In this document: positions 1-53,044 of the stretch, piece after piece
Layout of the letters: every line of letters begins with the position of its first letter
Position numbering within the stretch: position 1 is the first letter of the stretch
Virus record (IMG/VR): IMGVR_UViG_3300023109_001242
Location: 1 to 53,044 of that record
DNA length: 53,044 nt
Direction: 5' to 3' (one strand)
Origin: a virus
Lineage: Duplodnaviria > Caudoviricetes
Made by a program: the position numbers and the translations under genes
Notes under the pieces: model-generated
What the model saw: the letters and a program-made list of their open reading frames with translations, nothing else
Database searches by the model: none
What the model was told of the DNA's origin: nothing

Positions 1-1
1 C

Positions 2-292
2 TGTTGGAAGATCTTGATTATCTATAATGTGATCAGAAACATTCTTAATTGCTGTTTTCAAAAGAGATCGACACGGTTCGATCATAAAGACACGCTTAGC
101 TCCAGCGTCAAGTGATTTAGCTGAGAACATTCCTATACCTGCGCCAATGTCAACGACGACATCACCAGGTAATACTTCGTACCACCAGTCGTAATCTTTA
201 GTATGGAAAAAGATGTTATAAAGACTTTGTACGTCGTTCATTGATAGGTCAGCTGTGTCGACTTCAAAGTTAAGAGATTTAGGTTTTAGCAT
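2..292 (-). CDS. Class I SAM-dependent methyltransferase (FkbM-like), N-terminal part; runs off the window edge
   Basis: Not in ORF track. Manual translation from ATG at 292: MLKPKSLNFEVDTADLSMNDVQSLYNIFFHTKDYDWWYEVLPGDVVVDIGAGIGMFSAKSLDAGAKRVFMIEP..., containing motif I VVVDIGAGIG and motif II VFMIEP. Confidence 0.8.
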   Translation of the reverse strand, partial: MLKPKSLNFEVDTADLSMNDVQSLYNIFFHTKDYDWWYEVLPGDVVVDIGAGIGMFSAKSLDAGAKRVFMIEPCRSLLKTAIKNVSDHIIDNQDLPT

Positions 293-309
293 GATATAGT
301 CACCGTGTT

Positions 310-317
310 TATAAATA
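310..317 (+). promoter_or_regulatory. T4-type late promoter TATAAATA upstream of gp3
   Basis: Exact gp55-dependent consensus about 30 nt upstream of a structural gene. Confidence 0.75.
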
Positions 318-349
318 AATAGTATATAACAATTGCTTGGATATACTCT

Positions 350-838
350 ATGATTAATAACTATTTATCTGCTAGTGGCTTTAAAATACAGGTCAAAAGG
401 CTACCCACCGTGGAATTCTTTTCCAATAAGGTCTTATTGCCTTCTGTAACCACAAACTCAGTTAAGAGTGACACACCTCTAAGCGCGTTCTATAGTGTTG
501 GTGATCATCTTAGTTACGCTGATTTAGATTTGACATTTATCGTAGATGAAAATATGAATAACTATATTGAAATTTATAATTGGGTCAAAGCCTTCGGTAC
601 TCCAGAAACTTTAGATTCATATAATAAATTAAACAAAAGCAAAGATGGTCTGACTTCAGATATTTCTGTGATCATATTAAACTCACATAAAAATCCAAAT
701 ATTGAAGTTACTTTCTTAAACGCTTTCCCTGTTGGTATTACACCTGTAAGTTTAGACTTATCTAACCAAGACGTAACCTACGTCGAAGCAACAGTTACTC
801 TTAGATACGACCGATTTAATATAAATCAATTAGCCTAA
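350..838 (+). CDS. gp3: Tail completion / tube terminator protein (T4 gp3-like)
   Basis: NYLSASGFK...LPTVEFF...LTFIVDENMNNYIEIYNW...F.NAFP pattern; conserved gp3-uvsY-uvsW-gp55 order. Confidence 0.85.
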   Translation: MINNYLSASGFKIQVKRLPTVEFFSNKVLLPSVTTNSVKSDTPLSAFYSVGDHLSYADLDLTFIVDENMNNYIEIYNWVKAFGTPETLDSYNKLNKSKDGLTSDISVIILNSHKNPNIEVTFLNAFPVGITPVSLDLSNQDVTYVEATVTLRYDRFNINQLA

Positions 839-842
839 GGGG

Positions 843-871
843 TTGACAAATCACTATAAACGTGATATAAT
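843..871 (+). promoter_or_regulatory. Sigma70-type early promoter for uvsY
   Basis: TTGACA(843-848)-N17-TATAAT(866-871) with extended -10 TGn. Confidence 0.85.
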
Positions 872-903
872 ATACCTTTATTGTTAACAACCGAGTTTAT
901 ATA

Positions 904-1341
904 ATGGATACAAATGACATAGCCACTTTATGGGCAAACGATTCAATCATAGATGAAACAAATCTAGTTGGTGAGTCTAAAAGAATTCCTCAATTACACA
1001 GCAAATACTACAATCTCTTTTATAGAGAAGTACTTCGTGTTAAAAAATTAAAAGCCGAATATAAAGACCTCGAGTCTCGTAAGCGAGATTATTACGATGG
1101 CTCTATGGCTGAAGAAGATTTAAAAGATAATGGTTGGAAGCCATATCAGAAAAAAGTACTGCGTAACGAAGTAGATAAATATATACAGAGCGATAAGGAT
1201 ATTATTAAATTAAGTTTGACTATTGACTATCACACAGCAAATTCAAACTATCTTGAAGATATTATTAGAACTCTACACAGCAGAAACTTTATAATTAAAA
1301 ACATGATTGACATGTTGAAATTTCAGGCAGGTGACTACTAA
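904..1341 (+). CDS. uvsY: Recombination mediator UvsY
   Basis: DSIIDETNL..ES.RIPQLHSKY...YIQSDKDI...LEDIIR..HSRNF.IKN.ID..KF.AG pattern; synteny. Confidence 0.85.
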   Translation: MDTNDIATLWANDSIIDETNLVGESKRIPQLHSKYYNLFYREVLRVKKLKAEYKDLESRKRDYYDGSMAEEDLKDNGWKPYQKKVLRNEVDKYIQSDKDIIKLSLTIDYHTANSNYLEDIIRTLHSRNFIIKNMIDMLKFQAGDY

Positions 1342-1346
1342 AGATT

Positions 1347-1625
1347 ATGGAATGGTTTACACGATTTATAGAATATGGCTTCAGAAAAGAAGCCGACAAA
1401 CAGTGGGAAAAAACACAAGCTACTCTTACTGAACAAGCTCTAAATCGTGCAGCAGAACCAAAGGTCATTGATATGATGGCCGACGATACTGATCCAGAAG
1501 AAGTCACTATAGAAAATGCATATAAGACAAGGTGGATTTGGTACCATACTATATTAGCGATCGGGATATTCTTTACGAATGTTCTACTGATCTCAATATT
1601 AGTATTACTAGCAATTAAATTATGA
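1347..1625 (+). CDS. Hypothetical membrane protein with a C-terminal TM helix
   Basis: Fills the uvsY-uvsW gap with ATGA overlap to uvsW; hydrophobic C-terminus ILAIGIFFTNVLLISILVLLAIKL. Confidence 0.65.
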   Translation: MEWFTRFIEYGFRKEADKQWEKTQATLTEQALNRAAEPKVIDMMADDTDPEEVTIENAYKTRWIWYHTILAIGIFFTNVLLISILVLLAIKL

Positions 1626-3112
1626 GCGAACAGATAACGATCGAGCCGATTAATTCGGTTCATATGAAAATTGTCGCAGACAGTGGCACACTCATGGAAT
1701 TAGCCGAACACTTCTCTTTCAGACCTGAAGGCTATCAGTTCGTACCTGCTTATAAAAATCGAGTATGGGATGGTATCATTAGACTATTCCAACCAATGAG
1801 ACCAATACTCTTTGTTGGCCTTTACCCACATGTTAAAAAATTCTGTGACGATCGTGGATATTTCTTATCTGCACCAGATCATATTGGAATGGACGAGGAA
1901 TTTGATGATGATTATCCTACTCAACTCGCTGAAGAAATTAATTGTAAATTTACACCAAGAGATTATCAAGCACAATATGTACTTAACGCATTGCGTAAAC
2001 GCAGATCTCTATCTCTATCACCGACATCATCTGGTAAGTCTTTAATCATTTATTTGATACAACAACATTACTTTCAAGCATTCGGCCATAGAACACTTAT
2101 TATCGTTCCGACAATCTCTTTAGTACACCAAATGAAAGGTGACTTTGTAGATTATGGTTGTGATGAGAATGATATCTATACTATTCAAGGTGGTGTAGAT
2201 AAAAACACAAGCTCACCGATTGTCATATCTACATGGCAGTCACTAGTCAAATTAGGAAAAGAATGGTTCGATCAGTTCTCAGTTGTACTTGGAGATGAAG
2301 CTCATACCTTCCAAGCAAAAAGTTTAACTAAGATTATGGAATCATTAACCGATTGTGAGTACAGACATGGATTCACTGGTACACTCAAATCAACTGAAAG
2401 TAAAACTCATAGGTTAGTACTTGAAGGATGTTTTGGTGAGGTTAAACGATTTGTGAATACAAAAGAACTCATGGATAAAGGAACCGTTGCTGATTTTAAA
2501 GTGAAGGCGATCGTCCTATCACATAGTAACGAAACACGTAAAAAATTCAAAGACGCTCTCAAAAATTTAGATGGAACAAAGAAATGGCCAGCTGAACGAG
2601 AGTTTATTGTTAACAACGAAAAGAGAAACAAATTCATTGCTAATCTCGTCCATAGTTTGGAAGGGCAGAATAATTTGATTCTATTTGATTTAGTTGAGAA
2701 GCACGGTAAGGTATTACAACCAATGCTTGAAAAAGAAGGTCGTATACTACACTTCATATATGGTGGAACTAAGGGTACTGAAAGAGAAGACATCAGACAC
2801 TTAGTTGAAAATGACAAAGAGAAGCGACATAACATACTTGCTTCTTATGGTGTATTCTCTACAGGTGTTAATTTAAAAAGACTTGATAACGTGATTTTTG
2901 CTTCAGGCTCTAAGTCTGAAATCAAAGTGCTTCAGTCAATTGGTAGAACTTTGCGAAAGGCTGATGATTCTGAAGAAGCGACTTTATACGATATAACTGA
3001 CGACCTATCGGTCGGCTCTTTCGAGAACTACACGTTGAAACATTTTAAGAAGAGAATTGATATCTACGGAACAGAACAATTTGCTTATAAGATTTATACT
3101 ATTGAGGTTTGA
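1622..3112 (+). CDS. uvsW: SF2 DNA/RNA-DNA helicase UvsW
   Basis: Walker A SPTSSGKS, DEAH box, GFTGT, QSIGRTLR motif VI. Confidence 0.95.
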   Translation: MSEQITIEPINSVHMKIVADSGTLMELAEHFSFRPEGYQFVPAYKNRVWDGIIRLFQPMRPILFVGLYPHVKKFCDDRGYFLSAPDHIGMDEEFDDDYPTQLAEEINCKFTPRDYQAQYVLNALRKRRSLSLSPTSSGKSLIIYLIQQHYFQAFGHRTLIIVPTISLVHQMKGDFVDYGCDENDIYTIQGGVDKNTSSPIVISTWQSLVKLGKEWFDQFSVVLGDEAHTFQAKSLTKIMESLTDCEYRHGFTGTLKSTESKTHRLVLEGCFGEVKRFVNTKELMDKGTVADFKVKAIVLSHSNETRKKFKDALKNLDGTKKWPAEREFIVNNEKRNKFIANLVHSLEGQNNLILFDLVEKHGKVLQPMLEKEGRILHFIYGGTKGTEREDIRHLVENDKEKRHNILASYGVFSTGVNLKRLDNVIFASGSKSEIKVLQSIGRTLRKADDSEEATLYDITDDLSVGSFENYTLKHFKKRIDIYGTEQFAYKIYTIEV

Positions 3113-3151
3113 TTAACAACATCATTATATACCTTAAAGGTTGATAACCTT

Positions 3152-3180
3152 ATTATACCATACTTTGCACCTCTTGTCAA
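3152..3180 (-). promoter_or_regulatory. Sigma70-type promoter on the minus strand, pointing antisense into uvsW
   Basis: Reverse complement reads AAAAAAAGGG-TTGACA-N17-TATAAT-A with TGn extension, the same layout as the plus-strand promoters. Confidence 0.7.
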
Positions 3181-3229
3181 CCCTTTTTTTAAAAATAATT
3201 AAAATAATTTCACAAAGTTGAAATAAAGG

Positions 3230-3258
3230 TTGACAAACCTCTTAAAGTAGTATATAAT
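3230..3258 (+). promoter_or_regulatory. Sigma70-type early promoter for gp55
   Basis: TTGACA(3230-3235)-N17-TATAAT(3253-3258). Confidence 0.85.
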
Positions 3259-3294
3259 TATACCTTTAATAGTAACAACTACAAGGAATTCATC

Positions 3295-3792
3295 ATGGCG
3301 AGAAAACGCAACTATGTGAACAATCCTGACTTACTTGCCGCATTGATAGCTTATAAAGAGCTATGTAAAGAAGCAGAAGACGCAGGAGAAAAGAACCCTC
3401 AAGTACCTGAATACATTGGAAAGTGTATTTTGTTGATAGCCACTCGGTTAGCGACTAAACCCAATTTCTCAGGATATTCATACAAAGAAGAAATGATTTC
3501 GGATGGTATTGAAAACTGTTTACAGTACATTCATAACTTTAACCCTGAAAAATCTCATAATCCATTTGCTTATTTTACACAGATTATCTGGTTTGCATTT
3601 CTAAGACGAATACAAAAAGAGAAGAAGCAGACTTATATCAAGTTTAAAGCTTCTCAAAACATGTTAACTCAAAGCATACTTCAGGATAGTGATAGTCAAA
3701 CTATTACAATGAATGAGCCGCCTGAGTACATATCAAGATTCATAGACGAATTTGAAAAGAAATTTAAGAAACCACCTGCGGAGAAAAAGTGA
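3295..3792 (+). CDS. gp55: Late-transcription sigma factor gp55
   Basis: YVNN..LL...YIGKC...IA..LA.KPNF.GYSYKEEMISDGIENCLQYIHNFNPEKS.NPFAYFTQII..AFLRRIQKEKKQ signature. Confidence 0.95.
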   Translation: MARKRNYVNNPDLLAALIAYKELCKEAEDAGEKNPQVPEYIGKCILLIATRLATKPNFSGYSYKEEMISDGIENCLQYIHNFNPEKSHNPFAYFTQIIWFAFLRRIQKEKKQTYIKFKASQNMLTQSILQDSDSQTITMNEPPEYISRFIDEFEKKFKKPPAEKK

Positions 3793-4205
3793 AGAAGATA
3801 CTAATATTCGGTTTGCCTGGAAGTGGTAAGAGTTATCTTGCCGAACCATTAGCAGCTGAGCTTGGCGGAGTCTGGATAAATGCAGACCAAGTACGTGGAC
3901 ATTATGACGACTGGGACTTCAGTGATGAAGGCCGAATGAGACAAGCAATGAGAATGAAATTCTTATCAGATGGAGTAGTCCGTGCTGGTAAGTATGCTAT
4001 TACAGATTTTGTTTGTCCATTCCAAAATGCTAGAAGTGATTTTCAGCCAGACTATTCAGTTTGGATGGATACTATTGAAGAAGGCAGATACGAAGATACT
4101 AATAAGATCTTTGAGAAGCCTGCTGAAGTAGATCATATCATACACACATGGCGAAAAGACGTACACGTTACTCTTGCAGCTATCATTAGAGCGAAGTATG
4201 AGTGA
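3789..4205 (+). CDS. Adenylylsulfate-kinase-like P-loop kinase (short CysC-like)
   Basis: GLPGSGKS P-loop, NADQVR, DFSDEGRMRQA, DFVCP motifs; GTG start overlapping the gp55 stop. Confidence 0.7.
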   Translation: MKKILIFGLPGSGKSYLAEPLAAELGGVWINADQVRGHYDDWDFSDEGRMRQAMRMKFLSDGVVRAGKYAITDFVCPFQNARSDFQPDYSVWMDTIEEGRYEDTNKIFEKPAEVDHIIHTWRKDVHVTLAAIIRAKYE

Positions 4206-4416
4206 AGTAACAAAGAAAAGACATTTAGCTAAAGCAGTAACATGGAGAATTATAGCAAGTATTACCACAGCAGCAATTGCACTATATTTTGGATTACCTC
4301 AGAAAGCAGTCGGAGCTGTATTTCTTGCTGATATAATAATAAAGTTCGTATTATACTATGGCCACGAAAGGCTTTGGTATAATCATATTAAATATGGAGT
4401 AAAACAAGATGATTGA
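4198..4416 (+). CDS. Small membrane protein (DUF2061-like)
   Basis: KRHLAKAVTWRII...K.VLYYGHERLW pattern; start revised to ATG 4198. Confidence 0.7.
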   Translation: MSEVTKKRHLAKAVTWRIIASITTAAIALYFGLPQKAVGAVFLADIIIKFVLYYGHERLWYNHIKYGVKQDD

Positions 4417-4834
4417 TTATGAAACAGCCTTTGATTACAAAAAACCTTCGGTGCAAATGTTGGGCAGATGGCAGCCATGGCATGACGGCCACACAAAATT
4501 ATTTAAAAAAGCCTTGACAATCACGGGACAAGTTGTTATAATGGTACGTGACGTGTTTAAATTTGACGGTGACGCTGGAGCAGGACGTACAACCACACAG
4601 GACGATAATCCTTTTGGTATGATCCAAACTATTGAAGGCATTGAAGCTGGACTGAGAGAACATGGTTATGAAAATGGTCGTGAGTATCTGATACTTGAAG
4701 TACCAAACATCGTTGACATTAGTTATGGTCGAGGTGTTGGTTATACATTTACAGAGCACGACTTGGGTGAAGAAACGCATGCGATATCAGCAACTGCTAT
4801 TCGTGCACAAATGAGAGAAGAAGGTAAATTATGA
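4409..4834 (+). CDS. HxGH-family nucleotidyltransferase (cytidylyltransferase-like)
   Basis: MLGRWQPWHDGH, DNPF and C-terminal ISATAIR motifs. Confidence 0.75.
   Translation: MIDYETAFDYKKPSVQMLGRWQPWHDGHTKLFKKALTITGQVVIMVRDVFKFDGDAGAGRTTTQDDNPFGMIQTIEGIEAGLREHGYENGREYLILEVPNIVDISYGRGVGYTFTEHDLGEETHAISATAIRAQMREEGKL
4514..4542 (+). promoter_or_regulatory. Sigma70-type promoter embedded in the nucleotidyltransferase CDS
   Basis: TTGACA(4514-4519)-N17-TATAAT(4537-4542) with TGn extension; would serve def-gp47-gp46. Confidence 0.65.
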
Positions 4835-5388
4835 AATTAGTATCTAACAAGGACGAAATCTTAGCTACAGGACTCGAGCCATTTGACTTTGAAAGTGTCG
4901 ACGCGGTCGACATAAAGAAATCACTTGTCGACATAATGATAAAACATAAAGGTGTTGGCCTATCTGCGAACCAAGTTGGCCTCAATTACAGGTGTTTTGT
5001 AATGGGTGAGAGCAAAGAAGCTGCCATTATGGTAATCAATCCTGAGATCCATGGATATGGTGAAGAACAAGATTGTGAAGTTGAAGGTTGTTTAAGTTTT
5101 CCAGATGTGTTCGTTAAGATCACAAGACCCACTTCAGTACAAGCTAAATGGTACGATGAGCACGGTGAAGAACAAGGTGGTATACTTGAAGGGTATGGAG
5201 CTAGAGTCTTTATGCATGAGTTTGACCACTTAAACGGAGTCGTATACCGAGACAAAGTATCTCGTCTCAAATGGGAACGCGCTCTTAAAAAGAGAGATAA
5301 AATACAGAAGCAGCGAAAGCAAATGGTTGAGTACATGCACAAAGCGCAAGCAGCAATTAACCAAGCTCAGTCTGCTCAAAAGGACTAA
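4831..5388 (+). CDS. def: Peptide deformylase
   Basis: GVGLSANQVG, EGCLS and HEFDHLNG motifs. Confidence 0.93.
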   Translation: MKLVSNKDEILATGLEPFDFESVDAVDIKKSLVDIMIKHKGVGLSANQVGLNYRCFVMGESKEAAIMVINPEIHGYGEEQDCEVEGCLSFPDVFVKITRPTSVQAKWYDEHGEEQGGILEGYGARVFMHEFDHLNGVVYRDKVSRLKWERALKKRDKIQKQRKQMVEYMHKAQAAINQAQSAQKD

Positions 5389-5389
5389 T

Positions 5390-6451
5390 ATGAAAATTGC
5401 AATCGTCACTGATCTACATTTCGGTGCAAGAGGAGACAGCCGTGTATTCCATGAAGTACAACGAAAATTCTTTGAGGAAGTATTCTTTCCTTACATTGAT
5501 GAACATAATATCACAACAGTATTTGATCTTGGTGATACTTTTGATAGACGTAAGTATGTAAACTTTGTTAGTCTACAAAGGTGTAGAGAATTCTTTTTCC
5601 AAAATCTAGCTGATCGTGATATTGATTTTCATTGTCTTATTGGTAACCACGATATCTATTATACGAACACAAATGAAATCAATAGTATGAGCTTACTACT
5701 TAATGATTTCAAACAATTTAATTTATATGAAGATAAAGCAGAACACGTTACGTTAGGTTCTACTACATTCTTAATGCTTCCTTGGATTAATAAAGAGAAT
5801 GCAGAGTACAACCATAAGATGTTAGCTGAAAGCAAAGCTGATGTTGTAATGGGTCACCTTGAAGTCAAAGGCTTTGAGATGCTTAAAGGAGTACCATGTA
5901 CTCACGGTACTGAGATGAATGTATTTAAGAACTTTGAAGATGTTTACTCTGGTCACTTCCACCATCCATCACGGTATGGTAACATCGAATATCTCGGAGC
6001 TCCTTATGAAATGACATGGTCAGATTATAATGGCAGTCGTGGGTTCCACGTATTTGATACTGAAGATCGTACTATGACTAAGTATGAAAATCCTAACAAA
6101 GTGTTCTATAAAATAGATTATGACGATTCAGACTGGACAGTAGATGACGTAGCTAATTTTGACGTTGATCGCTATAAAGATACATTTGTTAAAGTCATAG
6201 TTAAAAATCGCACCAACGCGTATTTGTATGATCTCTTTATGAGTCGTATGAGTGAATGTGGTGCAGTCGATGTAAAAGCAATCGATGATAATTTAAACTT
6301 GGAAGGTGCTGGTGTCGACGAGATACTTGACGAGACAAAAGATACTGGTGAGATCCTTCATCAATATATAGATAGCATAGAAACCCAAGTTGATAAATCA
6401 CGAGTAAAACAAGTTATCGACGACCTATATCATGAGGCCCTTAGTTTATAA
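5390..6451 (+). CDS. gp47: Recombination endonuclease subunit (Mre11/SbcD-like)
   Basis: DLHFG, DLGDTFD, GNHD and SGHFH metallophosphoesterase motifs; start revised to ATG 5390 after AGGA. Confidence 0.93.
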   Translation: MKIAIVTDLHFGARGDSRVFHEVQRKFFEEVFFPYIDEHNITTVFDLGDTFDRRKYVNFVSLQRCREFFFQNLADRDIDFHCLIGNHDIYYTNTNEINSMSLLLNDFKQFNLYEDKAEHVTLGSTTFLMLPWINKENAEYNHKMLAESKADVVMGHLEVKGFEMLKGVPCTHGTEMNVFKNFEDVYSGHFHHPSRYGNIEYLGAPYEMTWSDYNGSRGFHVFDTEDRTMTKYENPNKVFYKIDYDDSDWTVDDVANFDVDRYKDTFVKVIVKNRTNAYLYDLFMSRMSECGAVDVKAIDDNLNLEGAGVDEILDETKDTGEILHQYIDSIETQVDKSRVKQVIDDLYHEALSL

Positions 6452-8160
6452 TGAGAATTACATTCAAGCAGATAAAGTATAAGAATATTTTATCAACAGG
6501 AAATACGTTTACAACGATCAACTTTAATGACAAACCAACTACTCTTGTGAGTGGTACTAACGGTGCTGGTAAATCTACACTACTTGACGCTATTGTTTAT
6601 GGTTTATACGATAGACCTTTCCGTAAGATCAATAAAGTGCAGCTGATTAATACAATCAATACTAAAGAGTTATTGGTTGAGTTATACTTTACAGCTGGTG
6701 GTAACAACTATATGATTCGTAGAGGTATGAGACCAGCTATATTTGAAATATGGAAAGATGGTCTAATGATTAACCAAGACGCTGCTAAGAAAGATTACCA
6801 AGAATTCTTAGAGCAATCTATCCTTGGAATTAATTATAGATCATTCAATCAAATTGTTGTATTGGGTTCAGCTACCTATATTCCTTTTATGGAACTCAAT
6901 GCAGGTCAGCGTCGTATTATTATCGAAGACTTACTTGATATCCAAGTGTTTAGTACTATGGGTATACTTGCTAAGAATAGTATGAACGAAAACAAAGATG
7001 ATATCAATGACAATGCTTATAAGATTGAGATCATCGAAAACAAAATTGACAGCGCCAAAGAAAACAATAACGAAATACGTAAGATTAAGGAAACAGAAGT
7101 ATCCAAAATCAAAGAGCGTATGGGAGTAGAGATTGAAACTGTAGAAGGTAAGAATAATCTTATTGATACTCAAGATGAGATTATTAAAGTACTCTATGAT
7201 GATATCTCTGATAAGCCTGATGAGAAACAAAAGTTTACTGAAGCGACTGAACAAAGAGCCGAACTCGAAAGAAACAGAATAACATTTGAAAAAGAACTAT
7301 CGTTCTATGAACACAACGACGACTGTCCAACGTGTAAACAAGGTATTGCTCACGACTTTAAATCTGATCAAATCAATGAAAAGAACAAACTCAAATCAGA
7401 TATAGAACAAGGTTTAGTTAACATAGCTAGTACTATTAAAAAGCACCAGACAAGACTGAACTCAATATCTAAAATTGAAGAACAAATACAACAAGTAAAC
7501 TTTAAGATCTCAGAATATCGTGCTGAAATCAAAATGTCTAAGAACGCTTTACGTTCTATGAAAGGCGAACTTGATGCTGCACAAAAAGAGGTTGAAGAAG
7601 TTGACACATCTAAGCTGCAAAAGCTTGAAGAGTCCATTGAGAAGAAAACTAAAGAACGTACAGAACTGCTTGAAGAGCGTGAGATATTGAATGTTGTTCG
7701 TACTATACTACAAGATGGTGGCATCAAAGCACGTATCATCAGTCAGTATATTCCCGTTATGAACAAGCTTATCAACAAGTACTTGGCTGCGTTTGATCTC
7801 TTTGTTGACTTCCAACTCGATGAGAACTTTAATGAGATTATCAAATCACGTTTCAGAGATAAGTTCTCTTATGCTTCTTTCTCAGAAGGTGAGAAGTTAC
7901 GTATCACACTTGCAATTATGTTAACATGGCGATCAGTCGCTAAGCTACGTAATTCAGTATCTACCAACCTTCTGATACTTGACGAAACACTTGATGGTGC
8001 ACTTGACGGTGTAGGTATCGAGAGTTTAATTGAAACGTTACACAGTCTGAATGCTGATGATAACGTATTTGTTATATCACACAGAGGCGATCAGTTCGCC
8101 GAGAAGTTTGATACTTCTATCACATTTGCGAAGGTGAAAAACTTCAGTGAGATTGTATAA
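6451..8160 (+). CDS. gp46: Recombination ATPase subunit (Rad50/SbcC-like)
   Basis: GTNGAGKS, CPTC zinc hook, FSEGEK signature, LILDE Walker B. Confidence 0.95.
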   Translation: MRITFKQIKYKNILSTGNTFTTINFNDKPTTLVSGTNGAGKSTLLDAIVYGLYDRPFRKINKVQLINTINTKELLVELYFTAGGNNYMIRRGMRPAIFEIWKDGLMINQDAAKKDYQEFLEQSILGINYRSFNQIVVLGSATYIPFMELNAGQRRIIIEDLLDIQVFSTMGILAKNSMNENKDDINDNAYKIEIIENKIDSAKENNNEIRKIKETEVSKIKERMGVEIETVEGKNNLIDTQDEIIKVLYDDISDKPDEKQKFTEATEQRAELERNRITFEKELSFYEHNDDCPTCKQGIAHDFKSDQINEKNKLKSDIEQGLVNIASTIKKHQTRLNSISKIEEQIQQVNFKISEYRAEIKMSKNALRSMKGELDAAQKEVEEVDTSKLQKLEESIEKKTKERTELLEEREILNVVRTILQDGGIKARIISQYIPVMNKLINKYLAAFDLFVDFQLDENFNEIIKSRFRDKFSYASFSEGEKLRITLAIMLTWRSVAKLRNSVSTNLLILDETLDGALDGVGIESLIETLHSLNADDNVFVISHRGDQFAEKFDTSITFAKVKNFSEIV

Positions 8161-8165
8161 AAAGG

Positions 8166-8194
8166 TTGACAATGACCTACAACTGTGATATAAT
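8166..8194 (+). promoter_or_regulatory. Sigma70-type early promoter for gp43
   Basis: TTGACA(8166-8171)-N17-TATAAT(8189-8194), extended -10. Confidence 0.85.
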
Positions 8195-8217
8195 ATACCC
8201 TTACAATATGGAAAAAT

Positions 8218-10761
8218 ATGATGACATCATTCTACACTTCAGTCGAGCGATATGGCAAAAACATTCTATGGCGTGGTTATGAAAACGGTAAACGTTTCTC
8301 GTACAAAGTTCCATACAAGCCAACGCTCTATCTAAGCAGTAACAAAGCAGGAGAAGAGGGATTTACCCCTCTCAAAGGTAACAGCAAAATCAGTCCGCAC
8401 CAGTTCGGTTCCATGGCTGAAAGCAAAGACTTCATCGAGGAATACAAAGGTGTTTCCAACATGAAGATCTATGGTAACACAAACTATATCACTCAATTCA
8501 TACAAGAAAGCTATCCTGATGATATCAAATATGATATCAAAGATGTTAATATCGTATCATTTGATATCGAGGTTGATATCGCTGATGGCTATCCCAATGT
8601 TGAATATGCAGATAAAGAAATCACATCGATCGCTTATAAATCTTCTAAGAGCAGTAAGTACTTCCTACTTGGTCGCAAAGACTACGATAAGACACAAACT
8701 GTTACTGGTATTGATCCAGACGACATTGTCTTTATTAAATTTGAAAGTGAAGAGCAATTACTACGAAGGTTCATAGAGTTATGGGTAGCAGAATATCCTG
8801 ACATTGTTACTGGTTGGAACGTTCAATACTTTGATATCCAGTATCTTATAACTCGTATTACAAACTTAATGGGTGACGATGTTGCAGCTCGACTCAGTCC
8901 TTGGAAAAACGTTAAACGATTCAGCAGAGAGTTCTTTGGTAAGATGCAATCTTCTTACAATATCTCGGGTGTTTCTGTTATTGACTACATGGATTGTTTC
9001 AAGAAGTTCGGTTACAAGTATGGTCCTCAAGAATCATTTAAACTTGACCATATTGCATATGTTGTTCTTGGTGAAAAGAAACTTGACTATTCTGAATATG
9101 GTAACCTCAACGACTTATACGAAAAGAACCCACAACTATATCTCGACTATAACTTAAAAGACACACAGCTTATACAACGACTTGAAGATGAAACATCTCT
9201 ACTTGCTCTTGTTATGACTGTTGCTTATGGTGGTGGTGTAAACTACCAAGACGCTTTCGGTACTGTTGGTATATGGGAATCTATTATCTACAGACGATTG
9301 ATGAAAGATAAGATTGTTCCACCAATCAAAGAGTCACCTGGTATGCGAGGTAAAGAACTCGTAGGTGGTTACGTTAAAGATCCAAAACCTGGTATGTATC
9401 CATGGGTTGTATCGTTTGACTTGAACTCACTGTATCCTCACTTAATGTTACAATACAACATGTCACCTGAAACTTATATGCCAGATGAACGTGAGTATGT
9501 AACTCAAGACATGGTACTTGATGGTAAGTTTAAAAACAATAATGGTATGTCGGTTGGTGCTAATGGTGTATGTTTCAGTAATGAAAAAGTTGGTATTATC
9601 CCAGGCATCATTCAAGAGTACTACGACGAACGTGCTCTTATCAAAAAGCAGATGCTTGCAGTTGAACAACAACTTGAGGTTGAAACAGACCCAACTGAAA
9701 AGCGTAAGCTTAAAACAGAAGCTAACCAATTACACAATTCTCAAATGTCTATTAAGATTTCGATGAACTCACTCTACGGAGCTACAGCAAACATCTACTT
9801 CTTATATTATATTGGAGAAATGGCAGAAGCTATTACAACGTCTGGTCAACTCTCTATTCGATATGCTCAAAAGTCTGTTAACGAATATCTCAACAAGGTA
9901 CTCAAAACAAAAGACCATGACTATATCATCTATATTGACACTGACTCAATCTATGTTGACTTCGCTTCACTGATTGAAAAGGTCTATGGTACTACAGACA
10001 TTGATCGTAAGACAGGAGAAGAGTTCCTAGATAAAGTCTGCAAGACTAAGATCGAACAAATCATCGAAGATGGTTACGAACAACTTGCATCTGACATGGG
10101 TGCCTATCGTAATGCCATGGTAATGAAACGAGAGAAGATTAACGATCGAGCAATCTTTATTGCTAAGAAACGTTACATACTGAATACTCTCAACTCAGAA
10201 GGTGTTCATTACGAAAAGCCAAAGATCAGTGTAACAGGACTTGAGTCTGTACGATCAAGCACACCTGAAGTCTGCCGTGATAAAATGCGTGAGATCTTCA
10301 GCGTGATTCTAAACGAAGGTGAAGAGCAGACACAACAGTTTATTGGTAACTTTAAACAAGAGTTCTTTAAGATGCCAGCGCAAGACGTTGCTAAAAACTC
10401 TGGTACTGATAGTATTTCTAAATATCAAAACAGAACTAATCTTTATAATAAAGGTTGTCCCATACACGTACGTGGCTGTATCTTATTTAACCACTATCTG
10501 AAAGAAAGTAATCTTACTAAACGATACGAACCTATTCAAGGTGGTGACAAGATCAAATTCGTTTATCTTAAAGTACCAAACCCTATCAAAGAAAATGTGA
10601 TCTCATTTCCAAACTTCTTACCCAAAGAGCTTGGACTAGAGCAATACATTGACTACGAAACACAATTTAACAAAGTATTCCTAAGCCCTATTGAAAACAT
10701 TATTTCACCACTCGGCTGGACTGCAGAAAAACAAGATACACTTGACTCATTTTTCGGTTGA
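8218..10761 (+). CDS. gp43: Family B DNA polymerase
   Basis: FDIEV exonuclease motif, SFDLNSLYP, KISMNSLYG, YIDTDS; C-terminal TLDSFFG clamp-binding-like tail. Confidence 0.97.
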   Translation: MMTSFYTSVERYGKNILWRGYENGKRFSYKVPYKPTLYLSSNKAGEEGFTPLKGNSKISPHQFGSMAESKDFIEEYKGVSNMKIYGNTNYITQFIQESYPDDIKYDIKDVNIVSFDIEVDIADGYPNVEYADKEITSIAYKSSKSSKYFLLGRKDYDKTQTVTGIDPDDIVFIKFESEEQLLRRFIELWVAEYPDIVTGWNVQYFDIQYLITRITNLMGDDVAARLSPWKNVKRFSREFFGKMQSSYNISGVSVIDYMDCFKKFGYKYGPQESFKLDHIAYVVLGEKKLDYSEYGNLNDLYEKNPQLYLDYNLKDTQLIQRLEDETSLLALVMTVAYGGGVNYQDAFGTVGIWESIIYRRLMKDKIVPPIKESPGMRGKELVGGYVKDPKPGMYPWVVSFDLNSLYPHLMLQYNMSPETYMPDEREYVTQDMVLDGKFKNNNGMSVGANGVCFSNEKVGIIPGIIQEYYDERALIKKQMLAVEQQLEVETDPTEKRKLKTEANQLHNSQMSIKISMNSLYGATANIYFLYYIGEMAEAITTSGQLSIRYAQKSVNEYLNKVLKTKDHDYIIYIDTDSIYVDFASLIEKVYGTTDIDRKTGEEFLDKVCKTKIEQIIEDGYEQLASDMGAYRNAMVMKREKINDRAIFIAKKRYILNTLNSEGVHYEKPKISVTGLESVRSSTPEVCRDKMREIFSVILNEGEEQTQQFIGNFKQEFFKMPAQDVAKNSGTDSISKYQNRTNLYNKGCPIHVRGCILFNHYLKESNLTKRYEPIQGGDKIKFVYLKVPNPIKENVISFPNFLPKELGLEQYIDYETQFNKVFLSPIENIISPLGWTAEKQDTLDSFFG

Positions 10762-10786
10762 CAAATGGATTCAAATGTGTTATAAT
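10758..10786 (+). promoter_or_regulatory. Sigma70-type early promoter overlapping the gp43 stop codon
   Basis: TTGACA(10758-10763)-N17-TATAAT(10781-10786). Confidence 0.85.
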
Positions 10787-10809
10787 ATAACCCACAAATG
10801 GAGAAAAGT

Positions 10810-11097
10810 ATGAATGATATACAAATCGTAAGGCTATCAACTGGTGAAGAAGTTGTAGCTAAAGTCGTTTATGACAAAGGATTCTATACCTTAACGGATG
10901 GAATCTTACTAGTGCCGGCAGGTGAAGGTAAAATTGGAATGGTTCCTTTCGTACCTTATGCAAAAAGAGTGCCCATCGCAATTGGTGAACAACATGTTAT
11001 GTTTGTTACTGAACCTGCAGATGAGCTTAAGAAGCAAGTAATTGAAGCAACCACGGGTATTATGATGCCTGAAAGTGGTGGACTTAAGTTAATATGA
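10810..11097 (+). CDS. Conserved T4-like phage hypothetical protein (small beta-rich)
   Basis: IVRLSTGEEVVAKV N-terminus common in T4-like phages; GGAG RBS favours ATG 10810. Confidence 0.7.
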   Translation: MNDIQIVRLSTGEEVVAKVVYDKGFYTLTDGILLVPAGEGKIGMVPFVPYAKRVPIAIGEQHVMFVTEPADELKKQVIEATTGIMMPESGGLKLI

Positions 11098-11309
11098 TAA
11101 AGATATACGGAAAAGATAATTGTGGCTATTGTAATATGGCTAAGCAGTTATGTGAACAGAAAGGCTTAGAGTACGAATACCTAAGCCTTGGTCTAGATTA
11201 CTTGCAAGACGAATTTTTTGAAATGTTCCCTGGTGCAAGGACTTTCCCACAAATAACAATGGAAGGTGAAAACATCGGTGGATTTACTGAATTGAGAGAA
11301 TTAGTATGA
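11094..11309 (+). CDS. Glutaredoxin (NrdC-like)
   Basis: CGYC active site, TFPQI, IGGF. Confidence 0.9.
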   Translation: MIKIYGKDNCGYCNMAKQLCEQKGLEYEYLSLGLDYLQDEFFEMFPGARTFPQITMEGENIGGFTELRELV

Positions 11310-11707
11310 GTAAAAATTGGGTAGAAGATATACACTTAATGCAAAGTAAATATCTTACAAGACAATGGGTTGAAGCTAATCCTGAAAAACTTAAAGAGTT
11401 CTTAGATTTTAGAATTAAATTTTTAGAAGAAGAACTAGGAGAAACACGTAAAGCTGTAGCAGAAAATGATCCAGAAGAAATCGTAGATGGTTTAATTGAT
11501 CTATGTGTTGTGGCTATTGGTACGCTTGATGCTTACGGTGTCAATCCTTACAAAGCTTGGGACGAAGTACTCAAAGCAAATATGAACAAAGAGGTTGGTG
11601 AAAAACCAAGCAGACCAAATCCACTCGGTGTGCCAGACCTCGTTAAACCAGAATCATGGTATCCACCCTCTCACGAAGGTAACCATGGTAAATTCTCAGA
11701 CTTATAG
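11306..11707 (+). CDS. MazG-like all-alpha nucleotide pyrophosphohydrolase
   Basis: EEELGE...EEIVDGLID...EV..ANM.K...DLVKP..W.PP pattern. Confidence 0.75.
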   Translation: MSKNWVEDIHLMQSKYLTRQWVEANPEKLKEFLDFRIKFLEEELGETRKAVAENDPEEIVDGLIDLCVVAIGTLDAYGVNPYKAWDEVLKANMNKEVGEKPSRPNPLGVPDLVKPESWYPPSHEGNHGKFSDL

Positions 11708-11718
11708 GAGATTATATT

Positions 11719-11952
11719 ATGAAAAATTTGAGAGAAAATATCCTAGCAGCTTTAATCGCTAGGTACAACGCATCTATTGCAGAAGCAAAAGTTAACATTG
11801 AAGTTCTATTAGAATCACACGTTGGTGTGGCAGAACATCCAGGTACTGTTGAAACAATCGACGGTGAACTAGCTAAACTAGCAGAAGCAGAAGACAAGCT
11901 AGCAAACATTCAGAAGTCTTTCGCAGCACCAATCCCACCTAAAGTTGTTTAA
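11719..11952 (+). CDS. Conserved phage hypothetical protein (helical hairpin)
   Basis: AGGAG RBS; NIEVLLE..VGVAEH pattern recalled from marine T4-like phages. Confidence 0.7.
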   Translation: MKNLRENILAALIARYNASIAEAKVNIEVLLESHVGVAEHPGTVETIDGELAKLAEAEDKLANIQKSFAAPIPPKVV

Positions 11953-11959
11953 AAAAGGG

Positions 11960-11988
11960 TTGACAAACACATTTAGATGTGTTATAAT
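11960..11988 (+). promoter_or_regulatory. Sigma70-type early promoter for the nucleotide-modification operon
   Basis: TTGACA(11960-11965)-N17-TATAAT(11983-11988), A-tract upstream. Confidence 0.85.
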
Positions 11989-12011
11989 ATATTTTTATTA
12001 TGGAGCAAGCT

Positions 12012-12356
12012 ATGACCAAACAGGTTAACCCAGTTTCGGTTGATGTACTGCAAGAGTGCGTTGACCTACAATTGAAAAAGTCGAGAGATTATCAAAATCC
12101 AAACTCGACTGTTCAGCAAGCCGACTACTATCCTAACGGAATCACAACTATACATGATATCATGCATGCAAAAATGCTACGTATGAAATCAGTTATGGAA
12201 GCGATGCAGTCGGACGATTACGATCCTAACTTTGAGTCCCTTGAAGACTCAGCTAAAGACTTAATTAACTATTCTAGTTTCTTTGTCTCTTACTGTCGTC
12301 AAGGTATTAAAGGTCAGGATTCAACTAAAGACGTATTTAACAGGACTATATCATGA
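12012..12356 (+). CDS. Nucleotide-modification-associated all-alpha protein (DUF1599/Nmad1-like)
   Basis: L..KKSRDY...K..R......ESLEDSAKDLINYS pattern; GGAG RBS before ATG 12012. Confidence 0.65.
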   Translation: MTKQVNPVSVDVLQECVDLQLKKSRDYQNPNSTVQQADYYPNGITTIHDIMHAKMLRMKSVMEAMQSDDYDPNFESLEDSAKDLINYSSFFVSYCRQGIKGQDSTKDVFNRTIS

Positions 12357-12607
12357 GTAACATTATTATACCTTCAAGCGAAGAAGACAGAAAACGCATC
12401 CGTGGAGCATTCGAAGAGATCAGCAATTCATTTGTTAGAATCGAAGGTGAACGCTCTTTCCAAAAAGACGCTATCGAAGCTTTGGCAGAAGATGTAGATA
12501 TTCCAAAGGGAACACTACGTAAAGCTGCAAGAGTATTTCACAGGCAGAACATCAGTTCAGTAGTAACTGAAGTTGAAGACATGGAAGCATTACTGGAATC
12601 TATCTAA
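12353..12607 (+). CDS. dsDNA-binding protein (T4 DsbA-like)
   Basis: 84 aa helical; EISNS..RIE.E....KDAI......DIPK..LRK.AR.FH.QN pattern. Confidence 0.6.
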   Translation: MSNIIIPSSEEDRKRIRGAFEEISNSFVRIEGERSFQKDAIEALAEDVDIPKGTLRKAARVFHRQNISSVVTEVEDMEALLESI

Positions 12608-13275
12608 TGAAACAAGTCCAAGACATTCGTAACATCATTATGAACAAGTATCTTCTTGAAGATTATACTGTTGATCGTACTGGTGCAAAAACTATCGAAG
12701 TCTTTGGTGAATCGTTTCTTGCCGATGAAGACTACGTAATTCGTAAACCTGCGTATAAGTATATTGAACGTGAATTAGATTGGTACAAATCAGAATCGTT
12801 ATATGTTGACGACATTCCTGGAGAGACACCACAAATATGGAAAGATATATCTTCTGATGAAGGTAAGATCAATTCAAATTATGGTTGGTGTATCTATTCA
12901 GAAGAGAATGGCCATCAGTATAAACACGTACTTCGTGAGTTAAAATCTAATCCTAATAGCCGTCGTGCTTCAATGATTTATAACCGACCAAGTATGCATC
13001 TTGACTTCAGCCGTGATGGTATGAACGACTTTATGTGTACTTTCAGTAATACATTTATGATCCGAGATAATAAACTTATCTCACACTATGTGATGCGATC
13101 TAATGATGCTGTCTTCGGTTATAACAATGATTACGCTTGGGCTAAGTATGTTCAATCACAACTCGCTGAAGATCTAGACATTGAAGCAGGTGATCTAATC
13201 TGGACAGCAACCAACTTTCATGTATACGAAAGACACTTTGACCAAGTTGAGGCGTTAATTAATGCAGGTAAATAA
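12607..13275 (+). CDS. gp42: dCMP hydroxymethylase-type thymidylate synthase homologue
   Basis: ERELDWY.S.SL, INSNYGW, SRRA.MIY.RPSM, DFMCT (catalytic Cys), MRSNDAVFGYNNDYAW. The Asp at the specificity position matches T4 gp42 (dCMP) rather than the Asn of dUMP enzymes. Confidence 0.85.
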   Translation: MKQVQDIRNIIMNKYLLEDYTVDRTGAKTIEVFGESFLADEDYVIRKPAYKYIERELDWYKSESLYVDDIPGETPQIWKDISSDEGKINSNYGWCIYSEENGHQYKHVLRELKSNPNSRRASMIYNRPSMHLDFSRDGMNDFMCTFSNTFMIRDNKLISHYVMRSNDAVFGYNNDYAWAKYVQSQLAEDLDIEAGDLIWTATNFHVYERHFDQVEALINAGK

Positions 13276-13735
13276 ATGGGACCAAAGATTTACAAGACTA
13301 GCTAGAGAAGTAGCTACTTGGTCAAAAGATCCAAGTACACAGATTGGCGCAGTGATTGTAAACGACGAACGTAGAGTATTAGCTACTGGTTATAACGGTT
13401 TCCCAAAAGGAATAGCCGACACACCAGAGAGATACGAAGATAAAGAAGTGAAATACGAAACAGTAATTCACGCAGAAATGAATGCTATCTATAACGCTAC
13501 ATACAATGGTATCTCTTTAAAAGATTCTACCATTTATGTTTGGGGATTACCTGTGTGCAACGATTGTGCAAGAGGGATCATTCAAGTTGGTGTTAAAAGA
13601 GTTGTAATGGCAACTGCTGGAGAAATTCCAGAGAAATGGGTCGCTTCATTTTCTAAATCTTTTAATCTATTTCTTGAAGCTGGAGTCACCACAGAGTTCC
13701 TACAAGGACCTACGGTGTTAGAACTTCATAAATAA
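13262..13735 (+). CDS. cd: dCMP deaminase
   Basis: SKDPSTQIGAVIV, TGYNG, HAEMNAI, PVCNDC zinc motifs. Confidence 0.9.
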   Translation: MQVNKWDQRFTRLAREVATWSKDPSTQIGAVIVNDERRVLATGYNGFPKGIADTPERYEDKEVKYETVIHAEMNAIYNATYNGISLKDSTIYVWGLPVCNDCARGIIQVGVKRVVMATAGEIPEKWVASFSKSFNLFLEAGVTTEFLQGPTVLELHK

Positions 13736-13786
13736 TATAATATATAAACACACCTTTATAATGTACCAGTGAGAACTACCTGAACA

Positions 13787-14869
13787 ATGAGAATACTTCT
13801 ACCATACTTTACAAGAAACAATATTGAGATTACAGACTCTGTTGTTATTGGTGGTGTAGAGCGTTTCGCACAGTTAATTTATCAAAATTTTGACGATGTG
13901 ATACCTGTACATTTTACAGATGAAGATCGAAAGAAGCGTAGAGTGACTGATAAAATCACTGCTGCTATTGATACTTACTCACCAGATGTTGTTATTGTAA
14001 ATTATGATAACGCACCACTTACTACTAGATTACAAGCAAAAACTAATACACCTATATTATGGATTAGTCATACCGCTGCTGGTGGTATTTCTAAAATTGG
14101 TCATATGCAACAAATGCATGAGTTCCAAGAAAAGGGTGGAGTAGTTGCGTTTGTATCTAAACATCAACATCTCGGTATGGATAAATTAAGTCAACGAATA
14201 GAAAAGAAACCATTGCCTATTGTCGATTTTATTAATTCAGCCTTTTGTAGTGGTGATGAGAAGGTACTTGAAAAAACTTATGATGCAGTGACGATCGGTC
14301 GTACAGATAAAACAAAAAATCCATTTTGGATGCCCAAGAAACTTGACGGCTCTGGATTACATAATATCGTATTGACATCTCACGTATCTGAATTATTGTA
14401 TGGTGAACATCTTAAATACTACGAAGACAATACCAAATGGGAACGTCCAAACGAAGTATTGCGTAACTTACCTTACGATCAAGTTATGACTTATATGGCT
14501 CAAGCTGGTTGCTATGTGTCAACATGTCCTGTAGAGACTTGGGGTATTACTGCTCTTGAAGCACTTGCTCATGGTCTACCTACTATACTTGTAACGAACA
14601 CAACTGACTCCCATGCATCCGAGTCGATCCCGGTCATAAATAAAGATATAATCAAAGTACGATCAACTATTAAAGGCGAAGACCTTGCTGATATTGTTCG
14701 ATCTTTAAACAAGTTAACCTTTACAGAGAGACAAGACATCTCTGAAAGGACCAAAGCAAAACACAGCTTATGGGCTTGGAAGAAAAACATTGAAAAAGTG
14801 TTGACAAAAACTATAGAATGTGTTATAATAGATAATAATGACGAAGCTTCCCTGAGTAGCTTCTTTTGA
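13787..14869 (+). CDS. GT-B fold glycosyltransferase (GT4-like)
   Basis: N-terminal GGVERF; E-x7-E motif ETWGITALEALAHGLP. Confidence 0.8.
   Translation: MRILLPYFTRNNIEITDSVVIGGVERFAQLIYQNFDDVIPVHFTDEDRKKRRVTDKITAAIDTYSPDVVIVNYDNAPLTTRLQAKTNTPILWISHTAAGGISKIGHMQQMHEFQEKGGVVAFVSKHQHLGMDKLSQRIEKKPLPIVDFINSAFCSGDEKVLEKTYDAVTIGRTDKTKNPFWMPKKLDGSGLHNIVLTSHVSELLYGEHLKYYEDNTKWERPNEVLRNLPYDQVMTYMAQAGCYVSTCPVETWGITALEALAHGLPTILVTNTTDSHASESIPVINKDIIKVRSTIKGEDLADIVRSLNKLTFTERQDISERTKAKHSLWAWKKNIEKVLTKTIECVIIDNNDEASLSSFF
14801..14829 (+). promoter_or_regulatory. Sigma70-type promoter embedded in the 3' end of the GT4-like CDS
   Basis: TTGACA(14801-14806)-N17-TATAAT(14824-14829), extended -10. Confidence 0.8.
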
Positions 14870-14887
14870 TAATTATGGAGAAATTGA

Positions 14888-16012
14888 ATGAAAATCTTAA
14901 TCACTGGCTTTAACAAAGAGCAATGTACACGTGATTATTTTCTAGGTAAAGAACTCAAGATCCTTAATTCACACTATTCGCTTATCCGATGCCTCGAAGC
15001 TATGGGACACGAGATTGAGCAAAGACCTGTGAGTATTGGTGAGAATCTAACTGCCTATGATAAAGTTATTGTGTACCTCTCATCTGTAAAATCTTTCAGT
15101 CACCACGCTTTTGACGCGCTGTATGCACTCAAAGCAAGACCTGACGCGCTTCTTGGAAACGATGATTGGCAAGTACGCGAAGTATTTGTATCGTTTAAAC
15201 TATACCAAGAGAACCTTAGAGAATGGAAAGAAACTGGTAAGCCGTTCCTTGAATATGGAACAAACAAATACCTGGCTGATCTTTACAAAGGTGATACTAA
15301 ACTCGAAAAGCTTGGTGATCATATTGATACATTCATTGAAGGTTGTGAAATCATTAACAGAAAAACAAATCCGTTAATTCTTTGTACCTTTGCAGGTGGT
15401 GACAACGATCTATTTAAGATTGGTTACAAAGGTGATATCATCAATTACAATCCTAATCCTTACAATTTAAATCGTAGACCAGAGAATAACTATGGTGAAG
15501 ATCCTGGTATCTTATCATTCTTTGATGATGAGCCAATCATTCTTCCACCCGATGAAAAGAAAATGCGTTGGGTATTCTCATCTATCGTTCAAAGTAAAAC
15601 AATGCCTTGGTTCAATAAACAAACACCAACATGGGATGTTTTAAACTTTGGCCCAAGACGAGAAACTAAACTTACTAAAGGTATCGAAACATTCCGTGTT
15701 AAAGAGCCTGAGATGTGCAGAATCTATAATGAAAACTGGGGTTGTATGATGCCAGAGTATTATCATGCTGGTTCAGCTTGGTGGAGATCTCGTGTTCAGC
15801 AAGTAGCTGATGTAGAGTCTGTCCTAGTATGTTCAGATAAAGAAGGTGCCATCTATGGTGAAGCTTATGTAGGTAATACACTAGCGAGTGTTGAGAATAT
15901 GTCACTCGAAGAGCTAACCAAACTTGGTAAAGATCAAAAAGAATGTTTGTACGATAACCATCCACTCGATAAAAGAGTACAACAGCAAGAATTAGAGGCA
16001 ATAGTACAATGA
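14888..16012 (+). CDS. Putative divergent GT-B-like DNA-modifying transferase
   Basis: MKILITG...CLEAMGHEI Rossmann-like start, 374 aa, location among modification genes; family not firmly recognised. Confidence 0.5.
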   Translation: MKILITGFNKEQCTRDYFLGKELKILNSHYSLIRCLEAMGHEIEQRPVSIGENLTAYDKVIVYLSSVKSFSHHAFDALYALKARPDALLGNDDWQVREVFVSFKLYQENLREWKETGKPFLEYGTNKYLADLYKGDTKLEKLGDHIDTFIEGCEIINRKTNPLILCTFAGGDNDLFKIGYKGDIINYNPNPYNLNRRPENNYGEDPGILSFFDDEPIILPPDEKKMRWVFSSIVQSKTMPWFNKQTPTWDVLNFGPRRETKLTKGIETFRVKEPEMCRIYNENWGCMMPEYYHAGSAWWRSRVQQVADVESVLVCSDKEGAIYGEAYVGNTLASVENMSLEELTKLGKDQKECLYDNHPLDKRVQQQELEAIVQ

Positions 16013-17250
16013 AACACGCAGCAATTATACCACTGATCGGTGGTGAGGTATTAGCTTCAGATGATGCTTACGGAGTCACTCCAGAATATATGATGACTTA
16101 TAGCGGATTTGAAGGTAATGAGAAACATCTAAGAAATCATTATGCACAACAAGGTGTCGACGTACCTTACCATATTATTGATGGAGATAATGCACCTAAG
16201 CGTTACAAGAAAGTTGATGTTGTTTCATCAGTATGTCCTTGTGCAGGCTTAAGTAGTTATCACAGTTCTTACGGTGAAGACAATCCAAATAACCAATGGA
16301 TGGAAAAATCAACTAAGTTTGTATTGAATGAGATTGGTCCTAAAGTATTATGGGGTGAGAATGCTCCTGCTTTGGCAACCAACGTCGGCGCATTTATGAG
16401 AAAGAAACTTCTTAAAACTGCCAATGAAGCTGGTTATAATATGACCATCTATACTACGAAGACATTATTACATGGTACTCCGCAGATACGAAGACGATCA
16501 TTCTACTTCTTTTGGAAAAGAGATTACTTTAAGAATAAAGTTCCTGTATTTAATTACTTCAAAAAAGAACATCCAACGATCGCTCAATTACTGATGGAGA
16601 ATAAAAGTAATTTCCAAACAGAAACAATTAACTCTAAGATTCCATCTGTTGATGATCCTTACTATAAGTACTTCTTAGAAGAAATCAAAGGCGGAATGAC
16701 TCACGCAGAGTTTGCAAAAGAGTTAAGAGAAGATGAAACTTTCACAAAGCCTTCTTTTAATGTTGAAAGTGAAATGATCCTTGGTGATTATAAAGGACAA
16801 TGCAACTACAAAGAGCTATCTGAATATATGGCTGCTCAAGGCCTTGAAAGAGAAGCTGCAAAGTGTTTAAGACGATACGAAAAGCTTAAGTCAGGTAAAG
16901 GTGTAATGTGGCGAGGAACAATTATTCCTGTCAAACATATTGGTGCATTCGTTGTACATATGCCTCACGTTCTGACTCACCCTGTAGAAGATAGATATAT
17001 AAACTATAGAGAAGCCATGACCATCATGGGTCTTCCACAAGATTATGAATTACTTGATCCTGAGAAAAGCGTCAATCACATTTGTCAAAATGTTCCGTTC
17101 AATACTGCTAGAGATATGGCTACTCAAGTCAAAGCAGCGATCGAGCGCAAACTTCCTATGGAAGATGCTTCATTCATGTACCAAGACAATATGTCTCAAA
17201 GAATACGAGAGACTACATCAACAGTTGATATTACAGAGTTTATGACATGA
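16009..17250 (+). CDS. Divergent C5-cytosine DNA methyltransferase homologue
   Basis: Motif IV CPCAGLS, VI GENAP, VIII PQIRRR, IX RYINYREAMTIMGLP, X ICQNVP; motif I reads IPLIGG rather than FxGxGG. Confidence 0.8.
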   Translation: MKHAAIIPLIGGEVLASDDAYGVTPEYMMTYSGFEGNEKHLRNHYAQQGVDVPYHIIDGDNAPKRYKKVDVVSSVCPCAGLSSYHSSYGEDNPNNQWMEKSTKFVLNEIGPKVLWGENAPALATNVGAFMRKKLLKTANEAGYNMTIYTTKTLLHGTPQIRRRSFYFFWKRDYFKNKVPVFNYFKKEHPTIAQLLMENKSNFQTETINSKIPSVDDPYYKYFLEEIKGGMTHAEFAKELREDETFTKPSFNVESEMILGDYKGQCNYKELSEYMAAQGLEREAAKCLRRYEKLKSGKGVMWRGTIIPVKHIGAFVVHMPHVLTHPVEDRYINYREAMTIMGLPQDYELLDPEKSVNHICQNVPFNTARDMATQVKAAIERKLPMEDASFMYQDNMSQRIRETTSTVDITEFMT

Positions 17251-17870
17251 AGAAAAATTTAGTACTTGATTTTGAAACAATGGGTGTTGACCCAACTACG
17301 TGTGCAGTCGTTGACTGTTCAGTAATGATCTTTGATTGGGATGAGTTTACACAAAACCCTTATGGCTTAAAAGATATCAGCAAGACTCGTAGGTTTAAGC
17401 TTAATGTACAAGAGCAAGTAAAAGACTATGGATATAAGATCGAAGATTCTGTTTTAGAATTTTGGTCTAAGCAAGATAAAGAAGTACGTGCTCGTGTCAA
17501 ACCAACACAGCAAGACTTGACTGTTAAAGAGTTTGTATCTAACTTTCATAATCTAGTTGTTGATGAGAATATTGGTCACTGGTGGACAAGAGGTAATGCT
17601 TTTGATCCTGTAATCTTGACAAGACTTTTTGATAGCCAAAAAAGAGGCAACCATCTTAATACTTATCTAAAATATTATATGGTTCGTGACATGCGGACTT
17701 ATATTGATGCCAAATTTAATTTTGACACAAAAAACGGTTTCTGCCCGATCGCTGATGATAAACTATGGGAAAGAGCATTTAAACAACATGATAGTTCTTG
17801 GGATGTATTAGCAGATGTGCTTAGACTTCAAGCGATCGCTCGAGCTGAAAATGACATGGAGCAAATCTAA
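17247..17870 (+). CDS. dexA: DEDDh 3'-5' exonuclease DexA
   Basis: LDFETMG, WTRGNAFD, RDMRTYID, HDS.WD...D motifs. Confidence 0.85.
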   Translation: MKKNLVLDFETMGVDPTTCAVVDCSVMIFDWDEFTQNPYGLKDISKTRRFKLNVQEQVKDYGYKIEDSVLEFWSKQDKEVRARVKPTQQDLTVKEFVSNFHNLVVDENIGHWWTRGNAFDPVILTRLFDSQKRGNHLNTYLKYYMVRDMRTYIDAKFNFDTKNGFCPIADDKLWERAFKQHDSSWDVLADVLRLQAIARAENDMEQI

Positions 17871-18733
17871 TGAAGATTGAAATCAAAACAGAAGAACTAA
17901 GAAAACATAAAATATTTGTAGGTACACCAATGTATGGTGGCCAAGCAACTGGTTTATACACTAAAGCAACGAATGACTTGAGCATGTTATGTGCAGCTCA
18001 TGGTATTACTTTAAAGTACTACTTCTTATTTAATGAGAGCCTTGTACAAAGAGCTCGTAACTATATAGCAGATGAATTTTTAAGATCTGATTGTAGTCAT
18101 TTATTATTCATTGATGCTGATATCGCGTTTAATCCAAAAGACGCGCTTGCATTACTTGGTATCCATTTACAAAATCCAGAAGAATATCCTATTGTTACTG
18201 GTCCTTATCCTAAGAAAACAATTGCTTGGGAAAAGGTTGCTAAGGCAGCTCAAATGGGCAAGAGTGATGATGATCCATTTGAATTAGCACGGTTTACATC
18301 AGACTTTGTATTTAATCCTGTAAAAGGAATGAAGCAATTTAAGTTAAGTGAACCAGTTGAAGTACAAGAAGCAGGAACTGGGTTTATGTTAATCAGTAGA
18401 GAAGCATTTGAGAAATATCGTGATGCTTATCCTGAGTTATCCTACTTACCAGACCACGCAAGAACAGAACAATTTGATGGCACAAGAGAGATTACAGCTT
18501 TCTTTGATTGTGTTATCGACCCCGAATCCAGGCGCTACTTATCAGAAGATTACTTCTTCTGTCATAAAGCTCGTGATGCTGGCTTAAAGGTATGGATGTG
18601 TCCTTGGATGCACCTAAACCATGTTGGCACCCACATATTCCAAGGCGGAATGGGCTCTATAGCAGAGCTTGGTGTAACCGCAACTGCAGACTCGACTTCT
18701 AATAAAAAGTCGTACAAAACAGTTGACAAATAA
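17870..18733 (+). CDS. GT-A fold glycosyltransferase-like protein
   Basis: TPMYGG, NESLVQRARN, LLFIDAD (DxD), GTGFMLI, SEDYFFC, L.HVG. Confidence 0.65.
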   Translation: MKIEIKTEELRKHKIFVGTPMYGGQATGLYTKATNDLSMLCAAHGITLKYYFLFNESLVQRARNYIADEFLRSDCSHLLFIDADIAFNPKDALALLGIHLQNPEEYPIVTGPYPKKTIAWEKVAKAAQMGKSDDDPFELARFTSDFVFNPVKGMKQFKLSEPVEVQEAGTGFMLISREAFEKYRDAYPELSYLPDHARTEQFDGTREITAFFDCVIDPESRRYLSEDYFFCHKARDAGLKVWMCPWMHLNHVGTHIFQGGMGSIAELGVTATADSTSNKKSYKTVDK

Positions 18734-18751
18734 GCTAAAGTGTGTTATAAT
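18723..18751 (+). promoter_or_regulatory. Sigma70-type early promoter for gp45
   Basis: TTGACA(18723-18728)-N17-TATAAT(18746-18751). Confidence 0.85.
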
Positions 18752-18786
18752 TATACTTTAAATTTAACCAGGAGAAAACCTATATT

Positions 18787-19449
18787 ATGAAATTTTCTAA
18801 CGAAACCTTGAGTGTTCTCAAGAGCTTTACTGCAATCAACAAGTCTATCTTGATGAAACCCGGTAATGTTCTCAAGACAATTACTCCAGAAAAAACGCTT
18901 ATTGCGATTGCCCAAATCCAAGATGAGATACCAAGTGAAGCTTGTGTATATGACTTATCTAGATTCTTGTCAATCCTAAGCTTATATAAAGATCCAGACG
19001 TAGAGTTTGGTGATAAGTATTTTATTATCTCAGAAGGCAAGAGACGAACCAAATATATCTACGCAGATATATCAATGATTCACACACCGCCTGAAAAAGA
19101 TATAAATATACCGTCGGAAGACGTTGTTGTAGATGTAACAGAAAGTGATCTTTCTTCAGTACTGAAAGCAGCAGGTGTTCTACAATTTTCAGAAATCGCA
19201 TTTGTTGGCGAAAGCGGCAAGTGTTATCTGAAAGCAATCGACAGTGCAAACGATAACGCAGATGACTTTGGCGTTGAAATCGGAAACACTGACGATGAGT
19301 TCAAGGTGATCATTAAAACTGATAACTTGAAACTTATGCCAATGGATTACAAAGTTACCATTTGTTCAAAGGGTATCTCTGAATTCAAGGGTAAGGATGT
19401 CACATATTTTGTGGCGATAGATTCAAAGTCGACTTATAATAAAGGATAA
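18787..19449 (+). CDS. gp45: Sliding clamp
   Basis: MKFSNETLSVLKSF..IN.SI, YDLSRFL, NLKLMP.DY.V.I...GISEF, YFVA; gp45-44-62-regA order. Confidence 0.92.
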   Translation: MKFSNETLSVLKSFTAINKSILMKPGNVLKTITPEKTLIAIAQIQDEIPSEACVYDLSRFLSILSLYKDPDVEFGDKYFIISEGKRRTKYIYADISMIHTPPEKDINIPSEDVVVDVTESDLSSVLKAAGVLQFSEIAFVGESGKCYLKAIDSANDNADDFGVEIGNTDDEFKVIIKTDNLKLMPMDYKVTICSKGISEFKGKDVTYFVAIDSKSTYNKG

Positions 19450-19453
19450 CATT

Positions 19454-19735
19454 ATGAATAATGTACAAGATGGCAACTTCGGTGGCCAACAGCAAGAAGA
19501 ACAGGTCGTTATTAACATGAACGATTTGTCAACGATCCTGCAACTTATTGATGTAGTATCAACAAGAGGCGGGTTTCAAGGTCAAGAATTGGCCGGTGTA
19601 GGAATGTTAAGGAATAAGCTTGAAGCTTATCTAAGACAGAACATGCCACAACAAGAAGCGCCACAAGGTGCGGACGGTGAAGTGGCTGTAGCTGCACCAG
19701 TCGGTGGTGAACTGGCTGACAAGGTAATTGATTAA
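19454..19735 (+). CDS. Hypothetical protein
   Basis: AGGA RBS; core DL..ILQLIDVVSTRGGFQGQEL..VG.LRNKL. Confidence 0.7.
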   Translation: MNNVQDGNFGGQQQEEQVVINMNDLSTILQLIDVVSTRGGFQGQELAGVGMLRNKLEAYLRQNMPQQEAPQGADGEVAVAAPVGGELADKVID

Positions 19736-19761
19736 AAGATTACCAACCTTTCTCGAGAATA

Positions 19762-19788
19762 GGGGACACAGTTTAACCGCTTGTCCCC
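19762..19788 (+). terminator. GC-rich intergenic stem-loop before gp44 (terminator or processing structure)
   Basis: GGGGACA(19762-19768) pairs with TGTCCCC(19782-19788); no immediate U-tract. Confidence 0.4.
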
Positions 19789-19825
19789 GCCCCTCAATTT
19801 ATTATATTATGTATCAAGGTGATCT

Positions 19826-20773
19826 ATGCAACACAAAACAAATGAAGTCCTATGGGTAGAAAAGTACCGTCCTCAAAATATCGAAGACACAATCTTACCC
19901 GAGACAATGAAAAATACGTTTCGCAAATTTGTAAATGACAAAAACGTACCAAACTTATTACTAACCGGTGGACCAGGAGTAGGTAAAACTACGATCGCTA
20001 AAGCCATGCTCGATGAAATGGGCTGTGACTATATCGTTAAAAACGGTTCCCTTAATGTGAATATCGACACTCTTCGATATGAAATCTCTACATATGCATC
20101 CTCTGTATCTCTTACAGGTGGTCGTAAATATGTTATCTTTGACGAAGCAGACTATCTAAATGCAACTTCTGTTCAACCAGCTTTACGTAACTTCATTGAA
20201 GAATATTCTGCTAACTGTGGGTTTATCTTTACTTGTAATTTCAAGAATAGAATTATTGGTCCATTAAGATCTCGACTCTCTGAAGTTGACTTCTCTATTG
20301 AACAAACTGAACGACCTCAACTAGCAATGCAATTCTTCAAACGCGTTATTGCCATACTCGATAATGAGAATGTAGATTACGATAAGAAGGTCGTTGCAAA
20401 AGTTATCGAAAAACATTTCCCTGACTTCCGTCGTGTATTAACTGAACTACAATCGTATGCAGCTTCAGGTAAGATCGACGAAGGTATCTTTGTAAATCTC
20501 AAGCAAGAGAGTATGGATGAGTTATTCAACCTACTCAAAGCTAAAGACTTTACTAATATGCGTAAATGGGTTGCATCTAACTCAGATCAAGACATGAACG
20601 AGATGTTCAGACGTGTCTATGACATGATGCAAGAACGCGTAGAGTTTAAGACTCAACCAGGGTTTGTAGTTACTCTAGCAGATTATATGTACAAAGCAAA
20701 CTTTGTAGCGGACCAAGAGGTCAACATGGTTGCCTTCTTAACCGAAGTTATGATCGAATCAGAGTACTCTTAA
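19826..20773 (+). CDS. gp44: Clamp loader AAA+ subunit
   Basis: LWVEKYRP, GGPGVGKTT, DEAD, PLRSR, FPDFRR. Confidence 0.95.
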   Translation: MQHKTNEVLWVEKYRPQNIEDTILPETMKNTFRKFVNDKNVPNLLLTGGPGVGKTTIAKAMLDEMGCDYIVKNGSLNVNIDTLRYEISTYASSVSLTGGRKYVIFDEADYLNATSVQPALRNFIEEYSANCGFIFTCNFKNRIIGPLRSRLSEVDFSIEQTERPQLAMQFFKRVIAILDNENVDYDKKVVAKVIEKHFPDFRRVLTELQSYAASGKIDEGIFVNLKQESMDELFNLLKAKDFTNMRKWVASNSDQDMNEMFRRVYDMMQERVEFKTQPGFVVTLADYMYKANFVADQEVNMVAFLTEVMIESEYS

Positions 20774-20956
20774 ATGAAGATTGACTTTCGCAGAACTGTC
20801 CCATGCTTTAACTGTAGTGAGCGTATTGAAGGAGGTGAAGAATACACTCTAAAGTACCAAGCATCAGATGGTGAAGCGGAAGTTAAGATGTGCGCAAACT
20901 GCGCCAAAGAATTTAATGAGATACTCATAGGAATAGAGGAAATACAAAATGGCTAA
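20774..20956 (+). CDS. Small putative zinc-binding protein
   Basis: CFNC...CANC; abuts gp44 and overlaps the gp62 start. Confidence 0.6.
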   Translation: MKIDFRRTVPCFNCSERIEGGEEYTLKYQASDGEAEVKMCANCAKEFNEILIGIEEIQNG

Positions 20957-21347
20957 GGGTGACTTAAATCCATTTGATTTTATGAATGCTGCTTCTTTCA
21001 GTAAAGTAGATCTCATAAGAGATGGAGACAATCCAGAACTAATTGAAAAGCAATATAACGCTTATATTGTAAACCGCGGTTTTACTAACTTCGAAGATAC
21101 TATACTACACGCTAATGAAATGAATCAGAGACACGAACTGTTTCCTGGTGCACAATTTGATTACTACCGTGCAGTATTACGAAAACGCAAAAGATTTTCC
21201 AAGTGGCCCAAGGCTACTAAGGACGTTGATCTTGATGCTATCCAAGAAGTTTACCAGTGCAATAGAACAGTTGCTAAACAATACTTTAAGGTATTGAACA
21301 AGGAACAGTTGAAAAGTGTGCACGATCGCCTCATTACCGGTGGCTAA
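20949..21347 (+). CDS. gp62: Clamp loader small subunit
   Basis: YIVNRG...DTILHANEMN...QFDYY...LRKRKRFSKW pattern; synteny. Confidence 0.9.
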   Translation: MAKGDLNPFDFMNAASFSKVDLIRDGDNPELIEKQYNAYIVNRGFTNFEDTILHANEMNQRHELFPGAQFDYYRAVLRKRKRFSKWPKATKDVDLDAIQEVYQCNRTVAKQYFKVLNKEQLKSVHDRLITGG

Positions 21348-21422
21348 GTTCTTAAAAAAATAAATAAGAACTATATGGTTATATACCATGGCCACTAATA
21401 ATTAAACAGGTGAATATGTATC

Positions 21423-21833
21423 ATGGAACAAGAAGATATTTTTAGAGGTGTTGGCGTTGAAGTAACTCTTCCGACACCCGACAGTTTTCTTAAGATTAAG
21501 GAGACTTTAACAAGGATTGGTATTTCAAGTCGTAAAGACAAGAAACTATTTCAGTCCTGTCACATCTTGCATAAGAAGGGTCGCTACTCAATTCTACATT
21601 TTAAAGAATTGTTTATACTCGACGGCAAGCACAACACGTTTACTGATGAAGATCATGCTAGACGAAACACAATTGTAAACTTACTTGAAGAATGGGAACT
21701 TGTAAAGATCGTTGATCCTAACAAAACAAAAGATCCTCTTGCTTCATTGAATCAGATTAAGATTATCTCTTATAAAGAAAAAGATGATTGGGAACTGACT
21801 GTCAAATACAACATAGGAAACGGAAAAAAGTAG
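21423..21833 (+). CDS. regA: Translational repressor RegA
   Basis: FLKIKETLTRIGI, LFQSCHILHKKGRY.I.HFKEL, RRNTI..LL.EW.L, KYNIG. Confidence 0.95.
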   Translation: MEQEDIFRGVGVEVTLPTPDSFLKIKETLTRIGISSRKDKKLFQSCHILHKKGRYSILHFKELFILDGKHNTFTDEDHARRNTIVNLLEEWELVKIVDPNKTKDPLASLNQIKIISYKEKDDWELTVKYNIGNGKK

Positions 21834-21862
21834 TTGACATAAATTTAATTTTATGATATAAT
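21834..21862 (+). promoter_or_regulatory. Sigma70-type early promoter for dUTPase
   Basis: TTGACA(21834-21839)-N17-TATAAT(21857-21862). Confidence 0.8.
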
Positions 21863-21874
21863 AGTGGGTATATA

Positions 21875-22381
21875 ATGATGAATGTTTACAAGACAAAAGA
21901 TATTGCAATCTTACCTTCGTACGCGACTCGAGGCAGTGCATGCTTCGACGTTTCCGCTGCATTTCAAAAAGGTGATAAGATTAAAGCTTATAATTCTGTT
22001 AATAGGAAAATAGAAGTTTTAACTAAAGATATCGAAGGAGCAGCTGCTTTCTTAATACACCCTGGCCAAAGAGTCATGGTTCCGACTGGTTTGATATTTG
22101 ATATCCCAGAGGATTATGTAATGAAAATGTACATACGCAGTAGTATAGCAGCTAAAAAAGGTTTAGCACTTAGTAATGGTGTAGGTATTATAGATTCTGA
22201 TTATGTTGATGAAACTCATATTTTAGTTCACAACATATCTGATAGTTTGACGCGTATTCAACATGGTGAGCGACTTGCTCAATGTATTATTGAGCCTGTA
22301 AAACAAATAGAGATGACTGTTATTAGTACACCACCATCACAGAAAACTGATAGAGAGGGTGGTATAGGTAGTACTGGTTAG
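21875..22381 (+). CDS. dut: Trimeric dUTPase
   Basis: SACFD, RSS, GIIDSDY, ERLAQ, REGGIGSTG (motifs 1-5). Confidence 0.92.
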   Translation: MMNVYKTKDIAILPSYATRGSACFDVSAAFQKGDKIKAYNSVNRKIEVLTKDIEGAAAFLIHPGQRVMVPTGLIFDIPEDYVMKMYIRSSIAAKKGLALSNGVGIIDSDYVDETHILVHNISDSLTRIQHGERLAQCIIEPVKQIEMTVISTPPSQKTDREGGIGSTG

Positions 22382-22455
22382 AAAGTTTTGTTGATGACTC
22401 GGATTAAACCACCTGATTTCATCATTTTATCGAATTTTTTATATAATATTGCCAT
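22378..22455 (-). CDS. Putative 25-aa basic peptide MAILYKKFDKMMKSGGLIRVINKTF
   Basis: Not in ORF track. AGGAGA RBS 6 nt before the ATG and a minus-strand TATAAATA at 22501-22508. Confidence 0.55.
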   Translation of the reverse strand: MAILYKKFDKMMKSGGLIRVINKTF

Positions 22456-22500
22456 TGTATTTCTCCTGTGTTAATATAATAAATATATTGTATATACTAT

Positions 22501-22508
22501 TATTTATA
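22501..22508 (-). promoter_or_regulatory. T4-type late promoter (TATAAATA on the minus strand)
   Basis: TATTTATA on plus, upstream of the 25-aa ORF; AT-rich context lowers specificity. Confidence 0.5.
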
Positions 22509-22515
22509 CAAACAT

Positions 22516-22545
22516 GTTACAACTACGTGACAAAAAGGTGACAAA
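22516..22545. repeat. Three 7-bp direct repeats with 11-bp period (GTTACAA/GTGACAA/GTGACAA)
   Basis: Copies start at 22516, 22527 and 22538; minus strand reads TTGTCAC-N4-TTGTCAC-N4-TTGTAAC. Confidence 0.6.
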
Positions 22546-22547
22546 TT

Positions 22548-22697
22548 ATGATAAAAGATGACACACTGCTAATAAAAATCAATAAAGAGCAGAAAAAAGA
22601 ATTCATTCAGCTCTGTAAAGATGATGATACAACAGCATCAAGAGAACTGCGAAATTATATTAAACAATTTATAAAGGCGCACGCAGAAACTGAATAA
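22548..22697 (+). CDS. 49-aa ribbon-helix-helix-like DNA-binding protein
   Basis: Not in ORF track. MIKDDTLLIKINKEQKKEFIQLCKDDDTTASRELRNYIKQFIKAHAETE shows a beta(LLIKI)-helix-turn(TAS)-helix pattern; AAGGTG RBS. Confidence 0.65.
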   Translation: MIKDDTLLIKINKEQKKEFIQLCKDDDTTASRELRNYIKQFIKAHAETE

Positions 22698-22704
22698 ATA
22701 AATT

Positions 22705-22791
22705 TGTAGATACGAATAATCGGTCTACATAACCGGTGAGCTAATGGCCACCAAATTAGTATAACAATATCTTGCTTAATAGGAGAACAAC
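22705..22791 (+). ncRNA. ROSE-like RNA thermometer in the hsp20 5' UTR
   Basis: Hairpins at 22705-22729 and 22735-22752, then UCUUGCU(22770-22776) pairing with SD AGGAGA(22781-22786) with a bulged G. Confidence 0.55.
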
Positions 22792-23244
22792 ATGACTGGA
22801 TTAAATATACACAACCTTTCCCCATTCACTGTGGGGTTTGATCGAATCATCGATCGCTTAGTAGAAATAGAAAACCACCCAGCCAGAAATGGCGCACAAG
22901 GCTTTCCGCCTTATAACATCAAAGTAGACAAAGGCGAACTTAATTTTACAATTGAGCTTGCACTTGCTGGTCTAGATGAATCTGATGTCGATATCGAAGT
23001 TAAAGAGAATCAACTCTCTATTAGCTCTACATATGAGACAGTAGAAGACACTGGGCAATATGTTCATAAGGGTATTTCTAAAAGGAAATTTACGCGAAGC
23101 TTTACTTTAGCAGACGACATCGAAGTTCTTGGAGCTAGCTTTAAGAATGGTCTTTTGACTATAGGACTCGAGCGTATTATTCCAGAGGAAAAGAGACCTC
23201 AAAAAATTAAAATTGATAATAAGAAGGAGTTCTTAACAGAGTAA
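22792..23244 (+). CDS. hsp20: Small heat-shock protein (Hsp20/IbpA-like)
   Basis: VGFDR, FPPYNI, IELALAG, HKGISKRKFTRSFTLAD, NGLLTI.LER.IPEEK.P. Confidence 0.93.
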   Translation: MTGLNIHNLSPFTVGFDRIIDRLVEIENHPARNGAQGFPPYNIKVDKGELNFTIELALAGLDESDVDIEVKENQLSISSTYETVEDTGQYVHKGISKRKFTRSFTLADDIEVLGASFKNGLLTIGLERIIPEEKRPQKIKIDNKKEFLTE

Positions 23245-23252
23245 CTTTTTAC

Positions 23253-23280
23253 GGGGGAGCGCAATGTTCCCCCACTTTAT
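23253..23280 (+). terminator. Stem-loop after hsp20, probable intrinsic terminator
   Basis: GGGGGAGC-GCAAT-GTTCCCCC followed by a weak ACTTTAT tail. Confidence 0.55.
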
Positions 23281-23292
23281 AAGGAATATATT

Positions 23293-23820
23293 ATGACACA
23301 AGAATACAGACAAGAATTAGTACCACAAGAAAACTTTAAAACTCGCCAACGCGTAGACGATCAATTTGAATGGGTAAACTTAACTACCGATGATTTATTC
23401 AAAGGTAAAAGAGTAGTAGCATTCTCATTACCTGGTGCATTCACACCAACATGTTCGAATATGCAAGTACCAGGGTATCAAGCCCTACACGAGGATTTTA
23501 CGAACTTGGGTATTGATAAAATTTATTGTATATCATGTAATGACGCATTTGTAATGAATGCATGGGCAGAAGATCAAAGAGCACCCAACATCGAGTTTAT
23601 ACCAGATGGATCCTGTAATTTTACAAAGAATATGGGTATGCTTGTTGCTAAAGACAATCTTGGTTTTGGCATGAGATCTTGGCGTTATGCGATGATCGTT
23701 AATGATGGAGTTATTGAACAGATGTTTGTAGAGCCTGGAATGTGTGATGACTACGAGGAAGATCCCTACGGAGAAACGTCACCTGAAAATCTCTTAGAAT
23801 ATCTAAGACATACTTTATAA
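23293..23820 (+). CDS. Peroxiredoxin (Prx5 / redoxin family)
   Basis: FSLPGAFTPTCS peroxidatic motif, NDAFVMNAW, RSWRYAM. Confidence 0.92.
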   Translation: MTQEYRQELVPQENFKTRQRVDDQFEWVNLTTDDLFKGKRVVAFSLPGAFTPTCSNMQVPGYQALHEDFTNLGIDKIYCISCNDAFVMNAWAEDQRAPNIEFIPDGSCNFTKNMGMLVAKDNLGFGMRSWRYAMIVNDGVIEQMFVEPGMCDDYEEDPYGETSPENLLEYLRHTL

Positions 23821-23826
23821 TTGATT

Positions 23827-23851
23827 AGGGATTCTTAGGAGTCCCTTTTTT
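23827..23851 (+). terminator. Rho-independent terminator at the strand convergence
   Basis: AGGGATTC-TTAG-GAGTCCCT followed by a T run. Confidence 0.8.
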
Positions 23852-25718
23852 AATTAGCTGCCGCAACAAAGACACCACCAGACATGCTGCCTTGATTATA
23901 TGAATTCACAAGAGAGCTTACGTTTTGAGCACCACCAATCGAATTTGTTATATAGTTGTTAACAGGAGCTGCGTTACTGATTGTTGTTATTGATGGTAGT
24001 CCACCTAAACCATAATTATTATTCTTAACACTGGCCAATGCCATTTCAGTAAAGTTTTTATATTGCGAAGCTTCAGGATATGCTTTAATAAACGCATTCC
24101 ATTTCGTATCTCGTGCTTCTTTGATTCTTACAGCTTCGTTTTGTCCTCTAATTACCTCACGGTGATCGCGAGTTACTATATTACCTTGATACCTAGTTAC
24201 ACCCATGTCGGCAGCATTCATTTGCATCTGTTCTCTACCATATTTGACAGTAGCATCCATTTGCGATTGATTTAAAGCAATATTTTCATCAAGCTCTTTA
24301 ATTTCGTCGAGATACAGTTGTTCAAGCTCTAAATCCGTCCTTCTTCTAGCTTTGCCTTTGGTCTGCTTCAATTTTAAGAAGTTCGCTTTACCTTCTGGTG
24401 TAAGCAAGTGAGCTTTTGCTGCTTTATCTTCGGTAATTGATTCTTGTTCTTCAGCTAATGATTCTAAGAAAGTTTCTTTAAATCGTTTTCTATCTTCGGC
24501 TATTTTCTTTTTAAGTTTTCTTATTTGTTTATCTATTTCTTGAGTTGGAGCACCTAGTCTAATAGCTTCTTCTTGCATCGTATACAATTCTTCTAATTTT
24601 TTATTTGAATCAATAACGGCTGCAGCTACTTTTTCTATTTTATTTGGAAGCATATCATCGTCTTTAAGATAATCGATAGTCTTTAAAGCTCCACCGATTA
24701 TAAACGCTGCTACTCCACCTGCTGCCATTACAAGTGGGCCACCAGGTATAAACAACGCAGCTATGGTTGCAGCGCCAGCTAAACCACCTATTTGCATACC
24801 AATTGGTATTTCAGTTCTAGCAATATCTTCACTACTCATATCTCTGCCACGAATGAAGTTCATAACAGGATCTATTGCAGAATATAATCCACTAAATACT
24901 AGGCCAGCAATACCACCTCTTACTAATTTTTTAGTAAGACCAGCTTTGGTCATTCCAGCACCAACATCTTCAACGCCAGGAGTAAACATCTTTTTAAGAG
25001 CAGAAAATGTTAACGCTTGAGCAGCAACACTGGCTGCCGCAGAACCAACAGCAGCAGTACCTTTAACTGCAGCGTAACCAAGACCTAACTGAGCGATAGG
25101 TTGAGCTAAGTATTTTATGTTTGTTATAAACCCATCCCAATCCGTCATACTGAGTTTGCCCAATGCTGTACCTGCATTTGCAAACCCTTCAAACAAAGTT
25201 GGCATATTAACGTCTTTTCCGAAAAGCTTAGGTGCTAACGCATCAATAGCACCAGCTAATACCTCATAACCAATGGCTCCAACTATACCAAAGAATAAGG
25301 CTTTCTTTAAAACATTAAACGTACTTTTTAAAGTACTTGCAAATATACCATCTTTGCCGAATATTTTAAAATCTTTCTTATCTCTTTCTTTGGAGGCTTT
25401 TAAGTCTTGAGCTAGTCTTGCAGTGTCAAGCTTCTGTTTATTTTTAGTATTGGCTGCCTCTTGCGCTATGTATTCTTTTTGGTCTTTTTCGTTGAGATCA
25501 TCAAGTTTAAATTGTCTTTCATCTTGCAGTTCTTGAAGTTTTGTTTGGTTCTGAATAGTACCAGTAATACCTTCCATACTACCAGACATAGCTTTAAACG
25601 CGTCGGAGAATTTACCCAACTCAACTTTCACAGACTTAATAGAGTTCGTACCCGAATTTCTAAATAAGAGTCCTTCCGCCTTTAATCGTTCTACTATAGC
25701 TTTAGTGTCTGGTGACAT
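23850..25718 (-). CDS. Probable tape-measure / baseplate hub protein (gp29-like)
   Basis: 622 aa, coiled-coil plus Ala/Gly-rich hydrophobic segments, downstream of gp26-gp51; assignment from position and composition. Confidence 0.55.
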   Translation of the reverse strand: MSPDTKAIVERLKAEGLLFRNSGTNSIKSVKVELGKFSDAFKAMSGSMEGITGTIQNQTKLQELQDERQFKLDDLNEKDQKEYIAQEAANTKNKQKLDTARLAQDLKASKERDKKDFKIFGKDGIFASTLKSTFNVLKKALFFGIVGAIGYEVLAGAIDALAPKLFGKDVNMPTLFEGFANAGTALGKLSMTDWDGFITNIKYLAQPIAQLGLGYAAVKGTAAVGSAAASVAAQALTFSALKKMFTPGVEDVGAGMTKAGLTKKLVRGGIAGLVFSGLYSAIDPVMNFIRGRDMSSEDIARTEIPIGMQIGGLAGAATIAALFIPGGPLVMAAGGVAAFIIGGALKTIDYLKDDDMLPNKIEKVAAAVIDSNKKLEELYTMQEEAIRLGAPTQEIDKQIRKLKKKIAEDRKRFKETFLESLAEEQESITEDKAAKAHLLTPEGKANFLKLKQTKGKARRRTDLELEQLYLDEIKELDENIALNQSQMDATVKYGREQMQMNAADMGVTRYQGNIVTRDHREVIRGQNEAVRIKEARDTKWNAFIKAYPEASQYKNFTEMALASVKNNNYGLGGLPSITTISNAAPVNNYITNSIGGAQNVSSLVNSYNQGSMSGGVFVAAAN

Positions 25719-25722
25719 TTAA

Positions 25723-25905
25723 TTATCCTGTTTGCGCATCTCGCGCTTTATCGTTTTGTTCTTTTATATATTCAACTAACATTTGAAAATATAAATCTCT
25801 TTCATAAGGTAGCATACTCTCAATTTCACTTATACTATATTTATGGTGCTGTGCCATACTAAAAATCATTTCATAATAATTTTGTAGACTGATATGGCTC
25901 AGCAC
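25723..25905 (-). CDS. gp51: Baseplate hub assembly protein
   Basis: L.NYYE.IF.MAQHHKYSISEIESMLPYERDLY..ML..YI signature. Confidence 0.85.
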   Translation of the reverse strand: MLSHISLQNYYEMIFSMAQHHKYSISEIESMLPYERDLYFQMLVEYIKEQNDKARDAQTG

Positions 25906-26606
25906 TAGGAAAAAAAACTTTGCATTCCCTCTACTACAAACGTCTTTTCAGTTCCAGCTGAATTAGTATATTCAACCTCATGTCTTAATTTTGGCATCGT
26001 TTCAAAGAAGCTTGTAATACCTTTAATTGATTTAGCTTCTAATGAATCCATAAATTCGTCAATGTCTTCTCTACTATATTCTTTAAAGTAGTGTACCTCG
26101 TCCTCAGATGCGACGTAGTCAATACAAGACGTTAACATTATATAATCTGTTAATGGATCTTCAGGGTCGAGTGTACTCAACCTAGCAAACTCATCAATGG
26201 TAGGATATCTTAAGAACAATGTGTACTCATCATTTATTGAGATTTCGTTAGTATGTTCTGGATCTCTTACTAACTGTACTTTATCAATGTCAATCTCAAG
26301 ATCATGACGCTCTTCAGTATCCTCGTCTCGTATTGAAAAGTTAATCATATTGTTAACTGATCGAGCTCTGATATAAAGTATTACGTACTCAAGATCAAAC
26401 ATTGCAAGGTCAGCAACGTCAGTATCAATTAAGCAGTTGTTAACGACTTGTTTTGCTGCTAATATCTGTGATGTTGCTTCATCTGATTCTTGAGCTACTA
26501 AAAGAATCTTTTCTTCTTTTACAGTAAATGGTCTGTATTTTAATCTTTCACCGTTTGAAGGTAGTGTTAATTCCATAATTGGAATATCAATTTTTGGCAA
26601 TGCCAT
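25905..26606 (-). CDS. gp26: Baseplate hub subunit
   Basis: MALPKI..P..EL.LPS....KYRPF.VKEEKILL, FDLEY..L.IRARSV, FFETMPKL. Confidence 0.9.
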   Translation of the reverse strand: MALPKIDIPIMELTLPSNGERLKYRPFTVKEEKILLVAQESDEATSQILAAKQVVNNCLIDTDVADLAMFDLEYVILYIRARSVNNMINFSIRDEDTEERHDLEIDIDKVQLVRDPEHTNEISINDEYTLFLRYPTIDEFARLSTLDPEDPLTDYIMLTSCIDYVASEDEVHYFKEYSREDIDEFMDSLEAKSIKGITSFFETMPKLRHEVEYTNSAGTEKTFVVEGMQSFFS

Positions 26607-26630
26607 AATATATCTCCTATAATATAAATT

Positions 26631-27485
26631 CTATGCTGTCGGGCCCAAACCTTTTGGTTCTTTGGGTGGCTTTGATGAAGCCTGACCGGACGAAGCTTTA
26701 TCACCAAAGAAACTATCTAGATTATCGAATGAATTACGAACTCTAGTTAATTTATTAATGGCATCTTGTATGCTTGTCGGTTTACCCGATTTAATTGTTT
26801 GTTTTGTGATGTCAACGAAGCTTGCTAATTCTGAAAGTGACTCTAGTAATCCACCTTTTAATCTACGAGAAGGATTAGCCTCTCTATCGCCAGAGTAATG
26901 TATTTTATCATAAGCAAAGGTAACGTCTACTGTTAAAAATTGATCGTTCGTTGCCCAGTCGAGTGTCATATCTGCTATTTGATAAGGCCAACAATTATCT
27001 AAAACTACTTCGTAAAATCTGTCGTTGTGTCCTATTGTTTCTGTAGAGTAATGTTTAATTGATAATCTACAAGCGTATTCGTCTTTATATCCAAGTTCGT
27101 AAGGTAACATTCCACCCATTCCGTCAGGATCAATAGCACCATAGATTCCATCCTTAGTACTATAATTCATAACTCTTTGAATCCAATTATGAAAGAAAGA
27201 TAACATCTCATGATTGCTGTCAAGCATAAAGGTTAAAGTAATAGGTGTAGATGACATACTTAATGGGAAGACAGTTGGCAGTTGAGCAACGTTTGTCATT
27301 GAAGCGGTTTCAATACCAATACCAGGGAATGATGCTCTACTACAGAAGAATGAAAATTCTGTTGTTGGTTCAATATTAGAGTTAGTCTCTTTGTATTTTC
27401 CAAGAGTTACTTCAAATAAATTAGCTCTGGCAGGACCACCATACTTATCCATTGTCGTCTTAAATTTACTAATACTAAATGTCAT
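26631..27485 (-). CDS. gp54: Baseplate-tail tube initiator (gp54-like)
   Basis: GGPARANLFEV start; tube-fold motifs (F..W, L..CWP..I....L.W, V.VTFAY); synteny. Confidence 0.7.
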   Translation of the reverse strand: MTFSISKFKTTMDKYGGPARANLFEVTLGKYKETNSNIEPTTEFSFFCSRASFPGIGIETASMTNVAQLPTVFPLSMSSTPITLTFMLDSNHEMLSFFHNWIQRVMNYSTKDGIYGAIDPDGMGGMLPYELGYKDEYACRLSIKHYSTETIGHNDRFYEVVLDNCWPYQIADMTLDWATNDQFLTVDVTFAYDKIHYSGDREANPSRRLKGGLLESLSELASFVDITKQTIKSGKPTSIQDAINKLTRVRNSFDNLDSFFGDKASSGQASSKPPKEPKGLGPTA

Positions 27486-27491
27486 TCTGTT

Positions 27492-28181
27492 TTATCCTTG
27501 GATCATTCTTCTTGAGTCAGCATAAACTTTCTGTTTAGTTGCTTTCTCAAATCTGGCCAGCGGTAGGAATAAAGCTATGTCCCATTCCGATGGATTAATA
27601 AACACAAACTGTGATTGCATCTGTTTAGTTAAATACATCTTTAATGCTGGTTGAAAGAAACGAAACTTAGCAGCACCCTGTAATAATTCGTAACTTACTT
27701 TTAATCTTGTTGTCTCATCAAATTTACGGTTTGATGCAACTGTATATAACGCGTCCATTAATTGGCCACGCATTATAGGCGGCAAATAATGGAAGTTAAT
27801 TCCCATAAAGCCACCCTTTACCTTATTTATAGGAAATATCAGTGGAAATCTATCATAATATGGTAATGTGTCTCTGTGCTTAGGATTGTACGCAAATGTG
27901 TACATCGCACCAGGTTCCATATTACTTGTAAGACGACCTCGTTCTTGAGCAGCAGATGAAATCATTGCAGCACCAGATACACCAGATGTACCACTACCAC
28001 TTTTAGTTACTGCCTTTGATTGGTTACGATACCATTCACGTGCTGTCTTTGAACGTGCAGGAACTTGACCTTGTCTAATACCCTTTGTTAATAAATCACC
28101 GAATACTGCAGTACCTTTAGCTTTGCCTTTAGCTATTCGACTAGCTTCTTCGTATAAGTCTTTGTAATCCATCGTTGCCAT
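27492..28181 (-). CDS. gp2: DNA end protector protein
   Basis: MY.F.Y.PKH..TLPYYD.FPL, GINFHYLP, W..A.FLP...F. Confidence 0.9.
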   Translation of the reverse strand: MATMDYKDLYEEASRIAKGKAKGTAVFGDLLTKGIRQGQVPARSKTAREWYRNQSKAVTKSGSGTSGVSGAAMISSAAQERGRLTSNMEPGAMYTFAYNPKHRDTLPYYDRFPLIFPINKVKGGFMGINFHYLPPIMRGQLMDALYTVASNRKFDETTRLKVSYELLQGAAKFRFFQPALKMYLTKQMQSQFVFINPSEWDIALFLPLARFEKATKQKVYADSRRMIQG

Positions 28182-28643
28182 TTATTTACCTGCTATTCCA
28201 TCTCTTTCGGTCATAATAACAAAACTCCACCCCCGATCTGCACAATACGATCGAGCTGCTTTCCATTTTGCACTATTAATACCATAATTCTTAACCTCAT
28301 TTAGATATCTTCTTGATACTCTACCTGTAGGTGTTTTATTCTTATTAGCAACATTTGGAGGTAATGTTTGGCCATAAGGTTTAATCTCTATCATAATGGT
28401 TTGAGTTTTACCCTTACCATCATGTTTATGGACAACTACATCTGGGAAGTATCTATGCATCCTTCCATCTATCGGAGATCTATATGGAACAATAACTTCT
28501 TCTGATTGCCACCATATAACGTCTTTATGTTTGTCAAGCCAAGAAAATACGTTTCTTTCCCACCAAGACCGATAAATAATCCTAGTTGGATCACCTTTAT
28601 ACTTATGTGGGTGTGTTGGCTTAAACTTACCTCTATATGCCAT
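28182..28643 (-). CDS. gp4: Head completion nuclease
   Basis: MAYRGKFKP..P.KYKGDP..I.YRS.WE, HRYFPD, IEIKP, N.AKW.AA; start revised to ATG 28643. Confidence 0.9.
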   Translation of the reverse strand: MAYRGKFKPTHPHKYKGDPTRIIYRSWWERNVFSWLDKHKDVIWWQSEEVIVPYRSPIDGRMHRYFPDVVVHKHDGKGKTQTIMIEIKPYGQTLPPNVANKNKTPTGRVSRRYLNEVKNYGINSAKWKAARSYCADRGWSFVIMTERDGIAGK

Positions 28644-28662
28644 AACTAATTTGTCAATCCTG

Positions 28663-28697
28663 TATAAATAATCTATAATGTCCAATTACTATTTATT
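28663..28697. promoter_or_regulatory. Late promoter pair serving the divergent gp48 and gp4 operons
   Basis: TATAAATA at 28663-28670 (+) and AATAAATA variant at 28690-28697 (-). Confidence 0.6.
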
Positions 28698-28708
28698 ACG
28701 AGATAACT

Positions 28709-29755
28709 ATGTCCAGCACACGACCTGAAATATTAAAGAAGAGGCAAGAAAGCCAAAAGCGACTTTCCTTTCTGTCGTTTCCTTCTAAGCCTATGCCTCA
28801 TAGCATTCTAATGCAATTTAACGATTACAACTATAATACTTACATAGCAAGCATTTCAAAAGGTAAAGACGCAGAGGGCGCTGATACTCTTACATTAAAT
28901 AACAACTTTAACCTCAATAAGCAAGTATCTCTAGCAGAAATCTCGTCAACAACTTCTTTAGAATTACCATTTCCTAGATCATTACAAGATAGCCAAGGTA
29001 TTAGAATACAGAGTTTTGAAAGAGACTTTATTACAGAACGTTTAGCATCTGGTCTTTCAAGCCTAGGCGGTAAAAATAATCAAGATTTTGTAAAAAATCT
29101 ACAGCAAACATCTAAAGATGCATTAGCTGGAATAAGATCACAATCCGGAGCATTCTTTGAAGATCCAGTTGCTGCTGTTACAAATGCGATTAAAGCCGCA
29201 GGTGCGGTGAATACAAATCAAGCAACAGCGATCGGAGCTTATTTAGCAAAGAACGTTATCGGTGGAGATTTAGCAAGAACACTTTCAGTAGTTGGTGAAA
29301 GAACAGTTAACCCACAAGAGACATTATCATTTACTGGTGTTGATTTAAAGAACTATACTTTTAGTTGGGATTTATTTCCATCTAATAAAAAGGACACAGA
29401 ACAAATTCAGAGAATAGTTCAATTCTTAAAGAATAAATCTTTGCCAGAGGCAGAATCTGTTGAAGGTATTAGTTCAACTGCAAGAGCGTTCTTAAAATAT
29501 CCTAGTATTGTTACTCTTAATTTATTGGGTGTACAAGAGTCACACTTCCAACAGTTTAAAAGATGTATGATTAGTAATGTTACAGTTGATTACGGTGGGG
29601 GTGGAGGAATGCCACAGATTGTTAAAGGTGGTGTACCTGCTGCAGTCACATTAAGCATATCATTTAGTGAAGTTCAAATACACGTTGCAGAAGATTATCC
29701 TCTTGGTAATGAAGCTGAAGATCCTGCAGCCACCAATCAAGGAGCTCAAGCATAA
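28709..29755 (+). CDS. gp48: Baseplate tail-tube cap
   Basis: NP.E.L.F.GV.LK.YTFSW.L.P, C.I.NV.VDY, P.AV.L.ISF.E; position divergent from gp4. Confidence 0.8.
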   Translation: MSSTRPEILKKRQESQKRLSFLSFPSKPMPHSILMQFNDYNYNTYIASISKGKDAEGADTLTLNNNFNLNKQVSLAEISSTTSLELPFPRSLQDSQGIRIQSFERDFITERLASGLSSLGGKNNQDFVKNLQQTSKDALAGIRSQSGAFFEDPVAAVTNAIKAAGAVNTNQATAIGAYLAKNVIGGDLARTLSVVGERTVNPQETLSFTGVDLKNYTFSWDLFPSNKKDTEQIQRIVQFLKNKSLPEAESVEGISSTARAFLKYPSIVTLNLLGVQESHFQQFKRCMISNVTVDYGGGGGMPQIVKGGVPAAVTLSISFSEVQIHVAEDYPLGNEAEDPAATNQGAQA

Positions 29756-30129
29756 TGAAGTATTTTGAAAACTTTCCTTTAATAGAATACGAAGGGCGTA
29801 AAGTTAGAGACATATCTCGTAGAGCTTCGTTTATAAAGGCATTGAGTAATAATCCTTATGTTTATTACCCATACACAGTTTCAGAAGGTGAGCGTGCAGA
29901 ATCAGTCGCTCAATTCTATTATGGGTCAGTCGATTATGTCTGGCTTGTTTATATGGCAAATAATATTATTGATCCATACCATGAGTGGCCAATGGATCCC
30001 CAAACGTTCAATGAATTTTTGGTAGAAAAATACACAGAAGAATCTGGTGAGGTCGGCGAAGATGTCATTGATTGGACACGCGATGAAGGGAATGACGACA
30101 ACATTATTTTCTATGTTAAAAAGGTATAA
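29755..30129 (+). CDS. gp53: Baseplate wedge gp53, N-terminal part
   Basis: YFENFP.I.Y, Y.V.EGER.E.VA..YYGS.DY.WLV..ANNIIDPY.EWP. Confidence 0.8.
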   Translation: MKYFENFPLIEYEGRKVRDISRRASFIKALSNNPYVYYPYTVSEGERAESVAQFYYGSVDYVWLVYMANNIIDPYHEWPMDPQTFNEFLVEKYTEESGEVGEDVIDWTRDEGNDDNIIFYVKKV

Positions 30130-30133
30130 GTAA

Positions 30134-30391
30134 ATGGCAGCAGTAGACGAAATTTTATTAGCACCCGAATCGTTTAGAACGATCTATCTTCGTAGAGAAG
30201 ACAGGGTTATTATGCGTACAGAACAAGGGCAAAAGATTATTATTAGAAGAATCATCCCTGAAGAATGGAAGCCGTATCGCATATATGACTATGAACAAAC
30301 TTTAAATGATAACAAAAAAGAAATATACTTATTTGATAAATCGTTTTTACCTCAAATTACATCTGAATTTCAATCGTCTGTTAGTGAATAA
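30134..30391 (+). CDS. Baseplate wedge gp53, C-terminal part encoded as a separate ORF
   Basis: YDYEQTLNDNKKEIYLFDKSFL resembles the gp53 C-terminal YE...N..KR.I.L motif. Confidence 0.6.
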   Translation: MAAVDEILLAPESFRTIYLRREDRVIMRTEQGQKIIIRRIIPEEWKPYRIYDYEQTLNDNKKEIYLFDKSFLPQITSEFQSSVSE

Positions 30392-30396
30392 TACAA

Positions 30397-31794
30397 ATGG
30401 CTAAAGAAGCTTTTAATCCATCACGTTGCGAAATTAAAAAAGCAGAGCTAATACCGCACGTTAAAGAAAACATTAAATCATATGATATCTCATTAATGAT
30501 TGGTGATTTTCATTTAAACCAGAGTATTGATTCTGTTGCTTTAAGTGGCTCTATAGACGTGTTAGACAATATTAATTTATTGCAAGGCATGCCGTTGCGT
30601 GGTGAAGAGCAATTAAGATTAACGATATATTGTTATGATAAACAAACTGAAATCACTTTAAATTGTCAAGTTATTAAAATTAATAGATTAGAGCCAACAC
30701 CTGATACTAAAGGCATGAGCTATACTTTACATTGGATAACAAAGTTAAGTTATGAGTCTGGTAAACGATCAATGATTAGATCATTTATTAATAAGAAGCC
30801 TTCTACAATTGTACATGATATATTTAAAACATATTATGGTAGTAATTTAACTGCGATCACAAAATTGCCTGATGGAAGAAAAATACCAGACAACACAAAA
30901 GTTTATAATATCGAAAAAGACCAAGGTCGTAGATTATACATTGAAGAATCAGATAATAATATAACAGTTACTATACCAGATTATAGTCCAGCAGAAGCAA
31001 TACAATTTATCGTAAAGAGAACATACGGAAGCACAAGATCTAAATCATCTTCTTTTAGATTCTTTGAAAGATTTGATGGTTGGTATTTTGTAAGTGATGA
31101 ATGGTTATTTCAGAATGGAAGAGATAATGGTGCTAAGGTATTAAATTATAATCCCTTTGTTGAACTCGATGGTGCTAATCCACTTGAACAAATTAATGGT
31201 TTAACACAACTCAATTATAATAAAAGAGTTAATACAGCATCTGATATATTGGGTGGTGCTTATAGTAATACTATATTGGAAATTGATATATTAGCAAGAA
31301 CAGCAAAGAAATATAATTACAATTATAAAGATTACTATAAAGAGTATACTGATGTTGGTGGTAAAACAGCTTCATTAGGTACAGATGTTCATAGCGAAAA
31401 GTTTATTAGTGATACTTTTAATAAAGAAAACGCTAAACAATTTATGATCGTTAGAGATTATAGAGCAGATAAGAATGCAGGAACATTTAAACCAGAGAAT
31501 AATATAAGAGAAATAGTAGCTAAAAGAAATATGTTTGAGTACCATTCTCAATCAACTGGAATGACAGCAGTAACTGCAGGTCGTTTAGATATTCAAGCAG
31601 GTCAAATAGTTAAATTAGATATTAAAGAAATGAATGCAGGTAGTCAAGCTGAAAAGAATCAACAACTAAGTGGTAGATACTTAGTAGTTGCTGTTGAGAA
31701 TCATATTAATAATGGAGAATGTACCACTGGTTTAGCTCTCTATAAGTTTGGTTTCAGCGATGCAGCCGGTGATAAGAAAGGAGCAATTATATAA
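30397..31794 (+). CDS. Baseplate hub protein (gp27-like)
   Basis: Between gp53 and gp5; FRFFE..DG..F, G...I.AGQ.V.L, LSGRYLV.AV hub-like motifs. Confidence 0.6.
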   Translation: MAKEAFNPSRCEIKKAELIPHVKENIKSYDISLMIGDFHLNQSIDSVALSGSIDVLDNINLLQGMPLRGEEQLRLTIYCYDKQTEITLNCQVIKINRLEPTPDTKGMSYTLHWITKLSYESGKRSMIRSFINKKPSTIVHDIFKTYYGSNLTAITKLPDGRKIPDNTKVYNIEKDQGRRLYIEESDNNITVTIPDYSPAEAIQFIVKRTYGSTRSKSSSFRFFERFDGWYFVSDEWLFQNGRDNGAKVLNYNPFVELDGANPLEQINGLTQLNYNKRVNTASDILGGAYSNTILEIDILARTAKKYNYNYKDYYKEYTDVGGKTASLGTDVHSEKFISDTFNKENAKQFMIVRDYRADKNAGTFKPENNIREIVAKRNMFEYHSQSTGMTAVTAGRLDIQAGQIVKLDIKEMNAGSQAEKNQQLSGRYLVVAVENHINNGECTTGLALYKFGFSDAAGDKKGAII

Positions 31795-33605
31795 TGAGAA
31801 CAGGAATGGGAATACGCAGCCCAATGTTTTTCGTTGGAGTCGTTGAAAATAACGACGATCCTACAGGTCAAGGCCGCGTACAAGTAAGAGCGTTTGGTGT
31901 ACACGGTGAAAATACTGAAGCAGAAATTTTAACTGGTGCTTTACCATGGGCGCCATGTGTCTCTGGTGAATATAGTAATGATACTCCAGTACCTAAGTTA
32001 AACACATTTGTATTTGGTATGTTTTTAGATGGTGATGAAGCACAACATCCAATGGTACTTGGTTTAATACCTACACAATATATGGCACCACATGACCCAG
32101 AAAAAGATAAATGGGGTGTAGTACCAGGCAAAGATGGTGACTTACTTGGTAAAGGTGCTGCTCCAAATGATATTGGTGAAGCTCCACAAAGTAAATTAGC
32201 ACGTGGTGAAGCTCTTGACTCAACTTATATTACTAGTATGTTTTCAAACGCCATTCAAGGTCAAAAGATTGCAGATTCAGATTCAACATGGAATGAACCG
32301 CCTCCTGCTTATGGTGCAAAATATCCACATAATAGAGTTATAGAAACTGCAAGACATAGTATTGAGATTGATGACACACCTGGTGCAGAACGTATTAATA
32401 TTCACCATTTCTCTGGTTCTTATATTGAAATAGATGCTGTTGGTTCAGTTAAAGAACGTGCTGATGGCGATCGCTACGAAGTTACTATTGGAACTGCACA
32501 CCAATCGGCAGGTCACTCAACAGTTACGATCAACGGTAATTCTCACGTTTATGTTAAGGGAAATAAAACAGAAGAAATAATGGGCGATTATAAACAAATC
32601 GTTCACGGTGAACACGAGTTATCTATCGGTGGTAGTTCATTCTATAATGTTGGTAATCATTTAAATGCACGTGGTGCTAATATTAAACTTGAAGGTAATG
32701 CAGATAGAGTTACAATATTCGGTAAAAACGAAGTACAGTTTGAAGCAGAAAAACAAATTAACTCAGTATCAATGAATATTAAAAGTACTGCTTTAAATAC
32801 AGTTGACATATATTCAAATAAAGCAATTAAATTAACCACTCCAATGGATATTCATTTAACTGGTTCTAATATTATTAATAATGCTGCTGGTTTAATACCA
32901 CCCACACCTTTATCAGGCGGTGTTGGTGTTCCTGGATTTAGTGTTAACGCGTTAGCATGTCAATTTACATCTGCAACCGGTTCATTCAGTGGAATATGGA
33001 ATGCGTCAGTTGGAAACTTTGGAGTAATGACAACTCCTGTTGCTAATATATCAACTGCAAGTATTACAGCAGCAAGTGTTACTGGTTTAAATGCAACTCT
33101 TGGTAGTGTAAGTAAATTAGATGCTGGTACAGTTTCAGCTGGAAAGGTAAGTGGTGGTCGTGGTGACTTTGCTTCATTAGGTGCACCTCTTCCTATAGTT
33201 ACTGGTTCTGCTTCAATATCATTCAGCCCTGGCTTTACTGTTGCTGCTCCAACACCACCAACTGCTTTACCAAATGTTAATGTTGCAATTCCATCTTTAC
33301 CTGCATTAGTTCCTGCTGCAATAAGTACTCCAGTAGCTGCACCATTACCTGGTGTTACTTCGGGTTGGGCTTATCCTACAGGTAACGGACCACTCTTTTT
33401 AGCTTCAATATTAACTTCACCATTTAGTGTGGTAACAGGTATTAATCCACTACCAACTGGAGGATTAGGTATTCCAAGAATTCAAATGCCTGAACCTGCA
33501 AGTTATGGTAAAACAATCTTATCCAAAGGATACTTTGCATTGGGTTACGCTCTTGGATTTGTAGCCCCACTCGATGATTCTGCAGATGGAGACTTCAATG
33601 GCTAG
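31794..33605 (+). CDS. gp5: Baseplate central spike gp5 lacking a lysozyme domain
   Basis: F.GVVE..DDP..GRV.VR.FG.H, LPWA, VFGMFLDG..AQ.P.VLG OB-fold; YPHN.V.ET..H..E.DDTPG.ERI; beta-helix repeats. Confidence 0.85.
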   Translation: MRTGMGIRSPMFFVGVVENNDDPTGQGRVQVRAFGVHGENTEAEILTGALPWAPCVSGEYSNDTPVPKLNTFVFGMFLDGDEAQHPMVLGLIPTQYMAPHDPEKDKWGVVPGKDGDLLGKGAAPNDIGEAPQSKLARGEALDSTYITSMFSNAIQGQKIADSDSTWNEPPPAYGAKYPHNRVIETARHSIEIDDTPGAERINIHHFSGSYIEIDAVGSVKERADGDRYEVTIGTAHQSAGHSTVTINGNSHVYVKGNKTEEIMGDYKQIVHGEHELSIGGSSFYNVGNHLNARGANIKLEGNADRVTIFGKNEVQFEAEKQINSVSMNIKSTALNTVDIYSNKAIKLTTPMDIHLTGSNIINNAAGLIPPTPLSGGVGVPGFSVNALACQFTSATGSFSGIWNASVGNFGVMTTPVANISTASITAASVTGLNATLGSVSKLDAGTVSAGKVSGGRGDFASLGAPLPIVTGSASISFSPGFTVAAPTPPTALPNVNVAIPSLPALVPAAISTPVAAPLPGVTSGWAYPTGNGPLFLASILTSPFSVVTGINPLPTGGLGIPRIQMPEPASYGKTILSKGYFALGYALGFVAPLDDSADGDFNG

Positions 33606-35169
33606 TTGTACTGATACAAGAGATCAAACATATATTAATAAAGTCAATGTTGCTATTGAGCCACCAGTTATTAATGGTCGTTATACATCAGCAGCAATTG
33701 ATGTTTTTGCAGAAGAGCTTGCACAAAATATATTACAAGACGCTGAAAAAAATCCACTTAAAATTGCTGTTAATACTTACGGTGATGAATTCTACGAAGC
33801 TGTTAATTATATTAATGGACCGTGGAAAAACAGAATCGGTGCAAATGCTGGTGAATCACTAGCGAGACGATGGCAGAGTGGGAACATTACAAACCTTGAA
33901 GTTGCAGACTTTATGGCAGCTTATAATTATACAGCCGCTGGTCTTGCTAATCAGAATAATTTATCTAAGCTGAATTTAGAACTAACTAACTTTTATAATG
34001 GTGGAATATCTGAAAGTGTTATCGGTGGATTCTGTAATAGTTTAAAAAATATATTTAATCAGATAGATGCCTTTTATGATTTAATTGGTGTAGTTGATGG
34101 ATTAATCCAAGACGCTATAGCAATTTATAATAAGATACCAAGAGACTATGATGGATTTAAAACATTAATTCAAGAGGAGATTATCGACAAGCTTCTTGAA
34201 GAAATACGAAATAAGATTATTAATGTTATAGTAGAAACGTTCAATGACATTATGGCTGCTATTGAAAACTTTGACCCTGTTGGTATTATATCAGACACTG
34301 TAACAGATGTCAACCGTATGCATACAAAAAGAGTTATGACACTTAAAGAACGTATGTGTAATCAGATGACAGAAAAAGAAAAACAAAAGCTTAAAGATAA
34401 ACTTAAAAACTTTATGGATTACGCTGTTGGTCTCTTTGAAAACATTGACTTAGAAACAGTTCAGTTCTTAGTTTATAGGTTCTGTGCACTTGCTACTAAC
34501 ATTGAATCACTTATTAAAGAAATTAAAAATCCATTAGATCAGTTCGGTAATAGGTATCAAAGAGTCGTTCAAAGACTACAAACTATATCAAAACTCAATA
34601 CATCTACTGCTATTCGTAACGGAGGCATAAGATTTTCTGAAGAATACCGACGAGAAGCTATAAATAGTCTAAGGGATGTATGGGAATCTTCTGAAGAAGA
34701 TCCTGGTAAGGTTCGTAGAACACCTACTGGTGAAGATGCGATCATAGTACCAGAGATAACTGCTCAAGAATATAAAGATTTACCTCCTTGTATGGCTGTC
34801 TTAAAAGGCTCTAATGCAAGGTTTGGATTAGATGGTAAAAGCTTTGACGAAGATAACGGAGTTGGTTTACCTGCGTATACTCACATTGATTTAGATGTTA
34901 AAGTATATTTGGCAAGGTTTCAAAAGAAGCTTGGTAGCAAAGTTATTATTACCAAGGGTTGGGTAAATAAAGAATATAACGATGAAGTAAAGGGGTCGCC
35001 AGAGAGTAGCCATTTAAGTGGACTTGTTATAGATATACAAAACGATTTTGAATTAAATAGCGACGAAAAGGTTGAAGAATTTAAGACAAGAGCGTTTGCA
35101 GCAGGATTTAAATACATTGTAATTTACGATAAGCATATCCATTTAGACATAAGAGATATACCTAGATGA
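33598..35169 (+). CDS. Helical protein with a C-terminal peptidase M15-like domain
   Basis: SSHLSGLVID (H-x6-D) and HIHLD zinc ligands at the C-terminus; GGAG RBS favours ATG 33598. Confidence 0.65.
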   Translation: MASCTDTRDQTYINKVNVAIEPPVINGRYTSAAIDVFAEELAQNILQDAEKNPLKIAVNTYGDEFYEAVNYINGPWKNRIGANAGESLARRWQSGNITNLEVADFMAAYNYTAAGLANQNNLSKLNLELTNFYNGGISESVIGGFCNSLKNIFNQIDAFYDLIGVVDGLIQDAIAIYNKIPRDYDGFKTLIQEEIIDKLLEEIRNKIINVIVETFNDIMAAIENFDPVGIISDTVTDVNRMHTKRVMTLKERMCNQMTEKEKQKLKDKLKNFMDYAVGLFENIDLETVQFLVYRFCALATNIESLIKEIKNPLDQFGNRYQRVVQRLQTISKLNTSTAIRNGGIRFSEEYRREAINSLRDVWESSEEDPGKVRRTPTGEDAIIVPEITAQEYKDLPPCMAVLKGSNARFGLDGKSFDEDNGVGLPAYTHIDLDVKVYLARFQKKLGSKVIITKGWVNKEYNDEVKGSPESSHLSGLVIDIQNDFELNSDEKVEEFKTRAFAAGFKYIVIYDKHIHLDIRDIPR

Positions 35170-35582
35170 CTATAATTAGTAAAACACCGGTAACTAAAAA
35201 GCCGAATTTATATAGCGACTTTAATAAAGACTTGCGAATCAGTCCTGTTTCAAAGGACCTCGCTATTTTAAAAGACGAAGACGCAGTAAAGGAAAGTTTA
35301 AAGAATCTGATATTAACAGATCCTGGTGAAAGACTTATGCAACCATTTATTGGTGGCGGAATACGTGGGTTGTTATTTGAGAACATAACACCTGGCGTAT
35401 TAAAGACGATAGAAACCCGTGTTAAAAATACAATTCAGACATACGAACCACGAGCAGAAATAATTAGTGTCGAAGCATCAACTGAATATGATGACAATAC
35501 AGTTAGGGTACTAATACAATTTTATATACGAAATGTCGATCGTCCAATATCGCTCGATTTAATTTTAGAAAGGATAAGATAA
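35166..35582 (+). CDS. gp25: Baseplate wedge subunit
   Basis: AVKESLKNLILT..GER..QP..G, I..YEPR, LER.R. Confidence 0.9.
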   Translation: MTIISKTPVTKKPNLYSDFNKDLRISPVSKDLAILKDEDAVKESLKNLILTDPGERLMQPFIGGGIRGLLFENITPGVLKTIETRVKNTIQTYEPRAEIISVEASTEYDDNTVRVLIQFYIRNVDRPISLDLILERIR

Positions 35583-35583
35583 G

Positions 35584-37476
35584 ATGGCCAGTCCAAAAAC
35601 TCCAATTACTGAACTCGATTTTGATTCGATAAAAGATCAGTTAAAAACATTTCTGCAAACGCAGACTCAATTTAAAGATTATAATTTTGAAGGTAGTAAC
35701 ATGAGCGCGATGCTTGATGTGCTTGCGTTTAACACTTTCCAAAATAACTTCTATACAAACATGACAATGAATGAGATGTTTCTTGACTCGGCCGTCTTAA
35801 AGAACTCTATCGTTTCTCATGCAAAAGAATTAAACTATATTCCAAGATCTCGTAAATCTGCTAAAGCAACTGTTCGTGTAACGATTACTGATCCAAACGA
35901 AGTTGCATCTACAGTATCTATTCCAACTTATACTAACTTCAGTTCTGCTTACCAAGGAGAATCCTTTAACTTCGTAACTAATCAAACATATGTTGCAAGA
36001 AGAACAGAACCTGGTGTATACGTAGCTGATAACGTTGATATCTTTGAAGGACAAATACTTGCCTCATTCCAAAGAGAAGGATTTATTATTGATGGTGATG
36101 GTGTATTACGTGTACAGTTAACCAATGACGAAGTTGACACAGACTCTATTGTAGTCTTTGTTGATGCTGAGCAGCAAGAAGATCGAAACGTATTTACTCG
36201 TGCTAATACGATATACGGTGTTAAACCATCCGATAAAGTATTTTATTTAGAACCTTATTTAGATAACAGATATGCAGTTTATTTTGGTAAAAATGAATTT
36301 GGTTTACAGCCAGAAGAGTTTGAAGATGTGCGTGTACGATACCGTGTATGTTCAGGTGTACTACCAAATGGCGCATCAAGTTTTACAACAAGCTTTTTTG
36401 AAAACGCTACTGTTTCAGTAAGTACTATTGCTCCTGCAGCTAATGGTGCAGAACGTGAGAGTATGGAATCTATTAGATACTTTGCTCCTAAAGCATTAGC
36501 AGTACAAGAACGTGCAGTAACAACAAAAGATTACGAAGTATTATTACAACAAGCGTTCCCATCAATTAAAAGTGTAAGTGCTTATGGTGGTGAAGAATTA
36601 GAACCACCTCAATTTGGTCGTGTTGGTATTTCTGTTTATTTAGATGCAGAAACAACGCTGATCAGTTCAACTCTTGCTAATACTTATATTAATTATTTAA
36701 AAGAAAAGAGTCCGTTAGGTATTGAACCAATATTTGTACAGACTGAATTTGTTTACGCTGATATAGTTGTTGATATTGTTTATAGTAATAAGAGTACATC
36801 AAAGAGTGCATCAGAACTTGAAGCACTAATCAGATCACAAATACAATCATACGCTGATAATAACCTCGAAGATTTTGATGTTAAACTGAGAGGAAGTAAA
36901 CTCACATCTGAAATTGATAAAATAGATACTGGTATTCTATCAAGTTCATTAGCGATCATGCCGATGATTGATTGGGTGCCAAATACAAATATTAAATCAG
37001 CTCCAAGCTTTAAATTTGAGATGGAGCTTATTAAACCATATCCATTTAGAGATGCTAACGGTTTTGCAAATTATAAACCTGCAATGAAGAGTACACCGTT
37101 TGATGTTAATAAAATTTGTGTTTATTTACAAGACGATGGTCTTGGTAACCTAATGACTATTATTAACGATGTTACTAACCCACAAGTATTTAATCCTAAT
37201 GTTGGTACTATTGATTACGCAACTGGTAATATTAAACTTAATGATATTATTGTTGAAGCATATGACGGAGCATCTATTAAAATAATGGTTAATCCTAAAA
37301 AGAATGATATTAATTCACCGAAGGGTCGTGTATTCCTTATTAGAGATACAGACGTTCAAGTGAATATGGCTCTTGAAGAAATACCTGGTACTTCAACCAC
37401 TGCTTCAAGTTCAGCGATCGGTTCATTAAATGCTTCAACATCTAGTTCTTCATCATCAAACAATAACGGTTATTAA
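35584..37476 (+). CDS. gp6: Baseplate wedge subunit
   Basis: LDFD.IK..L..FL..Q..F.DYNFEGS, NEMFLDSA, ESIRY.AP....Q.RAVT..DY. Confidence 0.92.
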   Translation: MASPKTPITELDFDSIKDQLKTFLQTQTQFKDYNFEGSNMSAMLDVLAFNTFQNNFYTNMTMNEMFLDSAVLKNSIVSHAKELNYIPRSRKSAKATVRVTITDPNEVASTVSIPTYTNFSSAYQGESFNFVTNQTYVARRTEPGVYVADNVDIFEGQILASFQREGFIIDGDGVLRVQLTNDEVDTDSIVVFVDAEQQEDRNVFTRANTIYGVKPSDKVFYLEPYLDNRYAVYFGKNEFGLQPEEFEDVRVRYRVCSGVLPNGASSFTTSFFENATVSVSTIAPAANGAERESMESIRYFAPKALAVQERAVTTKDYEVLLQQAFPSIKSVSAYGGEELEPPQFGRVGISVYLDAETTLISSTLANTYINYLKEKSPLGIEPIFVQTEFVYADIVVDIVYSNKSTSKSASELEALIRSQIQSYADNNLEDFDVKLRGSKLTSEIDKIDTGILSSSLAIMPMIDWVPNTNIKSAPSFKFEMELIKPYPFRDANGFANYKPAMKSTPFDVNKICVYLQDDGLGNLMTIINDVTNPQVFNPNVGTIDYATGNIKLNDIIVEAYDGASIKIMVNPKKNDINSPKGRVFLIRDTDVQVNMALEEIPGTSTTASSSAIGSLNASTSSSSSSNNNGY

Positions 37477-37488
37477 TAGGAAATTATA

Positions 37489-40134
37489 ATGGCTGAAAAT
37501 TATTCACAGATAGAAAAAAGTATAAGCTACTTTATTAATCAGCAGTTCCCAGCGATCTATCGTGAAAATGGACCAGAGCTTGTACAATTAGTTAAAGACT
37601 ATTACAAGTTTATGGAAACTGAGACTAATCAGTCGACCTATGTTTCTCGACGTTTCTATGACTATAAAGATATAGATACAACGATTAAATCTTTATTAGT
37701 ATTCTTCCAAAAGAAATACTTAGCTGATTTAGAATTAAAAGAGTCAATTGTTCCATTCCTTGTTAAAAATGTTTTAGACCTTTATAGAAGAAAAGGTACT
37801 AAGGCTGGTATTGAATTATTCTTTGCTACATTTTATAATGAGTATGATATTGATATCGTTTATCCTGCTTCGAAGATACTCAAGCCATCTAATTCAGAAT
37901 GGAAGACTGGTACATTCCTTCAGATGTTTCCAAACGATAATCTATTTTATAGTAAAACAAGTAAAGAATATACTTACTCAGATCTTATTTCTAAAAACAT
38001 TACTGGTAGTATATCACACGCAGTAGCTTCAGTAACTAAAATTAATTCAATATTAATTAACGGTATTTACACACCTATTATTTACCTCGATAATGTTGCA
38101 GGTAAATTTGTAAAGTACGACGATATCTATACTAATATTAATGGTGAAATAGTTACCTTCGGTCGTTTAAACGGATCCTTAAGTGAGTTTATAGTAGATA
38201 AAGAAGGCGGACCTGACGGTATCAAATCATCTGGTAATGCACCTGGTGACCCATTTAAAGTTAAAGCAGATGCTGGCGGCGGTGGTGAAGGTATAGTTGT
38301 TACTGTATCAGAAGAAACAGATAGTGTTGCAGAATATACTATTGTAGATGGTGGATTCGGTTATACAGTTGCTAATACATCACTTATAGTTTCAGACCAA
38401 TCAATTCAAAGAGCAGTTAGCGATCAAACAGTCTGGGAATACGGTGAAGTATTACGAGACACTTCAGGTAACGAAGGATTTATTGTTGGTACTAACGAAA
38501 GGTCTATCGGTGTTAAAATGAACGGTTCTGATATATTTGATCAGACTCGTGCAATCAGTACAGTTAATCGTAGTCCTAATATTGATTTAAAGGCAACAGG
38601 TATTCAAAGAGCGGTTTCTGCCAAACCATCAATACCTTCTCCAGGTCCACTCTTCCCAGAAGGATCTCCACCTGACGCTAACACAATGGTCACGGCTGTA
38701 ATTACAGACATTCAAACAGTTTCGTTAATTACAGACGTTATTCAACCTCATGCAGGTACTTTATTAAATGCTGCTGATTACGAAGTTAACGCGTCTATGT
38801 CTGGTAGTGCATCACCAATTAATATCAATACAGTTATTGGTGACGCGTTTGAAGAGACTGATATTGAAATGGGTAAAATCTCAGGGTTTACGAACATTAA
38901 TCCTGGTGGAGGATATAACTTCGATATATTTGCACGTGCTAAAGATGACCTTGTTAGCAAGCTTCAACAAAGAAATCAAATTGTTCGTTTAGTTAATACG
39001 CCCGATGCTTCTTTGTTTGAGAAAGACGAAATCATTACTGAAGTGGGAACAGGAAGTACTGGTAGAATAATAAAAGTAGATGCTCCTAATGGTTCACTAA
39101 ATATTATTCCAAATACTTGGTATGGGTTTACAGGTACAAATAATATTCAAAAGAGTAATGGTGACCAATATTTTGTTGGTGGAGTTTCAAGAGATTATTC
39201 TTCAACTGCAAGAGTCTTTGGTGATAACGCAGATATTGACGCAAGTGTAGATTTTGAAACTGGTTATATTGAAACAGTTGCAATTAATAATTCAGGTTTC
39301 TCATATATACATGATACTAACGGAATACTTGTTGATCCAGACGACCCAACTAAAGAATTAGCTTTTGGTACGATCAAAGCAGATACTCAAGGAACAAATA
39401 AAGGTTATTGGAAAGACTTTACTTCTCATATTGACGGATACGTACAAAAGGGTTCTGAAAGTACTAACATAGATCGAATTAACAATAATTTTGCTCTTGC
39501 TGTATTAGCAGTAGCTTTTGGATCACCTGCAGACCAAGCAGTAGCAGGTTTAACATCAGCATTTGAACCTTGGTTAATATCTATAGCATCAGATGGTTAT
39601 GCTTATGGTGATATTAATTCAAGTGGTAGTATTAACAGTGACGACGGGCAGCAATTTGCACTACTTTCAACTGGGGTTGACTCGCTTGGTGATCCTGCAT
39701 GGCAGACACGATTTGACGAAATTATTTTCCCAAGTATGAAATTACAACCTTGGTATGACTCGATGCTTAACGTCATTTATACCACAGTAGGTATTGATAC
39801 AGTATATGATTTAGAATACTCATCAGCAGGAATGAGAATACAAGATAGTAACTTCTATCAAGAGTATTCATATCAAATTAAATCTACACTTGATAAGAGT
39901 AGATACGAAAAACTATTAAAAGAGAATGTTCACCTTGCAGGTACTAAGATGTTTGGTGACTTTATCTATAAGTACGAAAATACAAGTACAATTAAACCAC
40001 GATTCATCAGATTCTTTAACGACGATGGATTTGGTACAGCATTGGATATTGCTAATACAGCAACACTCGATGCTTCAGTCACAAACTTTAATGTTGATAG
40101 CACTTATGTTACAGCAGATCATGTAAAAGTATAA
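37489..40134 (+). CDS. Baseplate wedge initiator (gp7-like)
   Basis: QFP..YRE, LY..KGT..GI..FF, C-terminal IQDS.FYQEYSY.IKS...VH.AG...FG; follows gp6. Confidence 0.7.
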   Translation: MAENYSQIEKSISYFINQQFPAIYRENGPELVQLVKDYYKFMETETNQSTYVSRRFYDYKDIDTTIKSLLVFFQKKYLADLELKESIVPFLVKNVLDLYRRKGTKAGIELFFATFYNEYDIDIVYPASKILKPSNSEWKTGTFLQMFPNDNLFYSKTSKEYTYSDLISKNITGSISHAVASVTKINSILINGIYTPIIYLDNVAGKFVKYDDIYTNINGEIVTFGRLNGSLSEFIVDKEGGPDGIKSSGNAPGDPFKVKADAGGGGEGIVVTVSEETDSVAEYTIVDGGFGYTVANTSLIVSDQSIQRAVSDQTVWEYGEVLRDTSGNEGFIVGTNERSIGVKMNGSDIFDQTRAISTVNRSPNIDLKATGIQRAVSAKPSIPSPGPLFPEGSPPDANTMVTAVITDIQTVSLITDVIQPHAGTLLNAADYEVNASMSGSASPININTVIGDAFEETDIEMGKISGFTNINPGGGYNFDIFARAKDDLVSKLQQRNQIVRLVNTPDASLFEKDEIITEVGTGSTGRIIKVDAPNGSLNIIPNTWYGFTGTNNIQKSNGDQYFVGGVSRDYSSTARVFGDNADIDASVDFETGYIETVAINNSGFSYIHDTNGILVDPDDPTKELAFGTIKADTQGTNKGYWKDFTSHIDGYVQKGSESTNIDRINNNFALAVLAVAFGSPADQAVAGLTSAFEPWLISIASDGYAYGDINSSGSINSDDGQQFALLSTGVDSLGDPAWQTRFDEIIFPSMKLQPWYDSMLNVIYTTVGIDTVYDLEYSSAGMRIQDSNFYQEYSYQIKSTLDKSRYEKLLKENVHLAGTKMFGDFIYKYENTSTIKPRFIRFFNDDGFGTALDIANTATLDASVTNFNVDSTYVTADHVKV

Positions 40135-40167
40135 TAAATATTTAAATAAGAATTTAGAGGAAATGCT

Positions 40168-41832
40168 ATGGCCAAGCAAACAATAGGTATCGGAGCAAGT
40201 GCTAATGACGGATCAGGTGATCCGATTAGAATTGCTTTCGATAAAGTCAACGATAACTTTAATGAGTTGTATGGTAACGGTGGTACCACCGGCAATACGC
40301 TTATAGATTTATTTGATAGTAATGGAAACTTTGATTTATTCGGTAAATCGCATAAAATTAGTTTCTTATATTCTACAGAAGCAGATCTGCTGAATGTTAA
40401 TCCAGGTACGTATCACGGTGCTATCGGCCACGCACATAATACTGGTTCTCTGTATTACGCTCACGGATCTTGGAGAAGATTATTATCTGATAATTCTAAT
40501 AATGATATTACGAGCTATACTGATCCTCTCAGTAAACATGTATATTTAAATAATATTACTAATGCAGAAACTGCTGATTATATCCTTAAAACAAATGCTG
40601 ATGGCACATATACCTGGGTTGCTGACGGTGGTGGTGGCGGAGGTTCATACGCTAACGCAGATGTAGATACTCATTTAAACGTATCAGCAGCACAAACAAA
40701 TCAAATTTTAAGTTGGGATGGTTCTGACTTTGCTTGGGTAGCAGATGCAACAGGTGGCGGTGGTGGTTCATACGCTAACGCAGATGTTGATACTCATTTA
40801 AACTCAGGCTCTGCAAGTAGTAATGAAATTTTAAGTTGGAATGGTTCAGACTATGCTTGGATATCTCAGTCAGGTGGTGGTTCATATTCTGATAACGATG
40901 TATCTAGTCACCTTAATACAAGTGCAGCATCTGCCGATCAAATTTTAAGTTGGACTGGTTCTGACTTTGCTTGGGTTGACGACGCGACTGGCAGTGGTGG
41001 TGGTTCATCAACCTTTGCAGGATTAACTGAAATCGCTCTTGCTGATTTAGATGTGCATGATATTGCATTACAAGCAAAAAGCAATTATGTAATGACAGGA
41101 CCTGATAGTTCTAAATACTTAATTGACCAATTACCTGGAAATAATCCAACAATTTATGCAACAGCTGGTGAAACGATCGCAATTAATATTGACGGTGTAA
41201 CATCATCACACCCATTAGAAATAAGACAACCTAATGGAAGCACTGCTTATAATACAGGACTTATTCATTATGCTCCTGATGGAACAAAGACAACAGGTTC
41301 ATCTGCACAAGGTAAAACTACAGGTACATTATTCTGGAAGATCCCAGGCAATATAAGTGGTACATATAAGTATATCTGTAATGTTCATAGTGGAATGATT
41401 GGTGATATTGTTATTGCAGATCCATCAGCAAGTGGTAGTAGCGGCGGAGCAGCTAGTCGTGTAAATGAAGCCGAAACAACAGGCTCGATAGCTGATGGCG
41501 CGACTGGTAATATTGCATTCTCAACACTCGGTAAATCATTTGGATTACTTAAAGTTACTGTTGATAAAGAATGTTGGGTAAGGATTTATTCTGATACATC
41601 ATCAAGAACAGCAGACGCATCCCGAACACAAGGTACTGACCCAGCAGATGGTTCAGGTGTTATTGCAGAATTTATCTCAACGACTTCAGGTACACAAGTA
41701 TTTAAAGTTACACCATCAATTATTGGTTGGCTTGATAATTCAGAAACAACAGTTCCTGTAGCAGTTCAAAATAACTCGGGAACAACAGGGACAGTTCAAG
41801 TTACGATCGACGCATTACAATTAGAGTCTTAA
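40168..41832 (+). CDS. Virion structural protein: gp9/gp10-type N-terminus, internal repeats, cupredoxin-like domain
   Basis: MAKQ.I.IG..ANDG.GD..R.AF.KVN.NF.ELY N-terminus; HPL...YICNVHSGM; AATAAATA at 40133-40140. Confidence 0.7.
   Translation: MAKQTIGIGASANDGSGDPIRIAFDKVNDNFNELYGNGGTTGNTLIDLFDSNGNFDLFGKSHKISFLYSTEADLLNVNPGTYHGAIGHAHNTGSLYYAHGSWRRLLSDNSNNDITSYTDPLSKHVYLNNITNAETADYILKTNADGTYTWVADGGGGGGSYANADVDTHLNVSAAQTNQILSWDGSDFAWVADATGGGGGSYANADVDTHLNSGSASSNEILSWNGSDYAWISQSGGGSYSDNDVSSHLNTSAASADQILSWTGSDFAWVDDATGSGGGSSTFAGLTEIALADLDVHDIALQAKSNYVMTGPDSSKYLIDQLPGNNPTIYATAGETIAINIDGVTSSHPLEIRQPNGSTAYNTGLIHYAPDGTKTTGSSAQGKTTGTLFWKIPGNISGTYKYICNVHSGMIGDIVIADPSASGSSGGAASRVNEAETTGSIADGATGNIAFSTLGKSFGLLKVTVDKECWVRIYSDTSSRTADASRTQGTDPADGSGVIAEFISTTSGTQVFKVTPSIIGWLDNSETTVPVAVQNNSGTTGTVQVTIDALQLES
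40642..41001 (+). repeat. Three imperfect in-frame tandem repeats (123/114/123 nt)
   Basis: Units start at 40642, 40765 and 40879 and encode GSY.(N/D).DV..HLN...A....ILSW.GSD(F/Y)AW, separated by poly-Gly. Confidence 0.85.
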
Positions 41833-41835
41833 TAA

Positions 41836-44124
41836 ATGGATAAGCAATTTTATAACATATTATTAGAACCCGGTACTGACGAAGCAGCATTTCTTGCTAA
41901 CGAAGCAGCAGGTATGGTTTGTCATGATAATCTTGACCTCTTTGATATGTGTTTAGTTATGAAATTAACAGAAGCAGAAGCAGCAACGCTAGAAGCAAGT
42001 CCAAAAGTAATAGAATGTCACATAGAATTAGTAGCTGAGCTTGATTCATATCCAACAAGTATTCCAAGGTACGAAACACCAACTACAGAATATAGAGCAA
42101 GATACTATCCATCCGGAGGTGACGACGGTGCTGATTATACTGGTTCAAATATGTTTTTTACTAGTGAGTTTAAAGGCGCTACAGGTTTTAACCCGCCTAT
42201 AGGATATTTTGGTGATACAAACTTTGAGGATACAGTTAAATCAAACTTTATGGGTGACTATGTTGATATAGTTGCAGTTGAAGCAGGAGACACAGCAGAC
42301 GCACCTGCTCAAAATCATCAAAGCCATGTTGACTTTCAAGAGTTTGATAGTACTACTAGTAGGTTTGTTCCTATGGATTGGTCCGATATAAACTCATCTT
42401 TAACTACTGTTTTAAACAACCAAGTTAGTAATCCTAACGGTGCTGGCATCGGTTATTTTTCATATCATGCAGCTGGTGTACTTAGTGCAGCTGGTGGTAA
42501 ATATTGCGGTTGGGGTAAAAACTCTTCGCTAAGATTAATATATCTTGGTGGTGAATCAACAGCTTCTGTTTATTACGCAGTACTTCAATGGCACCTTGCC
42601 AAACCTATTAATCCTATTACTGGTGTTCGTAATGCAACAGTTGTTACTGGAGCATGGGGCTATGGTGGATTAGAGCATAATAGGTTTTATGATATTGAAG
42701 ATTGTTCATATATAGAAGCAAAAGATCCAGTTACTAATGCCACTACTAGGTATGACAGAGGCGGTTACTTAGAAGGTCAAGAATTTAATATTACAATGAC
42801 TGCCACAGGTTCTACAGAATATATAGTTACAGGCAGCGATCGAATATATAACGGAGCTACAGCATCAACACCTCTAGGCAATAGAGGCATTACTGGAAGA
42901 CCAGGCGATAGAATTACAATAACTAACAACGCAGTCGGTGCGCATCCTCTCTATATTAAAACTGCAGCAACTGGTGGATCTACTAGTGATCTATATTCTG
43001 GAGTAACAGGACAAGGTACATCAGAAGTATCTTTTATCTTACCTGACGCAACTATAGGATTGTATTATATTTGTGGAAATCATTCAGCAATGACTGGAAG
43101 TATAATAGGGCTTAAGGATACTACAACTTGGGGTCAAGATCTTAGACCATTCTTTAGAACTGGTATTATTCCAAGAGTAATTCTAGACCCTGCAGATAAT
43201 ACTGATAAGTGGATGATTTCAGTACCAAACTCGTCACGCTGGGCTGCTTATGATACAATAATGGACACTTATAATACTAACGGTGGAATTTATCACTTTA
43301 AGAGTGCAGGTAACAATGCTCATATTGCAGTTAATCCAGATGATAACAGATGGGACACGTATGTTAGACAAGACGGCAATAGTCCTTACGTTCAAAATAT
43401 TGTTGCTGGCCAACAAAATAATTTTAGTTCTAAAGCCGCGTCATCGACCTATGCCAACAATTATGTGTTTAGAACATATATTAATGGTGGAGATAATCAA
43501 TTCACGGTTGCTGCTTGTCAACAAGACGACACAAACAGATTATTAGATGATTATAGTAACAGAGGCCCAATGATTGACATAGCTTCTTTTGGAGCGCAAA
43601 CATGGACATCATATCCAATTCAAGCTTATAGTGATGGCAGATGGGGTTATTTTAGTGGAACAAGTTGTGCTGCTCCAGTAGCTGCTGGTTGTGCTGCAGT
43701 ATTTTTAGATTGGTATGTTACTCAGAGAGGTAAATTTCCAACTATTGCACAACTCAAAGAATTAATACAAAAACACGCTAAAGAAAACTTAATAGAAGAT
43801 ATAGTAACTAATCTTGACTTTGAAAATCAAATAGGCACGATGGACCCTAATAACGGTCAAGCTAGATTATCGCCTAAAAATATATCTTCAAGTAAATTAT
43901 ACTCTTCAACAGAAGTTAATAGAATTAAAAATCTTGATAGCAGTAATGGTGGAGCAGACTTAACTGTTCTAGCTGGGACACAACCATTAAGAATTCATAT
44001 TCCATGGGGAATCAGAATGGGAAGCGGTAAATATATCGCTGGTGGTTCCGAACAAACACAACATAAAAGGAGACCGACCTCTGGATCTGTCTGGCCTAGA
44101 AGAAAGGTTTCTTTCTCTTCCTAA
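41836..44124 (+). CDS. Subtilisin-like (S8) serine peptidase with an inserted cupredoxin-like domain
   Basis: HAAGVLSAAGG (His), SAGN (oxyanion Asn), YSNRGP.ID, FSGTSCAAP (Ser); insert HPLYI...YYICGNHSAM. Confidence 0.8.
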   Translation: MDKQFYNILLEPGTDEAAFLANEAAGMVCHDNLDLFDMCLVMKLTEAEAATLEASPKVIECHIELVAELDSYPTSIPRYETPTTEYRARYYPSGGDDGADYTGSNMFFTSEFKGATGFNPPIGYFGDTNFEDTVKSNFMGDYVDIVAVEAGDTADAPAQNHQSHVDFQEFDSTTSRFVPMDWSDINSSLTTVLNNQVSNPNGAGIGYFSYHAAGVLSAAGGKYCGWGKNSSLRLIYLGGESTASVYYAVLQWHLAKPINPITGVRNATVVTGAWGYGGLEHNRFYDIEDCSYIEAKDPVTNATTRYDRGGYLEGQEFNITMTATGSTEYIVTGSDRIYNGATASTPLGNRGITGRPGDRITITNNAVGAHPLYIKTAATGGSTSDLYSGVTGQGTSEVSFILPDATIGLYYICGNHSAMTGSIIGLKDTTTWGQDLRPFFRTGIIPRVILDPADNTDKWMISVPNSSRWAAYDTIMDTYNTNGGIYHFKSAGNNAHIAVNPDDNRWDTYVRQDGNSPYVQNIVAGQQNNFSSKAASSTYANNYVFRTYINGGDNQFTVAACQQDDTNRLLDDYSNRGPMIDIASFGAQTWTSYPIQAYSDGRWGYFSGTSCAAPVAAGCAAVFLDWYVTQRGKFPTIAQLKELIQKHAKENLIEDIVTNLDFENQIGTMDPNNGQARLSPKNISSSKLYSSTEVNRIKNLDSSNGGADLTVLAGTQPLRIHIPWGIRMGSGKYIAGGSEQTQHKRRPTSGSVWPRRKVSFSS

Positions 44125-44131
44125 GGCCCAT

Positions 44132-44139
44132 TATAAATA
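44132..44139 (+). promoter_or_regulatory. T4-type late promoter upstream of gp8
   Basis: Exact intergenic TATAAATA. Confidence 0.75.
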
Positions 44140-44171
44140 ATAAAAACACCTAGAGTCGAATATAAAATACC

Positions 44172-45824
44172 ATGCCAGAAATACTTTCAAATAGCTTTAA
44201 AACAGACGTTACCCGATTGTTTATTGACGACCTCGTTAATAATGACTATTGGTTGTTTGTTTCTGGGATAGACGGGTTCACTCCATCAGACTCAGTTAAA
44301 TCAAAACGCGGCTTCTTAGAAAGAACTCTATTTGCCAAAAAGGTAATTGAAAGTGATATTCACTTTATGATAAAATATTACCCTTGGCAGGTTGGCCAAT
44401 CTTATGTTGAGTACGATGACGAAGCAGATTTAACTGGCCAAAGATTTTACGCTGTTGTTGGCCCTAACGATAATGATACTGGTGATTATCGTGTTTATAA
44501 ATGTCTGAATAATAATAATGGTGCTATAGCAAATACACCACCTAATTATGACGTAACAAATTCAAATCAAATTTATTCAACAGCTGATGGATACGTTTGG
44601 AAGTTTATGTATTCTATCTCATCTTTAGAGTTTGACGCTTATAATGCAATTGGTTACATTCCGATTACACCTACACCTACTCCCAATAATCCAGTACCAA
44701 CTACTCAAAGCACAGTTTCAGATGTTGTTGTAACTAATCCAGACGATAACTTTGGTTATACAGTAGAACGCGGCGCGTTTGCACTATCACCATTTCAAAG
44801 TGGTGTTATTATTGTAGAACCTTCAACAGAATATAGTCCAATACGAAATTATTATACTGGTCAGTACTTGTATTCAACAAATCCAAATGATGGTGTTTCG
44901 AGATTATGGGTAATAACTTATTATGATTATAATGTCAATACAGGTAATGCTGAAATAAGAGTAGGCACAGAATTAATAACAGGAGCTGTTTCTCCTGATA
45001 TCTCTGGTGTAGCATCTAACGCAAACTTCCAAATATTCCCACGAATTGATGTTATTGGTGATGGAAGTGGTGCAGTTGCTATACCAAGAATTACTAATAA
45101 CCGTATTCAAACATTAACAGTTTTAAAAGAAGGTAGTGACTATACAAACGCAACTGCAATAGTTGTAGATCCGGCTTATAGTTTTGATCCAGAAGATACT
45201 ACAACGACTGACATCCGAGCTGAGATACGACCTCGTTTATCACCAGCTGGAGGTCATGGATTTAATTTAATCGATGAGTTCAGATGTAAACACTTCTCTT
45301 TATATGCTTATATTACTGCCGAAGATAATACTATGATTGGTGACGTTAATACTTATGGTGGTGTTGGAATAGTACGAACACCTTCATTCGACACTGGATA
45401 TAGTGAGAATATTGTAGATAATAGAATAGCAGTTGTAACTGATGACTATGATAAAATAACGGCTAATGGTACTATTATTCAAGTTAATAGTAGTAATGAA
45501 ACAACTTTTAGCGGTAAAGTACACGAGATTGACGCAACAAGCAATACAGTTTATATTGCAGAGTATCTCGGACCGTATACAAATAACACAGATACTGGCA
45601 CGGCGTTGCATACAAATAATATTGCAGATGTTCCTTTAGATCTAACACTATCGTTTAGAAATGAAACAGGCCAGACAATTGAAATAAATAATCCTGTAGA
45701 GGACAACGTAACACTATCCAAATATATGCAACGAACTGGTGAAGTTTACTTTATGGAAAACTTCTTCCCACTTGCAAGAACCGACTTATCTCGTGAGGAA
45801 TTTAAGTTTGTACTGGAATTTTAA
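44172..45824 (+). CDS. gp8: Baseplate wedge subunit
   Basis: YRVYKCL.NN, TADGYVWKFMY, P.GGHG, GEV.F.EN..P..R.....E..K.VLEF. Confidence 0.85.
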   Translation: MPEILSNSFKTDVTRLFIDDLVNNDYWLFVSGIDGFTPSDSVKSKRGFLERTLFAKKVIESDIHFMIKYYPWQVGQSYVEYDDEADLTGQRFYAVVGPNDNDTGDYRVYKCLNNNNGAIANTPPNYDVTNSNQIYSTADGYVWKFMYSISSLEFDAYNAIGYIPITPTPTPNNPVPTTQSTVSDVVVTNPDDNFGYTVERGAFALSPFQSGVIIVEPSTEYSPIRNYYTGQYLYSTNPNDGVSRLWVITYYDYNVNTGNAEIRVGTELITGAVSPDISGVASNANFQIFPRIDVIGDGSGAVAIPRITNNRIQTLTVLKEGSDYTNATAIVVDPAYSFDPEDTTTTDIRAEIRPRLSPAGGHGFNLIDEFRCKHFSLYAYITAEDNTMIGDVNTYGGVGIVRTPSFDTGYSENIVDNRIAVVTDDYDKITANGTIIQVNSSNETTFSGKVHEIDATSNTVYIAEYLGPYTNNTDTGTALHTNNIADVPLDLTLSFRNETGQTIEINNPVEDNVTLSKYMQRTGEVYFMENFFPLARTDLSREEFKFVLEF

Positions 45825-45837
45825 GGAAATAAAATAA

Positions 45838-48800
45838 ATGCCTATTAACACAAATCTCAACCAATCGCCTTATTTTGACGATTACGATCAAGATAAGCAG
45901 TTTAATCGCATTTTGTTCAAGCCCGGTTTTGCGGTTCAAGCTCGTGAGCTAACACAGTTACAGTCTATACTTCAAAATCAGGTTCAGCAATTTGGTGATA
46001 ATATCTTTAAAGAAGGTAGTATTGTCAAAGGTTGCACGTTTACTAATATTGACGATTTAAAATACGTTAAATTAAAAGAAGGTACAGTTACCACTTTTAA
46101 TCCAACATTATATATTAGTAAAGTTGTTATCGAACCTGTAGCTGGTGGCCAAGAACAAGAAGTCGATAATGTTTATGTAATGACTGGACAAACTTCAGGA
46201 CTAAGAGCACAAATTATTTCAGCTGTTCGTGGTTCTCAAGGTACTTCAGCTGCTACCGCGCCTAACAATACATTCTTTATTAAATATTTAAATACGACTC
46301 CTGGATATTCACAGTTTAGTCAAGGTGAGAAGTTTGATATTACTTTAACTAAGTATAAGCGTGGAACAAATGAGCCTTTAAGTACTTCAACACCAGTTAT
46401 TTTACCGACAGTTGGTACAGATTCTGTAACTGTTTGGAATGACAGCGATGCAGTTGGTAACTCATTCGGTATTGAATCATCTCCTGGTGTGATATTCCAA
46501 AAAGGTCATTTCCTATACGCTTCAGAACAAATATTAATTGTAGAAAATTATAATAGAATACCTGCTGATAAATCAGTTGGTTTCCATATTGCAGAAAATA
46601 CTGTTAACGCACTTACAGATGATAGTTTATACGATAATGCTTTCGGATCTAAGAATCAAAATGCACCTGGTGCAGACCGATTACAATTAGTACCTGCTTT
46701 AACTGTTAAAACTCCTGTACAAGCAAAAGAAGATGCAGACTTCTTCTCACTCGTTCGTTATCAAAACGGAAACGCAGTGACCTTAAGAGATGTATCTCAG
46801 TATAATGCTATCGGCGAAGAGCTAGCAAGAAGAACATACGAAGAGTCGGGTAACTATATACTCGAAGAATTCCCAGTACGAAGCGATGACAGAATACCTC
46901 AAGGTGAAGCTACAAGTAAAGTCCATGCATTAGTTGGTCAAGGTACTGCTTATGTTAAAGGTTTCCGTGTAGAAAATAGTGGAGAGCGATCATTTGAAAT
47001 TGATCCAATAACAACCACTGATATCGTTAATAATCAATCTATTGGTACTGACTATGGTCATTACGTTAACATCACTAGTATTACTGGTCATGTTGATATA
47101 GATTATACTCCTGTTACTTTACAAGACTCAGGTGGTAGTTCAATCGGTCAAGCGATCGCTGTTAACGTAACAAGAAACAGACTATACTTATCTGCTCTAT
47201 CAATGACTGGTAGTATTGCAGATCTTGCTAAAGTTTCTGATGGTAATGGTACAATACAAGTTGATAGCGTATTGCAAGAAGCAGCTAAAAAGTCGTTAAT
47301 ATTTGATAGCGGACTGATCAGCACGTTTGATATGACTGATACTTTAATTCCTGTTAGAGCAAAAGAAGAAGTAACTCACACTGGTGGAGCAATTACAATT
47401 ACTGCTAATCCTGGTGAAGATTTTGTTTGTCAAAATACAGTAAACGATATATTAGTTGTAGAAAAGACAAGTAATGTATTTAGAGAAGCTTCAGCAGTTA
47501 CTGTTACTAATAACAATTCTGAATTAAATATTACAATTGACGCTGGTGCAGCATCTCCGGTTTATGTTTATTACAACAAACGATTAGTTGGTTCTACTGG
47601 TGTAGATTCTTATAATAAGATTGTACGAGAGCCTTGGGTCAAAGTTAGTTATGCTGGTAACGCCAATGCAGTCAATTCAAAATATAGCTTAGGTTTCCCA
47701 GACGTATTTGGTATTACAGAAATTAAAACTATAGGTACAGGTCTTGGTGGAATTGACGAAGACTTTACAAACAGCTTTAGATTAAAGACAAACCAAAAAG
47801 ATCAGTTCTATGATATCTCTTATATGGAGCATATCCCAGGTAGACCTAAACCACTCGATGGCACTCATAACTTATATGTTAAATTAAAAGTATTTCAGAT
47901 CTCTCCTTCCACTGGTAGCTACTTCTTTAATATTAATAGTTATCCGAATACCCTTGATAGAAATGACATACCGGTACATACAAGTGACTCTGGTAGACGT
48001 TTTAACCTTCGTGACTGTGTAGATTTCAGGCCTCATTGTGACAAAGATACTGCAGTTGGTTATGGCGATGATACTGTTATATTAGCAGGACCAATTACAA
48101 ACGCAGTTGGTTTCTTAACTGCAACGTTCTCTGATTTCGGTGCACCTTTAATACCTGCTACTCAAGACGGAATCACAACAGACATCGAACATTACCTTGC
48201 GCGTATTGATACTATTGTCTGTGACTCTTATGGTCAGATTAAAATAGTTAAAGGTAAGGAATCAAAGATACCTGCACCTGTTCAAATCGAAAGCGATAAA
48301 CTTGCAATTGCTAATGTAACAATTCCTGGTTTCCCTGCTTTATCATCTCGTCAAGCAGACACACAAAGAAAACGTGAATACGCTATTAGTATGGTTCCAA
48401 CAGGAATTAAAAATTACACGATGAAAGATCTTCATTCTTTAGAGAAGAAGATTGACAACATGGCTTATTACATCTCGTTAAATCAATTAGAATCTGACAC
48501 ACAGAATTTAACAGTACTTGATGAGAACGGATTGTCAAGATTTAAGAATGGTTTTGTTGTAGATCCATTTAATGATTTACGTTTAGCAGATGTTGGTAAC
48601 CCAGAGTTTAGAGCAGCCGTTCCATTCGCGCAGAAAATATTAACACCAGAAGTTAATACATTCCCAATTGATCTTAAATATAAGACAAGCGCTGGAGCAA
48701 CAATCTTCCCAAGCACAGCTAAGGGTCAGGTTGCAACCTTGACAAGAGATTCAAATGTTGATATAATAGACCAACCATACGCTACTGATTTTAGAAACTG

Positions 48801-51309
48801 TGTAAGTAACTTCTACAAATATGTTGGTGAAGGTATTATCTCACCCCCATACGATGCTGCTTACGATACTACTACAAACCCAGTTAGTTTAGATATTGAC
48901 CTTACAAGTTACTTCGAAGATTTTGTTGATAATATTCAACGATTCCTTCCAATGACTGATACATCAATAAGACAGATTGACTTCGAACGTACAGGTCGAC
49001 GTGGAGCTGGTTTTGCTACAGATCAAATTACAACAAGACAACAAACTATTGAAGTCGGTGAAAATCTTATTAATACTCCAGTTGGTGATTTTGTATCTAA
49101 CTTTGCATTTGAACCATTTATGTCTTCTCGTGATATTAAAATTTATATGTCAGGATTAAGACCTGATACTGATCATTACTTCTTCTTTGATGGAGTTGAT
49201 GTTAATGCTCATATTATTAAAGGTACACCTACTGCCAATTTAGTAGAAGATATTGAAAGATATGGCGATAAAGGTATTACTTCAGTTAAGACTGATTCAA
49301 GCGGTGTTATAAGAGCAATATTCCACTTACCTGCTGAAACATTCTATGTCGGAGATCGAATTTTAGAAATTGTTGACGTTGACCAATATTCAAGTATTGA
49401 CAGTGGTGCAACATCTAAAGGGTTTATAACATACCGTGCTTATAACTTCTCTGTTGAGAAATCATCTCTTACAACTTCAACACGTGCACCAACGTTTGAT
49501 ATTAATACAACAACGACATTCAGAAATGTAACACGTCGTGTCGGTGGCCGTGATCCTATTGCTCAAACATTCTTTATTAAGAAAGGTATGGGACTAGGGT
49601 CTAACAGTGTTTATCTATCTAATATTGATGTATTCTTTAAACGTGTTTCTGCAGAAAACGGTATTACTCTACAAGTACGTGAAGTTATTAACGGTTTCCC
49701 AACAAACCAAGTAGTTCCATTCTCTAAGGTACACAAATTACCAAGTCAATTAACTTCATCTGTTAGTGATGACGCTTCAGTAGCAACAACATTTGCTTTT
49801 GATGCACCAATACGACTTGATGTTGAAAAAGAGTATTGTTTAGTATTACAGCCTGATGCTTCAGATCCTAATTATTTAGTATTCATATCTAAAGTTGGTG
49901 GCCTTGACCTAACACCTGGCGCATCTCAAGGAACTGCGATCGTGCAGGATTGGGGTGACGGTGTATTATTCAGTTCAACAAACAATAGCGCATGGCAGTC
50001 TTACCAAGACGAAGATATGAAGTTTACTCTACGTAGACATAACTTCAGTGCTTCTACTGGTTCTGTTACATTAACTAATAACGATAACGAGTTCTTAACA
50101 TTAAATAATATTACACCTTCTTCTGTTTCTAACTACTTTATTCCTGGTGAAGCTATTTACCAAAATAAAGCTTTGACTGGTTCCACAAACGCAACTGGCG
50201 GTGTTGTTTTAAATAGTACAACAATAACGCAGTCAAATGCTGATCAGAGTTATGTTATCGGTGACTTTATTAAAATTACTGGCGCAGGTAATAAAATTCA
50301 AATTGTTGAGATTGTTAATATTTCAGATGCAAATACAATTATTATTAAATCACCATGGCCTTATCCTACGGAACCAGCAGCTGCAATTATACCTGTAGTA
50401 AAAGGTGATATCTCAAACCACGATAAAAGAAATCCAAGTAAATTGCAACTCGAAAAGAGTTCTGCAACGGCTGTAAAACAATTTACAGTTACTACATACG
50501 ATTCTGGTGGTGCTGCAGAAAATCCTATTACTGGTGCTGATAGTAAGGTTGTTGGAAGTATTGTAAGCGTAGATAACATTAACCTCAGTTATGTTCAGCC
50601 AATGATTATGAGAGCAAATGATTCAGTATCGGCCACAACACTGGAAGGTACACTTGTTTCTCCAACTGACCTAAATACTACATATAATACTACATTAGCG
50701 TTTAACGATAATAATCACTTCTCTAATCAAGGCGTGATAGTTTATAGTAAGTCTAATGATCCAACTGGTGCTAAAGCTTTTGACTTTACTGTGAATCTAA
50801 CAAATGGAAGTAATGTAACTTCAACACCATTTGTTGATATTGAAACATCCAAGTTAATTGGTTATCAATATACTTTAAATTCAGATCCTGCAGAATCAAG
50901 TAATTATATTTCTAGAGTTATAGAACTTGCTAGTGATTTAGATGCTGAAGATCTTAATGTTATATTAACGGGTTACAGACCAGTCAATTCAGATATTAAA
51001 GTATACGTTAAAGCTCAAAATGCGTTTGACTCATCAGACTTAGATTCCATAGGTTGGACTGAGTTAGAAATGTTTAGAGGTGTGGGTACATTCTCATCTA
51101 CTTCTAATATTAAAGATTACAGAGAGTTCCAATACAAGATACCTGCAACTGCTAAAGTTGGTGGTCTACCTAGTGGAGCTCATACATATACTTCAACTAA
51201 TGGTACATTTAAAGAGTTTAGGAAGTTTAAGATTAAAATTGCTTTAACTTCAACTAATATTCATAATGCGCCTACACTAAGAGACTATAGAGCTATAGCT
51301 CTAACATAG
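45838..51309 (+). CDS. Large structural protein (VrlC-like / DUF4815-type)
   Basis: NLN.SPYFDDYD..K.F.RILFKPG.AVQARELTQLQSILQNQ, APGADR, RRTYEESGNY, RFKNGF.VD.F, DPIAQTF. Confidence 0.8.
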   Translation: MPINTNLNQSPYFDDYDQDKQFNRILFKPGFAVQARELTQLQSILQNQVQQFGDNIFKEGSIVKGCTFTNIDDLKYVKLKEGTVTTFNPTLYISKVVIEPVAGGQEQEVDNVYVMTGQTSGLRAQIISAVRGSQGTSAATAPNNTFFIKYLNTTPGYSQFSQGEKFDITLTKYKRGTNEPLSTSTPVILPTVGTDSVTVWNDSDAVGNSFGIESSPGVIFQKGHFLYASEQILIVENYNRIPADKSVGFHIAENTVNALTDDSLYDNAFGSKNQNAPGADRLQLVPALTVKTPVQAKEDADFFSLVRYQNGNAVTLRDVSQYNAIGEELARRTYEESGNYILEEFPVRSDDRIPQGEATSKVHALVGQGTAYVKGFRVENSGERSFEIDPITTTDIVNNQSIGTDYGHYVNITSITGHVDIDYTPVTLQDSGGSSIGQAIAVNVTRNRLYLSALSMTGSIADLAKVSDGNGTIQVDSVLQEAAKKSLIFDSGLISTFDMTDTLIPVRAKEEVTHTGGAITITANPGEDFVCQNTVNDILVVEKTSNVFREASAVTVTNNNSELNITIDAGAASPVYVYYNKRLVGSTGVDSYNKIVREPWVKVSYAGNANAVNSKYSLGFPDVFGITEIKTIGTGLGGIDEDFTNSFRLKTNQKDQFYDISYMEHIPGRPKPLDGTHNLYVKLKVFQISPSTGSYFFNINSYPNTLDRNDIPVHTSDSGRRFNLRDCVDFRPHCDKDTAVGYGDDTVILAGPITNAVGFLTATFSDFGAPLIPATQDGITTDIEHYLARIDTIVCDSYGQIKIVKGKESKIPAPVQIESDKLAIANVTIPGFPALSSRQADTQRKREYAISMVPTGIKNYTMKDLHSLEKKIDNMAYYISLNQLESDTQNLTVLDENGLSRFKNGFVVDPFNDLRLADVGNPEFRAAVPFAQKILTPEVNTFPIDLKYKTSAGATIFPSTAKGQVATLTRDSNVDIIDQPYATDFRNCVSNFYKYVGEGIISPPYDAAYDTTTNPVSLDIDLTSYFEDFVDNIQRFLPMTDTSIRQIDFERTGRRGAGFATDQITTRQQTIEVGENLINTPVGDFVSNFAFEPFMSSRDIKIYMSGLRPDTDHYFFFDGVDVNAHIIKGTPTANLVEDIERYGDKGITSVKTDSSGVIRAIFHLPAETFYVGDRILEIVDVDQYSSIDSGATSKGFITYRAYNFSVEKSSLTTSTRAPTFDINTTTTFRNVTRRVGGRDPIAQTFFIKKGMGLGSNSVYLSNIDVFFKRVSAENGITLQVREVINGFPTNQVVPFSKVHKLPSQLTSSVSDDASVATTFAFDAPIRLDVEKEYCLVLQPDASDPNYLVFISKVGGLDLTPGASQGTAIVQDWGDGVLFSSTNNSAWQSYQDEDMKFTLRRHNFSASTGSVTLTNNDNEFLTLNNITPSSVSNYFIPGEAIYQNKALTGSTNATGGVVLNSTTITQSNADQSYVIGDFIKITGAGNKIQIVEIVNISDANTIIIKSPWPYPTEPAAAIIPVVKGDISNHDKRNPSKLQLEKSSATAVKQFTVTTYDSGGAAENPITGADSKVVGSIVSVDNINLSYVQPMIMRANDSVSATTLEGTLVSPTDLNTTYNTTLAFNDNNHFSNQGVIVYSKSNDPTGAKAFDFTVNLTNGSNVTSTPFVDIETSKLIGYQYTLNSDPAESSNYISRVIELASDLDAEDLNVILTGYRPVNSDIKVYVKAQNAFDSSDLDSIGWTELEMFRGVGTFSSTSNIKDYREFQYKIPATAKVGGLPSGAHTYTSTNGTFKEFRKFKIKIALTSTNIHNAPTLRDYRAIALT

Positions 51310-51319
51310 GCATAATACG

Positions 51320-51505
51320 ATGAGTAATATAGAAAGAGATAAAAGATCTGGGGCAATTGTAAACACAGATGTGTCCGCGCTGAATAAATATAAAGTAGAG
51401 CGGAATTATTATCGTAAAGTAGATAAACTGCAAGATGATATTCTGGACATCAAGCGTAGCATTATCTCTATATACGAACGAATTGAAAAACTGGAAAACA
51501 AGTAA
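51320..51505 (+). CDS. Small conserved hypothetical protein (coiled coil)
   Basis: RD..SGAIVNTD pattern typical after the VrlC-like gene; TAATG coupling to the next gene. Confidence 0.7.
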   Translation: MSNIERDKRSGAIVNTDVSALNKYKVERNYYRKVDKLQDDILDIKRSIISIYERIEKLENK

Positions 51506-52614
51506 TGGCTAAACCCAATATACAAGATATCTTAATCACCCAGACGTTCCAGAACTGGCTTCAAAAAACTAATGAAGTTGTAGAAGTTATTAGAACCGAT
51601 GCTGTTACTGCAGGCGGAGATACTACAGACGGTGATGTGATACTAACCGGTGATATTACTGCAGAGAATGTTATTGCTGGTACTTTATTACAAGCTGATA
51701 ATATCGGGCCACAAACTGGTGGACAACCAGTTACTATTAATGCTCAAACAAGAATTAATGGTACTTCTCAAGAAGCTCTTATCGTTTCAAATGGTACTGG
51801 CGGACAGATAACCTTTACAAACGGAAGTTTAGGTTGGGCTGCTGGTCTTAAAGATAATAGTGGTGATTTTATTATCGACACTGGTGCTGGAGCTGATAAA
51901 TTTAATCTAGCAACTAACGGCATGTTAACCGTACCTAATTTAACAGCAATTGAAGACGTTACTGCTGTTAATTTTATTGGTGATGGTTCTCAATTAACTG
52001 GTGTTGTATCATCTGTTGCACTTGCTGATGTCACAGACGTTACACTTACAAATGTTTCAAACGGTCAAGTATTAAAATATAACTCATCTCAAAATGCTTG
52101 GGTTAACGATACAGATTTTGTAGGAGAAGGTGGTGGCGGAGATGCTGATACTCTCGGCGGTTTAGCTGCTACGTCATTTCTAAGAAGTAATGCTGATGAT
52201 ACTTATACAGGTACTTTAACAGTTACTGGTGACATCGATCAAACCGGTGACCATGATCTGACTGGTACTTTAACCGTTACTGGTGAGATAAGAGCAACTG
52301 GTGATGTTATTACTGCATACAGTGCATCTGATGAAAGATTAAAAGAGAATTTAAAAGTTATTGAACAACCACTAGACAAGATTAGTGAAATTAGTGGTTA
52401 CACATTTAATTATAAAAACAAACCTGACGAAACAGTTCCAGGCGTTGTTGCTCAAGAAGTTGAGAAGATACTTCCAAATGTTGTATTTGACCACGAAAGA
52501 GAAGGTGGCACTTACAAGGCCGTTCGATATGATCAAATTATCCCACTCTTAATTGAAGGGATTAAGGAATTGAAAGAGAAAGTTAATGATTTAGAAGATC
52601 AGTTAAAATCGTAA
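51505..52614 (+). CDS. Tail fibre protein with C-terminal intramolecular chaperone (peptidase S74-like)
   Basis: TF..W..KTNE N-terminus, G.L.VTG repeats, SDERLKEN cleavage motif, G.VAQEVE..LP, terminal coiled coil. Confidence 0.85.
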   Translation: MAKPNIQDILITQTFQNWLQKTNEVVEVIRTDAVTAGGDTTDGDVILTGDITAENVIAGTLLQADNIGPQTGGQPVTINAQTRINGTSQEALIVSNGTGGQITFTNGSLGWAAGLKDNSGDFIIDTGAGADKFNLATNGMLTVPNLTAIEDVTAVNFIGDGSQLTGVVSSVALADVTDVTLTNVSNGQVLKYNSSQNAWVNDTDFVGEGGGGDADTLGGLAATSFLRSNADDTYTGTLTVTGDIDQTGDHDLTGTLTVTGEIRATGDVITAYSASDERLKENLKVIEQPLDKISEISGYTFNYKNKPDETVPGVVAQEVEKILPNVVFDHEREGGTYKAVRYDQIIPLLIEGIKELKEKVNDLEDQLKS

Positions 52615-52669
52615 TGAGTACTAGTGTACTGACCTAATAAATAATAGATAAAATAAGGGAAAAGACTAA

Positions 52670-53044
52670 ATGTCAAAGATTTCAGAACTAGGTTCCATTA
52701 CCGGTGCAAATACCAGGTCGGAAGACCTGCTTGTCATTGTTAACCTTGTTCAAGGTGACGACGGTACCAAGAATATCACAAGAAAAGAACTTGTACAGGC
52801 TATTCAGTACGAGATCTTTGATCGTATTACCATTACTGGTGGAACGATCTCTGGTGTTGAGATGTCCGATTCGACGCTTGACAATGTTACGATCGACAAT
52901 TCAAACATTGAAGATACGGACTTCTTACGTGGCACTATTAGAGATACAGAAATCTTTAATTCTACTGCTAATAACATTACGATCACTTCATCGTCGTTTA
53001 CCGATGGTACATTAGCAGATTCAACTGGTACAAATTTAGAAATT
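52670..53044 (+). CDS. Partial fibre/structural protein with 5-residue-period beta-helix-like repeats
   Basis: Not in ORF track (no stop in window). MSKISELGSITGANTRSEDLLVIVNLVQGDDGTKNITRKEL...ITGGTISGVEMSDSTLDNVTIDNSNIEDTDF; AAGG RBS and AATAAATA at 52636-52643. Confidence 0.7.
   Translation, partial: MSKISELGSITGANTRSEDLLVIVNLVQGDDGTKNITRKELVQAIQYEIFDRITITGGTISGVEMSDSTLDNVTIDNSNIEDTDFLRGTIRDTEIFNSTANNITITSSSFTDGTLADSTGTNLEI

What the first reader, a model, noticed from the sequence alone, without database searches (positions are those of the whole stretch)
11306..18733. Candidate new cytosine hypermodification system: gp42-type enzyme, three glycosyltransferase-like genes and an atypical C5-MTase homologue
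Seen: a co-oriented block between gp43 and gp45 with a MazG-like pyrophosphatase, a DUF1599/Nmad1-like protein, a thymidylate synthase homologue with the dCMP-specifying Asp (RSNDAVFGYNND), a dCMP deaminase, a GT4-like GT-B enzyme, a second GT-B-like protein, a C5-MTase homologue, DexA and a GT-A DxD protein. Established: T4 makes hm-dCMP with gp42 and glucosylates it after replication with alpha- and beta-glucosyltransferases. Inference: none of the three transferases looks like a close T4 agt/bgt copy, and a C5-MTase cannot methylate an already C5-substituted cytosine. The block may therefore build a different, possibly multi-sugar or mixed, cytosine modification for anti-restriction or anti-CRISPR protection.
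Basis: partly seen in the sequence, partly recalled or inferred. Interest (0 to 1): 0.85.

Follow-up and report, generated by a model that had tools for sequence, protein, structure and literature searches.

The report
Clamp-linked hydroxymethylcytosine sugar-coating module in phage
An uncultured T4-like water phage carries a T4-type gene set for putting hydroxymethylcytosine into its DNA, two non-T4 sugar-adding enzymes in a slot that differs from phage to phage, and a conserved cytosine-methylase look-alike whose job in such DNA is still unexplained.

Summary
In detail: all eleven co-oriented genes lie at 11306-18733 between gp43 and gp45.

- **Hydroxymethylase.** The thymidylate-synthase homologue is a T4 gp42-type dCMP hydroxymethylase (52% identity). 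It keeps Asp at the positions equivalent to E. coli ThyA 143, 169 and 177, so it is not a 5-hydroxy-dCMP synthase.
- **Variable slot.** In 60 related viral contigs the stretch between this gene and the methylase homologue holds 23 different gene sets. They include T4 alpha-glucosyltransferase-like genes, sugar-nucleotide enzymes and a DNA-base-kinase-like gene.
- **This window's slot.** It holds a GT4 enzyme and a 374-aa protein whose closest solved fold is T4 beta-glucosyltransferase.
- **Clamp tails.** GT4 and the methylase homologue end in the same peptide as the DNA polymerase, which suggests clamp tethering.
- **Methylase homologue.** It goes with the hydroxymethylase in 9 of 19 contigs, and both are absent from the other 10. 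Two further contigs have the hydroxymethylase alone.
- **GT-A protein.** It also occurs in phages without either gene, so it is not specific to this module.

Verdict: a new variant of T4-type cytosine hypermodification. No chemistry was measured, and the methylase homologue's reaction is unknown. Earlier notes of this scan describe the same cluster on other genomes.

The parts
10758..10786 (+). sigma-70-type promoter-like site (TTGACA-17-TG-TATAAT, 12 of 12) ahead of the 99-aa gene, glutaredoxin, MazG and the 77-aa gene
   Evidence: a consensus match only
11306..11707 (+). MazG-like all-alpha NTP pyrophosphohydrolase; inferred dCTP-clearing enzyme (role of T4 gp56, but with no sequence similarity to it)
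   Evidence: Pfam PRA-PH E 5.8e-11; phrog_671; BLASTP against T4 gp56 E 0.51; found upstream of the hydroxymethylase gene in relatives
11719..11952 (+). 77-aa conserved phage protein of unknown function
   Evidence: phrog_1811 E 5e-20
11960..11988 (+). promoter-like site (12 of 12) ahead of DUF1599-like, DsbA-like, hydroxymethylase, deaminase and GT4
12000..12356 (+). DUF1599/Nmad1-like protein (sub-threshold); fused to MazG-like domains in other phages
   Evidence: PF07659 E 0.025, below cut-off; matches the C-terminal half of phrog_18404, whose N-terminal half matches the MazG gene
12353..12607 (+). DsbA-like small transcription regulator
   Evidence: phrog_639 E 1.6e-13; Pfam Phage_DsbA below cut-off
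12607..13275 (+). gp42-type dCMP hydroxymethylase (5hm-dCMP synthase)
   Evidence: PDB 1b49 E 3e-71; 52% identity to T4 gp42; Cys146, Asp143, Asp169 and Asp177 equivalents present
13262..13735 (+). dCMP deaminase; start overlaps the hydroxymethylase stop
   Evidence: Pfam E 2e-22; phrog_174
13787..14869 (+). GT4-family GT-B glycosyltransferase with E-x7-E motif and a polymerase-like C-terminal tail (ASLSSFF); candidate DNA glycosyltransferase
   Evidence: Pfam Glycos_transf_1 above cut-off; tail; found in 11 of 80 related loci
14801..14829 (+). promoter-like site (12 of 12) inside the GT4 3' end, ahead of the 374-aa gene, methylase homologue, DexA-like gene and GT-A gene
14888..16012 (+). 374-aa GT-B protein with T4 beta-glucosyltransferase-like fold; candidate hmC DNA glycosyltransferase
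   Evidence: model pLDDT 78.4; Foldseek top hit T4 BGT 1nzd, E 1.6e-6, TM 0.54/0.57; homologues lie beside UDP-galactopyranose mutase in Erwinia phage FBB1, and in relatives of the L068/L075 group UDP-galactopyranose mutase lies between the homologue and the methylase homologue
16009..17250 (+). atypical DNA cytosine-C5 methyltransferase-fold enzyme with a clamp-type C-terminal tail; start overlaps the stop of the 374-aa gene
   Evidence: Pfam PF00145 E 6.9e-18 from residue 62; TIGR00675 33 bits against a cut-off of 100.65; fold; family alignment
17247..17870 (+). DexA-like 3'-5' exonuclease
   Evidence: phrog_255 E 2.4e-31; Pfam Rv2179c-like E 3.4e-15
17870..18733 (+). GT-A-like D-x-D protein with a basic tail; a conserved neighbour of gp45, not specific to the hmC module
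   Evidence: invariant D82-A-D84; sub-threshold GT-A hits; distribution

Best explanation
The block is the cytosine-modification part of the replication gene cluster of an uncultured T4-like phage.

**Step 1, before replication (inferred from homology).**
- The MazG-like pyrophosphatase returns dCTP to dCMP.
- The gp42-type enzyme converts dCMP to 5-hydroxymethyl-dCMP.
- The deaminase feeds dUMP to a separate ThyX, which is seen in complete relatives.
- An unidentified kinase and the host complete hm-dCTP, and gp43 builds hmC DNA.

**Step 2, after replication (inferred from fold, tails and neighbours).** The GT4 enzyme is a retaining-type GT-B protein with a polymerase-like clamp tail. The 374-aa protein has the T4 beta-glucosyltransferase fold. 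Both add sugars to the hmC hydroxyl from host-made NDP-sugars. They could give two linkages, or a disaccharide, that differ from T4's.

**The slot.** These two genes occupy a slot that is swapped between related phages, so the sugar coat is the diversifying part.

**Step 3 (least certain).** The conserved methylase-fold enzyme rides the clamp and attacks C6 of cytosines in new DNA. It most likely methylates cytosines that escaped replacement.

**The GT-A protein.** It is a general neighbour of gp45 and is not part of the hmC chemistry.
For: **gp42 type**
- E 3e-71 to the T4 enzyme structures, with the same MRSND..G..ND motif, and 52% identity to T4 gp42.
- Among 45 aligned homologues, Asp177 is present in 45, Asp169 in 44 and Asp143 in 44.
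- The rule that Asp169 becomes Asn in 5-hydroxy-dCMP synthases comes from PMC13326640 (sections read).
- Two near-complete relatives each have one thymidylate-synthase-family gene plus a ThyX.
- PRA-PH together with an Asp177 thymidylate-synthase homologue and a dCMP deaminase is a reported signature of cytosine-modified viromes (bioRxiv 10.1101/2024.12.05.627091, passages read).

**The slot**
- 60 loci carry both the hydroxymethylase and the methylase homologue, with 23 different slot contents; 52 of the 60 hold a recognisable glycosyltransferase.
- Contents include PF11440 DNA alpha-glucosyltransferase (13 loci), PF20691 TET-associated glycosyltransferase, UDP-galactopyranose mutase, an epimerase, UDP-glucose dehydrogenase, and a kinase with a nucleotidyltransferase.
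- The cultured Pseudoalteromonas phage XG4 has the same layout.

**The 374-aa protein**
- Its top solved-structure match is T4 BGT.
- Homologues occur in Aeromonas phage 25 and Erwinia phage FBB1, which both carry hm-type gp42 genes.

**Clamp tails**
- Only 4 of 100 window ORFs of 60 aa or more end in the motif: gp43, GT4, the methylase homologue and one antisense ORF.
- In relatives the tail is on glycosyltransferase, kinase and TAGT groups, and not on the sugar-nucleotide enzymes.
- Clamp with the methylase tail in complex prediction: weak support. Median score 0.48 (runs 0.48, 0.43, 0.53); best of 3 controls 0.00. The mark was reached by 58 of 80 solved complexes and 2 of 110 mismatched pairs, but at 0.60 or under by only 7 of those 80 and by both mismatches that passed. 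The runs agree in at least 40% of contacts, and the partner's pLDDT is at least 37.

**Link between the methylase homologue and gp42**
- 39 of 39 loci with at least 7 kb upstream of the methylase homologue have the hydroxymethylase.
- In a sample anchored on the GT-A gene, 9 loci have both genes and 10 have neither, of 19.

**Expression**
- Four perfect sigma-70-like promoters suggest early transcription.
Against: - No nucleoside chemistry exists for this phage or for any close relative.
- No T4 gp1-type dNMP kinase was found in two near-complete relatives or in XG4. Nothing rang anywhere in that search and it had no positive control.
- The MazG-like protein has no sequence similarity to T4 gp56.
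- The window's block holds no sugar-nucleotide gene, so the sugar is unknown.
- Phage C48C1 has a 33% homologue of the 374-aa protein but no thymidylate-synthase-family gene.
- The 374-aa protein lacks a clear polymerase-like tail.
- Two loci have the hydroxymethylase without the methylase homologue (L117 and L122).
- The loci are not de-replicated: 77 methylase ORFs give 48 distinct sequences, and some contigs occur in both samples.
- Clamp-peptide complexes have been solved (recalled, not checked here), so the docking pass may come from memory.
- If replacement by hmC is complete, a mop-up methylase has little to do.
Confidence: 0.62

Rival explanations
1. The methylase-fold enzyme is not a methylase here. 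It uses its Cys/Glu/Arg machinery on DNA for other chemistry at C5. It might install hydroxymethyl groups on leftover cytosines, so that they too can be glycosylated, or it might exchange or remove the hydroxymethyl group of hmC.
For: - Pfam, the PDB profile search and hhalign align only from about residue 62. The motif I-III region is not recognised.
- Motif I reads PLIGG and motif X reads CQNVP. No conserved acidic residue follows strand 2.
- The protein scores 33 bits against the TIGR00675 cut-off of 100.65.
- It co-occurs with a C5-blocking pathway.
- The distant S-TIM54 homologue also lies two genes from a thymidylate-synthase homologue with Asp at position 177.
- SAM-free hydroxymethyl chemistry of C5-methylases in vitro is recalled from the literature and was not checked here.
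Against: - G11-G12, D58 (motif III-like) and the motif X Asn are invariant.
- The more canonical paralogues (XG4, L024) share PLIGG and are aligned by Pfam from profile position 10.
- No natural enzyme of this fold is known to do such chemistry.
- No ligand modelling was possible.
Confidence: 0.2
2. The transferases act on non-DNA acceptors such as host envelope glycans or proteins. The DNA carries only plain hmC, with some 5mC from an ordinary anti-restriction methylase.
For: - GT4 and GT-A families mostly serve glycan synthesis.
- The GT-A protein occurs without the gp42-type gene.
- A C48C1 homologue of the 374-aa protein occurs without any thymidylate-synthase-family gene.
- There are no sugar-nucleotide genes in the window's block.
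Against: - GT4 carries the polymerase-type tail.
- The same slot holds PF11440 DNA alpha-glucosyltransferase and PF20691 TET-associated glycosyltransferase in relatives.
- The best fold match of the 374-aa protein is a DNA glucosyltransferase.
- The genes are embedded between gp43 and gp45 behind early-type promoters.
Confidence: 0.12
3. The thymidylate-synthase homologue is a flavin-dependent 5-hydroxy-dCMP synthase, as in RB69 and DLP3, and the module makes ether-linked glycosyl-5-hydroxycytosine.
For: - The best cultured-phage hits include Acinetobacter and Serratia T4-like phages.
- GT4's only cultured-phage homologues are in Pootjesviridae, a family reported to carry glycosylated 5-hydroxycytosine (PMC13326640).
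- XG4 has a phosphatase with a nucleotidyltransferase-kinase cassette like the published arabinose genes.
Against: - The diagnostic Asp169-to-Asn change is absent. The window reads RSND like T4, and 44 of 45 homologues keep Asp.
- The solved 'thymidylate synthase' entries 9iqu and 9iqc, which carry Asn at that position, match only at E 2e-14.
Confidence: 0.04

Closest known systems
T4 hydroxymethylcytosine pathway (gp56, gp42, gp1, then alpha- and beta-glucosyltransferase)
   Same: - A gp42 orthologue at 52% identity with the same active-site signature.
- A separate dTMP route.
- Early genes beside the replication genes.
- A BGT-fold protein in the window.
- AGT-family genes in the same slot in relatives.
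   Different: - No gp56 or gp1 homologue was detected.
- The transferases share no sequence similarity with agt or bgt.
- There is an added methylase-fold enzyme.
- The DNA-acting enzymes carry polymerase-like tails.
- The transferase slot is hypervariable.
Glycosyl-5-hydroxycytosine systems of RB69, DLP3 and RL38J1 (PMC13326640)
   Same: - A thymidylate-synthase homologue next to several GT-B transferases.
- Sugar-nucleotide cassettes in relatives.
- Distant GT4 homologues in Pootjesviridae.
   Different: Asp169 is kept, so hydroxymethylation rather than hydroxylation is expected. The window has no arabinose genes.
Phage methyltransferase/TET/glycosyltransferase clusters (PMC8256090, listing and abstract only; bioRxiv 10.1101/2023.12.21.572611, abstract and outline only)
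   Same: A C5-methylase-fold gene next to DNA glycosyltransferases that act on hmC. A TET-associated glycosyltransferase occurs in the slot of two relatives.
   Different: hmC comes from a nucleotide-level gp42 enzyme. No Tet_JBP match was found in 5 relatives, although the control did not ring either.
DNA cytosine-C5 methyltransferases (M.HhaI, M.HaeIII, Dcm) and CmoX (PMC12783734)
   Same: The fold, the PC nucleophile, the ENx glutamate, QxRxR, and motifs IX and X.
   Different: - The N-terminal cofactor motifs cannot be aligned.
- PCA replaces PCQ.
- The score is far below the dcm model's cut-off.
- Asn, not the CmoX arginine, sits at the motif X position.
- The protein has a clamp-type tail and a constant link to a gp42-type gene.

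Membership tests
T4 gp42-type dCMP hydroxymethylase | Thymidylate-synthase fold with the catalytic Cys (E. coli ThyA Cys146) | tested here: met
   Pfam PF00303 E 1.6e-24; Cys present in 45 of 45 aligned homologues
T4 gp42-type dCMP hydroxymethylase | Asp at ThyA Asn177 (dCMP specificity) and an acidic residue at Leu143 (hydration) | tested here: met
   NDFMCT and RSNDAVFGYNND align with T4 SDFMCT and RSNDVVFGFRND
T4 gp42-type dCMP hydroxymethylase | Product is 5hm-dCMP | not testable with these tools
   needs the in vivo LC-MS assay
T4-type complete cytosine replacement | gp56-type dCTPase and gp1-type dNMP kinase | tested here: not met
   MazG against gp56, E 0.51; no gp1 match in 3 records, but nothing rang and there was no positive control. 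Analogues are not excluded
5-hydroxy-dCMP synthase (RB69 gp48 / DLP3 gp80) | Asn at ThyA Asp169 | tested here: not met
   Asp in the window and in 44 of 45 homologues
T4 beta-glucosyltransferase family | Sequence membership | tested here: not met
   BLASTP E 0.57; no Pfam hit even at E 10
T4 beta-glucosyltransferase family | Fold likeness | tested here: met
   top Foldseek hit 1nzd, E 1.6e-6, TM 0.54/0.57; model pLDDT 78.4
T4 alpha-glucosyltransferase (PF11440) | Pfam match | tested here: not met
   The window's GT4 matches Glycos_transf_1 only. PF11440 is matched by a slot gene of 13 relatives
DNA cytosine-C5 methyltransferase | Motifs IV (PC), VI (ENx), VIII (QxRxR), IX and X | tested here: met
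   All invariant in 32 homologues; aligned to M.HaeIII and M.HhaI
DNA cytosine-C5 methyltransferase | Canonical SAM motifs I-III (FxGxG, acidic residue after strand 2) | tested here: inconclusive
   PLIGG; no conserved acid after strand 2; the region is not aligned by Pfam, the PDB profile or hhalign. G11-G12 and D58 are invariant
DNA cytosine-C5 methyltransferase | Curated family score | tested here: inconclusive
   Passes the Pfam cut-off (65.6 against 22) and fails TIGR00675 (33.1 against 100.65)
CmoX carboxymethyltransferase | SPPC motif and Arg at M.HhaI Asn304 | tested here: not met
   VCPC, and Asn in CQNVP aligned to the GN of M.HaeIII; criteria from PMC12783734
Methyltransferase/TET/glycosyltransferase clusters | TET/JBP dioxygenase present | tested here: inconclusive
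   None in the block; 0 of 5 relatives, but the control rang nowhere
GT-A glycosyltransferase (287-aa protein) | Family match and D-x-D | tested here: inconclusive
   Invariant D-A-D; four GT-A families at E 0.013-0.12, all below cut-off; an Atlas neighbour cluster has Anp1 in 32% of members

The most novel reading that the evidence does not exclude
The conserved methylase-fold protein is a sliding-clamp-tethered enzyme that performs a natural non-methyl reaction at cytosine C5 in freshly replicated DNA. It would either hydroxymethylate leftover cytosines or substitute the hydroxymethyl group of hmC. This would make it a post-replicative partner of the nucleotide-level gp42 route in a very abundant group of aquatic T4-like phages.
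Probability: 0.2. Interest if true: 0.9.

Novelty: new variant of a known kind. Interest (0 to 1): 0.62.

Why it matters
T4-type hmC glycosylation is the textbook case of phage DNA camouflage. This module suggests three additions.

- **A swappable sugar slot.** In abundant uncultured aquatic T4-like phages the same nucleotide-level chemistry feeds a swappable slot of DNA-decorating enzymes. That slot is a ready source of new DNA glycosyltransferases and sugars.
- **Coupling to the replication fork.** The DNA-acting enzymes carry the polymerase's tail, which suggests that modification is coupled to the replication fork.
- **An unexplained enzyme.** The constant pairing of a C5-blocking pathway with a C5-methylase-fold enzyme is a clear, testable puzzle. 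The family has 2,426 protein clusters at E <= 1e-5. A cultured carrier, Pseudoalteromonas phage vB_Psh_XG4, makes it testable.

Tried and rejected
**Searches and readings that led nowhere**
- Megablast of the block against cultured phages gave no match.
- The 5-hydroxy-dCMP synthase reading was rejected on Asp169.
- The CmoX reading was rejected because the protein has no SPPC motif and no Arg.
- TET route: no Tet_JBP match in 5 relatives, but the control did not ring, so this is weak.
- T4 gp1 search: nothing rang in 3 records and there was no positive control.
- The P-loop kinase at 3789-4205 as the missing hm-dCMP kinase: it has only APS-kinase-like weak hits. It is present in 2 of 5 relatives, so it is not core.
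- hhalign of the methylase family against E. coli Dcm was meant to map motifs I-III. Only motifs IV-VIII aligned, with a probability of 0.28%.
- No model coordinates were available to inspect the cofactor pocket.

**Literature**
- Searches found no paper on a gp42-type gene paired with this methylase family.
- The eLife MetaGPA paper had 0 hits for six terms.
- The methylase in the Thanatos paper is a Dam type.
- The phiM12 and Cr30 search gave nothing on the GT-A protein.
- Supplements were closed. The supplementary tables of PMC13326640, of the glycosyltransferase preprint and of the MetaGPA papers may list related contigs.

**GT-A protein**
- It was rejected as an hmC-specific transferase.

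Full report
**What is there**

The window is a 53-kb fragment of an uncultured T4-like virus, estimated 25% complete. Its gp43 is at most 44% identical to that of cultured phages.

Family and fold searches confirm the calls. Two labels rest on sub-threshold matches:
- DUF1599: E 0.025.
- The GT-A nature of the 287-aa protein: four GT-A families at E 0.013-0.12, plus an invariant D-A-D.

Four perfect TTGACA-17-TG-TATAAT sites divide the block into units:
- 10758: the 99-aa gene, glutaredoxin, MazG and the 77-aa gene.
- 11960: DUF1599-like, DsbA-like, hydroxymethylase, deaminase and GT4.
- 14801: the 374-aa gene, methylase homologue, DexA-like gene and GT-A gene.
- 18723: gp45 and what follows.

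These are consensus matches only.

**The thymidylate-synthase homologue**

It matches the solved T4 dCMP hydroxymethylase at E 3e-71 and true thymidylate synthases only at about 1e-13. It is 52% identical to T4 gp42.

A 2026 paper shows that look-alike enzymes of RB69, DLP3 and others make 5-hydroxy-dCMP. It gives Asn at the ThyA Asp169 position as their signature (PMC13326640, sections 24, 25, 28 and 29 read).
- The window reads MRSND like T4.
- Among 45 aligned sequences (window, T4, XG4, S-TIM54 and 41 loci), Asp177 is present in 45, Asp169 in 44 and Asp143 in 44.

Two near-complete relatives (100% and 91% complete) each have this one thymidylate-synthase-family gene plus a ThyX. The homologue is therefore not the dTMP synthase.

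PRA-PH, an Asp177 thymidylate-synthase homologue and a dCMP deaminase lying together is a reported mark of cytosine-modified viromes (bioRxiv 10.1101/2024.12.05.627091, passages only).

Against a full T4-type pathway:
- The MazG-like protein is unlike gp56.
- No gp1-type kinase was found, in a search where nothing rang and there was no positive control.

**Relatives and the slot**

A scan of viral contigs with the methylase homologue gave 117 confirmed relatives, of which 80 were kept.
- Where the flank allows, the hydroxymethylase lies upstream: 39 of 39 loci with at least 7 kb of flank, and 46 of 48 with at least 5 kb. The two exceptions end just short of where their close relative has the gene.
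- The GT-A gene follows in 61 of 61 loci.
- gp45 follows in 56 of 56 loci.

Between the hydroxymethylase (or deaminase) and the methylase homologue, the content varies. There are 23 compositions among 60 loci. Representatives match the following:

| Slot gene | Loci |
|---|---|
| Family of the 374-aa protein | 29 |
| PF11440 DNA alpha-glucosyltransferase | 13 |
| GT4 | 11 |
| NAD epimerase | 9 |
| PF18723 5-hmdU-DNA-kinase-like, with an inositol-1-phosphate-synthase-like gene | 8 |
| GT4-like protein of 406 aa | 6 |
| UDP-galactopyranose mutase | 5 |
| PF20691 TET-associated glycosyltransferase, with UDP-glucose dehydrogenase | 2 |

Other slot genes are a kinase with a cytidylyltransferase and an FkbM methyltransferase.

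The loci are not de-replicated: 77 methylase ORFs give 48 distinct sequences.

The cultured Pseudoalteromonas phage vB_Psh_XG4 has the same layout. It carries a hydroxymethylase (45% identity), a phosphatase-like gene, a nucleotidyltransferase-kinase fusion, two glycosyltransferases and a methylase paralogue.

**The window's two slot genes**

- GT4 passes Pfam's Glycos_transf_1 cut-off and has an E-x7-E motif.
- The 374-aa protein has no sequence family. Its model (pLDDT 78.4) is closest to T4 beta-glucosyltransferase among solved structures (E 1.6e-6). It also resembles the phage HY126 glycosyltransferase.
- Homologues of the 374-aa protein occur in Aeromonas phage 25 and Erwinia phage FBB1, where the homologue sits next to UDP-galactopyranose mutase. 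Both phages have hm-type gp42 genes.
- Phage C48C1 has a homologue of the 374-aa protein without any thymidylate-synthase-family gene.
- Neither protein resembles T4 agt or bgt in sequence.

**Tails**

gp43 ends in TLDSFFG, GT4 in SLSSFF, and the methylase homologue in DITEFMT (TLEAFI-type in most relatives). Only 4 of 100 window ORFs of 60 aa or more have such an end, and one of those is an antisense ORF.

In relatives the tail is found on the GT4, GT4-like, kinase-like and TAGT groups, on an unnamed group, and on part of the AGT group. It is not found on the epimerase, mutase, dehydrogenase or nucleotidyltransferase groups.

That T4 gp43 binds gp45 by its C-terminal peptide is recalled knowledge.

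A docking test of three gp45 copies with the last 48 residues of the methylase homologue gave weak support:
- Median score 0.48; best of 3 controls 0.00.
- The mark was reached by 58 of 80 solved complexes and 2 of 110 mismatches. At 0.60 or under it was reached by only 7 of those 80 and by both mismatches that passed.
- The runs agree in at least 40% of contacts, and the partner's pLDDT is at least 37.
- A like complex may be in the model's memory.

**The methylase homologue**

The model (pLDDT 85.6) matches M.HhaI, M.HaeIII, DNMT1 and CmoX at about 1e-12.

Features invariant in 32 homologues:
- PLIGG, D58 and PCAGLS.
- WGENxP and QxRxR followed by FYFFW.
- DRY..YRE…MG.P.
- CQNV.

Pfam, the PDB profile and hhalign align it only from about residue 62. 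It scores 33 bits against a dcm model cut-off of 100.65. It is not CmoX.

The family is large: 2,426 protein clusters at E <= 1e-5 among the candidates scored.

A second sample, anchored on the GT-A gene, tests the link independently.
- Of 19 loci with at least 9 kb upstream, 9 have both the hydroxymethylase and the methylase homologue, and 10 have neither. Four of the nine come from contigs already in the first sample.
- Two further loci (L117, L122) have the hydroxymethylase with three unnamed genes and a DUF3310 protein, and no methylase homologue.
- The distant S-TIM54 homologue (29% identity) also lies two genes from a 'ThyA' that has Asp at position 177 and, by eye, Cys at position 143.

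What the enzyme does cannot be settled here. I favour methylation of cytosines that escaped replacement and keep a non-methyl reaction as the bold alternative.

**The GT-A protein**

It lies directly before gp45 in Cr30 and phiM12, which have only canonical ThyA genes with Asn177. It lacks the methylase homologue upstream in 34 of 52 viral loci with at least 2.5 kb of flank. It is a conserved replication-cluster gene of this wider phage group and is not an hmC-specific transferase.

**Comparison and verdict**

The module works like the T4 hmC glucosylation system. It is a member of that kind at the gp42 step only. The transferases, the added methylase-fold enzyme, the tails and the swappable slot make it a new variant.

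My searches found no paper on this pairing. Supplements were closed.

Earlier notes of this scan describe the same cluster and tails on other genomes. They are leads, not evidence.

Noticed in passing
window 3789-4834: A P-loop kinase (weak APS-kinase-like hits), a small ORF in the 204-bp gap, and an HxGH nucleotidyltransferase-like protein. Both larger proteins match the two halves of one 230-residue PHROG 'kinase' profile. The kinase is present in 2 of 5 relatives searched.
   Followed up: partly
L016, L018, L021-L023, L025, L026, L029 (slot upstream of the methylase homologue, e.g. L021:7718-8890): Eight relatives carry a different cassette instead of recognisable glycosyltransferases. It holds a 5-hmdU-DNA-kinase-like protein, an inositol-1-phosphate-synthase-like protein and an unnamed clamp-tailed protein. 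This hints at phosphate-activated chemistry on hmC.
   Followed up: partly
L090 (Pseudoalteromonas phage vB_Psh_XG4) 100-6580: This cultured, unannotated phage carries a hydroxymethylase homologue, a phosphatase-like gene, a nucleotidyltransferase-kinase fusion, two glycosyltransferases and a methylase paralogue. It is a practical test organism.
   Followed up: partly
L002 (Cyanophage S-TIM54) 3114-7203: The annotated 'ThyA' has Asp at the ThyA Asn177 position and, by eye, Cys at the Leu143 position. It lies two genes from a 29% homologue of the methylase-fold protein.
   Followed up: partly
L024 8778-11203: Two methylase-fold paralogues lie in tandem: an XG4-type copy and then a window-type copy.
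   Followed up: no
L117 73-4286 and L122 1337-6430: A hydroxymethylase homologue is followed by three unnamed proteins of 300-370 aa and a DUF3310 protein. There is no methylase homologue before the GT-A gene.
   Followed up: partly
L009 37-1158: The homologue of the 374-aa protein in this relative has an in-frame stop. It may be a pseudogene or a sequencing error.
   Followed up: no
window 10758, 11960, 14801, 18723: Four identical perfect extended -10 sigma-70 promoter-like sites lie on the + strand within 8 kb.
   Followed up: partly
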